Shown here: positions 1 to 47,572 of the stretch, piece after piece | How the letters are laid out: each line of letters starts with the position of its first letter | Numbering within the stretch: the first letter of the stretch is position 1 | Assembly (NCBI GenBank): GCA_964531615.1 | Contig: CAZHEJ010000001.1 | Coordinates: forward strand, 1-47,572 | Direction of reading: 5' to 3' | Source of the DNA: an uncultured Gammaproteobacteria bacterium | GTDB lineage: Bacteria; Patescibacteriota; Patescibacteriia; Magasanikbacterales; UBA922 | DNA: 47,572 nucleotides | Notes under the pieces: generated by a model | Told to the model about the DNA's origin: nothing | Database searches by the model: none | The model's input: only the letters and a program-made list of their open reading frames with translations | Translations under genes and position numbers: made by a program

Positions 1-7180: not shown

Positions 7181-8272
7181 ATGAAATCATCCGGCTACAA
7201 AATCTATTCCACCTCGCATGAAGCCTGGGACGCGATGTATCAGGCGATTTTAGGGGCGAAAAAGTCAATTTACTGGGAATTATATATTTTTGTTGATGAC
7301 GAGGCAGGACAGCCTTTTTTTGACATTCTTGAACAAAAAGCAAAAGCAGGAGTTGATGTGAAAATTGTTGTTGACGCGTTCGGCAGTTTCTGGCTCCCCA
7401 AAGAGCGTGTAAACAGTATGCGCAAAGCCGGCGCGGAAATTTTATTTTTCAATGAAAGAAAAAAAAGATACCGCGGATTGTGGAAAATGCTATTGGCGAG
7501 AACGCACCGCAAAATGTTGATTATTGATGAGAACATTGGTTTTATCGGCGGCGTCAACATCCGAAAAGAAATGAAAGAATGGCTTGATATTCAGGTGAGG
7601 ATTGAGGGGAAGATAGTCAATTCATTACTGCGCTCTTTTGCTAAATCATACATTATTTGCGGAGGAGACAAACAAAGAGTGCGTCATTTATTGAAATACA
7701 AATTCCGCTTAATGCATGACAAGACAGAGTTTGTTTTTGACGAACCGTACGGAAATCGGTCCACGGCGCGCGCGAAATACACAGAAGCATTGTTGAAAGC
7801 AAGGGAGCGCGTGATACTTTTTTCACCTTATTATTTTCCAGACAGAAAATTTTTGTATGCTTTATGGCAGGCGAAAAAAAGAGGTGTGAGGGTTGACCTT
7901 TTGATTCCTCTTCGTTCTGACGTGCGTTTTATGCAATATGCCAGCTACGCGTGGTTTTCCTTTTTGAAAAAAATCGGTGTTGACATTCATCTTACTGAAA
8001 AAATGATGCACGGCAAAGGAGTGATTATGGATGATGATTGGGCAATGGTCGGGAGTTCAAATATTGAAAAGACAGGATTTTATAATAATTACGAGGCAAA
8101 TATTAAAATTAGTGACCGCGCGTTTGTGAAAGAAATAAAAGACAGGATTTTATTATGGATAGAGCAGTCAAAGGAATTTGATCCGAAAAAATGGGCCAGG
8201 CGCGGAATCTGGCACAGGATGAATGAATGGCTGGCAATGAAATTATATAAATTGTGGCATGGGGAAAAGTGA
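7181..8272 (+). CDS. Phospholipase D / cardiolipin-synthase family protein
   Basis: Two HKD motifs are present: HRKMLIID...GGVN and HGKGVIMDD...GSSN. Confidence 0.8.
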   Translation: MKSSGYKIYSTSHEAWDAMYQAILGAKKSIYWELYIFVDDEAGQPFFDILEQKAKAGVDVKIVVDAFGSFWLPKERVNSMRKAGAEILFFNERKKRYRGLWKMLLARTHRKMLIIDENIGFIGGVNIRKEMKEWLDIQVRIEGKIVNSLLRSFAKSYIICGGDKQRVRHLLKYKFRLMHDKTEFVFDEPYGNRSTARAKYTEALLKARERVILFSPYYFPDRKFLYALWQAKKRGVRVDLLIPLRSDVRFMQYASYAWFSFLKKIGVDIHLTEKMMHGKGVIMDDDWAMVGSSNIEKTGFYNNYEANIKISDRAFVKEIKDRILLWIEQSKEFDPKKWARRGIWHRMNEWLAMKLYKLWHGEK

Positions 8273-8278
8273 TAAATT

Positions 8279-8830
8279 ATGTCCAAGTTTTTGTTGCACA
8301 CCTGCTGTGGACCGTGCAGCGTTGCAATAATTGATGAATTGCGTAGGGGCGAATCGCGATTCGCCCCTACCGTATTTTTTTATAATTCCAACATTCATCC
8401 GCGGGAAGAATATGAACGGCGCCGGGAGGCGGTGATGCATATCTGTCAGGCGATGAGCATCCCGTTTGTTGAAGGAGAATATGAAACAGAAAAATGGCTT
8501 GAGCTTGCACAAGATTTTAAAGACGAGCCAGAAGGCGGACAGCGCTGTTTGGTTTGTTTTAAGATGCGTTTAGAAAAAACAGCTGAATATGCCAGCCAGA
8601 ATGGCTTTGCATATTTTGGCACAACCTTGACCAGCGGCAGAAACAAAAAAGCGGAAATAATTAATCCGCTGGGTGTTAAAATAGGGGAGAAATACGGAGT
8701 CAAGTTTTATGAGGAAGATTGGAAGAAAAAAGGGAGGCAGGAGAGAAGCAGGGAATTATGTCGAGAGAAGGATATTTATAGGCAGAGTTATTGCGGGTGC
8801 AAGTATTCAATGAGAGATATTAGATATTAA
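8279..8830 (+). CDS. queH: Epoxyqueuosine reductase QueH (DUF208)
   Basis: N-terminal LLHTCCGPCS, FFYNSNIHPREEY and a C-terminal YCGC motif. Confidence 0.8.
   Translation: MSKFLLHTCCGPCSVAIIDELRRGESRFAPTVFFYNSNIHPREEYERRREAVMHICQAMSIPFVEGEYETEKWLELAQDFKDEPEGGQRCLVCFKMRLEKTAEYASQNGFAYFGTTLTSGRNKKAEIINPLGVKIGEKYGVKFYEEDWKKKGRQERSRELCREKDIYRQSYCGCKYSMRDIRY
8343..8370. repeat. Perfect 28-nt palindrome in-frame in queH (RGESRFAPT)
   Basis: gtaggggcgaatcg|cgattcgcccctac. Confidence 0.92.
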
Positions 8831-9252
8831 ATATTTATACTTCTTTCTTTTTTTGATTTATGCGTGATTTTTATAGAAATCATTTTTTTATTTTTTAGCA
8901 ATTTATGAAGTTTCTCCGGCCATTCAATCACACAGACAGTATCCGGCGCGCCAAGATAATCTTCAGCGCCGATTTCTATTAGTTCTCTTTCATCTTTTAA
9001 TCTGTAAGTATCTATATGTATAAGTGTTTTTATGTTTTTATGTTTTAATGTTTTAATGTTGTAGATGTTCATTAGAGTAAAAGTAGGGCTGGTAATTTCT
9101 TTCTTAATACCAAAATACTTCGCAATACCCTTTACTAAAGTTGTCTTGCCTGCGCCAAGTTCTCCATAAAGCAACACAACATCTCCGCCTTTTAATTTAG
9201 CGGAAATTTTTTTGCCCAAAGTGATTGTTTGTTGTTTTGAGCGGGTAATCAC
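8827..9252 (-). CDS. tsaE: tRNA t6A37 biosynthesis ATPase TsaE
   Basis: Walker A LYGELGAGKTTLVKGIA, plus SPTFTL and HIDTYRL motifs. It is ATGA-coupled to glyA. Confidence 0.85.
   Translation of the reverse strand: MITRSKQQTITLGKKISAKLKGGDVVLLYGELGAGKTTLVKGIAKYFGIKKEITSPTFTLMNIYNIKTLKHKNIKTLIHIDTYRLKDERELIEIGAEDYLGAPDTVCVIEWPEKLHKLLKNKKMISIKITHKSKKERSINI
9024..9066 (-). repeat. Octamer tandem repeat in-frame in tsaE (NIKTLKHKNIKTLIH)
   Basis: Plus strand reads gtgttttt atgttttt atgtttta atgtttta atgttgtag. Confidence 0.85.
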
Positions 9253-10538
9253 ATTAACTCCGGATACAGAGGAAATTTTTTCGTTAATTCCAGCACTTGT
9301 TGTTTAATTTCAGCGAGTTTATTGTCATCCTGCGGATTGCTTAATGCTTCAAAAATCCAACCGACAATCATCTCCATTTCTGCTTCTTTCATTCCTCGCG
9401 TGGTAAGAGCTGGCGTACCGAGGCGGATGCCGGACGGATCAAATGGTTTGCGCGGATCGCCGGGGAAAGTGTTTTTATTGACCGTGATACCGGCTCTGCC
9501 GAGCGCGGTTTCCGCTTGCTTGCCAGTGATATTTTTGTTGGTTAAATCAATCACCATTAAGTGATTGTCCGTGCCGCCGGTGACGAGTTTAAAATCGAGC
9601 AATAAGAGTTTTTCTGCCAATGTCTTGGCATTTTTGACAATCTGCGTTGCATATTCTTTAAATTCCGGCTCCAAGGCCTGCTTTAAAGCCACGGCAATGG
9701 CCGCGGTCTGATGGTTGTGTGGCCCGCCCTGCAGACCTGGGATTATGGCGCGGTCAATCAAAGTCGGCAGATTTTCTTTGGCCCGCTCTGCTTTTTGCAA
9801 AGGATTGGAAGGATTGCCATTGCATAAAATTATCGCGCCTCTGGGACCGCGCAATGTTTTGTGCGTGGTCGTTGTGACCACATCTGCAATGCCTACTGGA
9901 TTAGGGTGGGCGCCGCCGGCAACCAATCCAGCCACATGGCTCATGTCAGCTATCAACCAGGCGCCGACTTCATCGGCAATTTCTTTGTATTTATCCCATT
10001 CATATGTCCGGGGATAAGCAGTGAAGCCGGTAATAATCAGTTTTGGCTTGTGCTCGCGGGCCAACCTGCGCATGTTATCCAAATCAATGTATCCATCATC
10101 TCTGCATGTGTAATTGACAGCATTGTAAAAAATGCCGGAAAAATTGACTTTCAGTCCGTGCGTCATATGCCCGCCGTGGTACAGACTCATGCCCATTAAA
10201 GTGTCGCCCGGGTCCAATAAAGCAAAATAGACAGCAAAATTGGCGGGCGAGCCGGAGAGCGGCTGGACATTGGCGTGGCTGGCGCCAAAAAGTTTTTTTG
10301 CGCGCTCGCGGGCCAGATTTTCCACTGCGTCAACATTTTCGCATCCGCCATAATAGCGCATCCCGGGATAGCCCTCGGAGTATTTATCAGTCAGGCGCGA
10401 TCCCAGCGCTTCCAAAACCGCCGGAGAAGTGTGATTTTCGCTCGGTATCATTTCTAGTCCCTCACTTTGGCGTTGAATTTCTTTTTGTATTGCTTGATAG
10501 ATTTCTGGATCAAAATCTGCTAATCTTTTATTTTTCAT
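9249..10538 (-). CDS. glyA: Serine hydroxymethyltransferase
   Basis: 429 aa with SENHTSPAVLEA, YPGMRYYGGCE and the TTTTHKTLRGPRG PLP-lysine motif. Confidence 0.97.
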   Translation of the reverse strand: MKNKRLADFDPEIYQAIQKEIQRQSEGLEMIPSENHTSPAVLEALGSRLTDKYSEGYPGMRYYGGCENVDAVENLARERAKKLFGASHANVQPLSGSPANFAVYFALLDPGDTLMGMSLYHGGHMTHGLKVNFSGIFYNAVNYTCRDDGYIDLDNMRRLAREHKPKLIITGFTAYPRTYEWDKYKEIADEVGAWLIADMSHVAGLVAGGAHPNPVGIADVVTTTTHKTLRGPRGAIILCNGNPSNPLQKAERAKENLPTLIDRAIIPGLQGGPHNHQTAAIAVALKQALEPEFKEYATQIVKNAKTLAEKLLLLDFKLVTGGTDNHLMVIDLTNKNITGKQAETALGRAGITVNKNTFPGDPRKPFDPSGIRLGTPALTTRGMKEAEMEMIVGWIFEALSNPQDDNKLAEIKQQVLELTKKFPLYPELM

Positions 10539-10572
10539 AGAAATAAGTTTATTAGGATAATTTTTTATTTTA

Positions 10573-10938
10573 CTATTCTTTTTCCACTACATTTTCTATA
10601 CGGCCATTTCCATGTTCATCCCATTCCAGATAGGCCTCGGGACCGCAATGTTTTTTAATTTCTTCTTCTAATTCGTCAAGCGAATGACAGAGTTTTATTT
10701 CTTTAAAATAATTATTATAACTTTTGCTGAAGCGGCTTCTAGTCGGATCATCTATTTGTTCCTGCCGCCATTTGAATACCTTCCATCTGCCGACACCGTC
10801 AGTAAGGAGTTGATAGGAAATTTTTTCTTTTTCCGCTTTTTCTCTCATGACTTTTTCAATAGCTTTGTCAAGTCTTTTATCTAGTTCATCTTCAGTTTCT
10901 TTTTCTGTGAATTTGGGAAATTTGTTCTCATTTATCAT
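10573..10938 (-). CDS. Hypothetical charged protein
   Basis: 121-aa ORF in the same-strand operon, with no recognisable motif. Confidence 0.5.
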   Translation of the reverse strand: MINENKFPKFTEKETEDELDKRLDKAIEKVMREKAEKEKISYQLLTDGVGRWKVFKWRQEQIDDPTRSRFSKSYNNYFKEIKLCHSLDELEEEIKKHCGPEAYLEWDEHGNGRIENVVEKE

Positions 10939-10968
10939 ATATTTAAAATTTACAGATATAAACAGATT

Positions 10969-11355
10969 TTACAACATATTTTTATATTCCTCAATAATTT
11001 GATAGATATTAGGGGAACAATCGTCAGGCAGATTATTAATGTCAAACCAGCCCCACTCCACGATATTCTTTCCCGGTTTAATTTCACCTATTCTTTTTGC
11101 CAGAAAATGGTGTAACAAGCATTTCTTTTCTTTTCGTTTTGTTTTGATCGTGTTTAGAGGCTTAATAATTTCAACGTCAATTCCCATCTCTTCTCTTGCC
11201 TCGCGGCGGCATGCGTCTTCCAAAGAGGTATCAAAATTTTCAACCGCGCCACCGGGGAAAAACCAGGGGGTTATTCCATAGTCCTTTTTCTCCTTATTCA
11301 AAAGCACTTTTCCATTCTCAATTATCACTGGCCCGGATGCGATAATGGTTTCCAT
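10969..11355 (-). CDS. NUDIX hydrolase
   Basis: Nudix box GGAVENFDTSLEDACRREAREEMGI. Confidence 0.85.
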   Translation of the reverse strand: METIIASGPVIIENGKVLLNKEKKDYGITPWFFPGGAVENFDTSLEDACRREAREEMGIDVEIIKPLNTIKTKRKEKKCLLHHFLAKRIGEIKPGKNIVEWGWFDINNLPDDCSPNIYQIIEEYKNML

Positions 11356-11378
11356 AAGATTGAAATTTAAGTGTTTTT

Positions 11379-11407
11379 ATGATATCATAGCAGTGAATAA
11401 TAATCAA
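11379..11407 (-). promoter_or_regulatory. Sigma70-like promoter for the NUDIX-...-glyA-tsaE minus-strand operon
   Basis: The minus strand reads TTGATT-17 nt-TATCAT, about 25 nt upstream of the ATG at 11355. Confidence 0.45.
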
Positions 11408-11412
11408 CAATT

Positions 11413-11474
11413 GTCATCCCCGCGTAGGCGGGGATCCAGTTTAAATAATAGATTCCCGCTTTCGCGGGAATGAC
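11413..11474 (+). repeat. Double-hairpin element, family A, intergenic copy abutting the EamA gene start
   Basis: gtcatccccgcgtaggcggggatcc...gattcccgctttcgcgggaatgac. The ORF ATG at 11470 is inside the terminal ggaATGac. Confidence 0.92.
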
Positions 11475-12378
11475 AAAATATATGCTTTGGGTATTTCTCG
11501 CCATTTCCGCGCATTTTTTCTGGGCAGTGGAAAATGTGGCGACAAAATATATTGTCGGCAAAAGGGTGTCTAACCCCTATGTGTTTTTGATTTTGCTTAC
11601 AGTGTTAAGTGGCGGAATAGGCATATTGATATTTCCTTTTGTAAACTTTTTTGTTCCTGAATGGAAAATACTGTTTTTATTGGCGCTCGCCGGCTTTCTT
11701 TATTTTTACGCCGGCCTGCCTTACATAAAGGCAATGCAGATTGAAGAAGTGAGCAGGATAAATATCTTATGGAATCTGGTGCCGATATTCAGCCTGTTCT
11801 TCGGTTATTTTATCGGCGACAGATTGTCAGCGCTTGAAATTTTAGCTTTGGTTTTTTTGGTCAGCGGCGGGGTGACAGCGTCAATCCACAGCCGGGAAAA
11901 GGGCTTTTCTTTTTCCAAGGCCTTTTGGCTGATGATGCTTTCTTGTTTGGTCTATTCTTTTGAAAGCGTCCTTTTCCGCTATGTTGCCTTGCGCATCCCG
12001 TTTGCCATTGCTTTTGTTTGGGTAGCCTTTTTTGAAGTTTTATCAGCTTTGAGCGCGTTATTTTTATCAAAGATTCGTTTTGATTTCAAAGAAGCAATCA
12101 AGAATTGCGGCTATTCTTTATTAGGCATAACTTTAGGAATCGCGGTGATTGCGAATTTGGGGATTTTTTTAAGCCAGTGGGCATTGTCTTTAAAACCCGC
12201 GGCATTAGTTTTTTCATTTGAAGGATTTCAGGTGGTTTTTGTTTTTATAATGGCAATATTTATTACACATTTTTATCCACGCATTTTAAAAGAAGAATTT
12301 GATTGGAAGAATATTGCTTTGAAATTAACGGCAATGGTGTTAATGATAGCGGGAGTAGTGGTGTTAACGTTCTCTTGA
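11470..12378 (+). CDS. EamA/DMT-family transporter
   Basis: About 10 TM helices with a two-fold EamA-like repeat. The ATG at 11470 lies inside a repeat element, and 11482 is an alternative start. Confidence 0.72.
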   Translation: MTKYMLWVFLAISAHFFWAVENVATKYIVGKRVSNPYVFLILLTVLSGGIGILIFPFVNFFVPEWKILFLLALAGFLYFYAGLPYIKAMQIEEVSRINILWNLVPIFSLFFGYFIGDRLSALEILALVFLVSGGVTASIHSREKGFSFSKAFWLMMLSCLVYSFESVLFRYVALRIPFAIAFVWVAFFEVLSALSALFLSKIRFDFKEAIKNCGYSLLGITLGIAVIANLGIFLSQWALSLKPAALVFSFEGFQVVFVFIMAIFITHFYPRILKEEFDWKNIALKLTAMVLMIAGVVVLTFS

Positions 12379-12431
12379 CTTTGTCAATAGAAAATGTTAG
12401 GGTAAAGACAGATTCAAATTAGGAGGATAAT

Positions 12432-12932
12432 ATGTTTCGATCTTTTTATATTTATTTTTGTTTCTTGGCTTTTTTTGGCTGTGCCGGACGCCAAATAGAG
12501 CCGACTGATATTCTTTTTGAAGCTAATGCCTTTCAAAAAGCGGACTTGAACAGCGGTGATTGGAAAGCGGGGGACTTGGCCTGCTTCAAGGATTCGGCTT
12601 TTATTTATGTGGAAACTCTGGCCATTTGCAACTGCTTGGTCAGGAATAAGGAAAATGACTGGGTTTGTCAGGGCTCTTTGGAACCCAATTGCCGCCTCGC
12701 TTCCACCGATTGCTTTTGCGGTTTGTTCTCAAAGCCGAAACTGGGAATTGATAATTCAACTCTGTTGCGCAAGCTTTTACTCAAAAACTTGGCTTGCAAT
12801 CCAGACGAAGATATCACGCAATGGCGGTTAGAAATCATGGAATGCCGGCGCCAGGAAATTTTTCATTTTTGGCTGCGCCAGCCGGAAAGCGATGGCCAGT
12901 GCCAGAAAGAAAGAAAGGAGGAGAAAAAATGA
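12432..12932 (+). CDS. Cysteine-rich putative lipoprotein
   Basis: Signal peptide ending in the lipobox-like FFGC, and 12 Cys. An AGGAGG RBS lies upstream. Confidence 0.55.
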   Translation: MFRSFYIYFCFLAFFGCAGRQIEPTDILFEANAFQKADLNSGDWKAGDLACFKDSAFIYVETLAICNCLVRNKENDWVCQGSLEPNCRLASTDCFCGLFSKPKLGIDNSTLLRKLLLKNLACNPDEDITQWRLEIMECRRQEIFHFWLRQPESDGQCQKERKEEKK

Positions 12933-13258
12933 AAGAGGAAAAAATAAAATGGGTTTTGGGTAAGGTTGAATTTAAAAAAGATGAAACTATTCCCTATGCC
13001 CGCAAGGCTGACATCAACCGGATTCGTCTTTTCCGTTACGAGGAGGAAAAGGATGTTCTTTTCACTATCGATGATGTGGAATATGTGAAAGAAGCGGTCA
13101 ATGTTTTGGCAGAGCTTCCGGAAAAGGCGTACCTGCACATCACTGAATTCTATCAGCAACAAAACTACGAGCTTTTGAAAAAATCGGAAAAATGGCTTGT
13201 GAAGCAGTATAATAGAATTGTCGACTTTCCAAAGGAGATGAGAAATGAAACTGAATAA
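12929..13258 (+). CDS. Hypothetical protein, translationally coupled to the upstream lipoprotein gene
   Basis: The ATG at 12929 overlaps the upstream TGA (ATGA) and is preceded by AAGGAGGAG. The longer ORF from 12794 overlaps the lipoprotein gene. Confidence 0.5.
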   Translation: MKEEKIKWVLGKVEFKKDETIPYARKADINRIRLFRYEEEKDVLFTIDDVEYVKEAVNVLAELPEKAYLHITEFYQQQNYELLKKSEKWLVKQYNRIVDFPKEMRNETE

Positions 13259-13284
13259 AATAAGGAGAAAAGAAAAATGGGAAT

Positions 13285-13312
13285 AATGACGGTGAGACAA
13301 CTCACCGTCATT
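13285..13312. terminator. Bidirectional stem-loop terminator between convergent genes
   Basis: aatgacggtgag-acaa-ctcaccgtcatt is a 12-bp perfect stem. It overlaps the elp3 stop. Confidence 0.65.
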
Positions 13313-15056
13313 CTTTATTCAGCTCTTTAACCATATAAGTATTTTTCAACCAATAACCCAATTTTCGATAATACTCACGAACCCCCACGCCAGCAATTAC
13401 GGCGATTTTTGTATATTTATTCTTTTTGGCAATCTTCTCCGCTTCTTGCATTAATTTTTTCCCCAGCCCCTTATGTTGGCTGGCGTTTTTTTCATTTTTG
13501 CCAATATTAACCAATTTTCCGTAGGTGTGCAGTTCGCGGATGAAGGCACAATCGTGGAGTTGGGAGAGAAGAGTATAAACGCCATTGCGATTTCTAGATT
13601 CCCGCTTTCGCGGGAATGACAAACTGGGCAAGCGAAGGCGAAGAAAAGCAAACACAACTTCGCGTTTTTTGTCTTCAAATGAGAGAAAATACTCTCTCCC
13701 GTCGGTAGTTTGATATTTATCAACAAACAGTTTTGGTTTCCACCCCCTCTTAATCTCCCCCTTATTAAGGGGGAGAGAATGTCCAATCTCCCGGCAGCGC
13801 AGACACTGGCATTTCAACCCGCGTTTTTTCATTTCTTTTTTCAGCTCTTCCCGCAGGTTGGTGATTTTGTTGCCGGCAATAATATCGGTTTCAGGAATAT
13901 CGCGAATCAGGCGGGAAATCCTGCACCAGCGCGGAGTCGCGAGTTTCATTTTAATTATTGCCTCAAAAAGCTTTTTGTCTTCATATGGCCGGTATTTGCC
14001 TGACTTGTATAATTTGTACAGCGGAGAATTTTTTATTACTGTGCATGGATAAATTTTAACCATATCAGGCTTTAATCCCGGGTCAGAAAATAATTTTTTA
14101 TACATCTCCACGTCATGCTTCGGCGTTGAGCCGGGTAAATCAGGCATAAAATGCAAATCAATTTTAAATCCTGCCTGCCTTAATAATAACATTGCGTCTT
14201 TAAACTGTTGAACCGTATGTCCGCGACTGACTAATTTTAAAATTTTATCATCCGGCACTTGCAGTCCAAGCTCAATTCGCGTACAGCCCTGCTGGCGCAT
14301 GTGGTAAATTGTCTTTGGAGTGATGAAATCAGGGCGGGTTTCCAGAGTGAGGCCGATGATTCGGTGTTTGGCTTTTTCGTTTTTGCGTTGTTCTTTTTCT
14401 AATTCTTTTTGCAGTTTTTTGATTGTTTGGCGGCCAATATCCCCCCTGTACCCCCCTTTTTTAAGGGGGGAAATATTTGAAGTCGTCCCCCCCTTAGTAA
14501 AGGGGGGGGAGGAGGGTTGTTGGCGCAATTCATTACACGCTTGAAAAGAACGCAAAATAAACCAATACTGGTAGTTTAGTGGGTAGGCGTTCCAGGTTCC
14601 GCCTTTGACAATAAATTCAATTTTGTCAGTCGGGTGGCCGTTTTGCTCCAGCATTTCAATGCGCCTTCTCATCTGCTTGTAAGGGTCAAATTTTAGGCCC
14701 AAGGCGCGCGCTGCGGCTGGTTCGTTAGACAGATAACTTTTAGGCATTTTTGCTTCCTTTGGGCAATATATGCACTTTCCAGGGCATTTGTAGGGTTTTG
14801 TTAGCGAAGTTACAATTGCAATGCCGGAAAGGGTGCGGATTTGGGCTTTGCGCAGGAAATAAAGGATTTTTTCGTCTTTTTTTGCCCTTTTCTTTTTTAT
14901 CAGATTTTGATAAACTGAAAGCAGGTCATAATTCGGCGGCTGGGTCATTTTCATTTGCGCGCAGATTTTCTGCCGGGCATGGTCAAATTCGGCCTTGGTT
15001 TGGGGGCGTTTGGAAATGATTTCTAAAATTATTTTTTCCAGAATATCTATACTCAT
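13308..15056 (-). CDS. elp3: Elp3-like radical-SAM / GNAT acetyltransferase (tRNA U34 cm5-type modification enzyme)
   Basis: Radical-SAM cluster motif CPGKCIYCP and a C-terminal GNAT motif QHKGLGKKLMQEAEKIA. The ATG at 15056 is preferred over the TTG at 15071. Confidence 0.85.
   Translation of the reverse strand: MSIDILEKIILEIISKRPQTKAEFDHARQKICAQMKMTQPPNYDLLSVYQNLIKKKRAKKDEKILYFLRKAQIRTLSGIAIVTSLTKPYKCPGKCIYCPKEAKMPKSYLSNEPAAARALGLKFDPYKQMRRRIEMLEQNGHPTDKIEFIVKGGTWNAYPLNYQYWFILRSFQACNELRQQPSSPPFTKGGTTSNISPLKKGGYRGDIGRQTIKKLQKELEKEQRKNEKAKHRIIGLTLETRPDFITPKTIYHMRQQGCTRIELGLQVPDDKILKLVSRGHTVQQFKDAMLLLRQAGFKIDLHFMPDLPGSTPKHDVEMYKKLFSDPGLKPDMVKIYPCTVIKNSPLYKLYKSGKYRPYEDKKLFEAIIKMKLATPRWCRISRLIRDIPETDIIAGNKITNLREELKKEMKKRGLKCQCLRCREIGHSLPLNKGEIKRGWKPKLFVDKYQTTDGREYFLSFEDKKREVVFAFLRLRLPSLSFPRKRESRNRNGVYTLLSQLHDCAFIRELHTYGKLVNIGKNEKNASQHKGLGKKLMQEAEKIAKKNKYTKIAVIAGVGVREYYRKLGYWLKNTYMVKELNKE
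13597..13620 (-). repeat. Family A half-element in-frame in elp3 (SFPRKRESR)
   Basis: agattcccgctttcgcgggaatgac. Confidence 0.88.
13740..13777. repeat. Poly-C/poly-G palindrome in-frame in elp3 (LPLNKGEIKRGW)
   Basis: ccaccccctcttaa tctccccctta-t-taagggggaga. Confidence 0.88.
14441..14516. repeat. Tandem pair of poly-C/poly-G palindromes in-frame in elp3 (SSPPFTKGGTTSNISPLKKGGYRGD)
   Basis: cccccctgtaccccccttttttaagggggg ... cccccccttagtaaagggggggg. Confidence 0.9.
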
Positions 15057-15058
15057 AT

Positions 15059-15748
15059 ATGAGCCACGCAATTATAAACAAAACAAAGGAACAATACAAT
15101 GCCATTGCCCATGATTGGGATTTAAGCCGTTCGCGTCCCAGCGGACTCAAGCTTAAACAGATCAAATGTTTAAAAAACAGCGACAGATTATTAGATTTAG
15201 GTTGCGGAAACGGCCTGATTGTGCCATATGTTTTAGAAAGGGGGGCAGAATACAATGGCATTGATATTTCTGGAGAATTAATAAAAATTGCCAAAGGAAG
15301 GTATCCGGAAGCAGATTTCAAAATCGGGGACGCGACTAAAAAATTAAAATTTAAGGATAATTCTTTTGACTGGGTTTTTAGCTTTGCGGTTTTGCATCAC
15401 ATCCCGACAGAAAAATTAAGAATAATATTTTTAAAAGAAATTTATAGAGTTTTAAAAAAAGGCGGGCGCGCTTCAATAATCGTTTGGAATTTGTTAAATG
15501 ATAAAATGGCCAAGAGATTTAAAATTTATGAGCAGTTGGAAAAAAATAAAACCAATGATATAAAAGTTCGCTGGCTTAGGACCAAAGGAATGGAAGTGCA
15601 AAGATATATTCATATCTTTTTTCCAGAAGAATTAAAAAAACTTGCCATGAAAGCAGGTTTTAAAGATATTGATACTGAATATTATAATCAAGCCGGCAAA
15701 AAAGAAAAAAATGGCGAAGAGCTGGTTTTACTTATACACAGGGTTTAG
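15059..15748 (+). CDS. Class I SAM methyltransferase, Trm9/ALKBH8-MTase-like
   Basis: YNAIAHDWDLSRSRP, LLDLGCGNG and FAVLHHIPTEKLRIIFLKEIYRVLKKGGRASIIVWN resemble Trm9-family signatures. The family-level call is secure; the Trm9 assignment is tentative. Confidence 0.8.
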   Translation: MSHAIINKTKEQYNAIAHDWDLSRSRPSGLKLKQIKCLKNSDRLLDLGCGNGLIVPYVLERGAEYNGIDISGELIKIAKGRYPEADFKIGDATKKLKFKDNSFDWVFSFAVLHHIPTEKLRIIFLKEIYRVLKKGGRASIIVWNLLNDKMAKRFKIYEQLEKNKTNDIKVRWLRTKGMEVQRYIHIFFPEELKKLAMKAGFKDIDTEYYNQAGKKEKNGEELVLLIHRV

Positions 15749-15749
15749 A

Positions 15750-15778
15750 TTGACAAAAATATCAAAATGCGCTATAAT
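15750..15778 (+). promoter_or_regulatory. Perfect-consensus sigma70 promoter (TTGACA-17-TATAAT)
   Basis: Direct reading. It is followed by a ~100-nt leader before the lipoprotein gene at 15887. Confidence 0.7.
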
Positions 15779-15886
15779 TTTTTGTTAAGATAAAGAACCA
15801 TCTTTATCTTAAAAACAAAAGGAAGGAGGGCCTAAAGCCCGACGTCCTTTGACAATTTAAATTAACCCTTTTTAAGGAGGTAAACA

Positions 15887-16501
15887 ATGAAAAAGGTAAG
15901 ATTTTTGTTTTGTTTGATTGGTTTGTTGTTTTTTCTTTCATGTGAAGGTGAGTTCTATCCGGCAAAGATAGTAAAGAGGAAAATGGAAGGGCTGGGATTC
16001 TCTACAGAAGAAGTAGAACGAATAGTAGGACAATCTCGTTATATTAATTGCATTGTAAACGCATGGGTCGAAGTAAGGGAAAAAAGGCGAAAGACTGGAG
16101 AGACGAATTTAGAGCGCATTAAAAGGATGTTAGCTCTTCTCAACAGAATTGATGTAGATTTGTTTGCTCACGGCAGTGGTTCGAGAAGCGAAAGCAGAAG
16201 CATGCATTACACGGGTATAGTGAAAATCCACCTTAAAATTAAGGAATTGCATGGCTATCCATTTGGATTAGAAATTAGAGTTCCAAAAGGATATAAGATA
16301 ACTGGGCTTTGCACGCCTTACATGACAGATAAAATTGAAACCGTTGAGCAAGAGAACTCGGCAATCTTTTCGTTTCAGAGTATCAACCCACACAACGAGA
16401 ACAGTAAGCAGTTTGTTTTATATTTAGAAAAAATTAGTGAGGAAGCTCCCGATAAAATAGAAATTAAAATAAGCTGCTTAGATAGTTTTTCTTATTTGTA
16501 G
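15887..16501 (+). CDS. Putative lipoprotein, unknown function
   Basis: Signal peptide with the lipobox LSC and a strong RBS (TAAGGAGG). A consensus promoter lies upstream and a terminator downstream. Confidence 0.55.
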   Translation: MKKVRFLFCLIGLLFFLSCEGEFYPAKIVKRKMEGLGFSTEEVERIVGQSRYINCIVNAWVEVREKRRKTGETNLERIKRMLALLNRIDVDLFAHGSGSRSESRSMHYTGIVKIHLKIKELHGYPFGLEIRVPKGYKITGLCTPYMTDKIETVEQENSAIFSFQSINPHNENSKQFVLYLEKISEEAPDKIEIKISCLDSFSYL

Positions 16502-16522
16502 TGAAATTGTTTGTTCTTTTTC

Positions 16523-16558
16523 CCCCGTGCAGTTGGAAACTGCCGGGGTTGTTTTTTT
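16523..16558 (+). terminator. Rho-independent terminator after the lipoprotein gene
   Basis: The ccccgtgcag-ttggaaa-ctgccgggg stem (one bulge) is followed by ttgttttttt. Confidence 0.75.
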
Positions 16559-17474
16559 ATCGGCCTGTGATTAAGCAAACAACAGCTCCGCCAGTCTTCG
16601 CTAAAGCTACGCCGGGCAAGTCAAATTTCCATCCATTTTCAACAGCTTTTTTGAGGCCGACTATTGAAAGCGCGCTGTTGGGGGAGATGAGAATATTGCA
16701 GGCATCTTCAACAAGTTTTATCGCGTCTTTAATTTCTTCGTCGTCTGCAATCCAGCCAGAACCATGGCTGTTTTTTATTATTTCCAAAACTTTTTCTTTG
16801 CGGTGGGCAATTTTGTCAACAATCGCATCTGCTATACTTTGATTTGTATCTTGTATCTCGTATCTCTTATCTCGTATTTCATCTGCAATCGGATGGCAGG
16901 CAGTTGTCTGCACAATGTGGATTTGCGGATTGATTTTGAGCTTTGCAAATGCCTCGCCAAGCCCTTGCGCGGTTGTTCCGGAAGAAGTTGGAATAAATAC
17001 TGCCTGCAGATTTGGTATTTTTGACAATTCATCCGCCAATTCAAAATATCCTTCCAAAGCCGTATCATCAGTTGACTGGCGCAGCATTTTTATTCCTTCT
17101 TTTTTATCCACCTGAAAAGCTTTTTGTTTTGGCTTGTCAACTTGCTCCAGTTTTATGTTTGCGTCATCAATAACCGCCAAAATTATTTTTAATTTTTCAG
17201 GATTTATATTTTTTCCAATGTAGACTGTGAGTTTTATAGCCTGCGGATTATTATAATTGTGCGCCCGCACAGCGTAAATGGCGGCCAGAGCAGCATTGCC
17301 TGAAGAAGATATTACAAAATTTGCATGCCCTTCTTTGGCATATTTTTTAATCATCAAGGGAATGGACCTGCCTTTATGCGAGCCGTATTTATGCTGGTCT
17401 TCGCGCTTTAAATATACTTCCGGCACGCCGAACGCCGCAGCCAGTTCAGGATACGATTGTTGGACAGTTTTCAT
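16557..17474 (-). CDS. PLP-dependent enzyme, tryptophan-synthase-beta fold (threonine-synthase-like)
   Basis: YLKREDQHKYGSHKGRS (PLP lysine region), SSGNAALA, IPTSSGTTAQG and a C-terminal LITGR. Confidence 0.7.
   Translation of the reverse strand: MKTVQQSYPELAAAFGVPEVYLKREDQHKYGSHKGRSIPLMIKKYAKEGHANFVISSSGNAALAAIYAVRAHNYNNPQAIKLTVYIGKNINPEKLKIILAVIDDANIKLEQVDKPKQKAFQVDKKEGIKMLRQSTDDTALEGYFELADELSKIPNLQAVFIPTSSGTTAQGLGEAFAKLKINPQIHIVQTTACHPIADEIRDKRYEIQDTNQSIADAIVDKIAHRKEKVLEIIKNSHGSGWIADDEEIKDAIKLVEDACNILISPNSALSIVGLKKAVENGWKFDLPGVALAKTGGAVVCLITGR
16844..16878 (-). repeat. Heptamer tandem repeat x5 in-frame in the PLP-enzyme gene (EIRDKRYEIQDTN)
   Basis: Plus strand reads ttgtatc ttgtatc tcgtatc tcttatc tcgtatt. 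Confidence 0.9.
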
Positions 17475-17513
17475 ACTTTATGTTATACTTATTTTAATCT
17501 TAATTTTAATCTT

Positions 17514-17678
17514 ATGCATCTAATTTGTCCGGAATGCAAAAATGATATTGATTTATCTTCTTATTCAAATATAGCTAAAGACCAGGTGATTGAATGCAAT
17601 GTTTGCGGGATTTCGCTTTTAGTCAATGATATTCAGGGGGATGAGGTAAGCGCAGAGGTTGTTGACGAGGGCAAATAA
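17514..17678 (+). CDS. Small zinc-ribbon protein, LysW-like layout
   Basis: 54 aa with CPEC...17 aa...CNVC followed by an acidic tail ending VVDEGK. Confidence 0.45.
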   Translation: MHLICPECKNDIDLSSYSNIAKDQVIECNVCGISLLVNDIQGDEVSAEVVDEGK

Positions 17679-17679
17679 T

Positions 17680-18228
17680 TTATTTGAATAGTTTTTTCTT
17701 GAATTGATTGAGTTTGCCTCTGCGGATCAATTTTAACACATCAAGAGTAAGATCTATCGAGCGGAAGTTATTGCCGGTAATAATTTTCATGAATTTATCA
17801 AATGGCACGGGCTTGAGTTGGATTCTTTCCCCGGAATCCAATTTTTGTTCGGCAACTTTTTTGCAATTTCTGGCAATAAAGCGGTGCATTGTCCATTCTA
17901 TTTTATTGAATGGTTCGCGAGTAAGCCACAGTTCCCAGTCGTCAGACGCCAGTCCTGTCTCTTCCAGAAGTTCGCGTTTGGCGCATTCCAGCGTGGTTTC
18001 ATTTTTATCCTGTCGCCCGCCGATTATTCCGTATTGCGGAGGCAGGGTCGGCTGTTCTTCATATATCAAAATAATTTTGCCGCCCATTATCGGCAGTACT
18101 TCTATGGTATTTGGCCTTTTCAGCATTTCAAAAGTTGCTTTTGTGCCATCAAACATTTTTTGTTGCCATTGGTAAACATCAAAGATTTTACCTTTGAAAA
18201 CCCGCTTGGCTTGTTTAGGTATTTTCAT
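17680..18228 (-). CDS. NUDIX hydrolase (ADP-ribose pyrophosphatase-like)
   Basis: Nudix box GGRQDKNETTLECAKRELLEETGL. Confidence 0.85.
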   Translation of the reverse strand: MKIPKQAKRVFKGKIFDVYQWQQKMFDGTKATFEMLKRPNTIEVLPIMGGKIILIYEEQPTLPPQYGIIGGRQDKNETTLECAKRELLEETGLASDDWELWLTREPFNKIEWTMHRFIARNCKKVAEQKLDSGERIQLKPVPFDKFMKIITGNNFRSIDLTLDVLKLIRRGKLNQFKKKLFK

Positions 18229-19657
18229 ATTTTTTTACTAATTCATCAATCATCCCGCGGAAGCCATGACTTCCTAAAAATACTATCACATCCCCGTCAG
18301 TGGTATTTTTTATTATGTAATTAATTAATTCTTCGTCGTTTTCAATATATTTAGCGTTTTTGTGCGTTTGGGAAATAATTTGCGTCAGTTTTTCGCCGTC
18401 AAAATGTCGCAGTTCATCAGAAGTTTTTAATTTTGTTAATTTAGGAATAATCACCTCGTCGGCTGCGGTAAAAGCATAATCATAGCTCGGTGTTGATTGT
18501 GGTTGGCGGTTGCCGGTGTTTGGCTCAAAGACAGCGATGATTTTTTTATTATAAATTTTGCGCAGAGTATTTAGAGTGAATTCAGCTTTTGTCGGCGAAT
18601 GCGCAATGTCGTCAAAAACAGTGATTTTACCCTCATAGCGTTTCTCAAGCCGTCTTTTTATTCCTTTAAAACTTTCAACTGCAGAAATAATTTTTTCCGG
18701 CGCAATGCCGATCTGATGCGCCATGGCAAAGACGCCCGTTATATTTTCAGCCATATAATCCCCGAGCACTGCAACACGTAGCACGTAACACGTATCACGG
18801 AACATAATTTTAAATTCTAAACCATTTTTATTCTGTTTTATATCAAAATATCTACACACACAGTTTTCAGTTTTTCCATAAGTGATAATATTTGATGTGG
18901 GATACGTGATATGTGATATGTGTTCATTTGCCACAATCAACCCATTTTCTGGAATAGATTTTATAAGCTTCTCAAACACTTCAAAATATGATTTTTCCGT
19001 CGGATAAACGTCCGCGTGGTCCCATTTTATAGCAGTCAAAAGCAGGTGGGTGGGGGAGTAGTGGGAGAATTTCGGCGAATTGTCCCAGCGCGCGGATTTA
19101 TACTCGTCGCCTTCAATTACGGAGTAATTGCCGCGTGATTCAGACGAAGTCTGAATTTTACGCGGCTCATTATTTTCCAAGCTCGCTGAATCAAAATCAT
19201 CAGTCGCCAATCCGCCGAACATATAGCTCGGATTATATCCGGCTTCAGTCAAAATCCAGCTTAAAAGCGCGGCAGTGGTGGTTTTGCCATAAGTGCCGGC
19301 GCAGACAATTGAATTTTGTTTGACAAAATATTCCGCAATTACTTCCGGATATGATTTGTAATTTAATTTATTTTTCTGCACATACTGCCATTCAGGATTT
19401 GTTGAACTGGCAACATTGCCAACAACGACTAAGTCCGGTGTATTGATTTTCTCTGGATGCCAGCCAGGATAAAAATCAATTTGATGTTTTTTTAAATAAT
19501 CAGAAACAGGCGGAAAAAATCCCGCGTCGCTTCCGGACACTTCAAAGCACGGCACGAGACTGCCGTCAGGCAGTTTTTCGTGTCCGGCTTTTTTAAAAGC
19601 AATTGCCAGCCCTCCCATTGCCACGCCGCAAATGCCGATAAAATGAATATGCTTCAT
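18215..19657 (-). CDS. mpl: Mur-ligase family, Mpl-type (UDP-MurNAc:tripeptide ligase)
   Basis: HFIGICGVAMGGLA, VSGSDAGFFPPV, AGTYGKTTT, IEGDEYKSARWDNSPKFSHY and DDIAHSPTK are collinear with Mpl rather than MurC. Confidence 0.82.
   Translation of the reverse strand: MKHIHFIGICGVAMGGLAIAFKKAGHEKLPDGSLVPCFEVSGSDAGFFPPVSDYLKKHQIDFYPGWHPEKINTPDLVVVGNVASSTNPEWQYVQKNKLNYKSYPEVIAEYFVKQNSIVCAGTYGKTTTAALLSWILTEAGYNPSYMFGGLATDDFDSASLENNEPRKIQTSSESRGNYSVIEGDEYKSARWDNSPKFSHYSPTHLLLTAIKWDHADVYPTEKSYFEVFEKLIKSIPENGLIVANEHISHITYPTSNIITYGKTENCVCRYFDIKQNKNGLEFKIMFRDTCYVLRVAVLGDYMAENITGVFAMAHQIGIAPEKIISAVESFKGIKRRLEKRYEGKITVFDDIAHSPTKAEFTLNTLRKIYNKKIIAVFEPNTGNRQPQSTPSYDYAFTAADEVIIPKLTKLKTSDELRHFDGEKLTQIISQTHKNAKYIENDEELINYIIKNTTDGDVIVFLGSHGFRGMIDELVKKYENT
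18773..18800 (-). repeat. Heptamer tandem repeat x4 in-frame in mpl (RDTCYVLRVAV)
   Basis: Plus strand reads aacacgt agcacgt aacacgt atcacgg. Confidence 0.88.
18894..18921 (-). repeat. Heptamer tandem repeat x4 in-frame in mpl; the coding-strand unit CACATAT is identical to leuS 2743-2777 (HISHITY)
   Basis: Plus strand reads gatgtgg gatacgt gatatgt gatatgt. Confidence 0.9.
19131..19165. repeat. 35-nt nested palindrome in-frame in mpl (EPRKIQTSSESRG)
   Basis: ccgcgt-g-attcagac-gaa-gtctgaat-ttt-acgcgg. Confidence 0.85.
19541..19576. repeat. 36-nt palindromic insert splitting the Mur-ligase N-terminal motif of mpl (GHE|KLPDGSLVPCFE|VSGSD)
   Basis: The core is actgcc-gtca-ggcagt. The flanking codons ggacac/gtgtcc extend the stem. 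Confidence 0.8.
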
Positions 19658-20397
19658 AAATTAATTATCAATTCATCAAATGCCGATATAGTATTTTTGA
19701 ATATTTTTTTTGCGTTACTTTCCGCTTTCAATCTCAATTTTTTATTTATGTAATAATCAGGGCCAAAGCCGGTTAGTATTAGTTTTTTTGTTTTTGCGAT
19801 TTTGGCTATTTTGGCTGCTGTTTGAGGAGAAGAGTGACCCCATTTCTCCTCCTTTGTTTGGGGAGGCATTGAACATTCATGTATCAGAAGATCTGATTTT
19901 TTACTTAATCTGATGGTATTTTTTGAAAAACCAGTATCTGCACAATAAGCAATTATTTTATTTTCTATTTCAAAGCGATATCCTAATGTTGGGACTATGT
20001 GGTTTAATTCGGCAATCTCAAAATAAAATGGAATATAGTTTTTATTTTTTGTAATTTCTAAAATTTTTAAACTTTTTAATCCAGTGCCTAAATAAGAGCT
20101 AAAAGGCGGAGAAATTATTTTTTGCAGATTTTTTTTATCACCTTTTCTGCAAAAAATAGTCAAATCTTGTTTGGGGTGAAAAGATGACATACCGTGCAGA
20201 CCGCATATATGATCAATATGCAAGTGGCTTAAAAAAATATAAATCGGCTTGTTTTTTTTTACATATTTTTTAGCACGATGCAACCCAAAACCAGCATCTA
20301 AAATTAGATAATAATCCTTACTCTCTATTAAAGTGCAGATTGTATTGCCAGCTATGGAATCAAACCAGTTATTTGTTCCTAAAAAAATTATTTTCAT
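19654..20397 (-). CDS. Metallo-beta-lactamase-fold hydrolase, short RNase Z/BN-like
   Basis: SHLHIDHICGL (HxHxDH) followed by CADTG, HEC and WGHSS motifs. Confidence 0.68.
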   Translation of the reverse strand: MKIIFLGTNNWFDSIAGNTICTLIESKDYYLILDAGFGLHRAKKYVKKNKPIYIFLSHLHIDHICGLHGMSSFHPKQDLTIFCRKGDKKNLQKIISPPFSSYLGTGLKSLKILEITKNKNYIPFYFEIAELNHIVPTLGYRFEIENKIIAYCADTGFSKNTIRLSKKSDLLIHECSMPPQTKEEKWGHSSPQTAAKIAKIAKTKKLILTGFGPDYYINKKLRLKAESNAKKIFKNTISAFDELIINL

Positions 20398-20400
20398 ATA

Positions 20401-21216
20401 TTATTTCAAAATTTTCTTTAAATCATTTAAATTTTGTTTCCATTCTTTCCCATCAAACCATCCCAATCCTTCAAACTGCAGTTTGTAAGTGTCATTCGGA
20501 CGCTGGGCAGAGCCCAAATAAACATAATGTTTTTTATGCTCTTGCGCGTATAAAATTGCTTTAAGCATCATGCCAAGGCCGAGATTGGGGATTAGCTTAT
20601 AGCTTGTAGCTTTTAGGTCGTAGAAGGGATAGGAATAGTGAAGGAGGGCATTGGTTTCGCGGCAGATGGCGTAGGCAATTTCATTCCGAGGCGAAGCCGA
20701 GGAATCTTTCGAAGAAAAAGTACTTGGGGATACATTAGTTTTTTGTAGTTCATCAGACATTGGCTTCGAAAGATCCTTCGTCCCCCGACGTAACGTCGGG
20801 GTCCTCAGGATGAACGAAAGAAGCAAATTAAAATTATGTTCAGTCGTCAATAACTCTTTCACTTTGTTAGCAGAAAAAGTCTCTTTGCCGAATTTAGTGT
20901 CATAAAAATCTTTGGCCATTTTGCCAATTGACCAATGGTAATTAGTCCCGCAGCGAGCGGGATCCCGCTGTGGCGGGATAACTGGTAACTCGTAACTAGT
21001 AACTAGTAAATTTTCAGTTTTTTTCAATATCCTTCTATTTTCACTGGACAATTTGAATTTTTTTAAGTCAACGCGCAAGCTTCTTGTCTGGTACATGTCT
21101 CCTTTGCCAGTGCGCGTGAACAAATAGCCCTCGTTGTAGAGGGAGTTGATGTTCGCGTCAGAAAAGTCAATGATGGTTTTTTTTGACCAAGTGAGATACA
21201 TATTAATATAATGCAA
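20401..21216 (-). CDS. Arginyl/leucyl-tRNA--protein transferase (ATE/Bpt)-like protein
   Basis: EGYLFTRTG..Y..RSLRVDLKKFKLSSENRRILKK and the C-terminal YVYLGSAQRPNDTYKLQFEGLGWFDGKEW parallel the Bpt/ATE N- and C-domain signatures. The alternative start at 21201 would remove the overlap with mraY. Confidence 0.6.
   Translation of the reverse strand: MHYINMYLTWSKKTIIDFSDANINSLYNEGYLFTRTGKGDMYQTRSLRVDLKKFKLSSENRRILKKTENLLVTSYELPVIPPQRDPARCGTNYHWSIGKMAKDFYDTKFGKETFSANKVKELLTTEHNFNLLLSFILRTPTLRRGTKDLSKPMSDELQKTNVSPSTFSSKDSSASPRNEIAYAICRETNALLHYSYPFYDLKATSYKLIPNLGLGMMLKAILYAQEHKKHYVYLGSAQRPNDTYKLQFEGLGWFDGKEWKQNLNDLKKILK
20592..20619 (-). repeat. Heptamer tandem repeat x4 in-frame in the ATE-like gene; the coding-strand unit AAGCTAN is shared with 4844-4878 (SYKL)
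   Basis: Plus strand reads ttagctt atagctt gtagctt ttaggtc. Confidence 0.88.
20683..20814 (+). repeat. 132-nt (44-codon) composite MITE-like element in-frame in the ATE-like gene; same architecture as 7009-7153
   Basis: The left arm is attccgaggcgaagccgaggaatctttcgaag. After the core come cttcgaaagatccttcgtcccccgacgtaacgtcggggtcctcaggat. Confidence 0.8.
20945..20979. repeat. Tandem double hairpin (family A-like variant) in-frame in the ATE-like gene (PPQRDPARCGT)
   Basis: gtcccgc-agcga-gcgggatcccgc-tgtg-gcgggat. Confidence 0.8.
20978..21012 (-). repeat. Heptamer tandem repeat x5 in-frame in the ATE-like gene (LLVTSYELPVI)
   Basis: Plus strand reads ataactg gtaactc gtaacta gtaacta gtaaatt. 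Confidence 0.9.
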
Positions 21217-22366
21217 TCCAAAGTCCTAATAATACCACTGTTGCATGCAGTATCCAGAATCGCATTACGGTTTTTTCTTCGCTCCATCCGCAAAGCTCAA
21301 AATGATGGTGCAGGGGCGCCATTTTGAAAATTCGCCTGCCCAAGCTGTATCTGCCGATAATTTGTATCACTACGGTTAACAATTCCACATAAAAAATAAA
21401 TCCCAAAAAAGGGAGCAGGAGCATTTTATTTATTACAATCGTGTTTATGGCAAGTAGCGAGCCGAGTCCGAGCGATCCGACATCGCCCATTTGGAATCTC
21501 GCTGGCTTGACATTGAAATAAGTGTAGGTGATGAGCGCGCCGACAGTAGTGGCGTTGAGCAGAGTGATATATGTATAGCCAGTAAGCCACGAGAGCAGAG
21601 TTAAAGCGGAAAAAGTGATTACCAGCGAACCGCCGGCAAGGCCGTCCATGCCGTCTGCCACATTTACCGCATTGGCAGTGAACATTACAAAAAAAATAAT
21701 CAGCGGAATAATCCACCAGCCGATATCTATGTTGCCGTTGAAGGGAATATAAATTTCTTTCCAATGTGCACCGAGTTTGAAGTAAATCCAGTAAGCTGCG
21801 ATGGCGCCGGCAACGAATTGCAAAAGCAATTTTTCATGCACGTGCACGCCCTTGCCCGGGTGAGAGCCGAGCCAAAGCGATGTGCGTTTGAAAATTGACC
21901 ACGGCAGAGTAAGAATCAGCCAGATTTTTTGCTTCCATTCCCTATGCACGCGGATTAAAGTCAAAATATGCTTTATTTTTCTGTTTCTTCTTTCATGCCC
22001 GTAAATATGCATTACATCATCAATACCGCCTAAAAGCGCAGACAAGAGCATTACACCGATTGGCACCCAAGTAAATTTTCTTTCCCAATTAAAAAGCATG
22101 GTAATTACAGCGACAGTCACAATAATCAAAAGCCCGCCCATAATCGGCGTGCCTGCTTTTTTTTCAACGTTCAGAGTTGAATCATAATCAGATCTGCGCG
22201 TAAGTTTGTATTTGTATAATATTTTTGTTAAAACAGGAGCCCATAAAAAAGCGGCCAGACAAGAAATTAGGCCGTAAAAAATAGAGGTTTTTAAAAGCTC
22301 CAATGATACATTGATTATTGCCATAGTAAGCTTATTTATGATAGCAGAAAAAGCTTTTATATTCAA
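21203..22366 (-). CDS. mraY: Phospho-N-acetylmuramoyl-pentapeptide transferase
   Basis: KKAGTPIMGG, NAVNVADGMDGLAGG, MGDVGSLGLG and APLHHHFELCGWSE. A possible internal start lies at 22324. Confidence 0.93.
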   Translation of the reverse strand: MNIKAFSAIINKLTMAIINVSLELLKTSIFYGLISCLAAFLWAPVLTKILYKYKLTRRSDYDSTLNVEKKAGTPIMGGLLIIVTVAVITMLFNWERKFTWVPIGVMLLSALLGGIDDVMHIYGHERRNRKIKHILTLIRVHREWKQKIWLILTLPWSIFKRTSLWLGSHPGKGVHVHEKLLLQFVAGAIAAYWIYFKLGAHWKEIYIPFNGNIDIGWWIIPLIIFFVMFTANAVNVADGMDGLAGGSLVITFSALTLLSWLTGYTYITLLNATTVGALITYTYFNVKPARFQMGDVGSLGLGSLLAINTIVINKMLLLPFLGFIFYVELLTVVIQIIGRYSLGRRIFKMAPLHHHFELCGWSEEKTVMRFWILHATVVLLGLWIALY

Positions 22367-22407
22367 ATTTAGCGGGATTTGCTGAATTATGGTATAATTT
22401 TATTAAT

Positions 22408-23745
22408 ATGGCAGAACCTCAATATAAAAAGGCGTATGTTGTCACTGTTGACATGGGTTACGGCCATCAGCGGGCGGCTTATCCGCTCAAAGATATTGCC
22501 GAGAGAGGAATAATAAATGCCAACCGCTATGCGGGCATTCCCAAGTCAGATGTAAGATTGTGGGAGGGGAGCCGAAAGCTTTATGAAAGGATTTCCCGCT
22601 TGAAAAGTCTTCCGCTTATCGGCGAGTGGATTTTTAGGTTAATGGATTATTTCCAGCGCATTGAAAGATTTTATCCTATCCGCAATTTGCATAAACCAAG
22701 CTGTCAATTAAGGCAAGTCTACAGGATGATAAGAAAAGGCTGGGGAAAGGATTTGGTGGAAAAATTGAACCGTAAGCCACTGCCTCTGATTAGCACATTT
22801 TTTGCAACATCATATTTTGCCGAGGAACACGGCTATAAAGGGCCTATTTATCTATTGGTTTGTGATGCCGACTGCTCAAGAGTCTGGGCGCCATTGGAGC
22901 CGGAAAAGACCAAAATTAAATATTTAGTGCCAAACCGCCGGGTGCAGGAGCGCCTGCAGGAGTATGGCGTTAAAGCGGATAATATTTTTATCACCGGCTT
23001 TCCCCTGCCAAAGGAAAACATCGGCGGCAGGGATTTGAAAATTCTTAAAATTAGCCTGGCGCACCGAATTGCGCATCTTGACCCGGAAAACCGCTATCAG
23101 AAAAAATATGAAAAGACGCTTAAGGAATTTTTGGGGAATGCTTATAATCCGCGCAAGGAAGCCGGGCACCCGCTCACAATAACCTTTGCCGTCGGCGGAG
23201 CCGGAGCCCAGCGCGAGATAGGCGCCACTATATTGAACAGCCTGCACGGCCATATCGGCAACGGCCAAATCTGCCTGAATCTGGTAGCCGGAGTCAGGAA
23301 TGACGTGTATCTTTATTATCAGGATGAAATCAATAAATTGGGGCTAATGAAAGAAAAGAACGGCCATATCAATATTTTGTATGCGGACAATAAAACAGAA
23401 TATTTTGAAAAATTCAATAAATTGCTTTTAGATACTGATATATTATGGACCAAGCCGAGCGAACTGTCTTTTTACGCGGGTTTGGGCCTGCCGATTATTA
23501 TGGCGCCGACGGTCGGTTCGCAGGAAGAATTCAACAAATCATGGCTTACTGCCATAGGAGCCGGCGTTGTCCAAGAGGATCCGCATTATACGCACCAGTG
23601 GCTTTTTGACTGGCTGCAATCCGGCTGGCTGGCCGAGGCGGCAATGAATGGATTTTTAAATGCCCCGCGCAATGGCGTTTATCATATTGAAGAGGTTGTC
23701 CTGCGCGGCAAAAGAAGTGAAATAGAAGATATACACCTTTTGTAA
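22408..23745 (+). CDS. GT-B glycosyltransferase, GT28 MGDG-synthase/UgtP-like
   Basis: N-terminal DMGYGHQRAA, FAVGGAGAQ and ILWTKPSELSFYAGLGLPIIMAPTVGSQEEFN resemble the UgtP/MGDG-synthase C-terminal motif. Confidence 0.62.
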   Translation: MAEPQYKKAYVVTVDMGYGHQRAAYPLKDIAERGIINANRYAGIPKSDVRLWEGSRKLYERISRLKSLPLIGEWIFRLMDYFQRIERFYPIRNLHKPSCQLRQVYRMIRKGWGKDLVEKLNRKPLPLISTFFATSYFAEEHGYKGPIYLLVCDADCSRVWAPLEPEKTKIKYLVPNRRVQERLQEYGVKADNIFITGFPLPKENIGGRDLKILKISLAHRIAHLDPENRYQKKYEKTLKEFLGNAYNPRKEAGHPLTITFAVGGAGAQREIGATILNSLHGHIGNGQICLNLVAGVRNDVYLYYQDEINKLGLMKEKNGHINILYADNKTEYFEKFNKLLLDTDILWTKPSELSFYAGLGLPIIMAPTVGSQEEFNKSWLTAIGAGVVQEDPHYTHQWLFDWLQSGWLAEAAMNGFLNAPRNGVYHIEEVVLRGKRSEIEDIHLL

Positions 23746-23758
23746 TTTCAAATTAATT

Positions 23759-24661
23759 ATGTGGTTCGCAGTTTCTCTCATCGGCTACGCGTTTTTGGCT
23801 CTTGTAGCCATTCTTGACAAATTCATCGTCTCCAAGTCAGTTCGGCCGGTTGTTTATTCTTTTTACTCCACGATTTTTATGTTCGGCGCGCTGTTGGCGC
23901 TTCCTTTTGTCAGCTGGGAATTTTTAAAAGGCATTGATTGGCTGTGGGCTTGCGCGTCCGGCATTGCATTTGGCTTGGGAATGTGGACCTTGTATTTGGC
24001 AGTTAAAAAAGGCGAAGCCACACACATCAGCCCATTTAACGGCGCAATGGTCAGCATTTTTATTTATCTTTTGGCTTCGTTTTTTTTGTCTGAAAAACTT
24101 ACAGGAGCACAGATCTGCGGAATAGCTGTTTTGGTCTTTGCTTCTTTGCTTTTATCTTTTGAAAAAACCAGAACACACAGCGGATTCCATATTGGATTTA
24201 TCTGGGCGATTTTTTCTGGTTTGCTTTTTGCAATTTCCCATGTTTCGGCAAAATATTTGTATGGGATTTATCCGTTTTGGCCGGCATTTATTTGGACCAG
24301 GGCGACAACAGGGCTGGTCGGATTATTTTTATTGCTATCGCCAGCAGTAAGAGATTCATTTCATTCAGGCCATAAAGAGTCAAAGACTTATGCTCGCCGG
24401 CATGCTGGCTTGATAATTTTTTCCAATAAAGCTTTAAGCGTGATTGCCATTGTGCTAATCCAGTTTGCCATGTCAGTTGGAAGCGTGACTATAGTTGGAG
24501 CTTTGAGCGGTTTGCAGTTCAGTTTAATGTTTTTATTTGTTTATTTGTCAACAAAATTCCTGCCAAAAGTGTTTAAAGAATATTTTACAAAGAGGGAAGT
24601 CGCTGTAGAAATTATCGCAATAATATTAGTAGCGATTGGGGGTGTGTTTTTTATTATATAA
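23759..24661 (+). CDS. EamA/DMT-family transporter
   Basis: 300 aa with about 10 TM helices. Confidence 0.7.
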   Translation: MWFAVSLIGYAFLALVAILDKFIVSKSVRPVVYSFYSTIFMFGALLALPFVSWEFLKGIDWLWACASGIAFGLGMWTLYLAVKKGEATHISPFNGAMVSIFIYLLASFFLSEKLTGAQICGIAVLVFASLLLSFEKTRTHSGFHIGFIWAIFSGLLFAISHVSAKYLYGIYPFWPAFIWTRATTGLVGLFLLLSPAVRDSFHSGHKESKTYARRHAGLIIFSNKALSVIAIVLIQFAMSVGSVTIVGALSGLQFSLMFLFVYLSTKFLPKVFKEYFTKREVAVEIIAIILVAIGGVFFII

Positions 24662-24671
24662 TGATTTAATT

Positions 24672-25673
24672 ATGAAAAAAGCATTGATAACAGTTGGTAT
24701 AATCATTTTGTTTTTAGGCGTTTTTTATACGTATCTATGGTTTGCATCGCGAATCAAGTATCATGTTGATTATGGCATCAGCTTCAACCGCCAGCATGCG
24801 CAGTTTTTGGGCTTGGTTTGGGAAAAGGCTTACATTGACATGCTTGATGAACTAAAGCCACGATACATCCGCCTTTCTGCCACCTGGAATGAAGCAGAAT
24901 CTGAACAAGGCAAATTTAAAAGTCCGGAAATTGATTGGCAGATGGCAGAAGCAGACAAGCGGGGGATTAAAGTCGCGCTGGTAGTCGGGCAAAAGGCCCC
25001 GCGCTGGCCAGAATGCCATGTGCCGGGCTGGGCGGAAAGTTTGTCAGCAGAAGAATACAAACAGGAACTTTTGGATTACATCAAAACTATTGTGGAAAGA
25101 TATAAAAATAATCCTGCTTTGGAAATTTGGCAGGTTGAGAATGAGCCATTTATCAGATTTCGTTTTGGCAATTGCGAACGTTTTGATGAAAGTTTGGTGA
25201 AAGAGGAAATTAATTTGGTAAAATCGCTTGACCAAGCGCATAAAATAATGATAACTGACAGCGGAGAACTGAGCACCTGGCGCAAGGCCAGCCGAGCCGG
25301 CGATATTTTTGGCACTACATTGTACCGCGTGGTGCGGACGCCCGGCGGCCATGTCTGGACTTATGATTGGTTGCCGGCCGCGTTTTATCGTTTAAAAGCG
25401 AAATTCTGGAGTTTGGACATTAAAAATGTTTTTGTTTCAGAGCTTCAGGCAGAGCCGTGGTTTGTTGACAGCAATCCAAACAGCGCTTCCATTGCCGAGC
25501 AGGAGGAAACAATGAACCCAGAGCGTTTGCAAAAGCATTTTGATTATGTCTCGCGCATCGGCGTTACTCGCGCCTATCTTTGGGGAGCGGAATGGTGGTA
25601 TTGGATGAAGGAAAAGCAGGGCGACGCGAGGTATTGGAATTTCGTAAAAGAAAAATTGTTGTTGACAAAGTAA
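24672..25673 (+). CDS. Membrane-anchored glycoside hydrolase, clan GH-A (GH5-like)
   Basis: N-terminal TM helix, an (alpha/beta)8-type pattern and the acid/base motif WQVENEP. The ATG at 24672 is preferred over 24636. Confidence 0.6.
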   Translation: MKKALITVGIIILFLGVFYTYLWFASRIKYHVDYGISFNRQHAQFLGLVWEKAYIDMLDELKPRYIRLSATWNEAESEQGKFKSPEIDWQMAEADKRGIKVALVVGQKAPRWPECHVPGWAESLSAEEYKQELLDYIKTIVERYKNNPALEIWQVENEPFIRFRFGNCERFDESLVKEEINLVKSLDQAHKIMITDSGELSTWRKASRAGDIFGTTLYRVVRTPGGHVWTYDWLPAAFYRLKAKFWSLDIKNVFVSELQAEPWFVDSNPNSASIAEQEETMNPERLQKHFDYVSRIGVTRAYLWGAEWWYWMKEKQGDARYWNFVKEKLLLTK

Positions 25674-25701
25674 GATTGATAATATAAATTTATGTAGTTA
25701 T

Positions 25702-25775
25702 GGACGCGTAGCTCAGCTGGTTAGAGCGTCTCGTTTACACCGAGAAGGCCAGGGGTCCGAATCCCTTCGCGTCCA
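25702..25775 (+). tRNA. tRNA-Val (anticodon TAC), no encoded 3' CCA
   Basis: Manual cloverleaf of 74 nt. Acceptor GGACGCG/CGCGTCC, D arm GCTC-AGCTGGTTA-GAGC, anticodon arm TCTCG-TTTACAC-CGAGA, T arm AGGGG-TCCGAAT-CCCTT, discriminator A. Confidence 0.9.
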
Positions 25776-25785
25776 CACTCACATT

Positions 25786-26973
25786 ATGTTCAAATACAAA
25801 CGTCTTGACAAAGATTTTTCTATTATTCAGTATCAGGGAATTTTTCGCAAACAGATCGGCCTTTTGGAGGGTGTGGCTTTGATAGTGGCCGGTACTTTGG
25901 GAGCCGGAATTCTGGGCTTGCCATATGCAGTATCCAAAGTCGGCAGTCTGCTCGGCATTGTTTATATTTTTGTTTTGGGTTTCCTGATGATTGGCTTTAA
26001 TTTGCTGCTTGGCGAAGTGGCTGTGCGCACCAGGGGTGAATTTCAGCTGGTTGGTTTGGCGAAAAAATATTTAGGTCCGGCCGGCAAATGGCTGATGACC
26101 CTGTTGGTATATTTGATTTCATTTGGTGTCTTAAATATTTATATTATCGGCGAAGGCCAATCTTTATCAGCTTTATTTGGCGGTTCTCCGCTGGTTTGGA
26201 GTTTGCTGTTTTGGGCGGCGGGTAGTTTTTTTATTTATTTGGGCCTGCGTCTGGTCAAGGTTCTGGATTTTTTCATCAGCTTGTTGATTTTTTTGGCTGT
26301 TTTGGTCATCAGCGTTTTAGCCGCTCCCCATATAGAGATTGTTAATTTGAGTTATAGCCAGCCGGTTTATTTTCTCTTTCCTTTTGGCGTAGTTTTGTTC
26401 GCCTTTGCCGGCAGCGGCGCGGTGCTGGAAGCGCATACTTTGCTCAAAGGGGAAAAACTGGCTTTTAAAAAAGCCATCATGGTTGCCGGTTTAATCTTAA
26501 TGGCGATTTATACTATTTTTACCTTGGTGGTTTTAGGCATTACCGGTTTGGCGACTACGGAAATCGCCACTATTGGTTTGAGTGAAAAAATCGGCGCGGC
26601 AATGCTGATTGTCGGCAATCTGTTTGCCGCTTTGTTGCTGGGCAGCAGTTTTCTAAATCAAGGATTATTTTTCCGCGATTCCCTGCACTGGGATTACAAA
26701 CTGCCTCGCTGGCTGGCCACGGCCGTGGTTTGTGGAGTTCCTTTGCTGATTTTTCTTCTCGGCATGCGAAGTTTTATCTTAATGATTGATATTGTCGGGG
26801 GCGTGTTTTTAACTACGGAAATGCTGCTTGTTATCCTTATTTACTGGAAAGCCAAGCGGCTGGGCGATCTGCCTGCCGGACGGTACAAACTGCATAATGT
26901 TTATCTGTTGGCCGCGCTGCTTGTTCTGGCGCTGGCGGTTGGAGGGGTGTACAGCGTGGTGAAGATGTTTTGA
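25786..26973 (+). CDS. Amino-acid permease (APC superfamily, aromatic amino-acid transporter-like)
   Basis: 395 aa with about 11 TM helices and an N-terminal GTLGAGILGLPYA motif. Confidence 0.72.
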   Translation: MFKYKRLDKDFSIIQYQGIFRKQIGLLEGVALIVAGTLGAGILGLPYAVSKVGSLLGIVYIFVLGFLMIGFNLLLGEVAVRTRGEFQLVGLAKKYLGPAGKWLMTLLVYLISFGVLNIYIIGEGQSLSALFGGSPLVWSLLFWAAGSFFIYLGLRLVKVLDFFISLLIFLAVLVISVLAAPHIEIVNLSYSQPVYFLFPFGVVLFAFAGSGAVLEAHTLLKGEKLAFKKAIMVAGLILMAIYTIFTLVVLGITGLATTEIATIGLSEKIGAAMLIVGNLFAALLLGSSFLNQGLFFRDSLHWDYKLPRWLATAVVCGVPLLIFLLGMRSFILMIDIVGGVFLTTEMLLVILIYWKAKRLGDLPAGRYKLHNVYLLAALLVLALAVGGVYSVVKMF

Positions 26974-26998
26974 CAATTTAGCAATATAACAATATAAT
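26970..26998 (+). promoter_or_regulatory. Perfect-consensus sigma70 promoter (TTGACA-17-TATAAT) for metK
   Basis: Direct reading. The -35 overlaps the permease stop codon. Confidence 0.7.
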
Positions 26999-27049
26999 AT
27001 ACTCGTTCAAGAAAATGGTTGTTTTTTATTTATTCATAATTCATATATT

Positions 27050-28204
27050 ATGTCCAAATATCTTTTTACATCAGAATCAGTCACCGAAGGCCATCCTGAC
27101 AAGGTTTGCGATCAGCTCTCGGACGCTCTTTATGACGAGATGCTTAAACAGGATTTGAACGCGCATGCTGGGATTGAATGTTTTTGCACCACTGGCTTGG
27201 TATTGGTCGGCGGAGAAGCCAGAACCACAGCCTATGTTGATATTCAGAAGACAGTGAGAAATGTCTTGAATGATATTGGCTATGACAAATCAGAATATGG
27301 TTTTTGCGGGGATGATGTGGGCGTGGTTGTTACTTTGCATGAGCAGTCGCCAGACATTGCCCAGGGAGTTGACGAGGGCAAAGGCGAATTTAAAGAGCAG
27401 GGCGCTGGCGACCAGGGGCTGATGTTCGGCTATGCCAGCAATGAAACCCCAGAGTTGATGCCGCTTCCCATAATGCTCGCGCATAAGCTTACGCGCAAGC
27501 TGGCAGAGGTGCGGAAAAATAAAACCCTGCCATATCTGCGGCCAGACGGCAAGAGCCAAGTTACGGTTGAATACGAAGATGATAAGCCAAGAAGAGTTAC
27601 GACTGTTGTGATAGCCGCGCACCATTCAGAAGATGTGCCAACTGAAAAATTAAAACAGGATATTACTGAAAATGTGATAAAGCCGGTTTTGGGCAAATAT
27701 TTTACTCCTGAAACAAGAATTTTCATCAACAGCACAGGCAGATTTGTGCTCGGCGGGCCTCCGGCTGACGCTGGCCTTACTGGCAGAAAAATCATTGTTG
27801 ACACTTATGGCGGAGTGGGCGCGCACGGCGGCGGGTGCTTTTCCGGCAAGTGCATTACAAAAGTTGATAGAAGCGGAAGCTACATGGCGCGCTATGTTGC
27901 GAAAAATATAGTCGCGGCCGGGCTGGCGGACAAATGCGAATTGCAGGTGGCATATTCAATCGGCGTGGCAGAGCCAGTGAGCATATTTGTGAATACTTTT
28001 GGCACTGGCAAAGTTTCTGATGAAAAAATTGTTGAATTGATAAAAAAACACTTCAGCTTCAAGCCGAAAGATATTATTACGCAGTTAAATCTGAGACAGC
28101 CGATTTATCGCCAGACCGCGGCCTACGGGCATTTTGGCCGTCCGGAATTTCCGTGGGAGAAAACTGATAAGGCGGAGGAGTTGAAGTCAGCTATAAGTTT
28201 ATAA
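27050..28204 (+). CDS. metK: S-adenosylmethionine synthetase
   Basis: [37 protein letters not shown] and [10 protein letters not shown]. Confidence 0.97.
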
Positions 28205-28227
28205 GCAGAGTAAGCAGATTAAACAAC

Positions 28228-28266
28228 ACAACCCGCTCAGATTCTTGAGCGGGTTGTTCTCTTTTG
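28228..28266. terminator. Stem-loop terminator between convergent metK and the small membrane protein gene
   Basis: acaacccgctca-gattct-tgagcgggttgt is a 12-bp stem, followed by tctcttttgg. Confidence 0.7.
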
Positions 28267-28320
28267 GCGCTAAACGAGTTGGCAACAAAAGAGATTGAGC
28301 GCGGTGACCACAGGTAGGGT

Positions 28321-28602
28321 TCATGAATGATTGGTGTGGGCGCGCTGAGATGAAAGAGCGGGGATATTCTCGGGTCGGAGCTGGTGTTTTAAAATTTTTT
28401 TCATTCGTCTCTGTCTCATCAAATATTGTATTCTCTGAGAAGCAGAACTCAATACTTTGGTCAAGAACCATGAAGCAAGAAATGCTCCTGCCATGACGAA
28501 ACACAGAAGACTGATTCCGTCAGCCTGCGGGGTAATTGAATCTGCGGGGATAAAGAAAAGTGAGTAGCTGCTAACCAAAAGAACTAAAAACAGAAATAAC
28601 AT
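28321..28602 (-). CDS. Small membrane protein, unknown function
   Basis: 93 aa with two hydrophobic helices and a basic tail. A strong RBS (AGGAGGAATTATG) precedes it on the minus strand. Confidence 0.5.
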   Translation of the reverse strand: MLFLFLVLLVSSYSLFFIPADSITPQADGISLLCFVMAGAFLASWFLTKVLSSASQRIQYLMRQRRMKKILKHQLRPENIPALSSQRAHTNHS

Positions 28603-28642
28603 AATTCCTCCTAAATAAAGTTGCCCCGATTATAGCACATTT

Positions 28643-28671
28643 TTGACTTTTTGTCAAGGGCAGAGTATAAT
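28643..28671 (+). promoter_or_regulatory. Sigma70-like promoter (TTGACT-17-TATAAT) for uppP-gpsA
   Basis: Direct reading. Confidence 0.65.
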
Positions 28672-28693
28672 AAAACGCATAAATAAGCCATTT

Positions 28694-29452
28694 ATGGACG
28701 TTATTCAAGCGTTATTTTTAGGTATAATCCAAGGTTTGACCGAGTTTTTGCCAATCTCCTCATCCGGGCATTTAATTTTTATCCCCAAGTTGTTTGGGTG
28801 GGCAGACCAAGGGCTGGCGTTTGATACGATTATTCATCTGGGAACGCTGGCAGCAGTAGTGGTATATTTTAGAAAAAGAATGACAGATAGAAAATTAGGC
28901 TGGTTAATAATTTTAAGTGTAATTCCTGCCGGAATAATCGGGTTTTTTTGGGGGGAGTGGATTGAGAATACTTTCAGGTCAGCGTTAGTTGTGGGAGTGA
29001 ATATGATATTTTGGGGCATAGTATTGTTGGTTGCGGATAATATCAGAAGATTAAAAGATTGGAAGATTAAAAGATTAGAAAATTTAAGCTGTGGCAAAGC
29101 ATTATTTATCGGATGCGCGCAGGCGATAGCGCTGATTCCCGGGGTCAGCCGATCTGGAATTACAATGACAGCCGGATTGTTTTCAAAACTGGATAAAAAA
29201 AGCGCGGCAGAATTTTCTTTTTTAATGAGCGCGCCGATTATTTTTTTAGCAGGCTTGTCAGGAATGCTGGATTTTACAAAACAGGAAACAGGAACAGCAA
29301 TTTTGCCGCTGGCTGTCGGATTTATCGCGTCAGCCATAAGCGGATTTGTTGCAATATGGGGATTGATGAAAATAATTCAGAAATGGAGCTATGCCCCGTT
29401 CGTTGTTTACAGGATTATTATCGGAATTTTAATTTTAGCGTTTTTATTATGA
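28694..29452 (+). CDS. uppP: Undecaprenyl-diphosphate phosphatase
   Basis: GLTEFLPISSSGH and PGVSRSGITMTAG motifs. A consensus-like promoter lies upstream. Confidence 0.9.
   Translation: MDVIQALFLGIIQGLTEFLPISSSGHLIFIPKLFGWADQGLAFDTIIHLGTLAAVVVYFRKRMTDRKLGWLIILSVIPAGIIGFFWGEWIENTFRSALVVGVNMIFWGIVLLVADNIRRLKDWKIKRLENLSCGKALFIGCAQAIALIPGVSRSGITMTAGLFSKLDKKSAAEFSFLMSAPIIFLAGLSGMLDFTKQETGTAILPLAVGFIASAISGFVAIWGLMKIIQKWSYAPFVVYRIIIGILILAFLL
29048..29079 (+). repeat. 16-nt direct duplication in-frame in uppP (RLKDWKIKRLE)
   Basis: agattaaaagattgga agattaaaagattaga. Confidence 0.85.
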
Positions 29453-30456
29453 GCGGAAAAAAGACATTAGCTGTTTTGGGAGCCGGCAACATGGGCACTG
29501 CTGTGGCATTTGTCTTGGCAGACAACGGCCATCAGGTAAAAATCTGGAACTGGGAAGGCGACATTGAGCCGTTGAAGCAGATTGAAAAATACCATGAGAA
29601 CAAGAAATATCTGCCAAAAGTCAAATTGTCGGATAATATCATACCTTGCTATAAAATCGCCGAAGCGGTCAAAGACGCGGAAGTGATATTTTTCGTGGTG
29701 CCGAGCGGGGTAATGGAGCACACTGTTTCATTCGCCGCGCGCAATATCAAGCATAATGCTGTGCTGGTTGATGTTTCCAAAGGCATTGACAGTCATTCTT
29801 TCGGCCTGATTCCCTATGTGATGATGAAGCATGTCCGGCCAGAGCTGAAAAAAAATATTCTTTGCATTTCCGGTCCTGCAATTGCCAAGCAGATGGCGCA
29901 CCGCCAGTTTACTGCCATGAGCATCGCGGGAAAAAACAAGCAGGCCATAAAAAAAGTCAAACAAGTAATGGAAAATAATTACATCAAGCTGATTATTTCT
30001 GATGACATGATTGGCGTGGAAGTTGGCGGTTCATTTAAAAACGTTTATTCAATCGCAATGGGAATCTGCGACGCTTTGGGGTACGGGCTTAACACCAAGG
30101 CAGCGCTGATTGTGAGCGCGATTTCTGAAATGGCTGATTTAATCAAAGCTATGGGGGGCAAGCGCTATACTGCTTACGAACTTTCCGGTCTCGGCGATTT
30201 AATCGGCACAGCATTATGCGAAGACAGCAGGAACCGCAGATTCGGCGAATATCTTGGTAAAGGAATGAGCGGAAAAACAGCGTTGAAAAAAGCAGGCCAG
30301 ACTGTTGAAGGCGTGGAAGCGGCCAGATGCCTGATGATTTTGGCGGAAAAATATCGCATCAAACTGCCTTTTGCTGAAACTATCTACCAGTGCATACATG
30401 GCAAGGGACAGGCTGGCAACAGAATTAAAAAATATTTAAAACAATGTTCGTTTTAA
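29449..30456 (+). CDS. gpsA: NAD(P)H-dependent glycerol-3-phosphate dehydrogenase
   Basis: LAVLGAGNMGTA Rossmann motif, GSFKNVYSIAMG and EGVEAA. The ATGA overlaps uppP. Confidence 0.9.
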   Translation: MSGKKTLAVLGAGNMGTAVAFVLADNGHQVKIWNWEGDIEPLKQIEKYHENKKYLPKVKLSDNIIPCYKIAEAVKDAEVIFFVVPSGVMEHTVSFAARNIKHNAVLVDVSKGIDSHSFGLIPYVMMKHVRPELKKNILCISGPAIAKQMAHRQFTAMSIAGKNKQAIKKVKQVMENNYIKLIISDDMIGVEVGGSFKNVYSIAMGICDALGYGLNTKAALIVSAISEMADLIKAMGGKRYTAYELSGLGDLIGTALCEDSRNRRFGEYLGKGMSGKTALKKAGQTVEGVEAARCLMILAEKYRIKLPFAETIYQCIHGKGQAGNRIKKYLKQCSF

Positions 30457-30464
30457 TTTTATAT

Positions 30465-32105
30465 ATGAAAAAAAGAAAATTGTTTTATATTATCCTTGTC
30501 GTTGTTTTGATCGTCGGAGGAATTGTCTACAGCCGATTTAAAAGCAATCAGCAGTCAACTGTTTATGAAACAGCCAAAGTTCAGCGCGGAGAATTAAAGC
30601 AGACTGTTGATGCGACCGGCAATATTGAATCAGCGAATGATTTGGACCTTTGCTTTGAAACAGCAGGCAGAGTAGCGAGAATTTATAAGAAAGTAAATGA
30701 CGAAGTCAGAAGCGGAGAATTAATTATGGATTTGGATTTGAGCCAGCTGAACGCGGCAGTAGCGCAGGCTGAAGCGCAGGTGGCGCAGGCGCAGGCGGAT
30801 TTAGACAAGCAGTTGGCAGGTAATACTGTAGAATACATTTCCCAGCTTCAGTCAGCTGTTGATAAAGCCAAAGCTGATTTGTCGCAAGTGCAGGGTTCAG
30901 TTCCAGGAGTGGAGCAGAGCACACTGGTCCAGAATGCCTATGATGACATGATTGCGACTTTGATTTCAGTGCAGAATGTTCTGGCTACTTCACTGACTGC
31001 GGCAGACAATATCCTTGGCGTGGACAATGCTTTAGCAAATGATGATTTTGATGATGTGCTGTCAGCATTGAATCCAGGCAAATTAAACACAGCTAAAAAT
31101 AGATATTATGCCGCAAAATCAGCAAAACTTGACACTGATTCGGCGATTAACAAACTGAATAGTGGTTCTCCGCATGATGAAATAGATTGGGCTATTGAAT
31201 TATCAGAAGATGCATTATTGATAAGCAAAGAAATGCTGTTTGCAGTGGCAGATGCTTTGGACAGCACAGCGCCACTGGGGGATTTAAGCCAGTCAGAGCT
31301 TGATATTTTAAAAACAAATATTCAGACCGAGCGCAGTTCAGTCGCCACTAAATACACGTCTTTGGTTACAGATAGGCACGACATTGACAGCGCGCGCAGC
31401 AGTTATTTTTCTTATCAGGCTTTAGTGGATAAATCTGAAGCTGCTTTGCGCGATGCTCAAAATCCTCCGCGCGAAGTTGATGTGGCCAGCTACCGCGCTG
31501 CCTTGGCCAGCTCCCAAGCCAGCCTGGCCGGGGCATTGGCAAACCGCAATAAAGCCCGATTATTTTCACCGAGCAGCGGCATTATTGGAAAAATAATCCC
31601 CAAAATCGGAGAGCAGGTTTCTTCACAGGATGCGGCAGTGAATTTGGTCAGCCCGCATTTTGAAGTAAAAGTTGATATTCCGGAGACTGACATTGTAAAA
31701 ATAAAATTAGGCGATTCAGCCGAAATCAAGCTTGATGCTTATGGCGATGACGTGAAATTCGCCGGCAAAGTGGTTGAAATTGAAAAAGGCCAGACTGTTA
31801 TTCAAGATGTTGTTTATTACCGCGTTACAGTATCTATGGAAGACAATAAAGAACATCAGATTTTGAATGGCATGACTGCCAATGTGGTATTTGCCACAGA
31901 AAGCAGGGAAAATGCTTTGTACCTTCCACAAAGGGCAGTGCGCACTAATGGAACAGGTAAATATGTGCGCGTGCTTGAGAATGGCGCGATTAAAGAAGCA
32001 CAAATAAAAACAGGTCTGCGCGGAGACGGCGGTCTGGTGGAAATTTTAGATGGTTTGCAGGAAGGCCAGGAGATTATTGTGAACATTGGAGAAGTAAAAA
32101 AATAA
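30465..32105 (+). CDS. HlyD/MacA-type membrane-fusion (periplasmic adaptor) protein with a long coiled coil
   Basis: N-terminal TM helix, a barrel-sandwich motif, a long Ala/Gln-rich coiled coil and a C-terminal beta-barrel pattern. Confidence 0.8.
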   Translation: MKKRKLFYIILVVVLIVGGIVYSRFKSNQQSTVYETAKVQRGELKQTVDATGNIESANDLDLCFETAGRVARIYKKVNDEVRSGELIMDLDLSQLNAAVAQAEAQVAQAQADLDKQLAGNTVEYISQLQSAVDKAKADLSQVQGSVPGVEQSTLVQNAYDDMIATLISVQNVLATSLTAADNILGVDNALANDDFDDVLSALNPGKLNTAKNRYYAAKSAKLDTDSAINKLNSGSPHDEIDWAIELSEDALLISKEMLFAVADALDSTAPLGDLSQSELDILKTNIQTERSSVATKYTSLVTDRHDIDSARSSYFSYQALVDKSEAALRDAQNPPREVDVASYRAALASSQASLAGALANRNKARLFSPSSGIIGKIIPKIGEQVSSQDAAVNLVSPHFEVKVDIPETDIVKIKLGDSAEIKLDAYGDDVKFAGKVVEIEKGQTVIQDVVYYRVTVSMEDNKEHQILNGMTANVVFATESRENALYLPQRAVRTNGTGKYVRVLENGAIKEAQIKTGLRGDGGLVEILDGLQEGQEIIVNIGEVKK

Positions 32106-32117
32106 TTTAATAAATAT

Positions 32118-33578
32118 CTGACAAATTTATTTAAAACAATTTATAAAATCTCCAAAAAGCAGAAGACGGAAGTTTATGTTGTCGGCGGTTATGTAAGGGA
32201 CTGCCTGCTTGGCATTGAGCAGAACAAGGACATTGATTTTGTGGTAAGTGGCAGTGGTTTGGAGTTTGCCAAAGCATTTGATAAAGAATTAAAGCAATCA
32301 GGTTCATTGGTAGAATTTCCGGAGTTTGATACAGCGAGATATGTAATAACACCCCCCCTTTGTCCCCCCCTTATTAAGGGGGGGAAATGGGGGGGTATTG
32401 GCCAAATTGAATTAGAGTTCGCCGGTGCGAGGAGCGAGAAATATGATGAAAACTCCCGTAAGCCTAAAGTTGTTGCGACAGGCTTGGAAGAGGATTTGAA
32501 ACGTCGCGATTTTACTGTAAATGCGATGGCCCAGCAAATAATGACTGGTGGAAAGTCGGGGAAAATAATGGATTTGTTTGCGGGACAAAAGGATTTGAAA
32601 AATAAAATTTTGAGGACGCCAATGGATCCTGACACCACTTTTTCCGAAGACCCTTTGCGCATGATGCGCGCGGCAAGGTTTGCCTCTCAGCTCGGATTTG
32701 CCATTGAAGCCAATACCTATGCGGCAATGGAAAAGAATGCCAAGCGCTTGAAAATCATTTCAGCCGAGCGCATTAAAGAAGAATTATTCAAAATTTTTGC
32801 CACTCCCAAGCCGTCAGTCGGTCTACGTATTCTTTATGATACTGGTTTAATGCAGATATTTCTGCGTGAAGTCTGCGATTTGAAGGGCGCGGAAGAAGTT
32901 TTCGGCCAATTGCACAAGGATGTTTTGGAGCATACTTTTAAAGTGATTGATAATTTAAGCGAGCGCACTGATAAAGTCTTATTGCGCTTGTCAGCCTTGT
33001 TCCACGACATCGCCAAGCCGGAAACCAAGAAATTTGTCCGCGGGCGGGGCTGGACTTTTGACATGCATGAGCATCTGGGCAAAAAAATGGCCCAGCAGAT
33101 CGGCCGGCGCCTGCGCTTCAGCATTGATGAAATAAAATACATCGGGAAACTGATACGTTGGCATCAGCAGCCCATAGCTCTTATGGACGAGGGCATTACT
33201 GACAGCGCCATCCGGCGCTTGATCGTCAATCTCGGCGATGAGCTTGAAGATCTGCTCAAGCTTTGCCGTTCAGACATTACGACAGGCAATCCTTTAAAAT
33301 TAAAAAGGCGCCTGGCTAATTATGATTATCTGGAAAGGCGCATTCATGAGGTAATTGAAAAAGACAAACTGCGCGCATTCCAGTCTCCTGTCCGCGGAGA
33401 TGAAATTATGAAAGAATGCGGGCTCAAGCCAGGCCCGACAGTCGGGAAAATAAAAAAAGCCATTGAAGAGGCGATTTTGGACGGCAAAATTCCCAATGAG
33501 TACGAACCAGCGAGAAAATATTTTGAAGAGATAAAAAATAAGTATTTGAAAGAGGCGAGCGAGTGGGAGAGGGTTTGA
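32118..33578 (+). CDS. cca: tRNA nucleotidyltransferase (CCA-adding enzyme / polyA-polymerase family) with HD domain; start codon unresolved
   Basis: The catalytic motif VYVVGGYVRDCLLG...DIDF is encoded at 32172-32240, and the HD motif is LFHDIAKP. The frame is open from 32106, but the first ATG/GTG/TTG is the GTG at 32241. CTG 32118, ATT 32139 and ATC 32148 are the only upstream candidates. Confidence 0.8.
   Translation: MTNLFKTIYKISKKQKTEVYVVGGYVRDCLLGIEQNKDIDFVVSGSGLEFAKAFDKELKQSGSLVEFPEFDTARYVITPPLCPPLIKGGKWGGIGQIELEFAGARSEKYDENSRKPKVVATGLEEDLKRRDFTVNAMAQQIMTGGKSGKIMDLFAGQKDLKNKILRTPMDPDTTFSEDPLRMMRAARFASQLGFAIEANTYAAMEKNAKRLKIISAERIKEELFKIFATPKPSVGLRILYDTGLMQIFLREVCDLKGAEEVFGQLHKDVLEHTFKVIDNLSERTDKVLLRLSALFHDIAKPETKKFVRGRGWTFDMHEHLGKKMAQQIGRRLRFSIDEIKYIGKLIRWHQQPIALMDEGITDSAIRRLIVNLGDELEDLLKLCRSDITTGNPLKLKRRLANYDYLERRIHEVIEKDKLRAFQSPVRGDEIMKECGLKPGPTVGKIKKAIEEAILDGKIPNEYEPARKYFEEIKNKYLKEASEWERV
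32352..32395. repeat. Poly-C/poly-G palindrome block in-frame in cca (TPPLCPPLIKGGKWGG)
   Basis: cccccccttt gt ccccccc-ttattaa-ggggggg aaat ggggggg. Confidence 0.9.
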
Positions 33579-33592
33579 AATTTAGAATTATT

Positions 33593-34324
33593 ATGTACAA
33601 CACGCTTATCAAAGTAGAAGATTTAAAAAAGCAGTTTGAAAGCGAGGAAGTGATTACCAAAGTCCTGCACGGGCTTAGTTTTGAAATAAGCAAGGGCGAA
33701 TTTGTGGCAATAATGGGGCCGTCAGGCTCTGGCAAGTCAACTTTGATGCATATTCTGGGCTTTTTGGATAAATTGACAACCGGCAGATATTTTTTTGAAG
33801 GCAGGGACGTAAGTTCGCTTGATGATGACCAGCTGGCAGAGATGAGGAGTAAAAAAATCGGCTTTATTTTTCAGTCATTCAATCTGCTTAACCGCTCAAC
33901 CGCGCTGGAAAATGTCATGCTGCCCCTTTTTTATACCAATGTATCCAAAGCAGAAAGAATCAGCAGAGCCGCAGAGCTTTTGAAGCAAGTCGGTTTGGAG
34001 CACAGACTTGATTATACCCCAAACAAATTATCAGGCGGGGAAAAACAGCGCGTGGCCATTGCCAGGGCCTTGGTCAATCAGCCGGAGGTGATTTTTGCCG
34101 ACGAGCCGACAGGCAATCTGGATTCCAAGTCAGGCCTACAGGTAATGAAAATTTTGCAGGATTTAAACCTCAAACAAAAGCACACCATAATTCTTGTCAC
34201 ACATGAAAAATACACTGCAGACCATGCAGAGAGGGTAATTCGCTTGAGAGACGGTTTGATTATTAGCGATGAAAAAGTCGCCACTCGGCAGATTGCGGAC
34301 GAGAATGGGGATTTGAAAAAGTAA
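33593..34324 (+). CDS. ABC transporter ATP-binding protein (MacB/LolD-type)
   Basis: Walker A GPSGSGKST, signature LSGGEKQR and Walker B IFADEPTGNLD. Confidence 0.93.
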   Translation: MYNTLIKVEDLKKQFESEEVITKVLHGLSFEISKGEFVAIMGPSGSGKSTLMHILGFLDKLTTGRYFFEGRDVSSLDDDQLAEMRSKKIGFIFQSFNLLNRSTALENVMLPLFYTNVSKAERISRAAELLKQVGLEHRLDYTPNKLSGGEKQRVAIARALVNQPEVIFADEPTGNLDSKSGLQVMKILQDLNLKQKHTIILVTHEKYTADHAERVIRLRDGLIISDEKVATRQIADENGDLKK

Positions 34325-34326
34325 TT

Positions 34327-35565
34327 ATGAATGTTTTAGAAACCATTCATTCTGTTTGGCATATTCTGGGCCGGAGCAAACTGCGGTCTTTTTTAACAAT
34401 GCTGGGAATCATTATCGGGGTCATGGCTGTAATTATCGTAATGTCAGTCGGGGCCGGAGCGCAGAGCCTGATTTTAAACCAGGTGAAAAGCTTGGGTTCA
34501 AATTTGGTCGGCGTTCTGCCCGGCGCGTCTGAAGAAAACGGCCCTCCAGCTTCAGTTTTAGGCATTGTAGTAACGACTTTAAAAAATGAAGACGGCGAAG
34601 AAATCATCAAACGCGGCTGCAGCTGTTTTGAGGCTTTGACAATGTATGTGAGCGGAAGCGATGTTATTAATGTAAATGACGCGACAGTTGATACAACTTT
34701 TACCGGAGTAACGGCTGGCTATCTTGATGTTGAAGACGCCACAGTCGCAGAAGGAATATTTTTTACTGAAGATGAAGAAAAAAGCATAGCTCGCGTTACG
34801 GTCATTGGATATGAGGTAAAAGAAAAATTATTCGGCGATGATGACGCATTGGGCAAAAAAATTAAAATCAGAAAGAGTAATTTTACCATCATCGGCGTGA
34901 TGGAAAAGCGCGGTGTGAGCGGTTTCCAAAATCAAGACGACCAGGTGTTCGTGCCCCTGCTCACAGCGCAGAAATTATTATTGGGCATTGACCATGTGAG
35001 CTTAATCCGCGCCAAAGTTGATTCAGCGGAAAATATGGATAGGGCGGTAGAAAGTATAAAAACTATTTTGCGCGAAAGGCATAATATCAATCCCGGCGAA
35101 ATTGATGATTTTACAGTCAGGTCAATGGCCCAGGGCTTGGCAGTCATCACCAGCATCACAGATGCGCTCAAGTTTTTTCTAGTAGCCATTTCCGCGATTG
35201 CTCTGGTGGTCGGCGGCTTCGGCATTATGAACATAATGCTGGCGACTGTGCAGGAAAGAACCCGTGAAATCGGCTTGCGCAAAGCCGTGGGCGCAAAATC
35301 AATTCAAATCACCATGCAGTTTTTGATAGAATCCGCAGTAATTACTTTTTTAGGCGGTGTCATTGGCATTTTATCAGGCATTTTAATTTCTTTTGCAGTA
35401 GCAAAAGTCGCCCAGGCATTAGGCTATAACTGGGATTTGGTTATTTCTTTTTCTTCAATCTTATTAGGCTGTTTTGTTTCAATCGGCATAGGCTTGATTT
35501 TTGGAATAATGCCTGCCCGTCGCGCCAGCCGGCTTGACCCTATTGAAGCCCTGCATTATGAATAA
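34327..35565 (+). CDS. ABC transporter permease, MacB-type (extracytoplasmic domain plus FtsX)
   Basis: N-terminal TM helix, a large extracytoplasmic domain, a C-terminal 3-TM FtsX module and the PARRASRLDPIEAL tail. Confidence 0.88.
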   Translation: MNVLETIHSVWHILGRSKLRSFLTMLGIIIGVMAVIIVMSVGAGAQSLILNQVKSLGSNLVGVLPGASEENGPPASVLGIVVTTLKNEDGEEIIKRGCSCFEALTMYVSGSDVINVNDATVDTTFTGVTAGYLDVEDATVAEGIFFTEDEEKSIARVTVIGYEVKEKLFGDDDALGKKIKIRKSNFTIIGVMEKRGVSGFQNQDDQVFVPLLTAQKLLLGIDHVSLIRAKVDSAENMDRAVESIKTILRERHNINPGEIDDFTVRSMAQGLAVITSITDALKFFLVAISAIALVVGGFGIMNIMLATVQERTREIGLRKAVGAKSIQITMQFLIESAVITFLGGVIGILSGILISFAVAKVAQALGYNWDLVISFSSILLGCFVSIGIGLIFGIMPARRASRLDPIEALHYE

Positions 35566-36812
35566 TGATTATGTTATTTAGAGATAGAATGAAAATGGCT
35601 TATTCAGCTCTTGAGCGCCAGAAATTGCGCAGTATTTTAACTGTGGTCGCTTTAGGCATAGGGATTGCTTCTGTGGTGATTATTATGTCAGCCGGCAGTG
35701 GATTAGAAAGCATGGTTTTGAGCGAAATGGAAATATACAGCCCGAACACGTTAAATATTGAGGTAAGAGTGCCGGGCAAGGGAGAGGCTGGCAGCGCCAC
35801 TAGCATGGCAACCGGAGTTACGATTACCACCTTAAAAAATACTGACATGGAAGAAATTGCAAAACATGCCAATATTGACGCTGTTTATAATTATGTCACC
35901 AGCCAGGAAGTGATTAAATATGAAGATAAAAATAAAACAGTGATAATTTTCGGCTATGGAGCGCAGGCGCCGAAAGTGGAAAAAATAGAATTGGCAGAAG
36001 GCAGATTTTACGAGCAGGCAGAAGAAGAATCCTTGTCGCAAGCGCTGGTTTTGGGCTGGGATGTAAAAAATGATTTGTTCGGCGAAGATTCTGCCGCCGG
36101 CAAAAGCGTCTATCTGCACGGCAAATCTTTTAAAGTGGTTGGAGTGATGGCTGAAAGAGGCGCAAGTTTTGGCTTTGATTTTGACAACATTGTTTATGTG
36201 CCGACAAAGACATTGCAGAAAAAAATGCTGGGCATTGATTATGCCATTGGCATCAATGCCCGGGTGATTGATATGTCAAAAATAGAGCAAACGAAGGAAG
36301 ATATTGAATATTTATTAAGGCAAAAGCATGATATTTCCGATGCTGATAAAGATGATTTCAAAGTTACTACCATGGATGAGATTAGAAAGACATTAGAAAT
36401 TATTATCAACGGAATAACCCTGCTGTTGGTGGCTTTAGTTTGCATATCCTTGGTTGTCGGCGGAGTGGGCATAACTAATATTATGTATGTGTCAGTGATA
36501 GAGCGGACTTTTGAAATCGGTTTGCGCAAAGCCATAGGCGCCAAGAACAAGGATATTCTCTGGCAATTTCTGTCAGAAGCAGTGTTTTTAACCTTTGCCG
36601 GAGGAGTGGCAGGCGTGATTTTAGGCTTTATTATTTCTTATCTGGTTTATTACGGCGCTGTAAGCTATGGCTTGAACTGGACTTTTTCAGTTTCTTTGAA
36701 TTCAGTGATACTGGCTTTGGCATTTTCCACTTTTGTGGGCTTGTTTTTCGGCATTTATCCTGCCAGAAAGGCCGCGCGGCTTGACCCGATTGAAGCCTTG
36801 AGAAAAGAATAG
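35565..36812 (+). CDS. ABC transporter permease, MacB-type (second paralogue)
   Basis: Same architecture as the upstream permease, with the PARKAARLDPIEAL tail. TAATG overlaps the upstream gene. Confidence 0.88.
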   Translation: MIMLFRDRMKMAYSALERQKLRSILTVVALGIGIASVVIIMSAGSGLESMVLSEMEIYSPNTLNIEVRVPGKGEAGSATSMATGVTITTLKNTDMEEIAKHANIDAVYNYVTSQEVIKYEDKNKTVIIFGYGAQAPKVEKIELAEGRFYEQAEEESLSQALVLGWDVKNDLFGEDSAAGKSVYLHGKSFKVVGVMAERGASFGFDFDNIVYVPTKTLQKKMLGIDYAIGINARVIDMSKIEQTKEDIEYLLRQKHDISDADKDDFKVTTMDEIRKTLEIIINGITLLLVALVCISLVVGGVGITNIMYVSVIERTFEIGLRKAIGAKNKDILWQFLSEAVFLTFAGGVAGVILGFIISYLVYYGAVSYGLNWTFSVSLNSVILALAFSTFVGLFFGIYPARKAARLDPIEALRKE

Positions 36813-36836
36813 CAATTTGCGTTTTTGATAGGGTTT

Positions 36837-36845
36837 TGCTATAAT
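36837..36845 (+). promoter_or_regulatory. Extended -10 (TGCTATAAT) upstream of yidC
   Basis: tgc tataat lies 10 nt before the ATG at 36856. No good -35 is present. Confidence 0.4.
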
Positions 36846-36855
36846 ACTTGTTAAT

Positions 36856-37563
36856 ATGCTATCAATTTGGCATGATTTCCTTTACCAGCCGGTTTTCAAC
36901 GTTTTGATCTGGATTTACAACAATTGGACAGACCATAATTTGGGCTGGGCAGTGGTTTATCTCACTATTGCCCTGCGTTTTATTTTACTGCCTTTTACTT
37001 TGGCGTCTGAAAAGAGCAAATCCAAAGACAGCAATCTGCAGCATGAAATAGACCGCTTAAACAAAGAATTAGCTGGCGATCCCCAGCTGAAAAAAGAAGA
37101 AATAAGAAAAATTCTTAAAAAGCGCAAGATCCGCCCAATGAGCAAGGTAATAGTCCTCGGCGTCCAGGTGCTTGTCTTGATACTTTTGTACCAGGTCTTC
37201 TTGCGCGGAATAACCGGGGAAAAAATCGCCAAGATACTTTATCCTTTTATTGATTTTCCCGGGCCTATCAATACTGTTTTTTACGGCTTTGATTTAGGCG
37301 CCCGTTATGATATAATTTGGCCTGGGGCAGTAGCTCTGTTCCTGCTTATTGAAATATATTTAAGCTATCGCAGACACAAGCTGCTTTTGAACAAGTCAGA
37401 TTTGGCTTATTTCATTTTATTTCCCGCTTTCAGCTTTTTTGCGCTCTGGATTTTGCCAATGGTAAAATCCCTGTTCATCTTGACATCACTGACGTTTTCT
37501 GTTATAATCGGCCAGTTTAGCAGTAAGATTATTTTCAGGCCTAAAAAAACTGCTAAATCATAA
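36856..37563 (+). CDS. yidC: Membrane protein insertase YidC (short form)
   Basis: 235 aa with the YidC/Oxa1 core pattern, including a conserved Arg in TM1 (LTIALRFILLPF) and a coiled-coil hairpin. Confidence 0.75.
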   Translation: MLSIWHDFLYQPVFNVLIWIYNNWTDHNLGWAVVYLTIALRFILLPFTLASEKSKSKDSNLQHEIDRLNKELAGDPQLKKEEIRKILKKRKIRPMSKVIVLGVQVLVLILLYQVFLRGITGEKIAKILYPFIDFPGPINTVFYGFDLGARYDIIWPGAVALFLLIEIYLSYRRHKLLLNKSDLAYFILFPAFSFFALWILPMVKSLFILTSLTFSVIIGQFSSKIIFRPKKTAKS

Positions 37564-37583
37564 TAATTTTAACATTTAATAAT

Positions 37584-38174
37584 ATGGGCGAGTCGCTGGA
37601 CAAATTAATGTATTCATTCGTAATGGAGGATGTCTTAAAAGGCGTGTTTATCTATGTTCCGCCTGGGTATGTGGCCTGCGTTTATGATTTAGGCAGGGGA
37701 GTGCTGAAAAAGGTTTTGACGCCCGGCCTGCATTTGAAAATCCCTTTCTGGCAGAAGGCCAAGCTGTTCAATACCCAGACTTTGGAATACCGCATTTCGC
37801 GCGAGTTTAATCCTGAAAATGAAAAGGCAATGGGCGATATTCCTATTGCCGCCATTACGCAGGATGGAAAAAAGATAGCTGTTGAAGGCGCTATTTTATT
37901 GCGCTTGGACATTCATCAGATACCAGCCATCTGGCAGTCAATCGGCGATGATTTTGTGGCCAAAATTGTCCGACCGACAGTGCGGAGCAGAATTAGGATG
38001 GTGATGAGCAGGTATGACAAGCAGGATGTCATCGGCCAAAAGCGCGATAATGTTGAAACAGAACTGAAAAGCGAATTGGAGCGCATATTCTATTCCCGCG
38101 GAATTTATGTTGAAAATGTGCTTTTGAGCGAGATAGCTGATGTGCAGGAGTTTGCAAGGACAGCGGACAAGTAA
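37584..38174 (+). CDS. SPFH/band-7 (prohibitin-like) domain protein
   Basis: GLHLKIPFWQKA...T.D...V.V.G.I.L.R pattern typical of SPFH. Confidence 0.72.
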   Translation: MGESLDKLMYSFVMEDVLKGVFIYVPPGYVACVYDLGRGVLKKVLTPGLHLKIPFWQKAKLFNTQTLEYRISREFNPENEKAMGDIPIAAITQDGKKIAVEGAILLRLDIHQIPAIWQSIGDDFVAKIVRPTVRSRIRMVMSRYDKQDVIGQKRDNVETELKSELERIFYSRGIYVENVLLSEIADVQEFARTADK

Positions 38175-38184
38175 AACCACTAAT

Positions 38185-38213
38185 TTGACATCTTTTTTAG
38201 GGGGTGGTATATT
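38185..38213 (+). promoter_or_regulatory. Sigma70-like promoter (TTGACA-17-TATATT) of the heat-shock operon
   Basis: Direct reading. The -10 overlaps the left arm of the CIRCE-like operator. Confidence 0.7.
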
Positions 38214-38238
38214 ATCACTCAATGAGTTAGAGTGATAA
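38212..38238 (+). promoter_or_regulatory. CIRCE-like HrcA operator (TTATCACTC-N9-GAGTGATAA)
   Basis: Perfect 9-bp inverted repeat with a 9-nt spacer. It differs from the consensus TTAGCACTC-N9-GAGTGCTAA by one symmetric change and sits between the promoter and the hrcA ATG. Confidence 0.85.
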
Positions 38239-38240
38239 TT

Positions 38241-38918
38241 ATGAATACCCGCCAGCAAAATCTTCTAAAACTTATTATAGAAAATTACATTGAAACAGCT
38301 GAACCGATCGGCTCCAAGTTTTTGGCTGAAAATACTGATTTGGACGTGAGCGGAGCAACAATCAGAAATGAGATGCGCGCTTTGGAAGAAGAGGGATTTT
38401 TAACCCATCCGCACACTTCTGCCGGCAGGATTCCGACTGAAAAGGGCTATAAAAAGTATTTGACAGAGTTGGATTTAACAAAAACTAGAAGTTCTAAAAA
38501 AGAAAATGATGTGCTGGGAATGTCTTTGAAAGACAGCGAGCGGGAGATTGGCTGTAAAAATTTGGCAAAAACACTCGCGGAATTATCCGGTGAAACAATA
38601 ATTTTAGCATTTTCTCCAGAAAAGGTGTATTATACCGGCTTATCAAATTTATTTTCCAAGCCGGAATTCCGCGAACTTCAGATGGTGGCAGATATGTCCG
38701 CGATTTTTGACCATTGCGAGGATTGCTTAAAAACATTTTTTAATGAGGTTGAAGAAAGCCCGAAATATTTTATCGGCAATGAACATAGTTTTGGCAATGC
38801 ACTTTCAGTGTTGGCGTTTAGATTCGGTTATGAAGGCCTTTTGGCTATGCTTGGTCCAATGCGCATGGACTATGCGCGTAATTTCAAGCTTGTACATAAA
38901 GTTAAAGAATTGCTATGA
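38241..38918 (+). CDS. hrcA: Heat-inducible transcription repressor HrcA (compact, ~226 aa)
   Basis: The N-terminal wHTH reads RQQNLLKLIIENYIETAEPIGSKFL...SGATIRNEMRALEEEGFLTHPHTSAGRIPT, and the C-terminal motif is GPMRMDY. A CIRCE-like operator lies immediately upstream. Confidence 0.85.
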   Translation: MNTRQQNLLKLIIENYIETAEPIGSKFLAENTDLDVSGATIRNEMRALEEEGFLTHPHTSAGRIPTEKGYKKYLTELDLTKTRSSKKENDVLGMSLKDSEREIGCKNLAKTLAELSGETIILAFSPEKVYYTGLSNLFSKPEFRELQMVADMSAIFDHCEDCLKTFFNEVEESPKYFIGNEHSFGNALSVLAFRFGYEGLLAMLGPMRMDYARNFKLVHKVKELL

Positions 38919-39445
38919 CAGAAGAACAAGAGAAACAGGGGTTTTTCCACCACAAGTGCAAAAACTGCGAGAAGTTAAAAAAAGAATCGGAAGAATACAA
39001 GTCAGGCTGGCAGAGGGCTGTAGCTGATTATAAAAATTTGCAAAAAGAAATATCCGACCGCCGTGCCGAATGGGCGCAGTTCAGTGAACAGCAGATTATT
39101 GAAGAGTTTTTGCCAGTGTATGATAATTTTAAAAAAGCTTTTAAAGACACAGATGACGCAGATGCCTATGCAGATGACGCTGATAATGCGAATATGAAAA
39201 AAATGCAAAATTGGAAAAAGGGGATTGAATTTATTATGAAACAGTTTGAGGGGGTGTTGAAAGAGCATGGGATTGAGGAAATAAAAACAGTCGGTGAGGT
39301 TTTTAATCCGGAATTGCATGAAGCAGTCGGGGAGGAAGAGTCAGAACAGCCAGAACATACGATTTTAAAAGAAATTGATACAGGGTATAGAATGAATGGG
39401 AGAGTAATCAAAGCGGCAAAAGTTATAGTGTGTAAAAGCAAATAA
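38915..39445 (+). CDS. grpE: Nucleotide exchange factor GrpE
   Basis: Coiled-coil N-terminus, then FLPVYDNF and a C-terminal beta domain FNPELHEAV...GYRMNGRVIKAAKV. ATGA overlaps hrcA. Confidence 0.88.
   Translation: MTEEQEKQGFFHHKCKNCEKLKKESEEYKSGWQRAVADYKNLQKEISDRRAEWAQFSEQQIIEEFLPVYDNFKKAFKDTDDADAYADDADNANMKKMQNWKKGIEFIMKQFEGVLKEHGIEEIKTVGEVFNPELHEAVGEEESEQPEHTILKEIDTGYRMNGRVIKAAKVIVCKSK
39150..39191 (+). repeat. 21-nt tandem duplication in grpE (DDADAYADDADNA)
   Basis: cagatgacgcagatgcctatg cagatgacgctgataatgcga. Confidence 0.8.
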
Positions 39446-39463
39446 TTTTTAACTTATAAAAAT

Positions 39464-40033
39464 ATGAGTCCAGAATTTGCGCAAACACTTGAATTACCTG
39501 TTCCAGAGAAGAAAGAGCCAAGCGCAAAAGGCCGGAAATCCCGAGATACAATTGTGATTCCTGCCTTTGAGGAGATGGGGAAAGAATCCACTCATGGGAA
39601 AGTAATCAGTATATATAGCCGGAAGGAGAAAGAGTTGCCTTTAAATATTGAAAAATTAACCTCACGCATGAAAGAGGGTATTTTTAAGGAAGAGACAAGT
39701 AAAGCAGAGGTGGAACAGATTGCGGAGTTTTTAATATGTAAAACACCAGAAGAAATAGCTGAGTTGATTTGGGAAGGCAAGTTGCATCATACGGTTTTTT
39801 TACAAGTCAAAGAAATGTGCGGTAAAAAGGAGAAAAATATCTTAGAAGAAAAGTCCCTCGCGGTTTTAATGTTGATGGCAGAAAAGATGAGGGGGATTAG
39901 AAAGGGTTTGAAGCAGATATTAGGGGGGGATGAAAACGTAGCGATTGAAGACTTAATTAGGAAAACTTTTGGTTTGGGTTTAGGAGAGCAAGGAAAAGAA
40001 GAGCAGCCGAAAGCTGCGTCAGGAGAATTTTAA
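39464..40033 (+). CDS. Hypothetical protein embedded in the heat-shock cluster
   Basis: 189-aa ORF with tight spacing to neighbours and no recognised motif. Confidence 0.5.
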   Translation: MSPEFAQTLELPVPEKKEPSAKGRKSRDTIVIPAFEEMGKESTHGKVISIYSRKEKELPLNIEKLTSRMKEGIFKEETSKAEVEQIAEFLICKTPEEIAELIWEGKLHHTVFLQVKEMCGKKEKNILEEKSLAVLMLMAEKMRGIRKGLKQILGGDENVAIEDLIRKTFGLGLGEQGKEEQPKAASGEF

Positions 40034-40044
40034 TTTATAAATAT

Positions 40045-40398
40045 ATGTCAGAGGAATTTGTTCCGGCAATGAATATTTATGACACCAAAGACGCGGTCGT
40101 GGCCGAGACACCGCTGGCCGGCGTTGACCCAAAAGATGTTGAGGTCAATGTGGAAAGGGGCGTTTTAACGGTCAAAGGCGCGACTAAAAAAGAGCATGAG
40201 GTTGATGAAAAGAATTATTACCGCAAAGAAGTGCGCTCCGGCTCTTTCTTCCGCCAGGTGGCCTTGCCTGTCGCTGTCAAAGAAGACGCGGTCAAAGCAG
40301 AGTTTGAGGATGGCATTTTAAAAATCACCTGCCCCAAAGTCGCGCCAGCAGTGACGAAAAAAATAAGCATTAAAGTGATGAAGAAAGAGAAGAAGTAA
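40045..40398 (+). CDS. Small heat-shock protein (Hsp20/alpha-crystallin)
   Basis: Alpha-crystallin domain: ...GSFFRQVALPVAVKEDAVKAEFEDGILKITCPK. Confidence 0.88.
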   Translation: MSEEFVPAMNIYDTKDAVVAETPLAGVDPKDVEVNVERGVLTVKGATKKEHEVDEKNYYRKEVRSGSFFRQVALPVAVKEDAVKAEFEDGILKITCPKVAPAVTKKISIKVMKKEKK

Positions 40399-40412
40399 TT
40401 AAGTTAAATTTT

Positions 40413-41252
40413 ATGGAGGAAAAAAATAAACTTATAGTAATATTTGACGAACAGCCAGTTCGGCGTTTGTGGAGTAAAAAAGAGGAAAAATGGTATTTTA
40501 GCGTGGTGGATGTTATCAGGATTTTAACTAATAGCGACAATCCGCAGGTTTACTGGAGAGTGCTCAAAAAAAGGCTTATAGATGAGGGTTCTGGTGAAAC
40601 CGTTACAAAATGTAACGGTTTGAAAATGGCCGCAAAAGACGGGAAAATGCGCATTACTGATATGGCTGATGTTGAAGTGTTGTTGCGTTTAATCCAGTCA
40701 ATCCCATCTCCAAAAGCTGAACCATTTAAGTTGTGGCTGGCAAAAGTCGGTTATGAAAGAATGCAGGAAACCGTTGATCCGGAATTGGCAGTCGGACGTG
40801 CACGCAGGAATTGGCAGGCGATTGGACGGAGCCAAAAGTGGATTGAACAAAGAATGCTCGGAGTTGAAACGAGGAATAAGCTTACTGACTACTGGGCAGA
40901 CCACGGAATTGAAAAGAAAGATGAGTTTGCTAAACTCACGAATGTTATTCATCAGGAATGGAGCGGGCTATCCGTAAAAGGGCATAAAAATTTGAAAAGT
41001 TTGGATGCGCAGAATTTGCGCGACCATATGACCGAGGCCGAGCTGATATTCACCGCGCTGGCAGAATTGTCCACGCGCCAGATCGCTGAAACAGAAAAAG
41101 CAGATGGCTATAAACCTAATAAAATCGCCGCGCATAAAGGCGGCAGGATTTCCGGCAGCGCGCGCCGGCAGTTGGAGAAACAGACAGGCAAGAAAGTTGT
41201 GAGCAGAGAGAACTATTTGAAACCGGTTAAAGAAGTAAAAAAATTGGAATAA
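40413..41252 (+). CDS. Bro-N domain / DinD-like (DNA-damage-inducible protein D family) protein
   Basis: The N-terminus VRRLWSKKEEKWYFSVVDVIRILT matches a Bro-N pattern. The C-terminal half (RNKLTDYW...LRDHMTEAELIF...) resembles DinD-type proteins. Confidence 0.68.
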   Translation: MEEKNKLIVIFDEQPVRRLWSKKEEKWYFSVVDVIRILTNSDNPQVYWRVLKKRLIDEGSGETVTKCNGLKMAAKDGKMRITDMADVEVLLRLIQSIPSPKAEPFKLWLAKVGYERMQETVDPELAVGRARRNWQAIGRSQKWIEQRMLGVETRNKLTDYWADHGIEKKDEFAKLTNVIHQEWSGLSVKGHKNLKSLDAQNLRDHMTEAELIFTALAELSTRQIAETEKADGYKPNKIAAHKGGRISGSARRQLEKQTGKKVVSRENYLKPVKEVKKLE

Positions 41253-41364
41253 TATGAAAGAATTTATAAATAAATTGTTAAAGAATTTTCAATTTAAATA
41301 ATTTGATTTTTTAATTTTAAATTAAATAGTAATCTAATTATTAACCACGAACGTGGCAGGAAAG

Positions 41365-41385
41365 ATTCCTCACTGCGTTCGGAAT
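41365..41385. repeat. Mini hairpin related to the attccga...gaggaat arm, located between an SD-like AGGAAAG and the dnaK ATG
   Basis: attcctcactgcgttcggaat is the reverse complement of the attccgaa..gtgaggaat motif at 7009. Confidence 0.6.
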
Positions 41386-41393
41386 TTAAACCT

Positions 41394-43313
41394 ATGAGCA
41401 AAATTCTCGGAATAGACCTCGGCACGACCTTCTCCTGCATGGCAGTGATTGAAGGCGGACAGCCCAAGGTGCTGGAAAACAAGGAGGGGGCAAGGATTAC
41501 GCCGTCAGTGGTGGCGATTTCCAAAACCGGCGAGCGCTTGGTTGGCCTTTTGGCCAAACGGCAGGCCGTTACTAATCCGGAAAACACGCTTTTTTCCATC
41601 AAGCGCCTGATCGGGCGCAGATGGGACGACGCAGAAGTCCAGCGCGATTTGAAAGTTATGCCTTATAAAATCGTCAAAGCCGGCGATGGAGTTAAGGTCG
41701 TGATGTCCGGAAAAGAATATTCTCCGCAGGAGATATCGGCAATGATTTTGGGAAAAATGAAATCAGATGCGGAAGAGCGATTGGGCGAAAAAATCACCGA
41801 AGCCGTGATTACAGTGCCTGCGTATTTTGACGACAGCCAACGTCAAGCCACCAAAGACGCGGGCGAAATCGCGGGATTAAAAGTCGCGCGCATTATTAAT
41901 GAGCCGACTGCAGCCGCGCTCGCATACGGTTTTGACAAGAAAAAAGACCAGCAAATCGCGGTTTATGACTTGGGCGGAGGAACTTTTGATATTTCCATTT
42001 TGGATGTGTCAGCCGACACAGTGCAGGTTTTATCAACCAACGGCGACACGCATTTGGGCGGAGATGATTTTGACCAGGTGATTATGGAGTGGATTTTTAA
42101 AGAATTTAAAAAAGACCAGGGGATTGATTTATCAAATGATTCTTTGGCAAAACAGCGCATCAGGGAAGCGGCGGAAAAAGCCAAGATTGAATTGTCAACC
42201 GCGCAGGAGACGGAAATCAACCAGCCGTTCATCACTTCTGACGCTTCAGGTCCCAAACATTTAGTTATGAAATTATCCCGCGCAAAATTGGAAGAATTAG
42301 TAGGCGATTTGGTTGAAAAAACAATGGGTCCGGTCAAAAAAGCATTAGAAGATGCTAAACTAGATGTTAAAGACATTGATGAAGTTGTAATGGTCGGCGG
42401 AATGACAAGAATGCCATTGGTTTTTCAGACCGTGGAAAAGTTTTTTGGAAAGAAGCCGAATATTTCAGTCAACCCTGACGAAGTAGTGGCAGTCGGCGCA
42501 GCAGTGCAAGGCGGTGTTTTGCGCGGGGATGTCAAAGATGTGCTTTTGCTTGATGTTACACCGCTTTCTTTAGGTATTGAAACACTGGGAAGCGTAATGA
42601 CGCGTCTGATTGAGCGCAATACCACAATCCCGACCGGCAAATCGCAGGTTTTTTCCACAGCGGCTGACAATCAGCCGAGCGTGGAAATCCATGTTTTGCA
42701 GGGCGAGCGCGAAATGGCCACGGATAATAAAACTTTAGGCAGGTTTATGCTTGACGGCATTCCGCCGGCGCCTCGCGGAGTTCCGCAGGTTGAAGTTACA
42801 TTTGACATTGACGCCAACGGCATTGTGAATGTCAAAGCCAAAGACAAAGCGACGAATAAAGAGCAGTCAATCCGCATTGAAGCGTCTTCAGGACTTTCCA
42901 AAGATGAGATTGAGAAGATGAAAAAAGACGCGGAGGCGCACGCAGATGAAGACAAGAAAAAACGCGAACTCGTTGAAGCGCGCAATATAGCTGACACAAT
43001 GGTTTACACCACTGAAAAAATGATGAAGGAAGTTGAGGAGAAGTCCGCCCAAGGCGGATCCGCCTTGGGCGGAAAGGCCATTATTACTGATGATGAGAAA
43101 AAGAAAGTTGAAGATGCACTCAAAGCGCTGAAAGATGTAAAAGATGAAGATGATTTAGAAGCAATCAAAAAAGCTTCTGAAGAATTAAGCAAGGCCGCGC
43201 AGGCGGTTGGAGCGAAGATGTACCAGTCCGGCTCTGCTAAAGCTGCGCCGGATAAACAAGATGGTGATAACAAGAAGGACGAAGGGCCGATTGAGGGCGA
43301 GGTGGTAAAATAA
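41394..43313 (+). CDS. dnaK: Molecular chaperone DnaK (Hsp70)
   Basis: [33 protein letters not shown] and [11 protein letters not shown]. Confidence 0.98.
43044..43073. repeat. Perfect 30-nt palindrome in-frame in the dnaK C-terminal region ([10 protein letters not shown])
   Basis: tccgcccaaggcgga|tccgccttgggcgga. Confidence 0.93.
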
Positions 43314-43319
43314 ACTAAA

Positions 43320-44426
43320 ATGTCCAAAGATTATTATAAAATTTTAGGTGTAGACAAAAACGCCTCAACAGAGGAGATAAAAAAGGCATTCCGCAAGCTG
43401 GCGCATCAGTACCACCCTGACAAGCAGGGCGGGAATGAAGCAAAGTTCAAAGAAGTGAATGAGGCGTTTCAGATTTTGGGAAATGAGGAAAAACGCAAGC
43501 GCTATGACCAATTCGGCGCTGATTTTGAACAGCAGGGCGGATTTGGCGGAGGAAAGGGCTGGGAGGATTTTATGCGCGCGGCAAGAGGTCAAGGGGGATT
43601 TAATGGTTTTAATGTTAATTTTGGAGATTTTGATTTTGGAGATATCTTTGGTGATATCTTTGGTTTTGGTGGCGGATCATCAAGGCGAGGCCGAGGCCGT
43701 TCAAAAGGCAATGATATTCAGGTTGATGTGCAATTGAGTTTCCGCGAAGCGGTTTTTGGAACGGAAAAAGAAATTCGGCTCACAAAAAATAATTCCTGTG
43801 ATGTTTGTGGAGGTTCTGGGATAGAGCCGGGAAGTAAAATGCACCAATGCAGCGATTGCCATGGCCAGGGGCAGGTAAGGCGCGTCCAACAGACGATTTT
43901 AGGCGCGATGCAGACAGTAAGCGCCTGCCCGACTTGCAGTGGACAAGGGAAAATCGCGGAAAAAAGATGTAAACATTGCGGAGGAGATGGAATCGTGCGC
44001 AGTCAGTCAAACTATACAGTAAAAATTCCCGCAGGCATTGATGATGGCGAAGCAATCCGGTTGGCGGGAAAAGGGGAAAGCTCGGGCGCAGGCGGTTCAG
44101 CAGGGGATTTGTATGTAAAAGTTCATGTAAAGCCAGAAGCAGGGTTTACGCGCGATAGGGATGATATTTATACAGAATTAAAAGTATCTTATCCACAGGC
44201 GGTTTTGGGAGACAAAATAGAGATTGATACTATAGACGGCAAGAAAAGATTGGTAATTCCAGAAGGCACCCAATCGCATCAGGTTATCCGTCTCAAGGGG
44301 CTTGGCGTGCCAAATGTCCACGGCCGGGGCAGAGGAGACCAGTATGTTAAAGTGATTGTGGAGGTGCCGAAGAAGACAAGCAGACAGGCAAAAAAGCTTT
44401 TAGAAGAGTTGGCAGGGGAATTATAG
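43320..44426 (+). CDS. dnaJ: Co-chaperone DnaJ
   Basis: J domain with HPD (YHPDK), a G/F region and four CxxCxGxG zinc motifs. Confidence 0.97.
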   Translation: MSKDYYKILGVDKNASTEEIKKAFRKLAHQYHPDKQGGNEAKFKEVNEAFQILGNEEKRKRYDQFGADFEQQGGFGGGKGWEDFMRAARGQGGFNGFNVNFGDFDFGDIFGDIFGFGGGSSRRGRGRSKGNDIQVDVQLSFREAVFGTEKEIRLTKNNSCDVCGGSGIEPGSKMHQCSDCHGQGQVRRVQQTILGAMQTVSACPTCSGQGKIAEKRCKHCGGDGIVRSQSNYTVKIPAGIDDGEAIRLAGKGESSGAGGSAGDLYVKVHVKPEAGFTRDRDDIYTELKVSYPQAVLGDKIEIDTIDGKKRLVIPEGTQSHQVIRLKGLGVPNVHGRGRGDQYVKVIVEVPKKTSRQAKKLLEELAGEL

Positions 44427-44466
44427 TTTGGTATACTATAAAGGTAATTTTTTAAACAATAATTAT

Positions 44467-44748
44467 ATGATAGAAGAAAACGTTGAACAGTCTAAACAGG
44501 AACATCTTGAAGGGAATCCAGTGACAATAAAGGAAAATGATCTGATTAAATGTAAATATACAGGGATGGGAAATCCTGTGCTTCATGATCTTGAGAATAC
44601 GATTTTAAAGGTTGATAAAGTAAAAGATGATTATATAGTTGTGGTGGTAAATAATAAAGAAGGCGGTGGTGGGCCTGGTGCGCAAGTCGGAGATATTAAG
44701 ACAATTGAGAGGAAGTATATTAGAGACGCTTATTTTGAGAAAATATAA
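44467..44748 (+). CDS. Hypothetical small protein
   Basis: 93 aa from the ATG at 44467. The ORF-track start at 44428 is a TTG directly after the dnaJ stop. Confidence 0.45.
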   Translation: MIEENVEQSKQEHLEGNPVTIKENDLIKCKYTGMGNPVLHDLENTILKVDKVKDDYIVVVVNNKEGGGGPGAQVGDIKTIERKYIRDAYFEKI

Positions 44749-44750
44749 TT

Positions 44751-45257
44751 ATGTCTTTTTTAGAGCTTTTTCCCAGTTTAGATTTATTTATTTTATTTTT
44801 ATTTATCATTGCAATTATTCTGCATCTGATTTTTGTTAAAAAATCCAGCTTGTTTATTAATGCTTTGTCGGTTTACGTTGCTGTAGCGTTGGTGATAATT
44901 GTTCCGCTGTTCAGCGCAACCGTCGCTGGCTGGCTGAATTTTTCAGTTTACATCCGAGTTATTGCTTTTTTGCTTTTATGTTTTCTTGTTTTTTTGCTCT
45001 TATCGCACAGCAATTTGGGAGAGTTTTCAAAAAATGTCTCGCCAACCCAGTTTGGAACATCTTTGGCATGGAGAATCGCGATTGTCGGTTTGTTTTTCAC
45101 CACAGTTTTATATTTTCTACCATCCGGCATAGTTCAATTCGGCCCGATTGTAAAAGCACTGTTTGTAAATTTTATCGCATTGGTTGTTTGGTTTTTAATC
45201 CCATTGTTGCTGGCTTTTGCTTACAGGTTTAAGACGAGGAGAGGGTGGGTGGAGTAA
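44751..45257 (+). CDS. Integral membrane protein, unknown function
   Basis: 168 aa with 4-5 TM helices. Confidence 0.55.
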   Translation: MSFLELFPSLDLFILFLFIIAIILHLIFVKKSSLFINALSVYVAVALVIIVPLFSATVAGWLNFSVYIRVIAFLLLCFLVFLLLSHSNLGEFSKNVSPTQFGTSLAWRIAIVGLFFTTVLYFLPSGIVQFGPIVKALFVNFIALVVWFLIPLLLAFAYRFKTRRGWVE

Positions 45258-45650
45258 TTTGTCCAAAATTTTATTCACCTCCGCGTCAGCTTCTTTGTTG
45301 CCATCGCGCAAAGTATGCTTGATGGCGACTTTTTTGAATTTCTGCATGGCGTTCCAGGCCTGAATAAAAAGCTTTTGCAGGTTCGGCTCTTTTACTTTAT
45401 ATTCAAGATTCATCTGTTTGACCAGTAATTCGCTGTCAATAATGCATTCAACTTCAGTCGCGCTCAATTCATGCGCTTTTTTCAGCCCGGAAATAATAGC
45501 CGAATACTCGGCAAAATTATTCGTCTGCGCGCCCAAATATTCTCCATAAGCGACGAGAGTTTTGCCTTTTTGATTTTTTATCACCACTCCTATGGCTGCA
45601 GGCCCCGGATTGCCTCGCGACCCGCCGTCAGTGTAAATTGTTAATTTCAT
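45195..45650 (-). CDS. rnhA: Ribonuclease HI-type protein
   Basis: IYTDGGSRGNPGPAAIG, NNFAEYSAI, IDSELLVKQM and GNKEADA. The C-terminal tail overlaps the convergent gene by 63 nt. Confidence 0.85.
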   Translation of the reverse strand: MKLTIYTDGGSRGNPGPAAIGVVIKNQKGKTLVAYGEYLGAQTNNFAEYSAIISGLKKAHELSATEVECIIDSELLVKQMNLEYKVKEPNLQKLFIQAWNAMQKFKKVAIKHTLRDGNKEADAEVNKILDKLLHPPSPRLKPVSKSQQQWD

Positions 45651-47398
45651 AGTTTTTTCAAGTCAACTATTGTCAATTGCAGCTCTCTGTTTCCATTCCA
45701 TTGATTAACATCAATCTCAAACACCAGATCAATTTTGTCTCCAATTTTAAGCGCTTTGCTCCAGTCAGTGCAATGGCAGTTGTTTTCATCGCATAAATTC
45801 CAGCCGATTGTTTTTTTAATCTGCTGCGAATTGTGCTTTACCATAATGCGCAGATGTTTCCTGTCTTTTCCCACAGGCTCCAATCCGGTGATGGTCAAAT
45901 TATGCGCCAGATATTTTGGTTTTGGATTAGTTTGGCCGAACGGCTCAAATTTTTCCAACAGGCCGTAAAGCTCCCAATTAATTTCGTCAAGATTCACTTC
46001 TGCATCAATCAACAACGCTGGTTTTAATTCCCTGCCAGCAGTTTTTTCTTTGAATTTTTCTTTCAGCTTTGTTTTGAATTCTTCAAGCTGGCTTTCATTT
46101 TTTATTGTAAAACCGCATGCCATTGGATGCCCGCCGAATTTGTCAAAATATCCGCTTAATTCCTGCAATGCCTCAATCAGATTAAATTCTTCTACACTGC
46201 GCCCGGAGCCGATTATCTCGCTTTCGTTCCTCGTAATTACAATTGACGGCTTGTAGTATTTATCTTTCAATTTTCCGGCTGCCAAGCCTATTATTCCTCC
46301 TGGCCATTCATCATTTCTGGCGAATAAAATCGGTTCGTCTTTTTGCGTTTTTTCTATCTGATTAACCGCTTCTTTCATTAATTCTTCTGTGGTTTTTTGC
46401 CTTTGTTCATTGTTTTCATTCAATTCCCTGGCAAGTTCCGCAGCCTCGTCATTATCTTCAGTTATCATCAGATTGTAGGCAGTGTTGGCATGGTTCATTC
46501 TTCCGGCCGCATTTAAACGGGGAGCAATTTGAAAAGAAATGGTATCTGCGGTAAGTTCTCTTTTTTTATTCCCGTCTTCTTGCAAAAGACGCGCCTCCAA
46601 AAGCAGTTTTTGCAGGCCGATCCGCTTCGTTTTATTCAGCACCACCAGTCCGTATTTTACGAGAGTGCGCGATTCGCCGACCAGCGGAACCATGTCTGCG
46701 ACTGTGGCAATTGCAACTAAATCAAGAAGCCATTTTTCCCATCCATCAGATGGTTTTTCCCCAGAATTTTTTTTGAGCAGGCCCTGCATCAGCTTAAACG
46801 CTACCCCTCCTCCAGCAAGCCCTTTATCAGGATAAGTTTCATCCTTAACTTTTGGGTGTATAATCGCGTATGCGGGAGGGAGCGTTTCCGGAACAGAATG
46901 ATGGTCAGTTATAATCACGTCCATGCCTTTTTCATTCGCCATCACAATTTCTTCAAGATTGCTTATACCGCAATCGCAAGTAATAATCAGATTGATTTTT
47001 TCTTCGGCGAATTTTTGAATAGTATTTTTGTTCAGGCCATAGCCGTCAATTTCGCGATGCGGCAGGAACACATCTACGTTTTGCGCTCCCAGCGTTTTTA
47101 ACGTTGAAATAATTATTACTGCTCCGCAGACGCCATCAGCGTCATAATCGCCATGCACAATGATTTTTTCCCCGCTGTTGATTGCTTTATAAATTCTTTC
47201 CACTGCTTTTTCCATGTCGCGGAAAAGAAACGGGTCGTGCACGTCCTGCGAATAATCAGGATTCAGGAATTCATCAATCTGCTCCTGCGTGCGGATATTG
47301 CGGTGGTATAACAAACCAGCCGCGAGGACTGGCAGTTCAGGGTGTTCAGTTAAAAAATTCTGCGGAGCAGGGGAGAGAAGCTTCCAGTTTTTGGTCAT
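45647..47398 (-). CDS. recJ: Single-stranded-DNA-specific exonuclease RecJ
   Basis: DHH motifs (IIVHGDYDADGVCG, ITCDCG, IITDHH), a DHHA1 GGHPMACG motif and a C-terminal OB-like region. Confidence 0.92.
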   Translation of the reverse strand: MTKNWKLLSPAPQNFLTEHPELPVLAAGLLYHRNIRTQEQIDEFLNPDYSQDVHDPFLFRDMEKAVERIYKAINSGEKIIVHGDYDADGVCGAVIIISTLKTLGAQNVDVFLPHREIDGYGLNKNTIQKFAEEKINLIITCDCGISNLEEIVMANEKGMDVIITDHHSVPETLPPAYAIIHPKVKDETYPDKGLAGGGVAFKLMQGLLKKNSGEKPSDGWEKWLLDLVAIATVADMVPLVGESRTLVKYGLVVLNKTKRIGLQKLLLEARLLQEDGNKKRELTADTISFQIAPRLNAAGRMNHANTAYNLMITEDNDEAAELARELNENNEQRQKTTEELMKEAVNQIEKTQKDEPILFARNDEWPGGIIGLAAGKLKDKYYKPSIVITRNESEIIGSGRSVEEFNLIEALQELSGYFDKFGGHPMACGFTIKNESQLEEFKTKLKEKFKEKTAGRELKPALLIDAEVNLDEINWELYGLLEKFEPFGQTNPKPKYLAHNLTITGLEPVGKDRKHLRIMVKHNSQQIKKTIGWNLCDENNCHCTDWSKALKIGDKIDLVFEIDVNQWNGNRELQLTIVDLKKL

Positions 47399-47435
47399 AG
47401 ATAAATCCTTTATATTTTACATTTTTTTTATACAC

Positions 47436-47464
47436 TTGACAAGATGCGGATTTTGTGATATGCT
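47436..47464 (+). promoter_or_regulatory. Sigma70-like promoter (TTGACA-17-TATGCT) for the gene starting at 47554
   Basis: Direct reading. Confidence 0.55.
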
Positions 47465-47553
47465 TTCTTGTCGGCTGGGAATAGTCTCGGCTGTAAAAGG
47501 CACAAGTAATCCCGCAGTTGTTGCTGGGATGATAAGTGCCAAGGAGGTTTGTC

Positions 47554-47572
47554 ATGGGAAAAAAGAGATTAT
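47554..47572 (+). CDS. 5' end of an unidentified gene (MGKKRL...), truncated by the window edge
   Basis: The ATG at 47554 lies 7 nt after the AAGGAGG RBS. A consensus-like promoter and a ~90-nt leader lie upstream. Confidence 0.3.

What the first reader, a model, noticed from the sequence alone, without database searches (positions are those of the whole stretch)
17680..22366. Translationally coupled mraY / ATE(Bpt)-like / MBL (RNase Z-like) / mpl / NUDIX operon: a possible aminoacyl-tRNA-dependent step in cell-wall precursor synthesis
Seen: five minus-strand genes are packed with overlaps or tiny gaps.
- The mraY stop at 21203 and the ATE-like start at 21216 overlap (14 nt). With the 21201 start there is no overlap.
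- The ATE-like stop at 20401 and the MBL start at 20397 leave a 3-nt gap.
- The MBL stop at 19654 and the mpl start at 19657 overlap (4 nt).
- The mpl stop at 18215 and the NUDIX start at 18228 overlap (14 nt).

The second gene shows the hallmarks of arginyl/leucyl-tRNA--protein transferases: ...RSLRVDLKKFKLSSENRRILKK... and ...YVYLGSAQRPNDTYKLQFEGLGWFDGKEW.

Established:
- ATE1/Bpt/Aat enzymes and the FemABX/MurM peptidoglycan branch transferases share a GNAT-like fold.
- All of them use aminoacyl-tRNA as the donor.
- MraY and Mpl act on UDP-MurNAc-peptide.

Inference: embedded between mraY and mpl, the ATE-like protein may transfer an amino acid from aa-tRNA to a muropeptide or lipid-linked precursor (a Fem-like role) rather than act in an N-degron pathway. 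The MBL and NUDIX partners could process tRNA or nucleotide-linked by-products. This gene combination is not a described system as far as I know.
Basis: inference. Interest (0 to 1): 0.72.

Follow-up and report, generated by a model that had tools for sequence, protein, structure and literature searches.

The report
tRNA-dependent transferase beside cell-wall peptide ligase
A tiny uncultured (CPR) bacterium keeps a distant relative of the enzymes that move amino acids from tRNA onto proteins right next to a cell-wall peptide ligase, and relatives in two bacterial classes do the same, which points to an undescribed tRNA-dependent step in cell-wall building.

Summary
The five tightly packed minus-strand genes are real. 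The 271-aa protein is a remote, cysteine-less relative of ATE1/Bpt. Its sequence scores fall below curated cutoffs, but insert-free relatives pass the ATE_C cutoff, and a confident AlphaFold model matches only aminoacyl-tRNA transferases (ATE1, FemX, MprF, L/F-transferase). The catalytic Tyr-Lys pair is invariant.

Synteny supports the cell-wall link:
- In Magasanikbacteria, MraY is upstream in 75/75 loci and an Mpl-type ligase is downstream in 70/72.
- In Microgenomates (about 31-35% identity), the gene sits inside the dcw/mur cluster between an N-terminally truncated MurE and the same Mpl-type ligase.
- A cytoplasmic NlpC/P60-like gene, a LysW-like Zn-ribbon and a PALP gene accompany it in both classes, in a different order.

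The ligase is Mpl-type, not MurC-type: it shares the Mpl-specific loop.

The MBL gene is not part of the system. It was found in 0/80 relatives and sits in a hypervariable cargo slot. NUDIX is present in about a third of relatives.

More distant homologs are not near mur genes (Cytophagales) or sit in ATP-grasp/alanine-racemase operons.

The acceptor is unresolved. It could be a Fem-like side-chain branch, or an N-terminal addition to a free peptide that the Mpl-type ligase then attaches. I found no publication on this. Whole-genome murC/murD presence could not be checked.

The parts
21203..22366 (-). mraY (phospho-MurNAc-pentapeptide transferase). First gene of the co-directional block. The ORF starts at TTG 22366; the true start may be the ATG 42 nt downstream.
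   Evidence: Pfam Glycos_transf_4 4.5e-26; TIGR00445 mraY 187.7 bits against cutoff 192. 30% identical to E. coli MraY over 376 aa. PLHHHFE and DD motifs are in the translation. It lies immediately upstream of the ATE-like gene in 75/75 evaluable Magasanikbacteria loci.
20401..21201 (-). ATE/Bpt-like aminoacyl-tRNA transferase homolog: 266 aa from the conserved ATG at 21201 (the mechanical ORF runs to TTG 21216). It lacks the cysteines of the ATE_N metal site.
   Evidence: Start from alignment A1. NCBIfam arginyltransferase models E 3.7e-7 to 5e-4, below cutoffs. ATE_C 17-18 bits here but 28.6-30.1 bits (cutoff 25) in insert-free relatives. AF2 model pLDDT 82, pTM 0.80. Foldseek PDB top hits are all aa-tRNA transferases: ATE1 8tzv E 1.6e-7 TMq 0.53, FemX 1ne9, MprF/aaPGS, L/F-transferase.
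20482..20487 (-). Codons for Tyr244-Lys245 (ORF numbering) in the TYKLQF motif. Proposed equivalent of the catalytic Tyr303-Lys304 of K. lactis Ate1 and Phe304-Lys305 of FemX.
   Evidence: The Y-K pair is invariant in alignments A1, A2 and A3. The role of the pair in Ate1/FemX is from PMC9351520. The equivalence is inferred from motif position (M-x-YK-x-x-F region of ATE_C), not from a residue-level superposition.
20950..20982 (-). Lineage-specific in-frame insert 1 (VIPPQRDPARC), encoded by GC-rich hairpin DNA.
   Evidence: Absent from all 31 other sequences in A1. The DNA reads ATCCCGCcacaGCGGGAT / CCCGCtcgctGCGGG.
20683..20811 (-). Variable-length region (about aa 136-178) containing hairpin-type inserts. 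Low-confidence loop in the model.
   Evidence: Length-variable in A1, where many homologs have nothing here. pLDDT below 50 at residues 143-147 and 155-173. Hairpin CCCCGACGttaCGTCGGGG.
19654..20397 (-). MBL-fold hydrolase (weakly RNase Z/PhnP-like). A lineage-specific cargo gene in a hypervariable slot, not a conserved component.
   Evidence: Lactamase_B_2 2.7e-17; RNase Z models about 108 bits against cutoffs of 252-293. No homolog within +/-10 kb in 80/80 related loci. 33 loci carry other inserts at this junction, forming 25 unrelated clusters.
18215..19657 (-). Mpl-type Mur ligase (UDP-MurNAc:peptide ligase clade). The conserved partner of the ATE-like gene.
   Evidence: E. coli Mpl 204 bits against MurC 98.6. 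Best PDB matches are the Mpl structures 3hn7 and 3eag. It shares the 8-residue loop after DEY (SARWDNSPK, compare (S/T)AFFDKRSK), absent in MurC, plus the VYPP-S, EP and GGF-type motifs. The mpl and murC HMMs score about equally and below cutoffs (251.8/245.4). Downstream of ATE-like in 70/72 Magasanikbacteria and 16/19 Microgenomates-type loci.
17680..18228 (-). NUDIX hydrolase, last gene of the block. Facultative neighbour.
   Evidence: NUDIX 5.1e-10; NudE model 36.9 bits against cutoff 169. An ortholog follows the ligase in 28 of the 80 Magasanikbacteria loci.
17517..17678 (+). LysW-like zinc-ribbon mini-protein with an acidic C-terminal tail (the mechanical ORF starts at 17457). Conserved neighbour, convergent with the block.
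   Evidence: Zn_ribbon_LysW E 1e-5, 25.5 bits against cutoff 27. Present beside the module in Magasanikbacteria (64 loci) and in Microgenomates L173.
16557..17474 (-). PLP-dependent (fold type II, threonine-synthase-like) enzyme. Conserved neighbour of unknown role.
   Evidence: PALP 1e-37; threonine synthase models far below cutoffs; PDB 2zsj 1.3e-9. Conserved next to the Zn-ribbon in both CPR classes.

Best explanation
The 266-aa protein is an active aminoacyl-tRNA-dependent transferase of a previously undescribed, cysteine-less branch of the ATE1/Bpt lineage. In CPR bacteria it works on the peptidoglycan stem peptide together with the adjacent Mpl-type ligase.

The specific mechanism I favour is a 'peptide-first' route:
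1. An ATP-dependent amide ligase builds or extends a gamma-D-Glu-diamino-acid peptide that is not attached to UDP-MurNAc. This ligase would be the MurE paralog lacking its UDP-binding domain in Microgenomates, or the ATP-grasp enzyme in Magasanikbacteria. Alternatively a salvaged muropeptide is trimmed by the cytoplasmic NlpC/P60-like enzyme.
2. The ATE-like enzyme transfers an L-amino acid (most simply L-Ala) from aa-tRNA onto the free alpha-amino group of the N-terminal acidic residue (D-Glu). This is the same acceptor logic as ATE1/Bpt, which act on N-terminal Asp/Glu.
3. The Mpl-type ligase joins the finished peptide to UDP-MurNAc.
4. MraY then makes lipid I.

Shown: the fold and superfamily; conservation of the catalytic Tyr-Lys; Mpl-type identity of the ligase; conserved and rearranged co-localisation with mur genes in two CPR classes.

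Inferred: tRNA dependence; any peptidoglycan substrate; the acceptor; the donor amino acid; the order of steps.

The MBL gene is a passenger. NUDIX is optional.
For: Enzyme class:
- Foldseek hits are exclusively aa-tRNA transferases, with ATE1 best, on a confident model.
- Bpt-type HMMs hit weakly but repeatedly.
- Relatives pass the ATE_C cutoff.
- The Y-K pair and the basic SSENRR-x-x-KK helix are invariant.

PG link:
- MraY upstream in 75/75 and Mpl-type ligase downstream in 70/72 Magasanikbacteria loci, median gap 7 nt where directly adjacent.
- In Microgenomates-type loci (31-35% identity; HHalign probability 100%) the order is mraZ-rsmH-ftsL-ftsI-murE(dN)-ATE-like-mpl-like-murB-murA-ddl-murF(dN)-mraY-P60-like-ZnR-PALP.
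- The same gene set therefore recurs in a different order.

Peptide-first specifically:
- The ligase carries the Mpl-specific loop and motifs.
- The upstream coupled ligase is a MurE lacking about 70-100 N-terminal residues. In L174 it coexists with a full-length MurE.
- A cytoplasmic NlpC/P60-type protein (invariant DCSGF, no signal peptide) is conserved in both classes, and there is an Amidase_3 in L094.
- No region in 161 loci best-matches MurC or MurD, although the Microgenomates cluster otherwise holds MurA, MurB, Ddl, MurE, MurF and MraY.
- ATE1/Bpt acceptors are N-terminal acidic residues (PMC9351520).
- In non-CPR 'group C' the homolog is coupled to alanine racemase and an ATP-grasp ligase (35/40 loci). 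That again points to small D-amino-acid peptides as substrates.
Against: - There is no biochemical evidence at all.
- murC and murD may simply lie elsewhere with ftsW and murG, which are also missing from the clusters. Only +/-8-10 kb could be inspected, so their genome-wide absence is untested.
- The ligase scores as well on the murC HMM as on the mpl HMM. Its Mpl signature is diverged (SARWDNSPK; Microgenomates lack the Tyr). E. coli Mpl can accept L-Ala when overexpressed. It may therefore be these organisms' MurC.
- MurF is also N-terminally truncated in Microgenomates, so domain loss may be a lineage habit rather than a sign of free-peptide substrates.
- All 80 Magasanikbacteria loci share a block of about 10 collinear genes that includes genes with no PG role (methyltransferase, radical SAM). 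Within that class, synteny is partly inheritance.
- The Arg80-type acidic-acceptor pocket of ATE1 could not be mapped, and the ATE_N metal site is absent.
- Cytophagales homologs have no mur neighbours.
- Three Microgenomates-type loci lack the downstream ligase (L110, L111, L113).
Confidence: 0.35

Rival explanations
1. Fem-like branch transferase. The enzyme transfers an amino acid from aa-tRNA to the side-chain amino group of the position-3 diamino acid of UDP-MurNAc-tri/pentapeptide or lipid I/II, creating a branched stem or interpeptide bridge. The neighbouring ligase acts as the organism's MurC.
For: - The only known role of aa-tRNA transferases in PG synthesis is branch addition. FemX of Weissella acts on the soluble UDP-MurNAc-pentapeptide (PMC9351520).
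- FemX is among the top structural matches (E 7.8e-6).
- The gene sits directly after murE, the enzyme that installs the diamino acid, in Microgenomates, and after mraY in Magasanikbacteria.
- murC HMM scores equal the mpl scores.
- Mpl can use L-Ala.
Against: - By sequence and structure the protein is closer to ATE1/Bpt, which acylate N-terminal alpha-amines, than to FemX (TMq 0.53 against 0.40). No FemAB Pfam hit even at E up to 1.
- It does not explain the conserved Mpl-type character of the ligase, the cytoplasmic NlpC/P60-like partner, or the extra truncated MurE paralog in L174.
- Fem genes are not characteristically linked to mpl (own knowledge).
Confidence: 0.3
2. tRNA-dependent aminoacylation of another small molecule or lipid, not the stem peptide itself. 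Examples: a carrier-protein-bound or D-amino-acid-containing metabolite made with the PALP, LysW-like and ATP-grasp genes, or a membrane lipid as in MprF/aaPGS.
For: - MprF/aaPGS domains are strong structural matches (E about 3e-5).
- Non-CPR homologs sit in ATP-grasp/alanine-racemase operons (35/40 loci) or next to dTDP-sugar and methyltransferase genes, without mur genes.
- The PALP plus LysW-like Zn-ribbon pair is conserved beside the module in both CPR classes.
Against: - In CPR the tightest and most conserved partners are Mur-family ligases, often within 10 nt.
- No membrane domain is present.
- Placement in Microgenomates is between two cytoplasmic Mur ligases.
Confidence: 0.15
3. Ordinary N-degron transferase (Bpt-like). 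It adds Leu/Arg to N-terminal Asp/Glu of proteins for Clp-dependent degradation, and its position among mur genes is inherited gene order without functional meaning.
For: - The closest named families are Bpt/arginyltransferase.
- JGI and UniRef call members arginyl- or leucyl-tRNA-protein transferase or 'N-end rule aminoacyl transferase'.
- Magasanikbacteria loci are collinear over about 10 genes, including unrelated ones.
Against: - Scores are far below every equivalog cutoff (30 against 170 or more). There is no ATE_N hit and the four metal-binding cysteines are lost.
- The linkage survives transfer to another CPR class with a different gene order.
- No Clp/ClpS/Aat gene appears in any of about 165 neighbourhoods examined by Pfam or BLAST.
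Confidence: 0.1
4. The five genes form one dedicated system in which the MBL (RNase Z-like) and NUDIX enzymes process tRNA or nucleotide by-products of the transferase.
For: In this window, all five genes are co-directional with gaps of 3 nt or less or with overlaps.
Against: - The MBL gene is absent from 80/80 related loci.
- The same slot holds methyltransferases, RimK-like ATP-grasp enzymes, GNATs, a SPOUT methyltransferase, a flavin reductase, NUDIX, pentapeptide-repeat and unknown proteins in other genomes, forming 25 unrelated clusters.
- NUDIX is present in only about a third of loci.
- Such tight packing is the norm in this genome.
Confidence: 0.03

Closest known systems
ATE1 (eukaryotic arginyl-tRNA-protein transferase) and bacterial Bpt (leucyl-tRNA-protein transferase), Pfam ATE_N + ATE_C
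   Same: - Best structural match (human ATE1 8tzv E 1.6e-7; yeast and K. lactis Ate1).
- ATE_C detected; relatives pass the cutoff.
- Bpt-type NCBIfam models hit both the C-terminal GNAT part and the R-x-R...F-x-x-S-S-E-N-R-R part of ATE_N.
- The catalytic Tyr-Lys is conserved.
   Different: - About 215 aa core, against about 240 (Bpt) or about 500 (ATE1).
- No Pfam ATE_N hit, and all four metal-binding cysteines are lost.
- Scores are far below equivalog cutoffs.
- A profile search of the PDB by sequence finds no ATE1.
- The genomic context is mur/dcw genes rather than proteolysis genes.
FemX/FemABX/MurM peptidoglycan branch transferases (Pfam FemAB)
   Same: Same superfamily fold and the same kind of donor. 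FemX is a top structural hit. Both are linked to PG precursor synthesis. FemX of Weissella uses a soluble UDP-MurNAc-pentapeptide.
   Different: - No FemAB HMM hit, and lower TM-score (0.40).
- Half the size (FemX is 335 aa with two GNAT lobes and, in FemA, a coiled coil).
- Fem genes are not known to be paired with an Mpl-type ligase (own knowledge).
Mpl-dependent murein peptide recycling of Gram-negative bacteria (Mpl, with peptidases such as LdcA; in Bacillus the cytoplasmic NlpC/P60 peptidase YkfC)
   Same: An Mpl-clade ligase (shared loop and motifs) sits next to a cytoplasmic NlpC/P60-type protein and, in one locus, an Amidase_3. These are the enzyme types that handle free stem peptides.
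   Different: - Here the ligase is embedded in the biosynthetic dcw/mur cluster of monoderm-like CPR bacteria.
- It is paired with an aa-tRNA transferase homolog.
- It may be the only MurC/Mpl-family ligase (untested).
- No tRNA-dependent step is known in recycling.
- The comparison with YkfC/LdcA is from my own knowledge, not tested.
Leucyl/phenylalanyl-tRNA-protein transferase (Aat) and aminoacyl-phosphatidylglycerol synthases (MprF C-terminal domain, DUF2156)
   Same: Same fold class. Significant Foldseek matches (2dpt/2cxa E 2.4e-4; 4v35, 9j8s, 6lv0 E about 3e-5).
   Different: No sequence-level similarity detected. No membrane domain. Different acceptors (protein N-terminal Arg/Lys; lipid head group).
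tRNA-dependent transferases of natural-product pathways (e.g. PacB, DhpH/DhpK, VlmA) - from my own knowledge, not tested here
   Same: They add an amino acid from aa-tRNA to the amino group of a small, often non-proteinogenic, molecule. This is comparable to what the group-C operon (ATP-grasp, alanine racemase, ATE-like) suggests.
   Different: Those enzymes are of the Fem type, not the ATE/Bpt type. No biosynthetic-cluster hallmarks are seen here.

Membership tests
ATE1/Bpt aminoacyl-tRNA-protein transferases | ATE_C (GNAT-type) domain above Pfam gathering score | tested here: inconclusive
   Window protein: 17.1 bits, or 18.0 with inserts removed, against cutoff 25. Close and distant relatives without inserts: 28.6-30.1 bits. 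42/45 second-tier members hit ATE_C.
ATE1/Bpt aminoacyl-tRNA-protein transferases | ATE_N domain with four conserved metal-binding cysteines (klAte1 Cys23/26/95/96) | tested here: not met
   No ATE_N hit at E up to 1. No invariant or near-invariant Cys in A1, A2 or A3. Only the R-x-R...SSENRR segment aligns to Bpt models (NF002344, residues 40-72). The Cys roles are from PMC9351520.
ATE1/Bpt aminoacyl-tRNA-protein transferases | NCBIfam arginyltransferase equivalog score above cutoff | tested here: not met
   Best score 29.8 bits against cutoffs of 170-267.
ATE1/Bpt aminoacyl-tRNA-protein transferases | Catalytic Tyr-Lys (klAte1 Y303-K304) | tested here: met
   The Y-K of TYKLQF is invariant across all three alignments. 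The equivalence is by motif position only.
ATE1/Bpt aminoacyl-tRNA-protein transferases | Basic pocket (klAte1 Arg80) recognising an acidic N-terminal acceptor; activity on N-terminal Asp/Glu proteins | not testable with these tools
   Identity is about 10%, and no residue-level superposition was available. Several invariant Arg residues exist (R35, R45, R48, R62) but could not be assigned.
Aminoacyl-tRNA transferase (GNAT-like) fold superfamily | Fold match to solved aa-tRNA transferases | tested here: met
   The 50 listed top Foldseek PDB hits (of 60 at E <= 1e-3) are all ATE1, FemX, MprF/aaPGS or L/F-transferase, probability 1.00, TMq up to 0.56, from a model with pLDDT 82 and pTM 0.80.
FemABX/MurM | FemAB Pfam domain; two-lobed protein of about 330-430 aa | tested here: not met
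   No FemAB hit at E up to 1. Core of about 215 aa. TMq to FemX 0.40 with rmsd about 11 A.
Mpl (UDP-MurNAc:L-Ala-gamma-D-Glu-mDAP ligase) | Mpl-specific loop (S/T)AFFDKRSK after Tyr182, absent from MurC-F | tested here: met
   A loop of the same length is present in all five CPR ligases and E. coli Mpl, and absent in E. coli MurC. The sequence is diverged: DEY-K-SARWDNSPK in the window; Microgenomates lack the Tyr. Motif definition from PMC3060825.
Mpl (UDP-MurNAc:L-Ala-gamma-D-Glu-mDAP ligase) | TIGR01081 equivalog score above cutoff and clearly above murC | tested here: not met
   mpl 251.8 (cutoff 388.7) against murC 245.4 (cutoff 335.1). However, BLASTP gives E. coli Mpl 204 against MurC 98.6 bits, and the PDB Mpl structures rank first.
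Mpl (UDP-MurNAc:L-Ala-gamma-D-Glu-mDAP ligase) | Ligates preformed peptides rather than L-Ala; coexists with a separate MurC | not testable with these tools
   Needs an enzyme assay and whole genomes. No MurC-type region was found within +/-8-10 kb in 161 loci.
MraY | TIGR00445 equivalog score; conserved DD and HHH motifs | tested here: inconclusive
   187.7 bits against cutoff 192.05, split in two stretches by an insertion. GGIDDV, NAVNVADGMDGLA and APLHHHFE are present in the translation. I regard it as MraY.
RNase Z | Equivalog HMM above cutoff; protein of about 300 aa with flexible arm | tested here: not met
   Best 108 bits against cutoffs of 252-293. 247 aa, matched in two separate stretches. 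Generic MBL-fold hydrolase.

The most novel reading that the evidence does not exclude
In Magasanikbacteria and Microgenomates the peptidoglycan stem peptide is assembled, or rebuilt from scavenged host muropeptides, off the nucleotide sugar. The L-Ala-D-Glu bond is made by a tRNA-dependent ATE/Bpt-type transferase acting on an N-terminal D-Glu. An Mpl-type ligase then attaches the finished peptide to UDP-MurNAc. This would be a route that bypasses MurC and MurD, enzymes regarded as universal in peptidoglycan-containing bacteria.
Probability: 0.25. Interest if true: 0.9.

Novelty: new variant of a known kind. Interest (0 to 1): 0.7.

Why it matters
Aminoacyl-tRNA-dependent steps in cell-wall synthesis are known only from Fem/MurM enzymes of Firmicutes and relatives, where they add side branches. 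Here a different lineage of the same superfamily, the one otherwise devoted to marking proteins for degradation, is embedded in the core cell-wall gene cluster of two large classes of uncultured, host-dependent bacteria. It is always beside a ligase of the peptide-recycling (Mpl) type.

If the protein acts on the stem peptide, this is a second, independent recruitment of tRNA-dependent chemistry into peptidoglycan synthesis. If the peptide-first reading is right, it changes the textbook MurC-MurD-MurE-MurF order for a substantial part of bacterial diversity. It would also tie wall synthesis in CPR bacteria to peptide scavenging from their hosts.

The proteins are small, soluble and easy to express, so the question is directly testable. 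The work also gives a practical correction: the MBL and NUDIX genes should not be treated as part of the system.

Tried and rejected
- Sequence-profile search of the family against PDB chains found nothing meaningful: best E 0.06, an unrelated HAD phosphatase. Only the fold comparison worked.
- Promoter and terminator scans over 16.4-23.0 kb were at chance level and were not used.
- The idea that the MBL is a tRNA-processing partner was rejected on conservation.
- The first metagenome scan, with a 12-sequence alignment, failed for lack of a conserved stretch. It was repeated with 6 closer sequences.
- Contexts of two intermediate-tier proteins came from short contigs. P0165 was uninformative; P0176/L090 was informative only after translating the cut flanking ORFs.
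- I tested whether the Magasanikbacteria ATP-grasp and the group-C PurD-like ATP-grasp are the same family. There is no detectable BLAST similarity, so 'ATP-grasp + ATE-like' is not one conserved module.
- A profile of the P60-like protein against the PDB matched Spr/MepS only at the catalytic-Cys motif (E about 0.5). The assignment rests on the DCSGF motif and weak Pfam hits.
- Mapping the ATE1 acidic-acceptor residue Arg80 and the donor pocket onto the family was abandoned at about 10% identity.
- Seven literature searches found no description of this family, of ATE-like genes in dcw clusters, or of Mur gene content in Magasanikbacteria.
- My first intergenic-distance script gave wrong values because HSPs were merged. 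It was redone. One outlier (-1416 nt) remains in that output and was ignored.

Full report
**1. Observation**

The window is from a CPR bacterium. The closest relatives of its proteins are labelled Candidatus Magasanikbacteria. Reading the DNA confirms each junction:
- mraY TAA at 21205-21203.
- ATE-like TAA at 20403-20401, followed after 3 nt by the MBL ATG at 20397.
- An ATGA overlap between the MBL gene and the ligase.
- A 14-nt overlap between the ligase and NUDIX.

An alignment of 32 homologs places the real start of the ATE-like gene at the ATG at 21201 (conserved M-Y-L-x-W), 1 nt after the mraY stop. The packing is real but not distinctive, because roughly half of all same-strand junctions in this window are equally tight. 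Promoter and terminator scans gave chance-level counts.

**2. Identity of the genes**

- MraY is essentially canonical: TIGR00445 187.7 bits against a cutoff of 192, 30% identical to E. coli MraY, HHH and DD motifs present.
- The MBL protein is a generic MBL-fold hydrolase. RNase Z models reach about 108 bits against cutoffs of 252-293.
- The NUDIX protein has no specific assignment.
- The Mur ligase scores equally on the mpl and murC HMMs, below both cutoffs. Every other test puts it with Mpl:
  - The two solved Mpl structures rank above all MurC structures.
  - E. coli Mpl scores 204 bits against 98.6 for E. coli MurC.
  - It shares an 8-residue loop after DE(Y) that the Mpl structure paper describes as Mpl-specific, (S/T)AFFDKRSK preceded by Tyr182. 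E. coli MurC lacks this loop.
  - It also shares the VYPP-S, EP and GGF-type motifs.
  - The signature is diverged (SARWDNSPK), so function as a peptide ligase is inferred, not shown.

**3. The ATE-like protein**

Sequence evidence is weak for this particular copy. Six Bpt-type NCBIfam models score at most 30 bits. Relatives without inserts pass the ATE_C cutoff at 28.6-30.1 bits. There is no ATE_N, Leu_Phe_trans or FemAB hit at E up to 1.

The window copy carries two lineage-specific inserts encoded by GC-rich hairpin DNA.

An AlphaFold2 model built on the alignment is confident outside the inserts (pLDDT 82, pTM 0.80). The 50 top Foldseek matches listed from the PDB (of 60 at E <= 1e-3) are all aminoacyl-tRNA transferases. 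Human, yeast and K. lactis ATE1 come first (E 1.6e-7, TMq 0.53-0.56), followed by FemX, MprF/aaPGS and L/F-transferase.

The Tyr-Lys pair, which is catalytic in Ate1 (Y303-K304) and FemX (F304-K305) according to PMC9351520, corresponds by motif position to the Y-K of TYKLQF. That pair is invariant in all my alignments. The four cysteines of the ATE_N metal site are absent. The protein is therefore a member of the superfamily and of the ATE/Bpt lineage in a broad sense, but not of the ATE1/Bpt family as defined by its models.

**4. Size and structure of the family**

- The close family has 1,625 clusters at 90% identity. It occurs in 360 GTDB species, essentially all Magasanikbacteria.
- An exhaustive profile search finds 431 clusters at 50% identity with E <= 1e-3, with a second tier at 85-185 bits.
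- That tier splits into three groups:
  - a Microgenomates-type clade, 31-35% identical to the window protein;
  - a high-GC, non-CPR group C from soil and peat;
  - a Bacteroidota group annotated 'GNAT family N-acetyltransferase'.
- Profile-profile comparison confirms homology: probability 100%, E about 1e-57.

**5. Gene neighbourhoods (the key test)**

Magasanikbacteria (80 species loci):
- MraY is immediately upstream in 75/75 evaluable loci.
- The Mpl-type ligase is downstream in 70/72. It is directly adjacent in 39, with a median gap of 7 nt.
- These loci are collinear over about 10 genes, including a methyltransferase and an ELP3-like radical-SAM gene. On their own they prove little.

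Microgenomates-type clade:
- The gene lies in a compact dcw/mur cluster: mraZ-rsmH-ftsL-ftsI-murE-ATE-like-mpl-type-murB-murA-ddl-murF-mraY-P60-like-Zn-ribbon(-)-PALP.
- A MurE-type gene is upstream in 23/24 loci. The Mpl-type ligase is adjacent in 16/19, with a median gap of 9 nt.

The set {MraY, MurB, ATE-like, Mpl-type ligase, NlpC/P60-like, LysW-like Zn-ribbon, PALP} therefore recurs in two CPR classes with a different order and different immediate upstream partner. That argues for selection on proximity rather than inheritance.

Limits:
- Three loci of this clade lack the ligase downstream (L110, L111, L113).
- In group C the gene is instead coupled to alanine racemase (35/40 loci) and a PurD-like ATP-grasp enzyme.
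- In Cytophagales its neighbours are DinB, a methyltransferase and dTDP-sugar genes.
- The cell-wall linkage is thus a property of the CPR clades, not of the whole family.

**6. What is not part of it**

No homolog of the window's MBL gene occurs within 10 kb in any of the 80 related loci. The junction between the ATE-like and ligase genes is a hypervariable slot. 33 genomes carry one or two same-strand genes there, falling into 25 unrelated clusters. They include:
- methyltransferases
- RimK-like ATP-grasp enzymes
- GNATs
- a SPOUT methyltransferase
- a flavin reductase
- NUDIX
- pentapeptide-repeat proteins
- many proteins with no family match

The NUDIX gene after the ligase is present in about a third of Magasanikbacteria loci. 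The window's genome has lost the upstream murB/ATP-grasp/P60-like block from this position.

**7. Mechanism**

Two readings fit a stem-peptide role.

(a) Fem-like. The enzyme branches the side-chain amine of residue 3. This has precedent, and FemX is a structural match.

(b) Peptide-first. The enzyme acylates the alpha-amine of an N-terminal acidic residue, as ATE1 and Bpt do. In a stem peptide that residue can only be D-Glu of gamma-D-Glu-X. The product L-Ala-gamma-D-Glu-X is exactly what an Mpl-type ligase attaches to UDP-MurNAc.

Reading (b) accounts for more of the conserved neighbours:
- The Mpl-type ligase itself.
- A cytoplasmic NlpC/P60-type protein with invariant DCSGF and no signal peptide.
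- An Amidase_3 in L094.
- A MurE lacking its UDP-binding N-terminal domain, which coexists with a full-length MurE in L174.
- The absence of murC and murD from a cluster that otherwise holds murA, murB, ddl, murE, murF and mraY.

Against (b):
- ftsW and murG are also missing from these clusters, so a murD-ftsW-murG-murC block may simply lie elsewhere.
- MurF is truncated too.
- The ligase may act as MurC, since E. coli Mpl accepts L-Ala when overexpressed.

I put (b) at about 0.35 and (a) at about 0.30. The common claim, a tRNA-dependent step on the peptidoglycan stem peptide, is at about 0.65-0.7. An N-degron role is unlikely (about 0.1). No part of the mechanism has experimental support.

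**8. Novelty**

Seven full-text searches found no description of this family, of ATE-like genes in dcw clusters, or of an Mpl-coupled tRNA-dependent step. Databases label members 'hypothetical', 'arginyl-tRNA-protein transferase' or 'N-end rule aminoacyl transferase' by similarity. I rate it a new variant of a known kind: the known kind is tRNA-dependent transferases in wall synthesis, and the variant is a different enzyme lineage with a different partner. There is a substantial chance of something more unusual.

The decisive tests are a whole-genome census for murC and murD, and simple in vitro assays.

Noticed in passing
window 19654-20397, and the equivalent junction in L010-L085: The junction between the ATE-like and Mpl-type genes is a hypervariable cargo slot in Magasanikbacteria. 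33 species carry 1-2 same-strand genes there, in 25 unrelated clusters (methyltransferases, RimK-like ATP-grasp, GNAT, SPOUT, flavin reductase, NUDIX, pentapeptide repeat, many unknown). Why an otherwise fixed operon tolerates or attracts insertions at exactly this point is unexplained.
   Followed up: partly
window 2551-2623, 3087-3157, 11409-11477, 13595-13623, 13741-13776, 14438-14516, 20683-20811, 20950-20982: Short GC-rich palindromic (hairpin) repeats occur between genes and also in frame inside coding genes: LeuRS, the ELP3-like radical-SAM gene and the ATE-like gene. Examples are GATTCCCGCTTTCGCGGGAATGACA, TGTCATCCCCGCGAAGGCGGGGATC and CCCCCCTTATTAAGGGGGG. They add peptide loops such as SFPRKRESR or VIPPQRDPARC, which resembles Rickettsia palindromic elements. 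The Mpl-type ligase also has 12- and 13-aa lineage-specific inserts.
   Followed up: partly
window 16557-17678; L173 18376-19547: A LysW-like zinc-ribbon mini-protein with an acidic C-terminal tail (..AEVVDEGK) and a divergently oriented PLP-dependent threonine-synthase-like enzyme form a pair. The pair is conserved beside the mur module in both Magasanikbacteria and Microgenomates. An amino-group-carrier-type pathway feeding the cell wall is conceivable but untested.
   Followed up: partly
L094 6150-7382 and 13540-14751; L173 8792-10000 and 15375-16586; L174 6436-7923 and 8739-10004: Microgenomates MurE and MurF lack the N-terminal (UDP-binding) domain. They align to E. coli MurE from about residue 84-102 and to MurF from residue 93. 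One genome (L174) has a full-length MurE as well as the truncated paralog that is coupled to the ATE-like gene.
   Followed up: partly
L115-L170 (e.g. L129 5491-8804): In a non-CPR, high-GC group of soil and peat bacteria, the homolog is the last gene of a three-gene unit: PurD-like ATP-grasp ligase, alanine racemase, ATE-like. There is a 4-nt overlap in L129, and alanine racemase is upstream in 35/40 loci. This suggests synthesis of a small D-Ala-containing peptide.
   Followed up: partly
window 5-3088: The leucyl-tRNA synthetase (1027 aa) carries an inserted alpha/beta-hydrolase domain at about residues 463-615 (Abhydrolase_1 E 1e-12), after the editing domain.
   Followed up: no
window 39464-41252: A 189-aa ORF with no family match and a BRO-N domain ORF (a domain typical of phage and virus proteins) sit between grpE and dnaK, inside the hrcA-grpE-dnaK-dnaJ heat-shock operon.
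   Followed up: no
window 22408-23745: Divergently transcribed from mraY is a 445-aa protein with DUF6938 and weak MGDG-synthase / diglucosyl-diacylglycerol-synthase similarity (GT28-like, the family that includes MurG). In most relatives this position is occupied by the P60-like, ATP-grasp and murB block instead.
   Followed up: no
L003 2456-3673 and the equivalent gene in 49 Magasanikbacteria loci: A 405-aa ATP-grasp protein (only ATP-grasp_3 1.9e-8 and a weak biotin-carboxylase hit; not a recognisable Ddl) is conserved between murB and the P60-like gene in Magasanikbacteria. It is unrelated by BLAST to the group-C ATP-grasp.
   Followed up: partly

What the first reader, a model, noticed from the sequence alone, without database searches (positions are those of the whole stretch)
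18894..18921. Heptanucleotide tandem repeats embedded in-frame in many unrelated genes, with identical units (and peptides) shared between genes
Seen: blocks of 4-5 tandem 7-nt units occur in these places.
- leuS: 743-770, 844-878, 1138-1165, 2743-2777.
- The methyltransferase: 4844-4878.
- The PLP enzyme: 16844-16878.
- mpl: 18773-18800, 18894-18921.
- The ATE-like gene: 20592-20619, 20978-21012.

The unit CACATAT, read on the coding strand, is shared by leuS and mpl and yields HISHITY in both. The unit AAGCTAN is shared by the methyltransferase and the ATE-like gene and yields SYKL in both.

A 7-nt period is not a multiple of 3, so gain or loss of one unit would frameshift an essential gene. 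All copies are nevertheless in frame.

Established: heptameric short tandemly repeated repetitive (STRR) sequences are known in heterocystous cyanobacteria, mostly in intergenic DNA. Slippage at non-triplet repeats drives phase variation of contingency genes.

Inference: identical units in the same coding orientation at unlinked loci argue for a templated or mobile origin rather than independent local slippage. The mechanism and function are unknown to me.
Basis: partly seen in the sequence, partly recalled or inferred. Interest (0 to 1): 0.7.

Follow-up and report, generated by a model that had tools for sequence, protein, structure and literature searches.

The report
Dispersed 7-base repeat arrays overwriting gene loops
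Short runs of four to five copies of a 7-base unit sit inside intact housekeeping genes of this ultra-small (Patescibacteria/CPR) bacterium; they replace existing codons instead of adding length, are copied between sites in the genome, and occur across the whole group.

Summary
All ten 7-nt arrays exist at the stated places, plus an eleventh at 8814-8835. Simulations of the window predict 0.02-0.14 arrays. The contig is from a Magasanikbacteria-like Patescibacterium.

The same excess of period 7 appears in two independent samples of related genomes: 187 arrays in 1.34 Mb and 143 in 1.01 Mb, 3.5-6 times more than period 6 or 8.

- **Position.** Arrays recur at the same variable positions of LeuS, Mpl and other orthologs.
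- **Length.** Most do not change protein length, so they overwrite codons. That is why they stay in frame.
- **Turnover.** Close relatives carry arrays at the same site and of the same length, but with a unit changed in every copy. This is concerted evolution.
- **Forced features.** A shared peptide and shared coding orientation carry no information. A 7-nt unit read over 21 nt always gives one cyclic heptapeptide, and 9 of 10 units have stop codons on the other strand.
- **Copying.** Arrays within one genome share exact stretches that include irregularities about 26 times more often than arrays from different genomes. Their flanks are unrelated.

These are STRR-like heptanucleotide arrays in a new phylum. 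The copying mechanism is inferred, not shown.

The parts
740..770 (+). leuS array 1, unit GACTWCA x4.3 with a 14-nt super-period; encodes DFRLQTSDYR (aa 246-256)
   Evidence: This is a LeuS hot spot: 19 arrays among 61 orthologs. The NWIGRS-to-TTRPDT distance is 25 aa, the same as in array-free orthologs and E. coli.
844..878 (+). leuS array 2, unit AATTTCA x4.7, perfect; encodes ISNFKFQISNF
   Evidence: Hot spot with 17 arrays. The TTRPDT-to-GTGA distance is 88 aa, as in most orthologs whether or not they carry an array. QISNF is conserved in P0002 and P0032.
1135..1165 (+). leuS array 3, unit GACTACA x4.1; encodes TTDYRLQTT. Shares 24 nt exactly with array 1.
   Evidence: (family D20). Hot spot with 7 arrays.
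2743..2777 (+). leuS array 4, unit CACATAT (ATCACAT) x4.3-5; encodes NHISHITYHI
   Evidence: The FNT-to-PFAPH distance is 35 aa, against 34 in 47 of 58 array-free orthologs. Same unit as the mpl array at 18888-18922 (pair I1).
4844..4878 (+). Methyltransferase array, units AAAAGCT/ATAAGCT x5; encodes EKLKAISYKLKA
   Evidence: No net length change against orthologs in L004 and L075. L054, L002 and L041 have TAAGAYT-like semi-arrays at the same place. The TAT variant removes an in-frame TAA (sequence).
8814..8835 (+).
16844..16878 (-). Array in the PLP-dependent enzyme (PALP), coding-strand unit GAGATAC x4.6; encodes EIRDKRYEIQDT
   Evidence: It lies in a loop of variable length. The ortholog in L081 has a different array (CAAGTTA) in the same loop.
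18773..18804 (-). mpl array B, coding-strand unit CGTGTTA (ACGTGTT) x4.6; encodes MFRDTCYVLRV
   Evidence: No gaps against 11 orthologs. L081 has xGTGTTA and L083 has GTTATCT at the same codons. It lies in a predicted beta-hairpin, strands 279-286 and 289-295.
18888..18922 (-). mpl array A, the flagged coordinates; coding-strand units CACATAT/CACGTAT x5; encodes HISHITYPTSN
   Evidence: No gaps against orthologs. L081 has CACGTAT x4 at the same codons. It lies in a predicted loop, residues 245-255, between two strands.
20592..20623 (-). ORF 20401-21216 array 2, coding-strand units CTAAAAG/CTACAAG/CTATAAG; encodes LKATSYKL
   Evidence: Matches the methyltransferase array over 25 nt with one mismatch (pair I6). 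The L081 ortholog has AATTCAA x4.6 at the same place and of the same length.
20977..21012 (-). ORF 20401-21216 array 1, coding-strand unit TTACTAG x4.4-5; encodes NLLVTSYELPV
   Evidence: A perfect unit would give an in-frame TAG; the copy reads TAC GAG. The L081 ortholog has TTACTCC x4 (SLLLTPYSLP) at the same place.

Best explanation
The blocks belong to a class of short heptanucleotide arrays found throughout Patescibacteria. Each has about 4-5 units (28-35 nt). They resemble the STRR sequences of cyanobacteria and act at the DNA level.

**Shown**
1. Period 7 is specifically in excess in this lineage.
2. Inside genes, arrays are confined to a few variable segments, which recur across orthologs.
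3. At length-constrained sites they replace native codons base for base, so the reading frame is never disturbed.
4. Arrays evolve in concert: a change in the unit is found in all copies while position and length stay fixed.
5. Arrays at different loci of one genome are copies of each other, and only the array is copied, not its flanks.

**Inferred**
- Arrays are written and homogenised by misaligned, templated DNA synthesis. This would be transient slippage at offsets of 7 or 14 nt, or template switching between arrays, including snap-back copying that gives the inverted pairs seen between genes.
- Purifying selection then removes every product that introduces a stop codon, shifts the frame or lands in a constrained segment.
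- Gain or loss of a single unit in these genes is presumably lethal and therefore never seen.
- No function is needed to explain the copies inside genes. The preference for 7 nt probably reflects a property of the replication or repair machinery, as proposed earlier for prokaryotic heptanucleotide repeats.
For: **Enrichment**
- Window: 10 arrays against at most 0.14 expected.
- 80 leuS loci, 1.34 Mb: period 7 = 187, period 6 = 31, period 8 = 39, period 9 = 18.
- 80 independent dnaK loci, 1.01 Mb: 143, 23, 40 and 21.
- Controls: 50 kb of E. coli has none, and 76 kb of Firmicutes-labelled loci has two AAATAAA runs.

**Hot spots and selection**
- 69 arrays in 61 leuS genes fall in about six bins. 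Conservation of the covered columns is 0.36, against 0.68 overall.
- dnaK is nearly free of arrays. Of 5 arrays in 147 kb of stop-to-stop ORF, two lie upstream of the start and three in the C-terminal tail.
- Stop-avoiding variants are visible in the sequence.

**Length neutrality**
- leuS site 2: 88 aa in most orthologs, with or without an array.
- leuS site 4: 34 aa in 5 of 7 array-bearing and 47 of 58 array-free orthologs.
- mpl: no gaps at either array.

**Concerted evolution**
- L010 against L012: AAATTCA against AGATTCA in four copies, and AATTTCC against AATCTCA, at equal length.
- L010 against L011: AATTTCC x5 against ATCAAGA x5.
- L016 against L018: changes that follow a 14-nt super-period.
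- Window against L081: arrays at four orthologous sites, although four-fold degenerate sites are only 40% identical.

**Copying**
- Shared irregular stretches of at least 20 nt: 2.2% of within-genome pairs against 0.08% of between-genome pairs.
- L131 has an identical 30-mer at positions 666 and 1829, and at least seven family members on both strands.
- Flanks are no more alike than chance.
- A new array in L018 has the unit of its neighbour 147 nt away and adds a net 21 nt.

**Inverted pairs.** There are 29 adjacent same-unit pairs in inverted orientation against 9 in direct orientation. One such pair folds at -32.6 kcal/mol, z = -6.1.

**Literature.** Heptanucleotide repeats are the commonest long simple repeats in most prokaryotic genomes, and a polymerase-footprint slippage idea has been proposed (Mrazek 2007, as summarised in PMC4679880).
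Against: - No enzyme or intermediate has been identified, so the copying mechanism is pure inference.
- Copying without flanking homology that also replaces an equal length is not a documented outcome of simple slippage.
- The decay of unit sharing with distance in the leuS sample (10%, 5%, 3%) did not repeat in the dnaK sample (0 of 21 pairs under 1 kb).
- Part of the shared variant order can come from convergent stop avoidance. The TAT in both AAGCTA arrays is forced.
- The narrow size peak at 30-35 nt and unit families shared between distant genomes (window and L109) could point to a dedicated mechanism or a function.
- At leuS site 1, array-bearing loops are often longer than the baseline (27-46 aa against 25 aa), so insertion does happen.
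Confidence: 0.6

Rival explanations
1. Each array arose independently by local replication slippage from a chance proto-repeat in a permissive loop. Shared units reflect only limited sequence space: AT-rich, stop-free units.
For: - This is the standard model for simple repeats, with a known heptanucleotide bias (PMC4679880).
- Arrays are confined to variable segments.
- QISNF at leuS site 2 is conserved and already encodes two AATTTCA units.
- 58% of random units are stop-free on a given strand.
Against: - Within-genome sharing of identical units is 6-7 times the between-genome rate, also when GC content is matched.
- Shared irregular stretches of at least 20 nt are 26 times enriched within genomes.
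- The shared window units are not common heptamers.
- Stepwise +/-7 nt slippage cannot build a length-neutral array in an essential gene through viable intermediates.
Confidence: 0.15
2. The arrays are very small mobile elements, like the small dispersed repeats of cyanobacteria. A dedicated enzyme or RNA intermediate encoded elsewhere in the genome would insert or write them.
For: - Discrete size, with a peak at 30-35 nt among perfect arrays.
- Genome-specific families with conserved internal order on both strands (L131).
- Unrelated flanks.
- The same family in the window and in the distant L109.
Against: - No transposase, RAYT or reverse transcriptase was found among the 30 window ORFs scanned.
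- No target duplications are visible.
- Arrays are length-neutral at constrained sites.
- Arrays persist at orthologous codons across near-saturated divergence.
- No matches in viral contigs.
Confidence: 0.15
3. The arrays are kept for a function. Candidates are phase-variable switches, protein-binding or RNA-structure sites, or useful peptide segments.
For: - Arrays persist at the same sites over deep divergence.
- The size range is narrow.
- Intergenic inverted pairs form stable terminator-like hairpins.
- The coding strand of arrays is 45% A and 10% G, against 31% and 25% in the host ORFs.
Against: - Units differ freely between lineages at one site.
- The host genes are housekeeping genes, not contingency genes.
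- Arrays occupy the least conserved columns.
- No unit-number change between strains 99.3% identical.
- A one-unit change would destroy leuS or mpl.
Confidence: 0.07
4. The arrays are assembly or sequencing artefacts.
For: The window is a contig of a metagenome-assembled genome, and no reads were available.
Against: - The same phenomenon appears in about 160 independent contigs from many projects and assemblers.
- Arrays are far shorter than a read.
- The ORFs stay intact.
- Homologous arrays occur at identical codons in independent assemblies.
Confidence: 0.01

Closest known systems
STRR (short tandemly repeated repetitive) heptanucleotide sequences of heterocystous cyanobacteria, and the general excess of heptanucleotide long simple repeats in prokaryotes (Mrazek 2007)
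   Same: - Unit of 7 nt, a few tandem copies, many dispersed loci.
- Genome-specific unit families.
- Per base, enriched outside ORFs.
- A preference for about four units was also reported for GGGNATC arrays in Xanthomonas and Nostoc (PMC4692102).
   Different: - The phylum is Patescibacteria.
- Most copies lie inside conserved housekeeping genes. All ten in this window do, whereas the three arrays in 50 kb of a Nostoc plasmid are outside or at the edge of annotated genes.
- Units are many and mostly A/T-rich, not a few G/C-rich ones.
- Length-neutral overwriting and concerted evolution at orthologous codons are shown here. I found no description of them in the papers I could read.
TAACTGA heptamer direct repeats of Beggiatoaceae, some cyanobacteria and Bacteroidetes (PMC4679880)
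   Same: [quoted passage not shown]
- Copies inside ORFs occur only in the orientation free of stops, give a fixed heptapeptide (LSVISYQ) and lie in variable surface loops.
- Related strains differ by steps of 7 nt between genes.
   Different: - There is one dominant unit, mostly just upstream of start codons, with a proposed role in translation.
- Here there are many units and no positional link to start codons in the window, and copies inside ORFs dominate.
Rickettsia palindromic elements (selfish repeats inserted in frame in protein genes; from my own knowledge)
   Same: A dispersed DNA repeat family tolerated in frame inside essential genes at permissive protein positions.
   Different: Those elements are palindromes of about 100-150 bp that add 30-50 residues. 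The arrays here are about 30 nt, not palindromic, and mostly add nothing. The window does hold a separate GC-rich double-hairpin element that behaves like them.
Phase-variable contingency loci (non-triplet repeats)
   Same: Repeats that are not multiples of three lie inside ORFs, so a one-unit change would shift the frame.
   Different: The host genes are housekeeping genes. The tracts are short (4-5 units) and often imperfect. No variation in unit number was seen between close strains or orthologs.
Tandem repeats of Borg elements (PMC9879509)
   Same: Fast-evolving tandem repeats inside ORFs that create new peptide segments.
   Different: In ORFs, Borg repeat units are multiples of three and add disordered regions. 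Here the unit is 7 nt and the array replaces sequence.

Membership tests
Heptanucleotide STRR / long simple sequence repeats | Tandem head-to-tail copies of a 7-nt unit, more than chance gives | tested here: met
   10 arrays against at most 0.14 expected. Searches show the excess of period 7 in 2.35 Mb of related genomes.
Heptanucleotide STRR / long simple sequence repeats | The same unit recurs at several dispersed loci of one genome (unit families) | tested here: met
   Three pairs in the window. Within-genome sharing is 6-7 times the between-genome rate. L131 has at least seven members of one family.
Heptanucleotide STRR / long simple sequence repeats | Mainly intergenic location | tested here: inconclusive
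   In related loci 40% of arrays lie outside or at the edge of ORFs that cover 94.5% of the DNA. In the window, 10 of 11 arrays are inside ORFs.
Heptanucleotide STRR / long simple sequence repeats | Unit number varies between strains in steps of 7 nt | tested here: inconclusive
   Intergenic arrays differ in length between L023 and L030. There was no indel between L081 and L082 at 99.3% identity. No reads were available.
Heptanucleotide STRR / long simple sequence repeats | Host is a heterocystous cyanobacterium (the original definition) | tested here: not met
   The closest homologs are from Magasanikbacteria and other Patescibacteria genomes assembled from metagenomes.
Phase-variable contingency locus | The repeat lies in a surface, antigen or restriction gene whose on/off switching is tolerated | tested here: not met
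   The hosts are leuS, mpl, a PLP-dependent enzyme, a methyltransferase and an arginyltransferase-like ORF.
Phase-variable contingency locus | Frame-shifting changes in unit number among close strains or reads | tested here: not met
   No gaps between L081 and L082. Orthologous arrays have equal length. Read-level data could not be examined.
In-frame selfish insertion elements (RPE-like) | The element adds residues relative to orthologs that lack it | tested here: not met
   Length is neutral at leuS sites 2 and 4 and at both mpl arrays. At leuS site 1 some lineages gain 2-21 aa.
In-frame selfish insertion elements (RPE-like) | Palindromic element of about 100 bp or more | tested here: not met
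   The arrays are direct repeats of 28-35 nt.
REP/REPIN elements | Imperfect palindromes in inverted doublets between genes, with a RAYT transposase in the genome | tested here: inconclusive
   Related loci have 29 inverted same-unit doublets between genes, but the single arms are not palindromes. No transposase domain was found in the 30 window ORFs scanned. The rest of the genome was not available.
Diversity-generating retroelement target | Template and variable repeats that differ at adenines, with a reverse transcriptase nearby | tested here: not met
   Differences between paired arrays are not specific to A. No reverse transcriptase was found in the window.
Cyanobacterial small dispersed repeats (SDR) | Units of 21-27 nt with a conserved hairpin, nested in heptamer arrays | not tested
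   This family is known to me only from memory (Elhai 2008). No such insert was seen inside the window arrays.

The most novel reading that the evidence does not exclude
Patescibacteria have a sequence-rewriting process specific to period 7. It is either built into their replication or repair machinery or carried out by a dedicated system. It copies heptamer tracts of about 30 nt between loci without flanking homology and replaces an equal length of target DNA. This would make the arrays the smallest known convertible or mobile elements, and a steady source of new peptide segments in the loops of essential proteins.
Probability: 0.3. Interest if true: 0.85.

Novelty: new variant of a known kind. 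Interest (0 to 1): 0.6.

Why it matters
Heptanucleotide arrays have been known since 1990, and no mechanism for them has been settled. In cyanobacteria they lie mostly between genes, where their history cannot be reconstructed.

In Patescibacteria they lie inside conserved genes. Orthologous codons there serve as a ruler. They show that arrays overwrite sequence without changing length, are homogenised faster than silent sites diverge, and are copied between loci.

This makes the origin of such arrays testable by strain-resolved metagenomics. It also points to a recurrent mutational source of protein-loop variation, and a hidden frameshift hazard, in the smallest bacterial genomes.

For annotation, peptides such as HISHITY or SYKL shared between unrelated proteins are by-products of DNA repeats. 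They are not protein motifs.

Tried and rejected
- **Exact look-up of the window Mpl** found no contig. A later search showed that the window is itself the only record (P0121), so no near-identical strain is available.
- **Viral-contig scans** for two array sequences gave no hits.
- **Known RNAs.** The tRNA scan and Rfam found only tRNA-Val at 25702-25776, so no known RNA overlaps an array.
- **'Commonest heptamers' explanation** was rejected.
- **Net insertion** was rejected for leuS sites 2 and 4 and for mpl.
- **Distance decay of unit sharing** was seen in the leuS loci but not in the dnaK loci, so it is not claimed.
- **TRF array length modulo 3** shows no bias and is uninformative, because array edges are fuzzy.
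- **My first home-made repeat finder** missed array 844-878. I replaced it with TRF.
- **Mrazek 2007** could not be opened. It is cited only through PMC4679880.
- **Lin and Kussell 2012** does not discuss heptamers.
- **Literature searches** linking heptamer repeats with CPR taxa found nothing.
- **LeuS structure idea.** I considered that leuS sites 1 and 3 share an array because they are the two linkers of the editing domain. I dropped this because site 3 (aa 378-388) lies well inside the domain (Pfam 234-419).
Full report
**Observation**

The sequences are as described. A sliding offset-7 scan finds the same ten plus one more, AGATATT x3 at 8814-8835 across the QueH stop codon. It finds nothing in 21-47.5 kb. 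Markov simulations of order 1, 3 and 5 expect 0.02, 0.03 and 0.14 such arrays, and none of 300 simulations gave more than one.

All ten arrays lie inside intact ORFs:
- leuS, 5-3088
- a class-I methyltransferase, 4612-5214
- a PLP-dependent enzyme, 16557-17474
- mpl, 18215-19657
- a 271-residue ORF with weak arginyltransferase similarity, 20401-21216

The shared units and peptides are real. CACATAT gives HISHITY in leuS and mpl. AAAAGCT/ATAAGCT gives SYKL in the methyltransferase and the 271-residue ORF. GACTWCA appears twice in leuS.

**Organism**

The closest LeuS and Mpl homologs, at 65-72% identity, come from Magasanikbacteria and other Patescibacteria genomes assembled from metagenomes. 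The window is a complete NCBI contig (self-hit P0121). The gene content is housekeeping.

**What is trivial**

A 7-nt unit read in triplets passes through all three phases in 21 nt. The same unit on the same strand therefore always encodes the same cyclic heptapeptide. Nine of the ten units have stop codons on the opposite strand.

Three units have a stop even on the coding strand. There the copy that would be in frame carries a variant: TAC GAG instead of TAC TAG at 20977-21012, and TAT AAG instead of TAA AAG in both AAGCTA arrays. Shared orientation and shared peptide are therefore forced by keeping the ORF open. They say nothing about origin.

**A trait of the whole lineage**

| Sample | Size | Period 7 | Period 6 | Period 8 | Period 9 |
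|---|---|---|---|---|---|
| 80 leuS loci (species-representative genomes) | 1.34 Mb | 187 | 31 | 39 | 18 |
| 80 dnaK loci (metagenomes) | 1.01 Mb | 143 | 23 | 40 | 21 |

Both samples hold 0.14 arrays per kb. Controls are low. Fifty kb of E. coli that includes leuS has none. Seventy-six kb of Firmicutes-labelled loci has two AAATAAA runs. Fifty kb of a Nostoc plasmid has three, all outside or at the edge of annotated genes.

Array length peaks at 30-35 nt in both samples. Among perfect arrays, 17 are 30-35 nt long and only one is 28-29 nt.

**Where arrays sit in genes**

In 61 leuS orthologs, 69 arrays fall into a few hot spots (window numbering):
- residues 240-255: 19 arrays
- 270-300: 17 arrays
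- 375-390: 7 arrays
- 840-870: 9 arrays
- 900-930: 6 arrays

The four window arrays occupy four of these hot spots. Columns covered by arrays have conservation 0.36, against 0.68 overall.

dnaK is almost free of arrays. The only ones lie upstream of the start or in the variable C-terminal tail. Per base, arrays are enriched outside and at the edges of ORFs: 40% of arrays lie there, although ORFs cover 94.5% of the DNA.

In a model of Mpl (mean pLDDT 83), the flagged array encodes a loop (residues 245-255) and the other array a beta-hairpin. On the coding strand, arrays are 45% A and 10% G, against 31% and 25% in their host ORFs.

**Arrays replace sequence and do not insert**

- The distance from TTRPDT to GTGA across leuS site 2 is 88 residues in most orthologs, with or without an array. 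This includes Firmicutes-labelled genomes.
- The distance across site 4 is 34 residues in 47 of 58 array-free and 5 of 7 array-bearing orthologs. The window has 35, and L018 has 41, which is +21 nt.
- Both mpl arrays align without gaps to eleven orthologs.
- The methyltransferase array is length-neutral against two orthologs.
- At the length-tolerant site 1 the window equals the baseline of 25 residues. Other lineages gain 2-21 residues, and these gains are not multiples of seven.

This resolves the apparent paradox of a non-triplet repeat staying in frame.

**Concerted evolution**

- L010 and L012 carry arrays at the same positions and of equal length, but the unit differs in every copy: AAATTCA against AGATTCA, and AATTTCC against AATCTCA.
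- L010 and L011 have exactly five units at site 2 with units that differ at 4 of 7 positions.
- L016 and L018 differ in a pattern that follows a 14-nt super-period.
- The syntenic relative L081 has arrays at four of the same codon positions as the window:
  - CACGTAT against CACATAT
  - xGTGTTA against CGTGTTA
  - TTACTCC against TTACTAG
  - AATTCAA against AAGCTAW

Four-fold degenerate sites between L081 and the window are only 40% identical, which is close to saturation. The periodicity must therefore have been renewed since the two lineages split.

**Copying between loci**

Identical units are found in 4.9% (leuS sample) and 10.8% (dnaK sample) of within-genome array pairs. Between genomes the figures are 0.8% and 1.6%. 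In the leuS sample, shuffling units among loci gives a mean of 3.6 identical pairs at least 1 kb apart, and 16 were observed.

More telling is the sharing of irregular stretches. Within-genome pairs share exact stretches of at least 20 nt that include a break of periodicity in 15 of 693 cases. Between genomes the figure is 5 of 5,924. Examples:
- An identical 30-mer at two sites of L131, with at least seven family members on both strands.
- Stretches of 27 and 25 nt with four or five irregularities in L024.
- The 24-nt match between leuS sites 1 and 3 in the window.

In most pairs the 40 nt on either side are 17-38% identical, which is chance level. Only the array is copied.

A new array in L018 has the unit of a neighbour 147 nt away. 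L109, a genome whose DnaK is 75% identical to the window's, carries the same AAGCTA family at four loci.

One caveat applies. In the AAGCTA pair of the window, one shared variant (TAT) is forced by stop avoidance.

**Between genes**

Adjacent same-unit arrays are inverted in 29 cases and direct in 9. They form strong hairpins. The one after the dnaK stop codon in L109 folds at -32.6 kcal/mol, z = -6.1.

**Interpretation**

The arrays are STRR-like heptanucleotide repeats in a new phylum.

What is shown:
- the excess of period 7
- the hot spots
- length-neutral replacement
- homogenisation
- copying within a genome

What is inferred is the mechanism. I propose misaligned, templated synthesis, such as transient slippage at offsets of 7 or 14 nt and template switching between arrays, including snap-back copying. 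Selection against stops, frameshifts and constrained sites would then filter the products.

A dedicated mobile system or a function cannot be excluded. Three features keep those readings open: the narrow size, families shared between distant genomes, and the composition bias.

Phase variation is unlikely. The genes are housekeeping genes, and two strains 99.3% identical show no indel over 3,134 nt that includes two arrays.

An artefact is excluded by recurrence at identical codons in independent assemblies.

**Literature**

Heptanucleotide repeats are the commonest long simple repeats in most prokaryotic genomes, with a proposed polymerase-footprint explanation (Mrazek 2007, as summarised in PMC4679880). 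[quoted passage not shown] TAACTGA arrays inside ORFs occur only in the stop-free orientation, in variable loops (PMC4679880). Searches linking heptamer repeats with CPR taxa found nothing.

Noticed in passing
window 1391-1850 (LeuS aa 463-615): LeuS (1,027 aa) carries an alpha/beta-hydrolase domain inserted in the synthetase body. Many Patescibacteria LeuS homologs have this insert, or NUDIX, HAD or methyltransferase domains, according to their Pfam lists.
   Followed up: partly
window 2551-2623, 3087-3157, 11409-11477, 13595-13623; probably also 20676-20811: A GC-rich double-hairpin element of about 73 nt (TTGTCATCCCCGCGAAGGCGGGGATC ... GATTCCCGCTTTCGCGGGAATGACA) occurs in several copies. 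One lies in frame in leuS and adds about 20 aa (PAKAGIQ...DSRFRGND). Part of one lies in frame in the radical-SAM ORF (SLSFPRKRESRN). A related insert of more than 40 aa lies in ORF 20401-21216, where the L081 ortholog has an AAATTTC array.
   Followed up: partly
window 20946-20979: A small GC-rich palindrome (TCCCGCTGTGGCGGGA) is inserted in frame (IPPQRDPARCG, +11 aa against L081) directly next to the heptamer array at 20977-21012.
   Followed up: partly
window 13741-13776, 14438-14516, 32350-32393: Hairpins made of G and C runs (for example CCCCCCCTTATTAAGGGGGGG). Three lie in frame in the radical-SAM ORF (SLPLNKGE, SPLKKGG, SPPFTKGG).
   Followed up: no
window 1-21024 against 21025-47572: All 11 heptamer arrays lie in the first 21 kb and none in the last 26.5 kb (rough scan-statistic p about 0.007). 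The syntenic block in L081 is even denser, with about 12 arrays in 12.9 kb. I cannot tell whether this reflects gene tolerance or local spread.
   Followed up: partly
window 9025-9069, 29047-29077, 44962-44998: Period-8, A/T-rich tandem arrays (TGTTTTAA x5.5, AAGATTAA x3.9, TTGCTTTT x4.6). Period 8 is the second most common period in related genomes.
   Followed up: no
L109 8798-8860 and 11896-11957; L131 1829-1969, 3339-3416, 8554-8626, 18223-18296; L134 2026-2093: Between genes, heptamer arrays often come as inverted same-unit pairs separated by 6-80 nt. These form long hairpins, some directly after stop codons, and look like terminators or REPIN-type doublets.
   Followed up: partly
L131 19814-19856: GGGAATC x6, the same unit as the G-quadruplex-forming repeat described in Xanthomonas, occurs in a contig that also holds two other heptamer families.
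   Followed up: no
L081 1059-1436: In the syntenic relative, an Avd-like gene (23S_rRNA_IVP/bAvd, the accessory protein type of diversity-generating retroelements) lies next to mpl. The window has a metallo-beta-lactamase-fold gene at that position.
   Followed up: no
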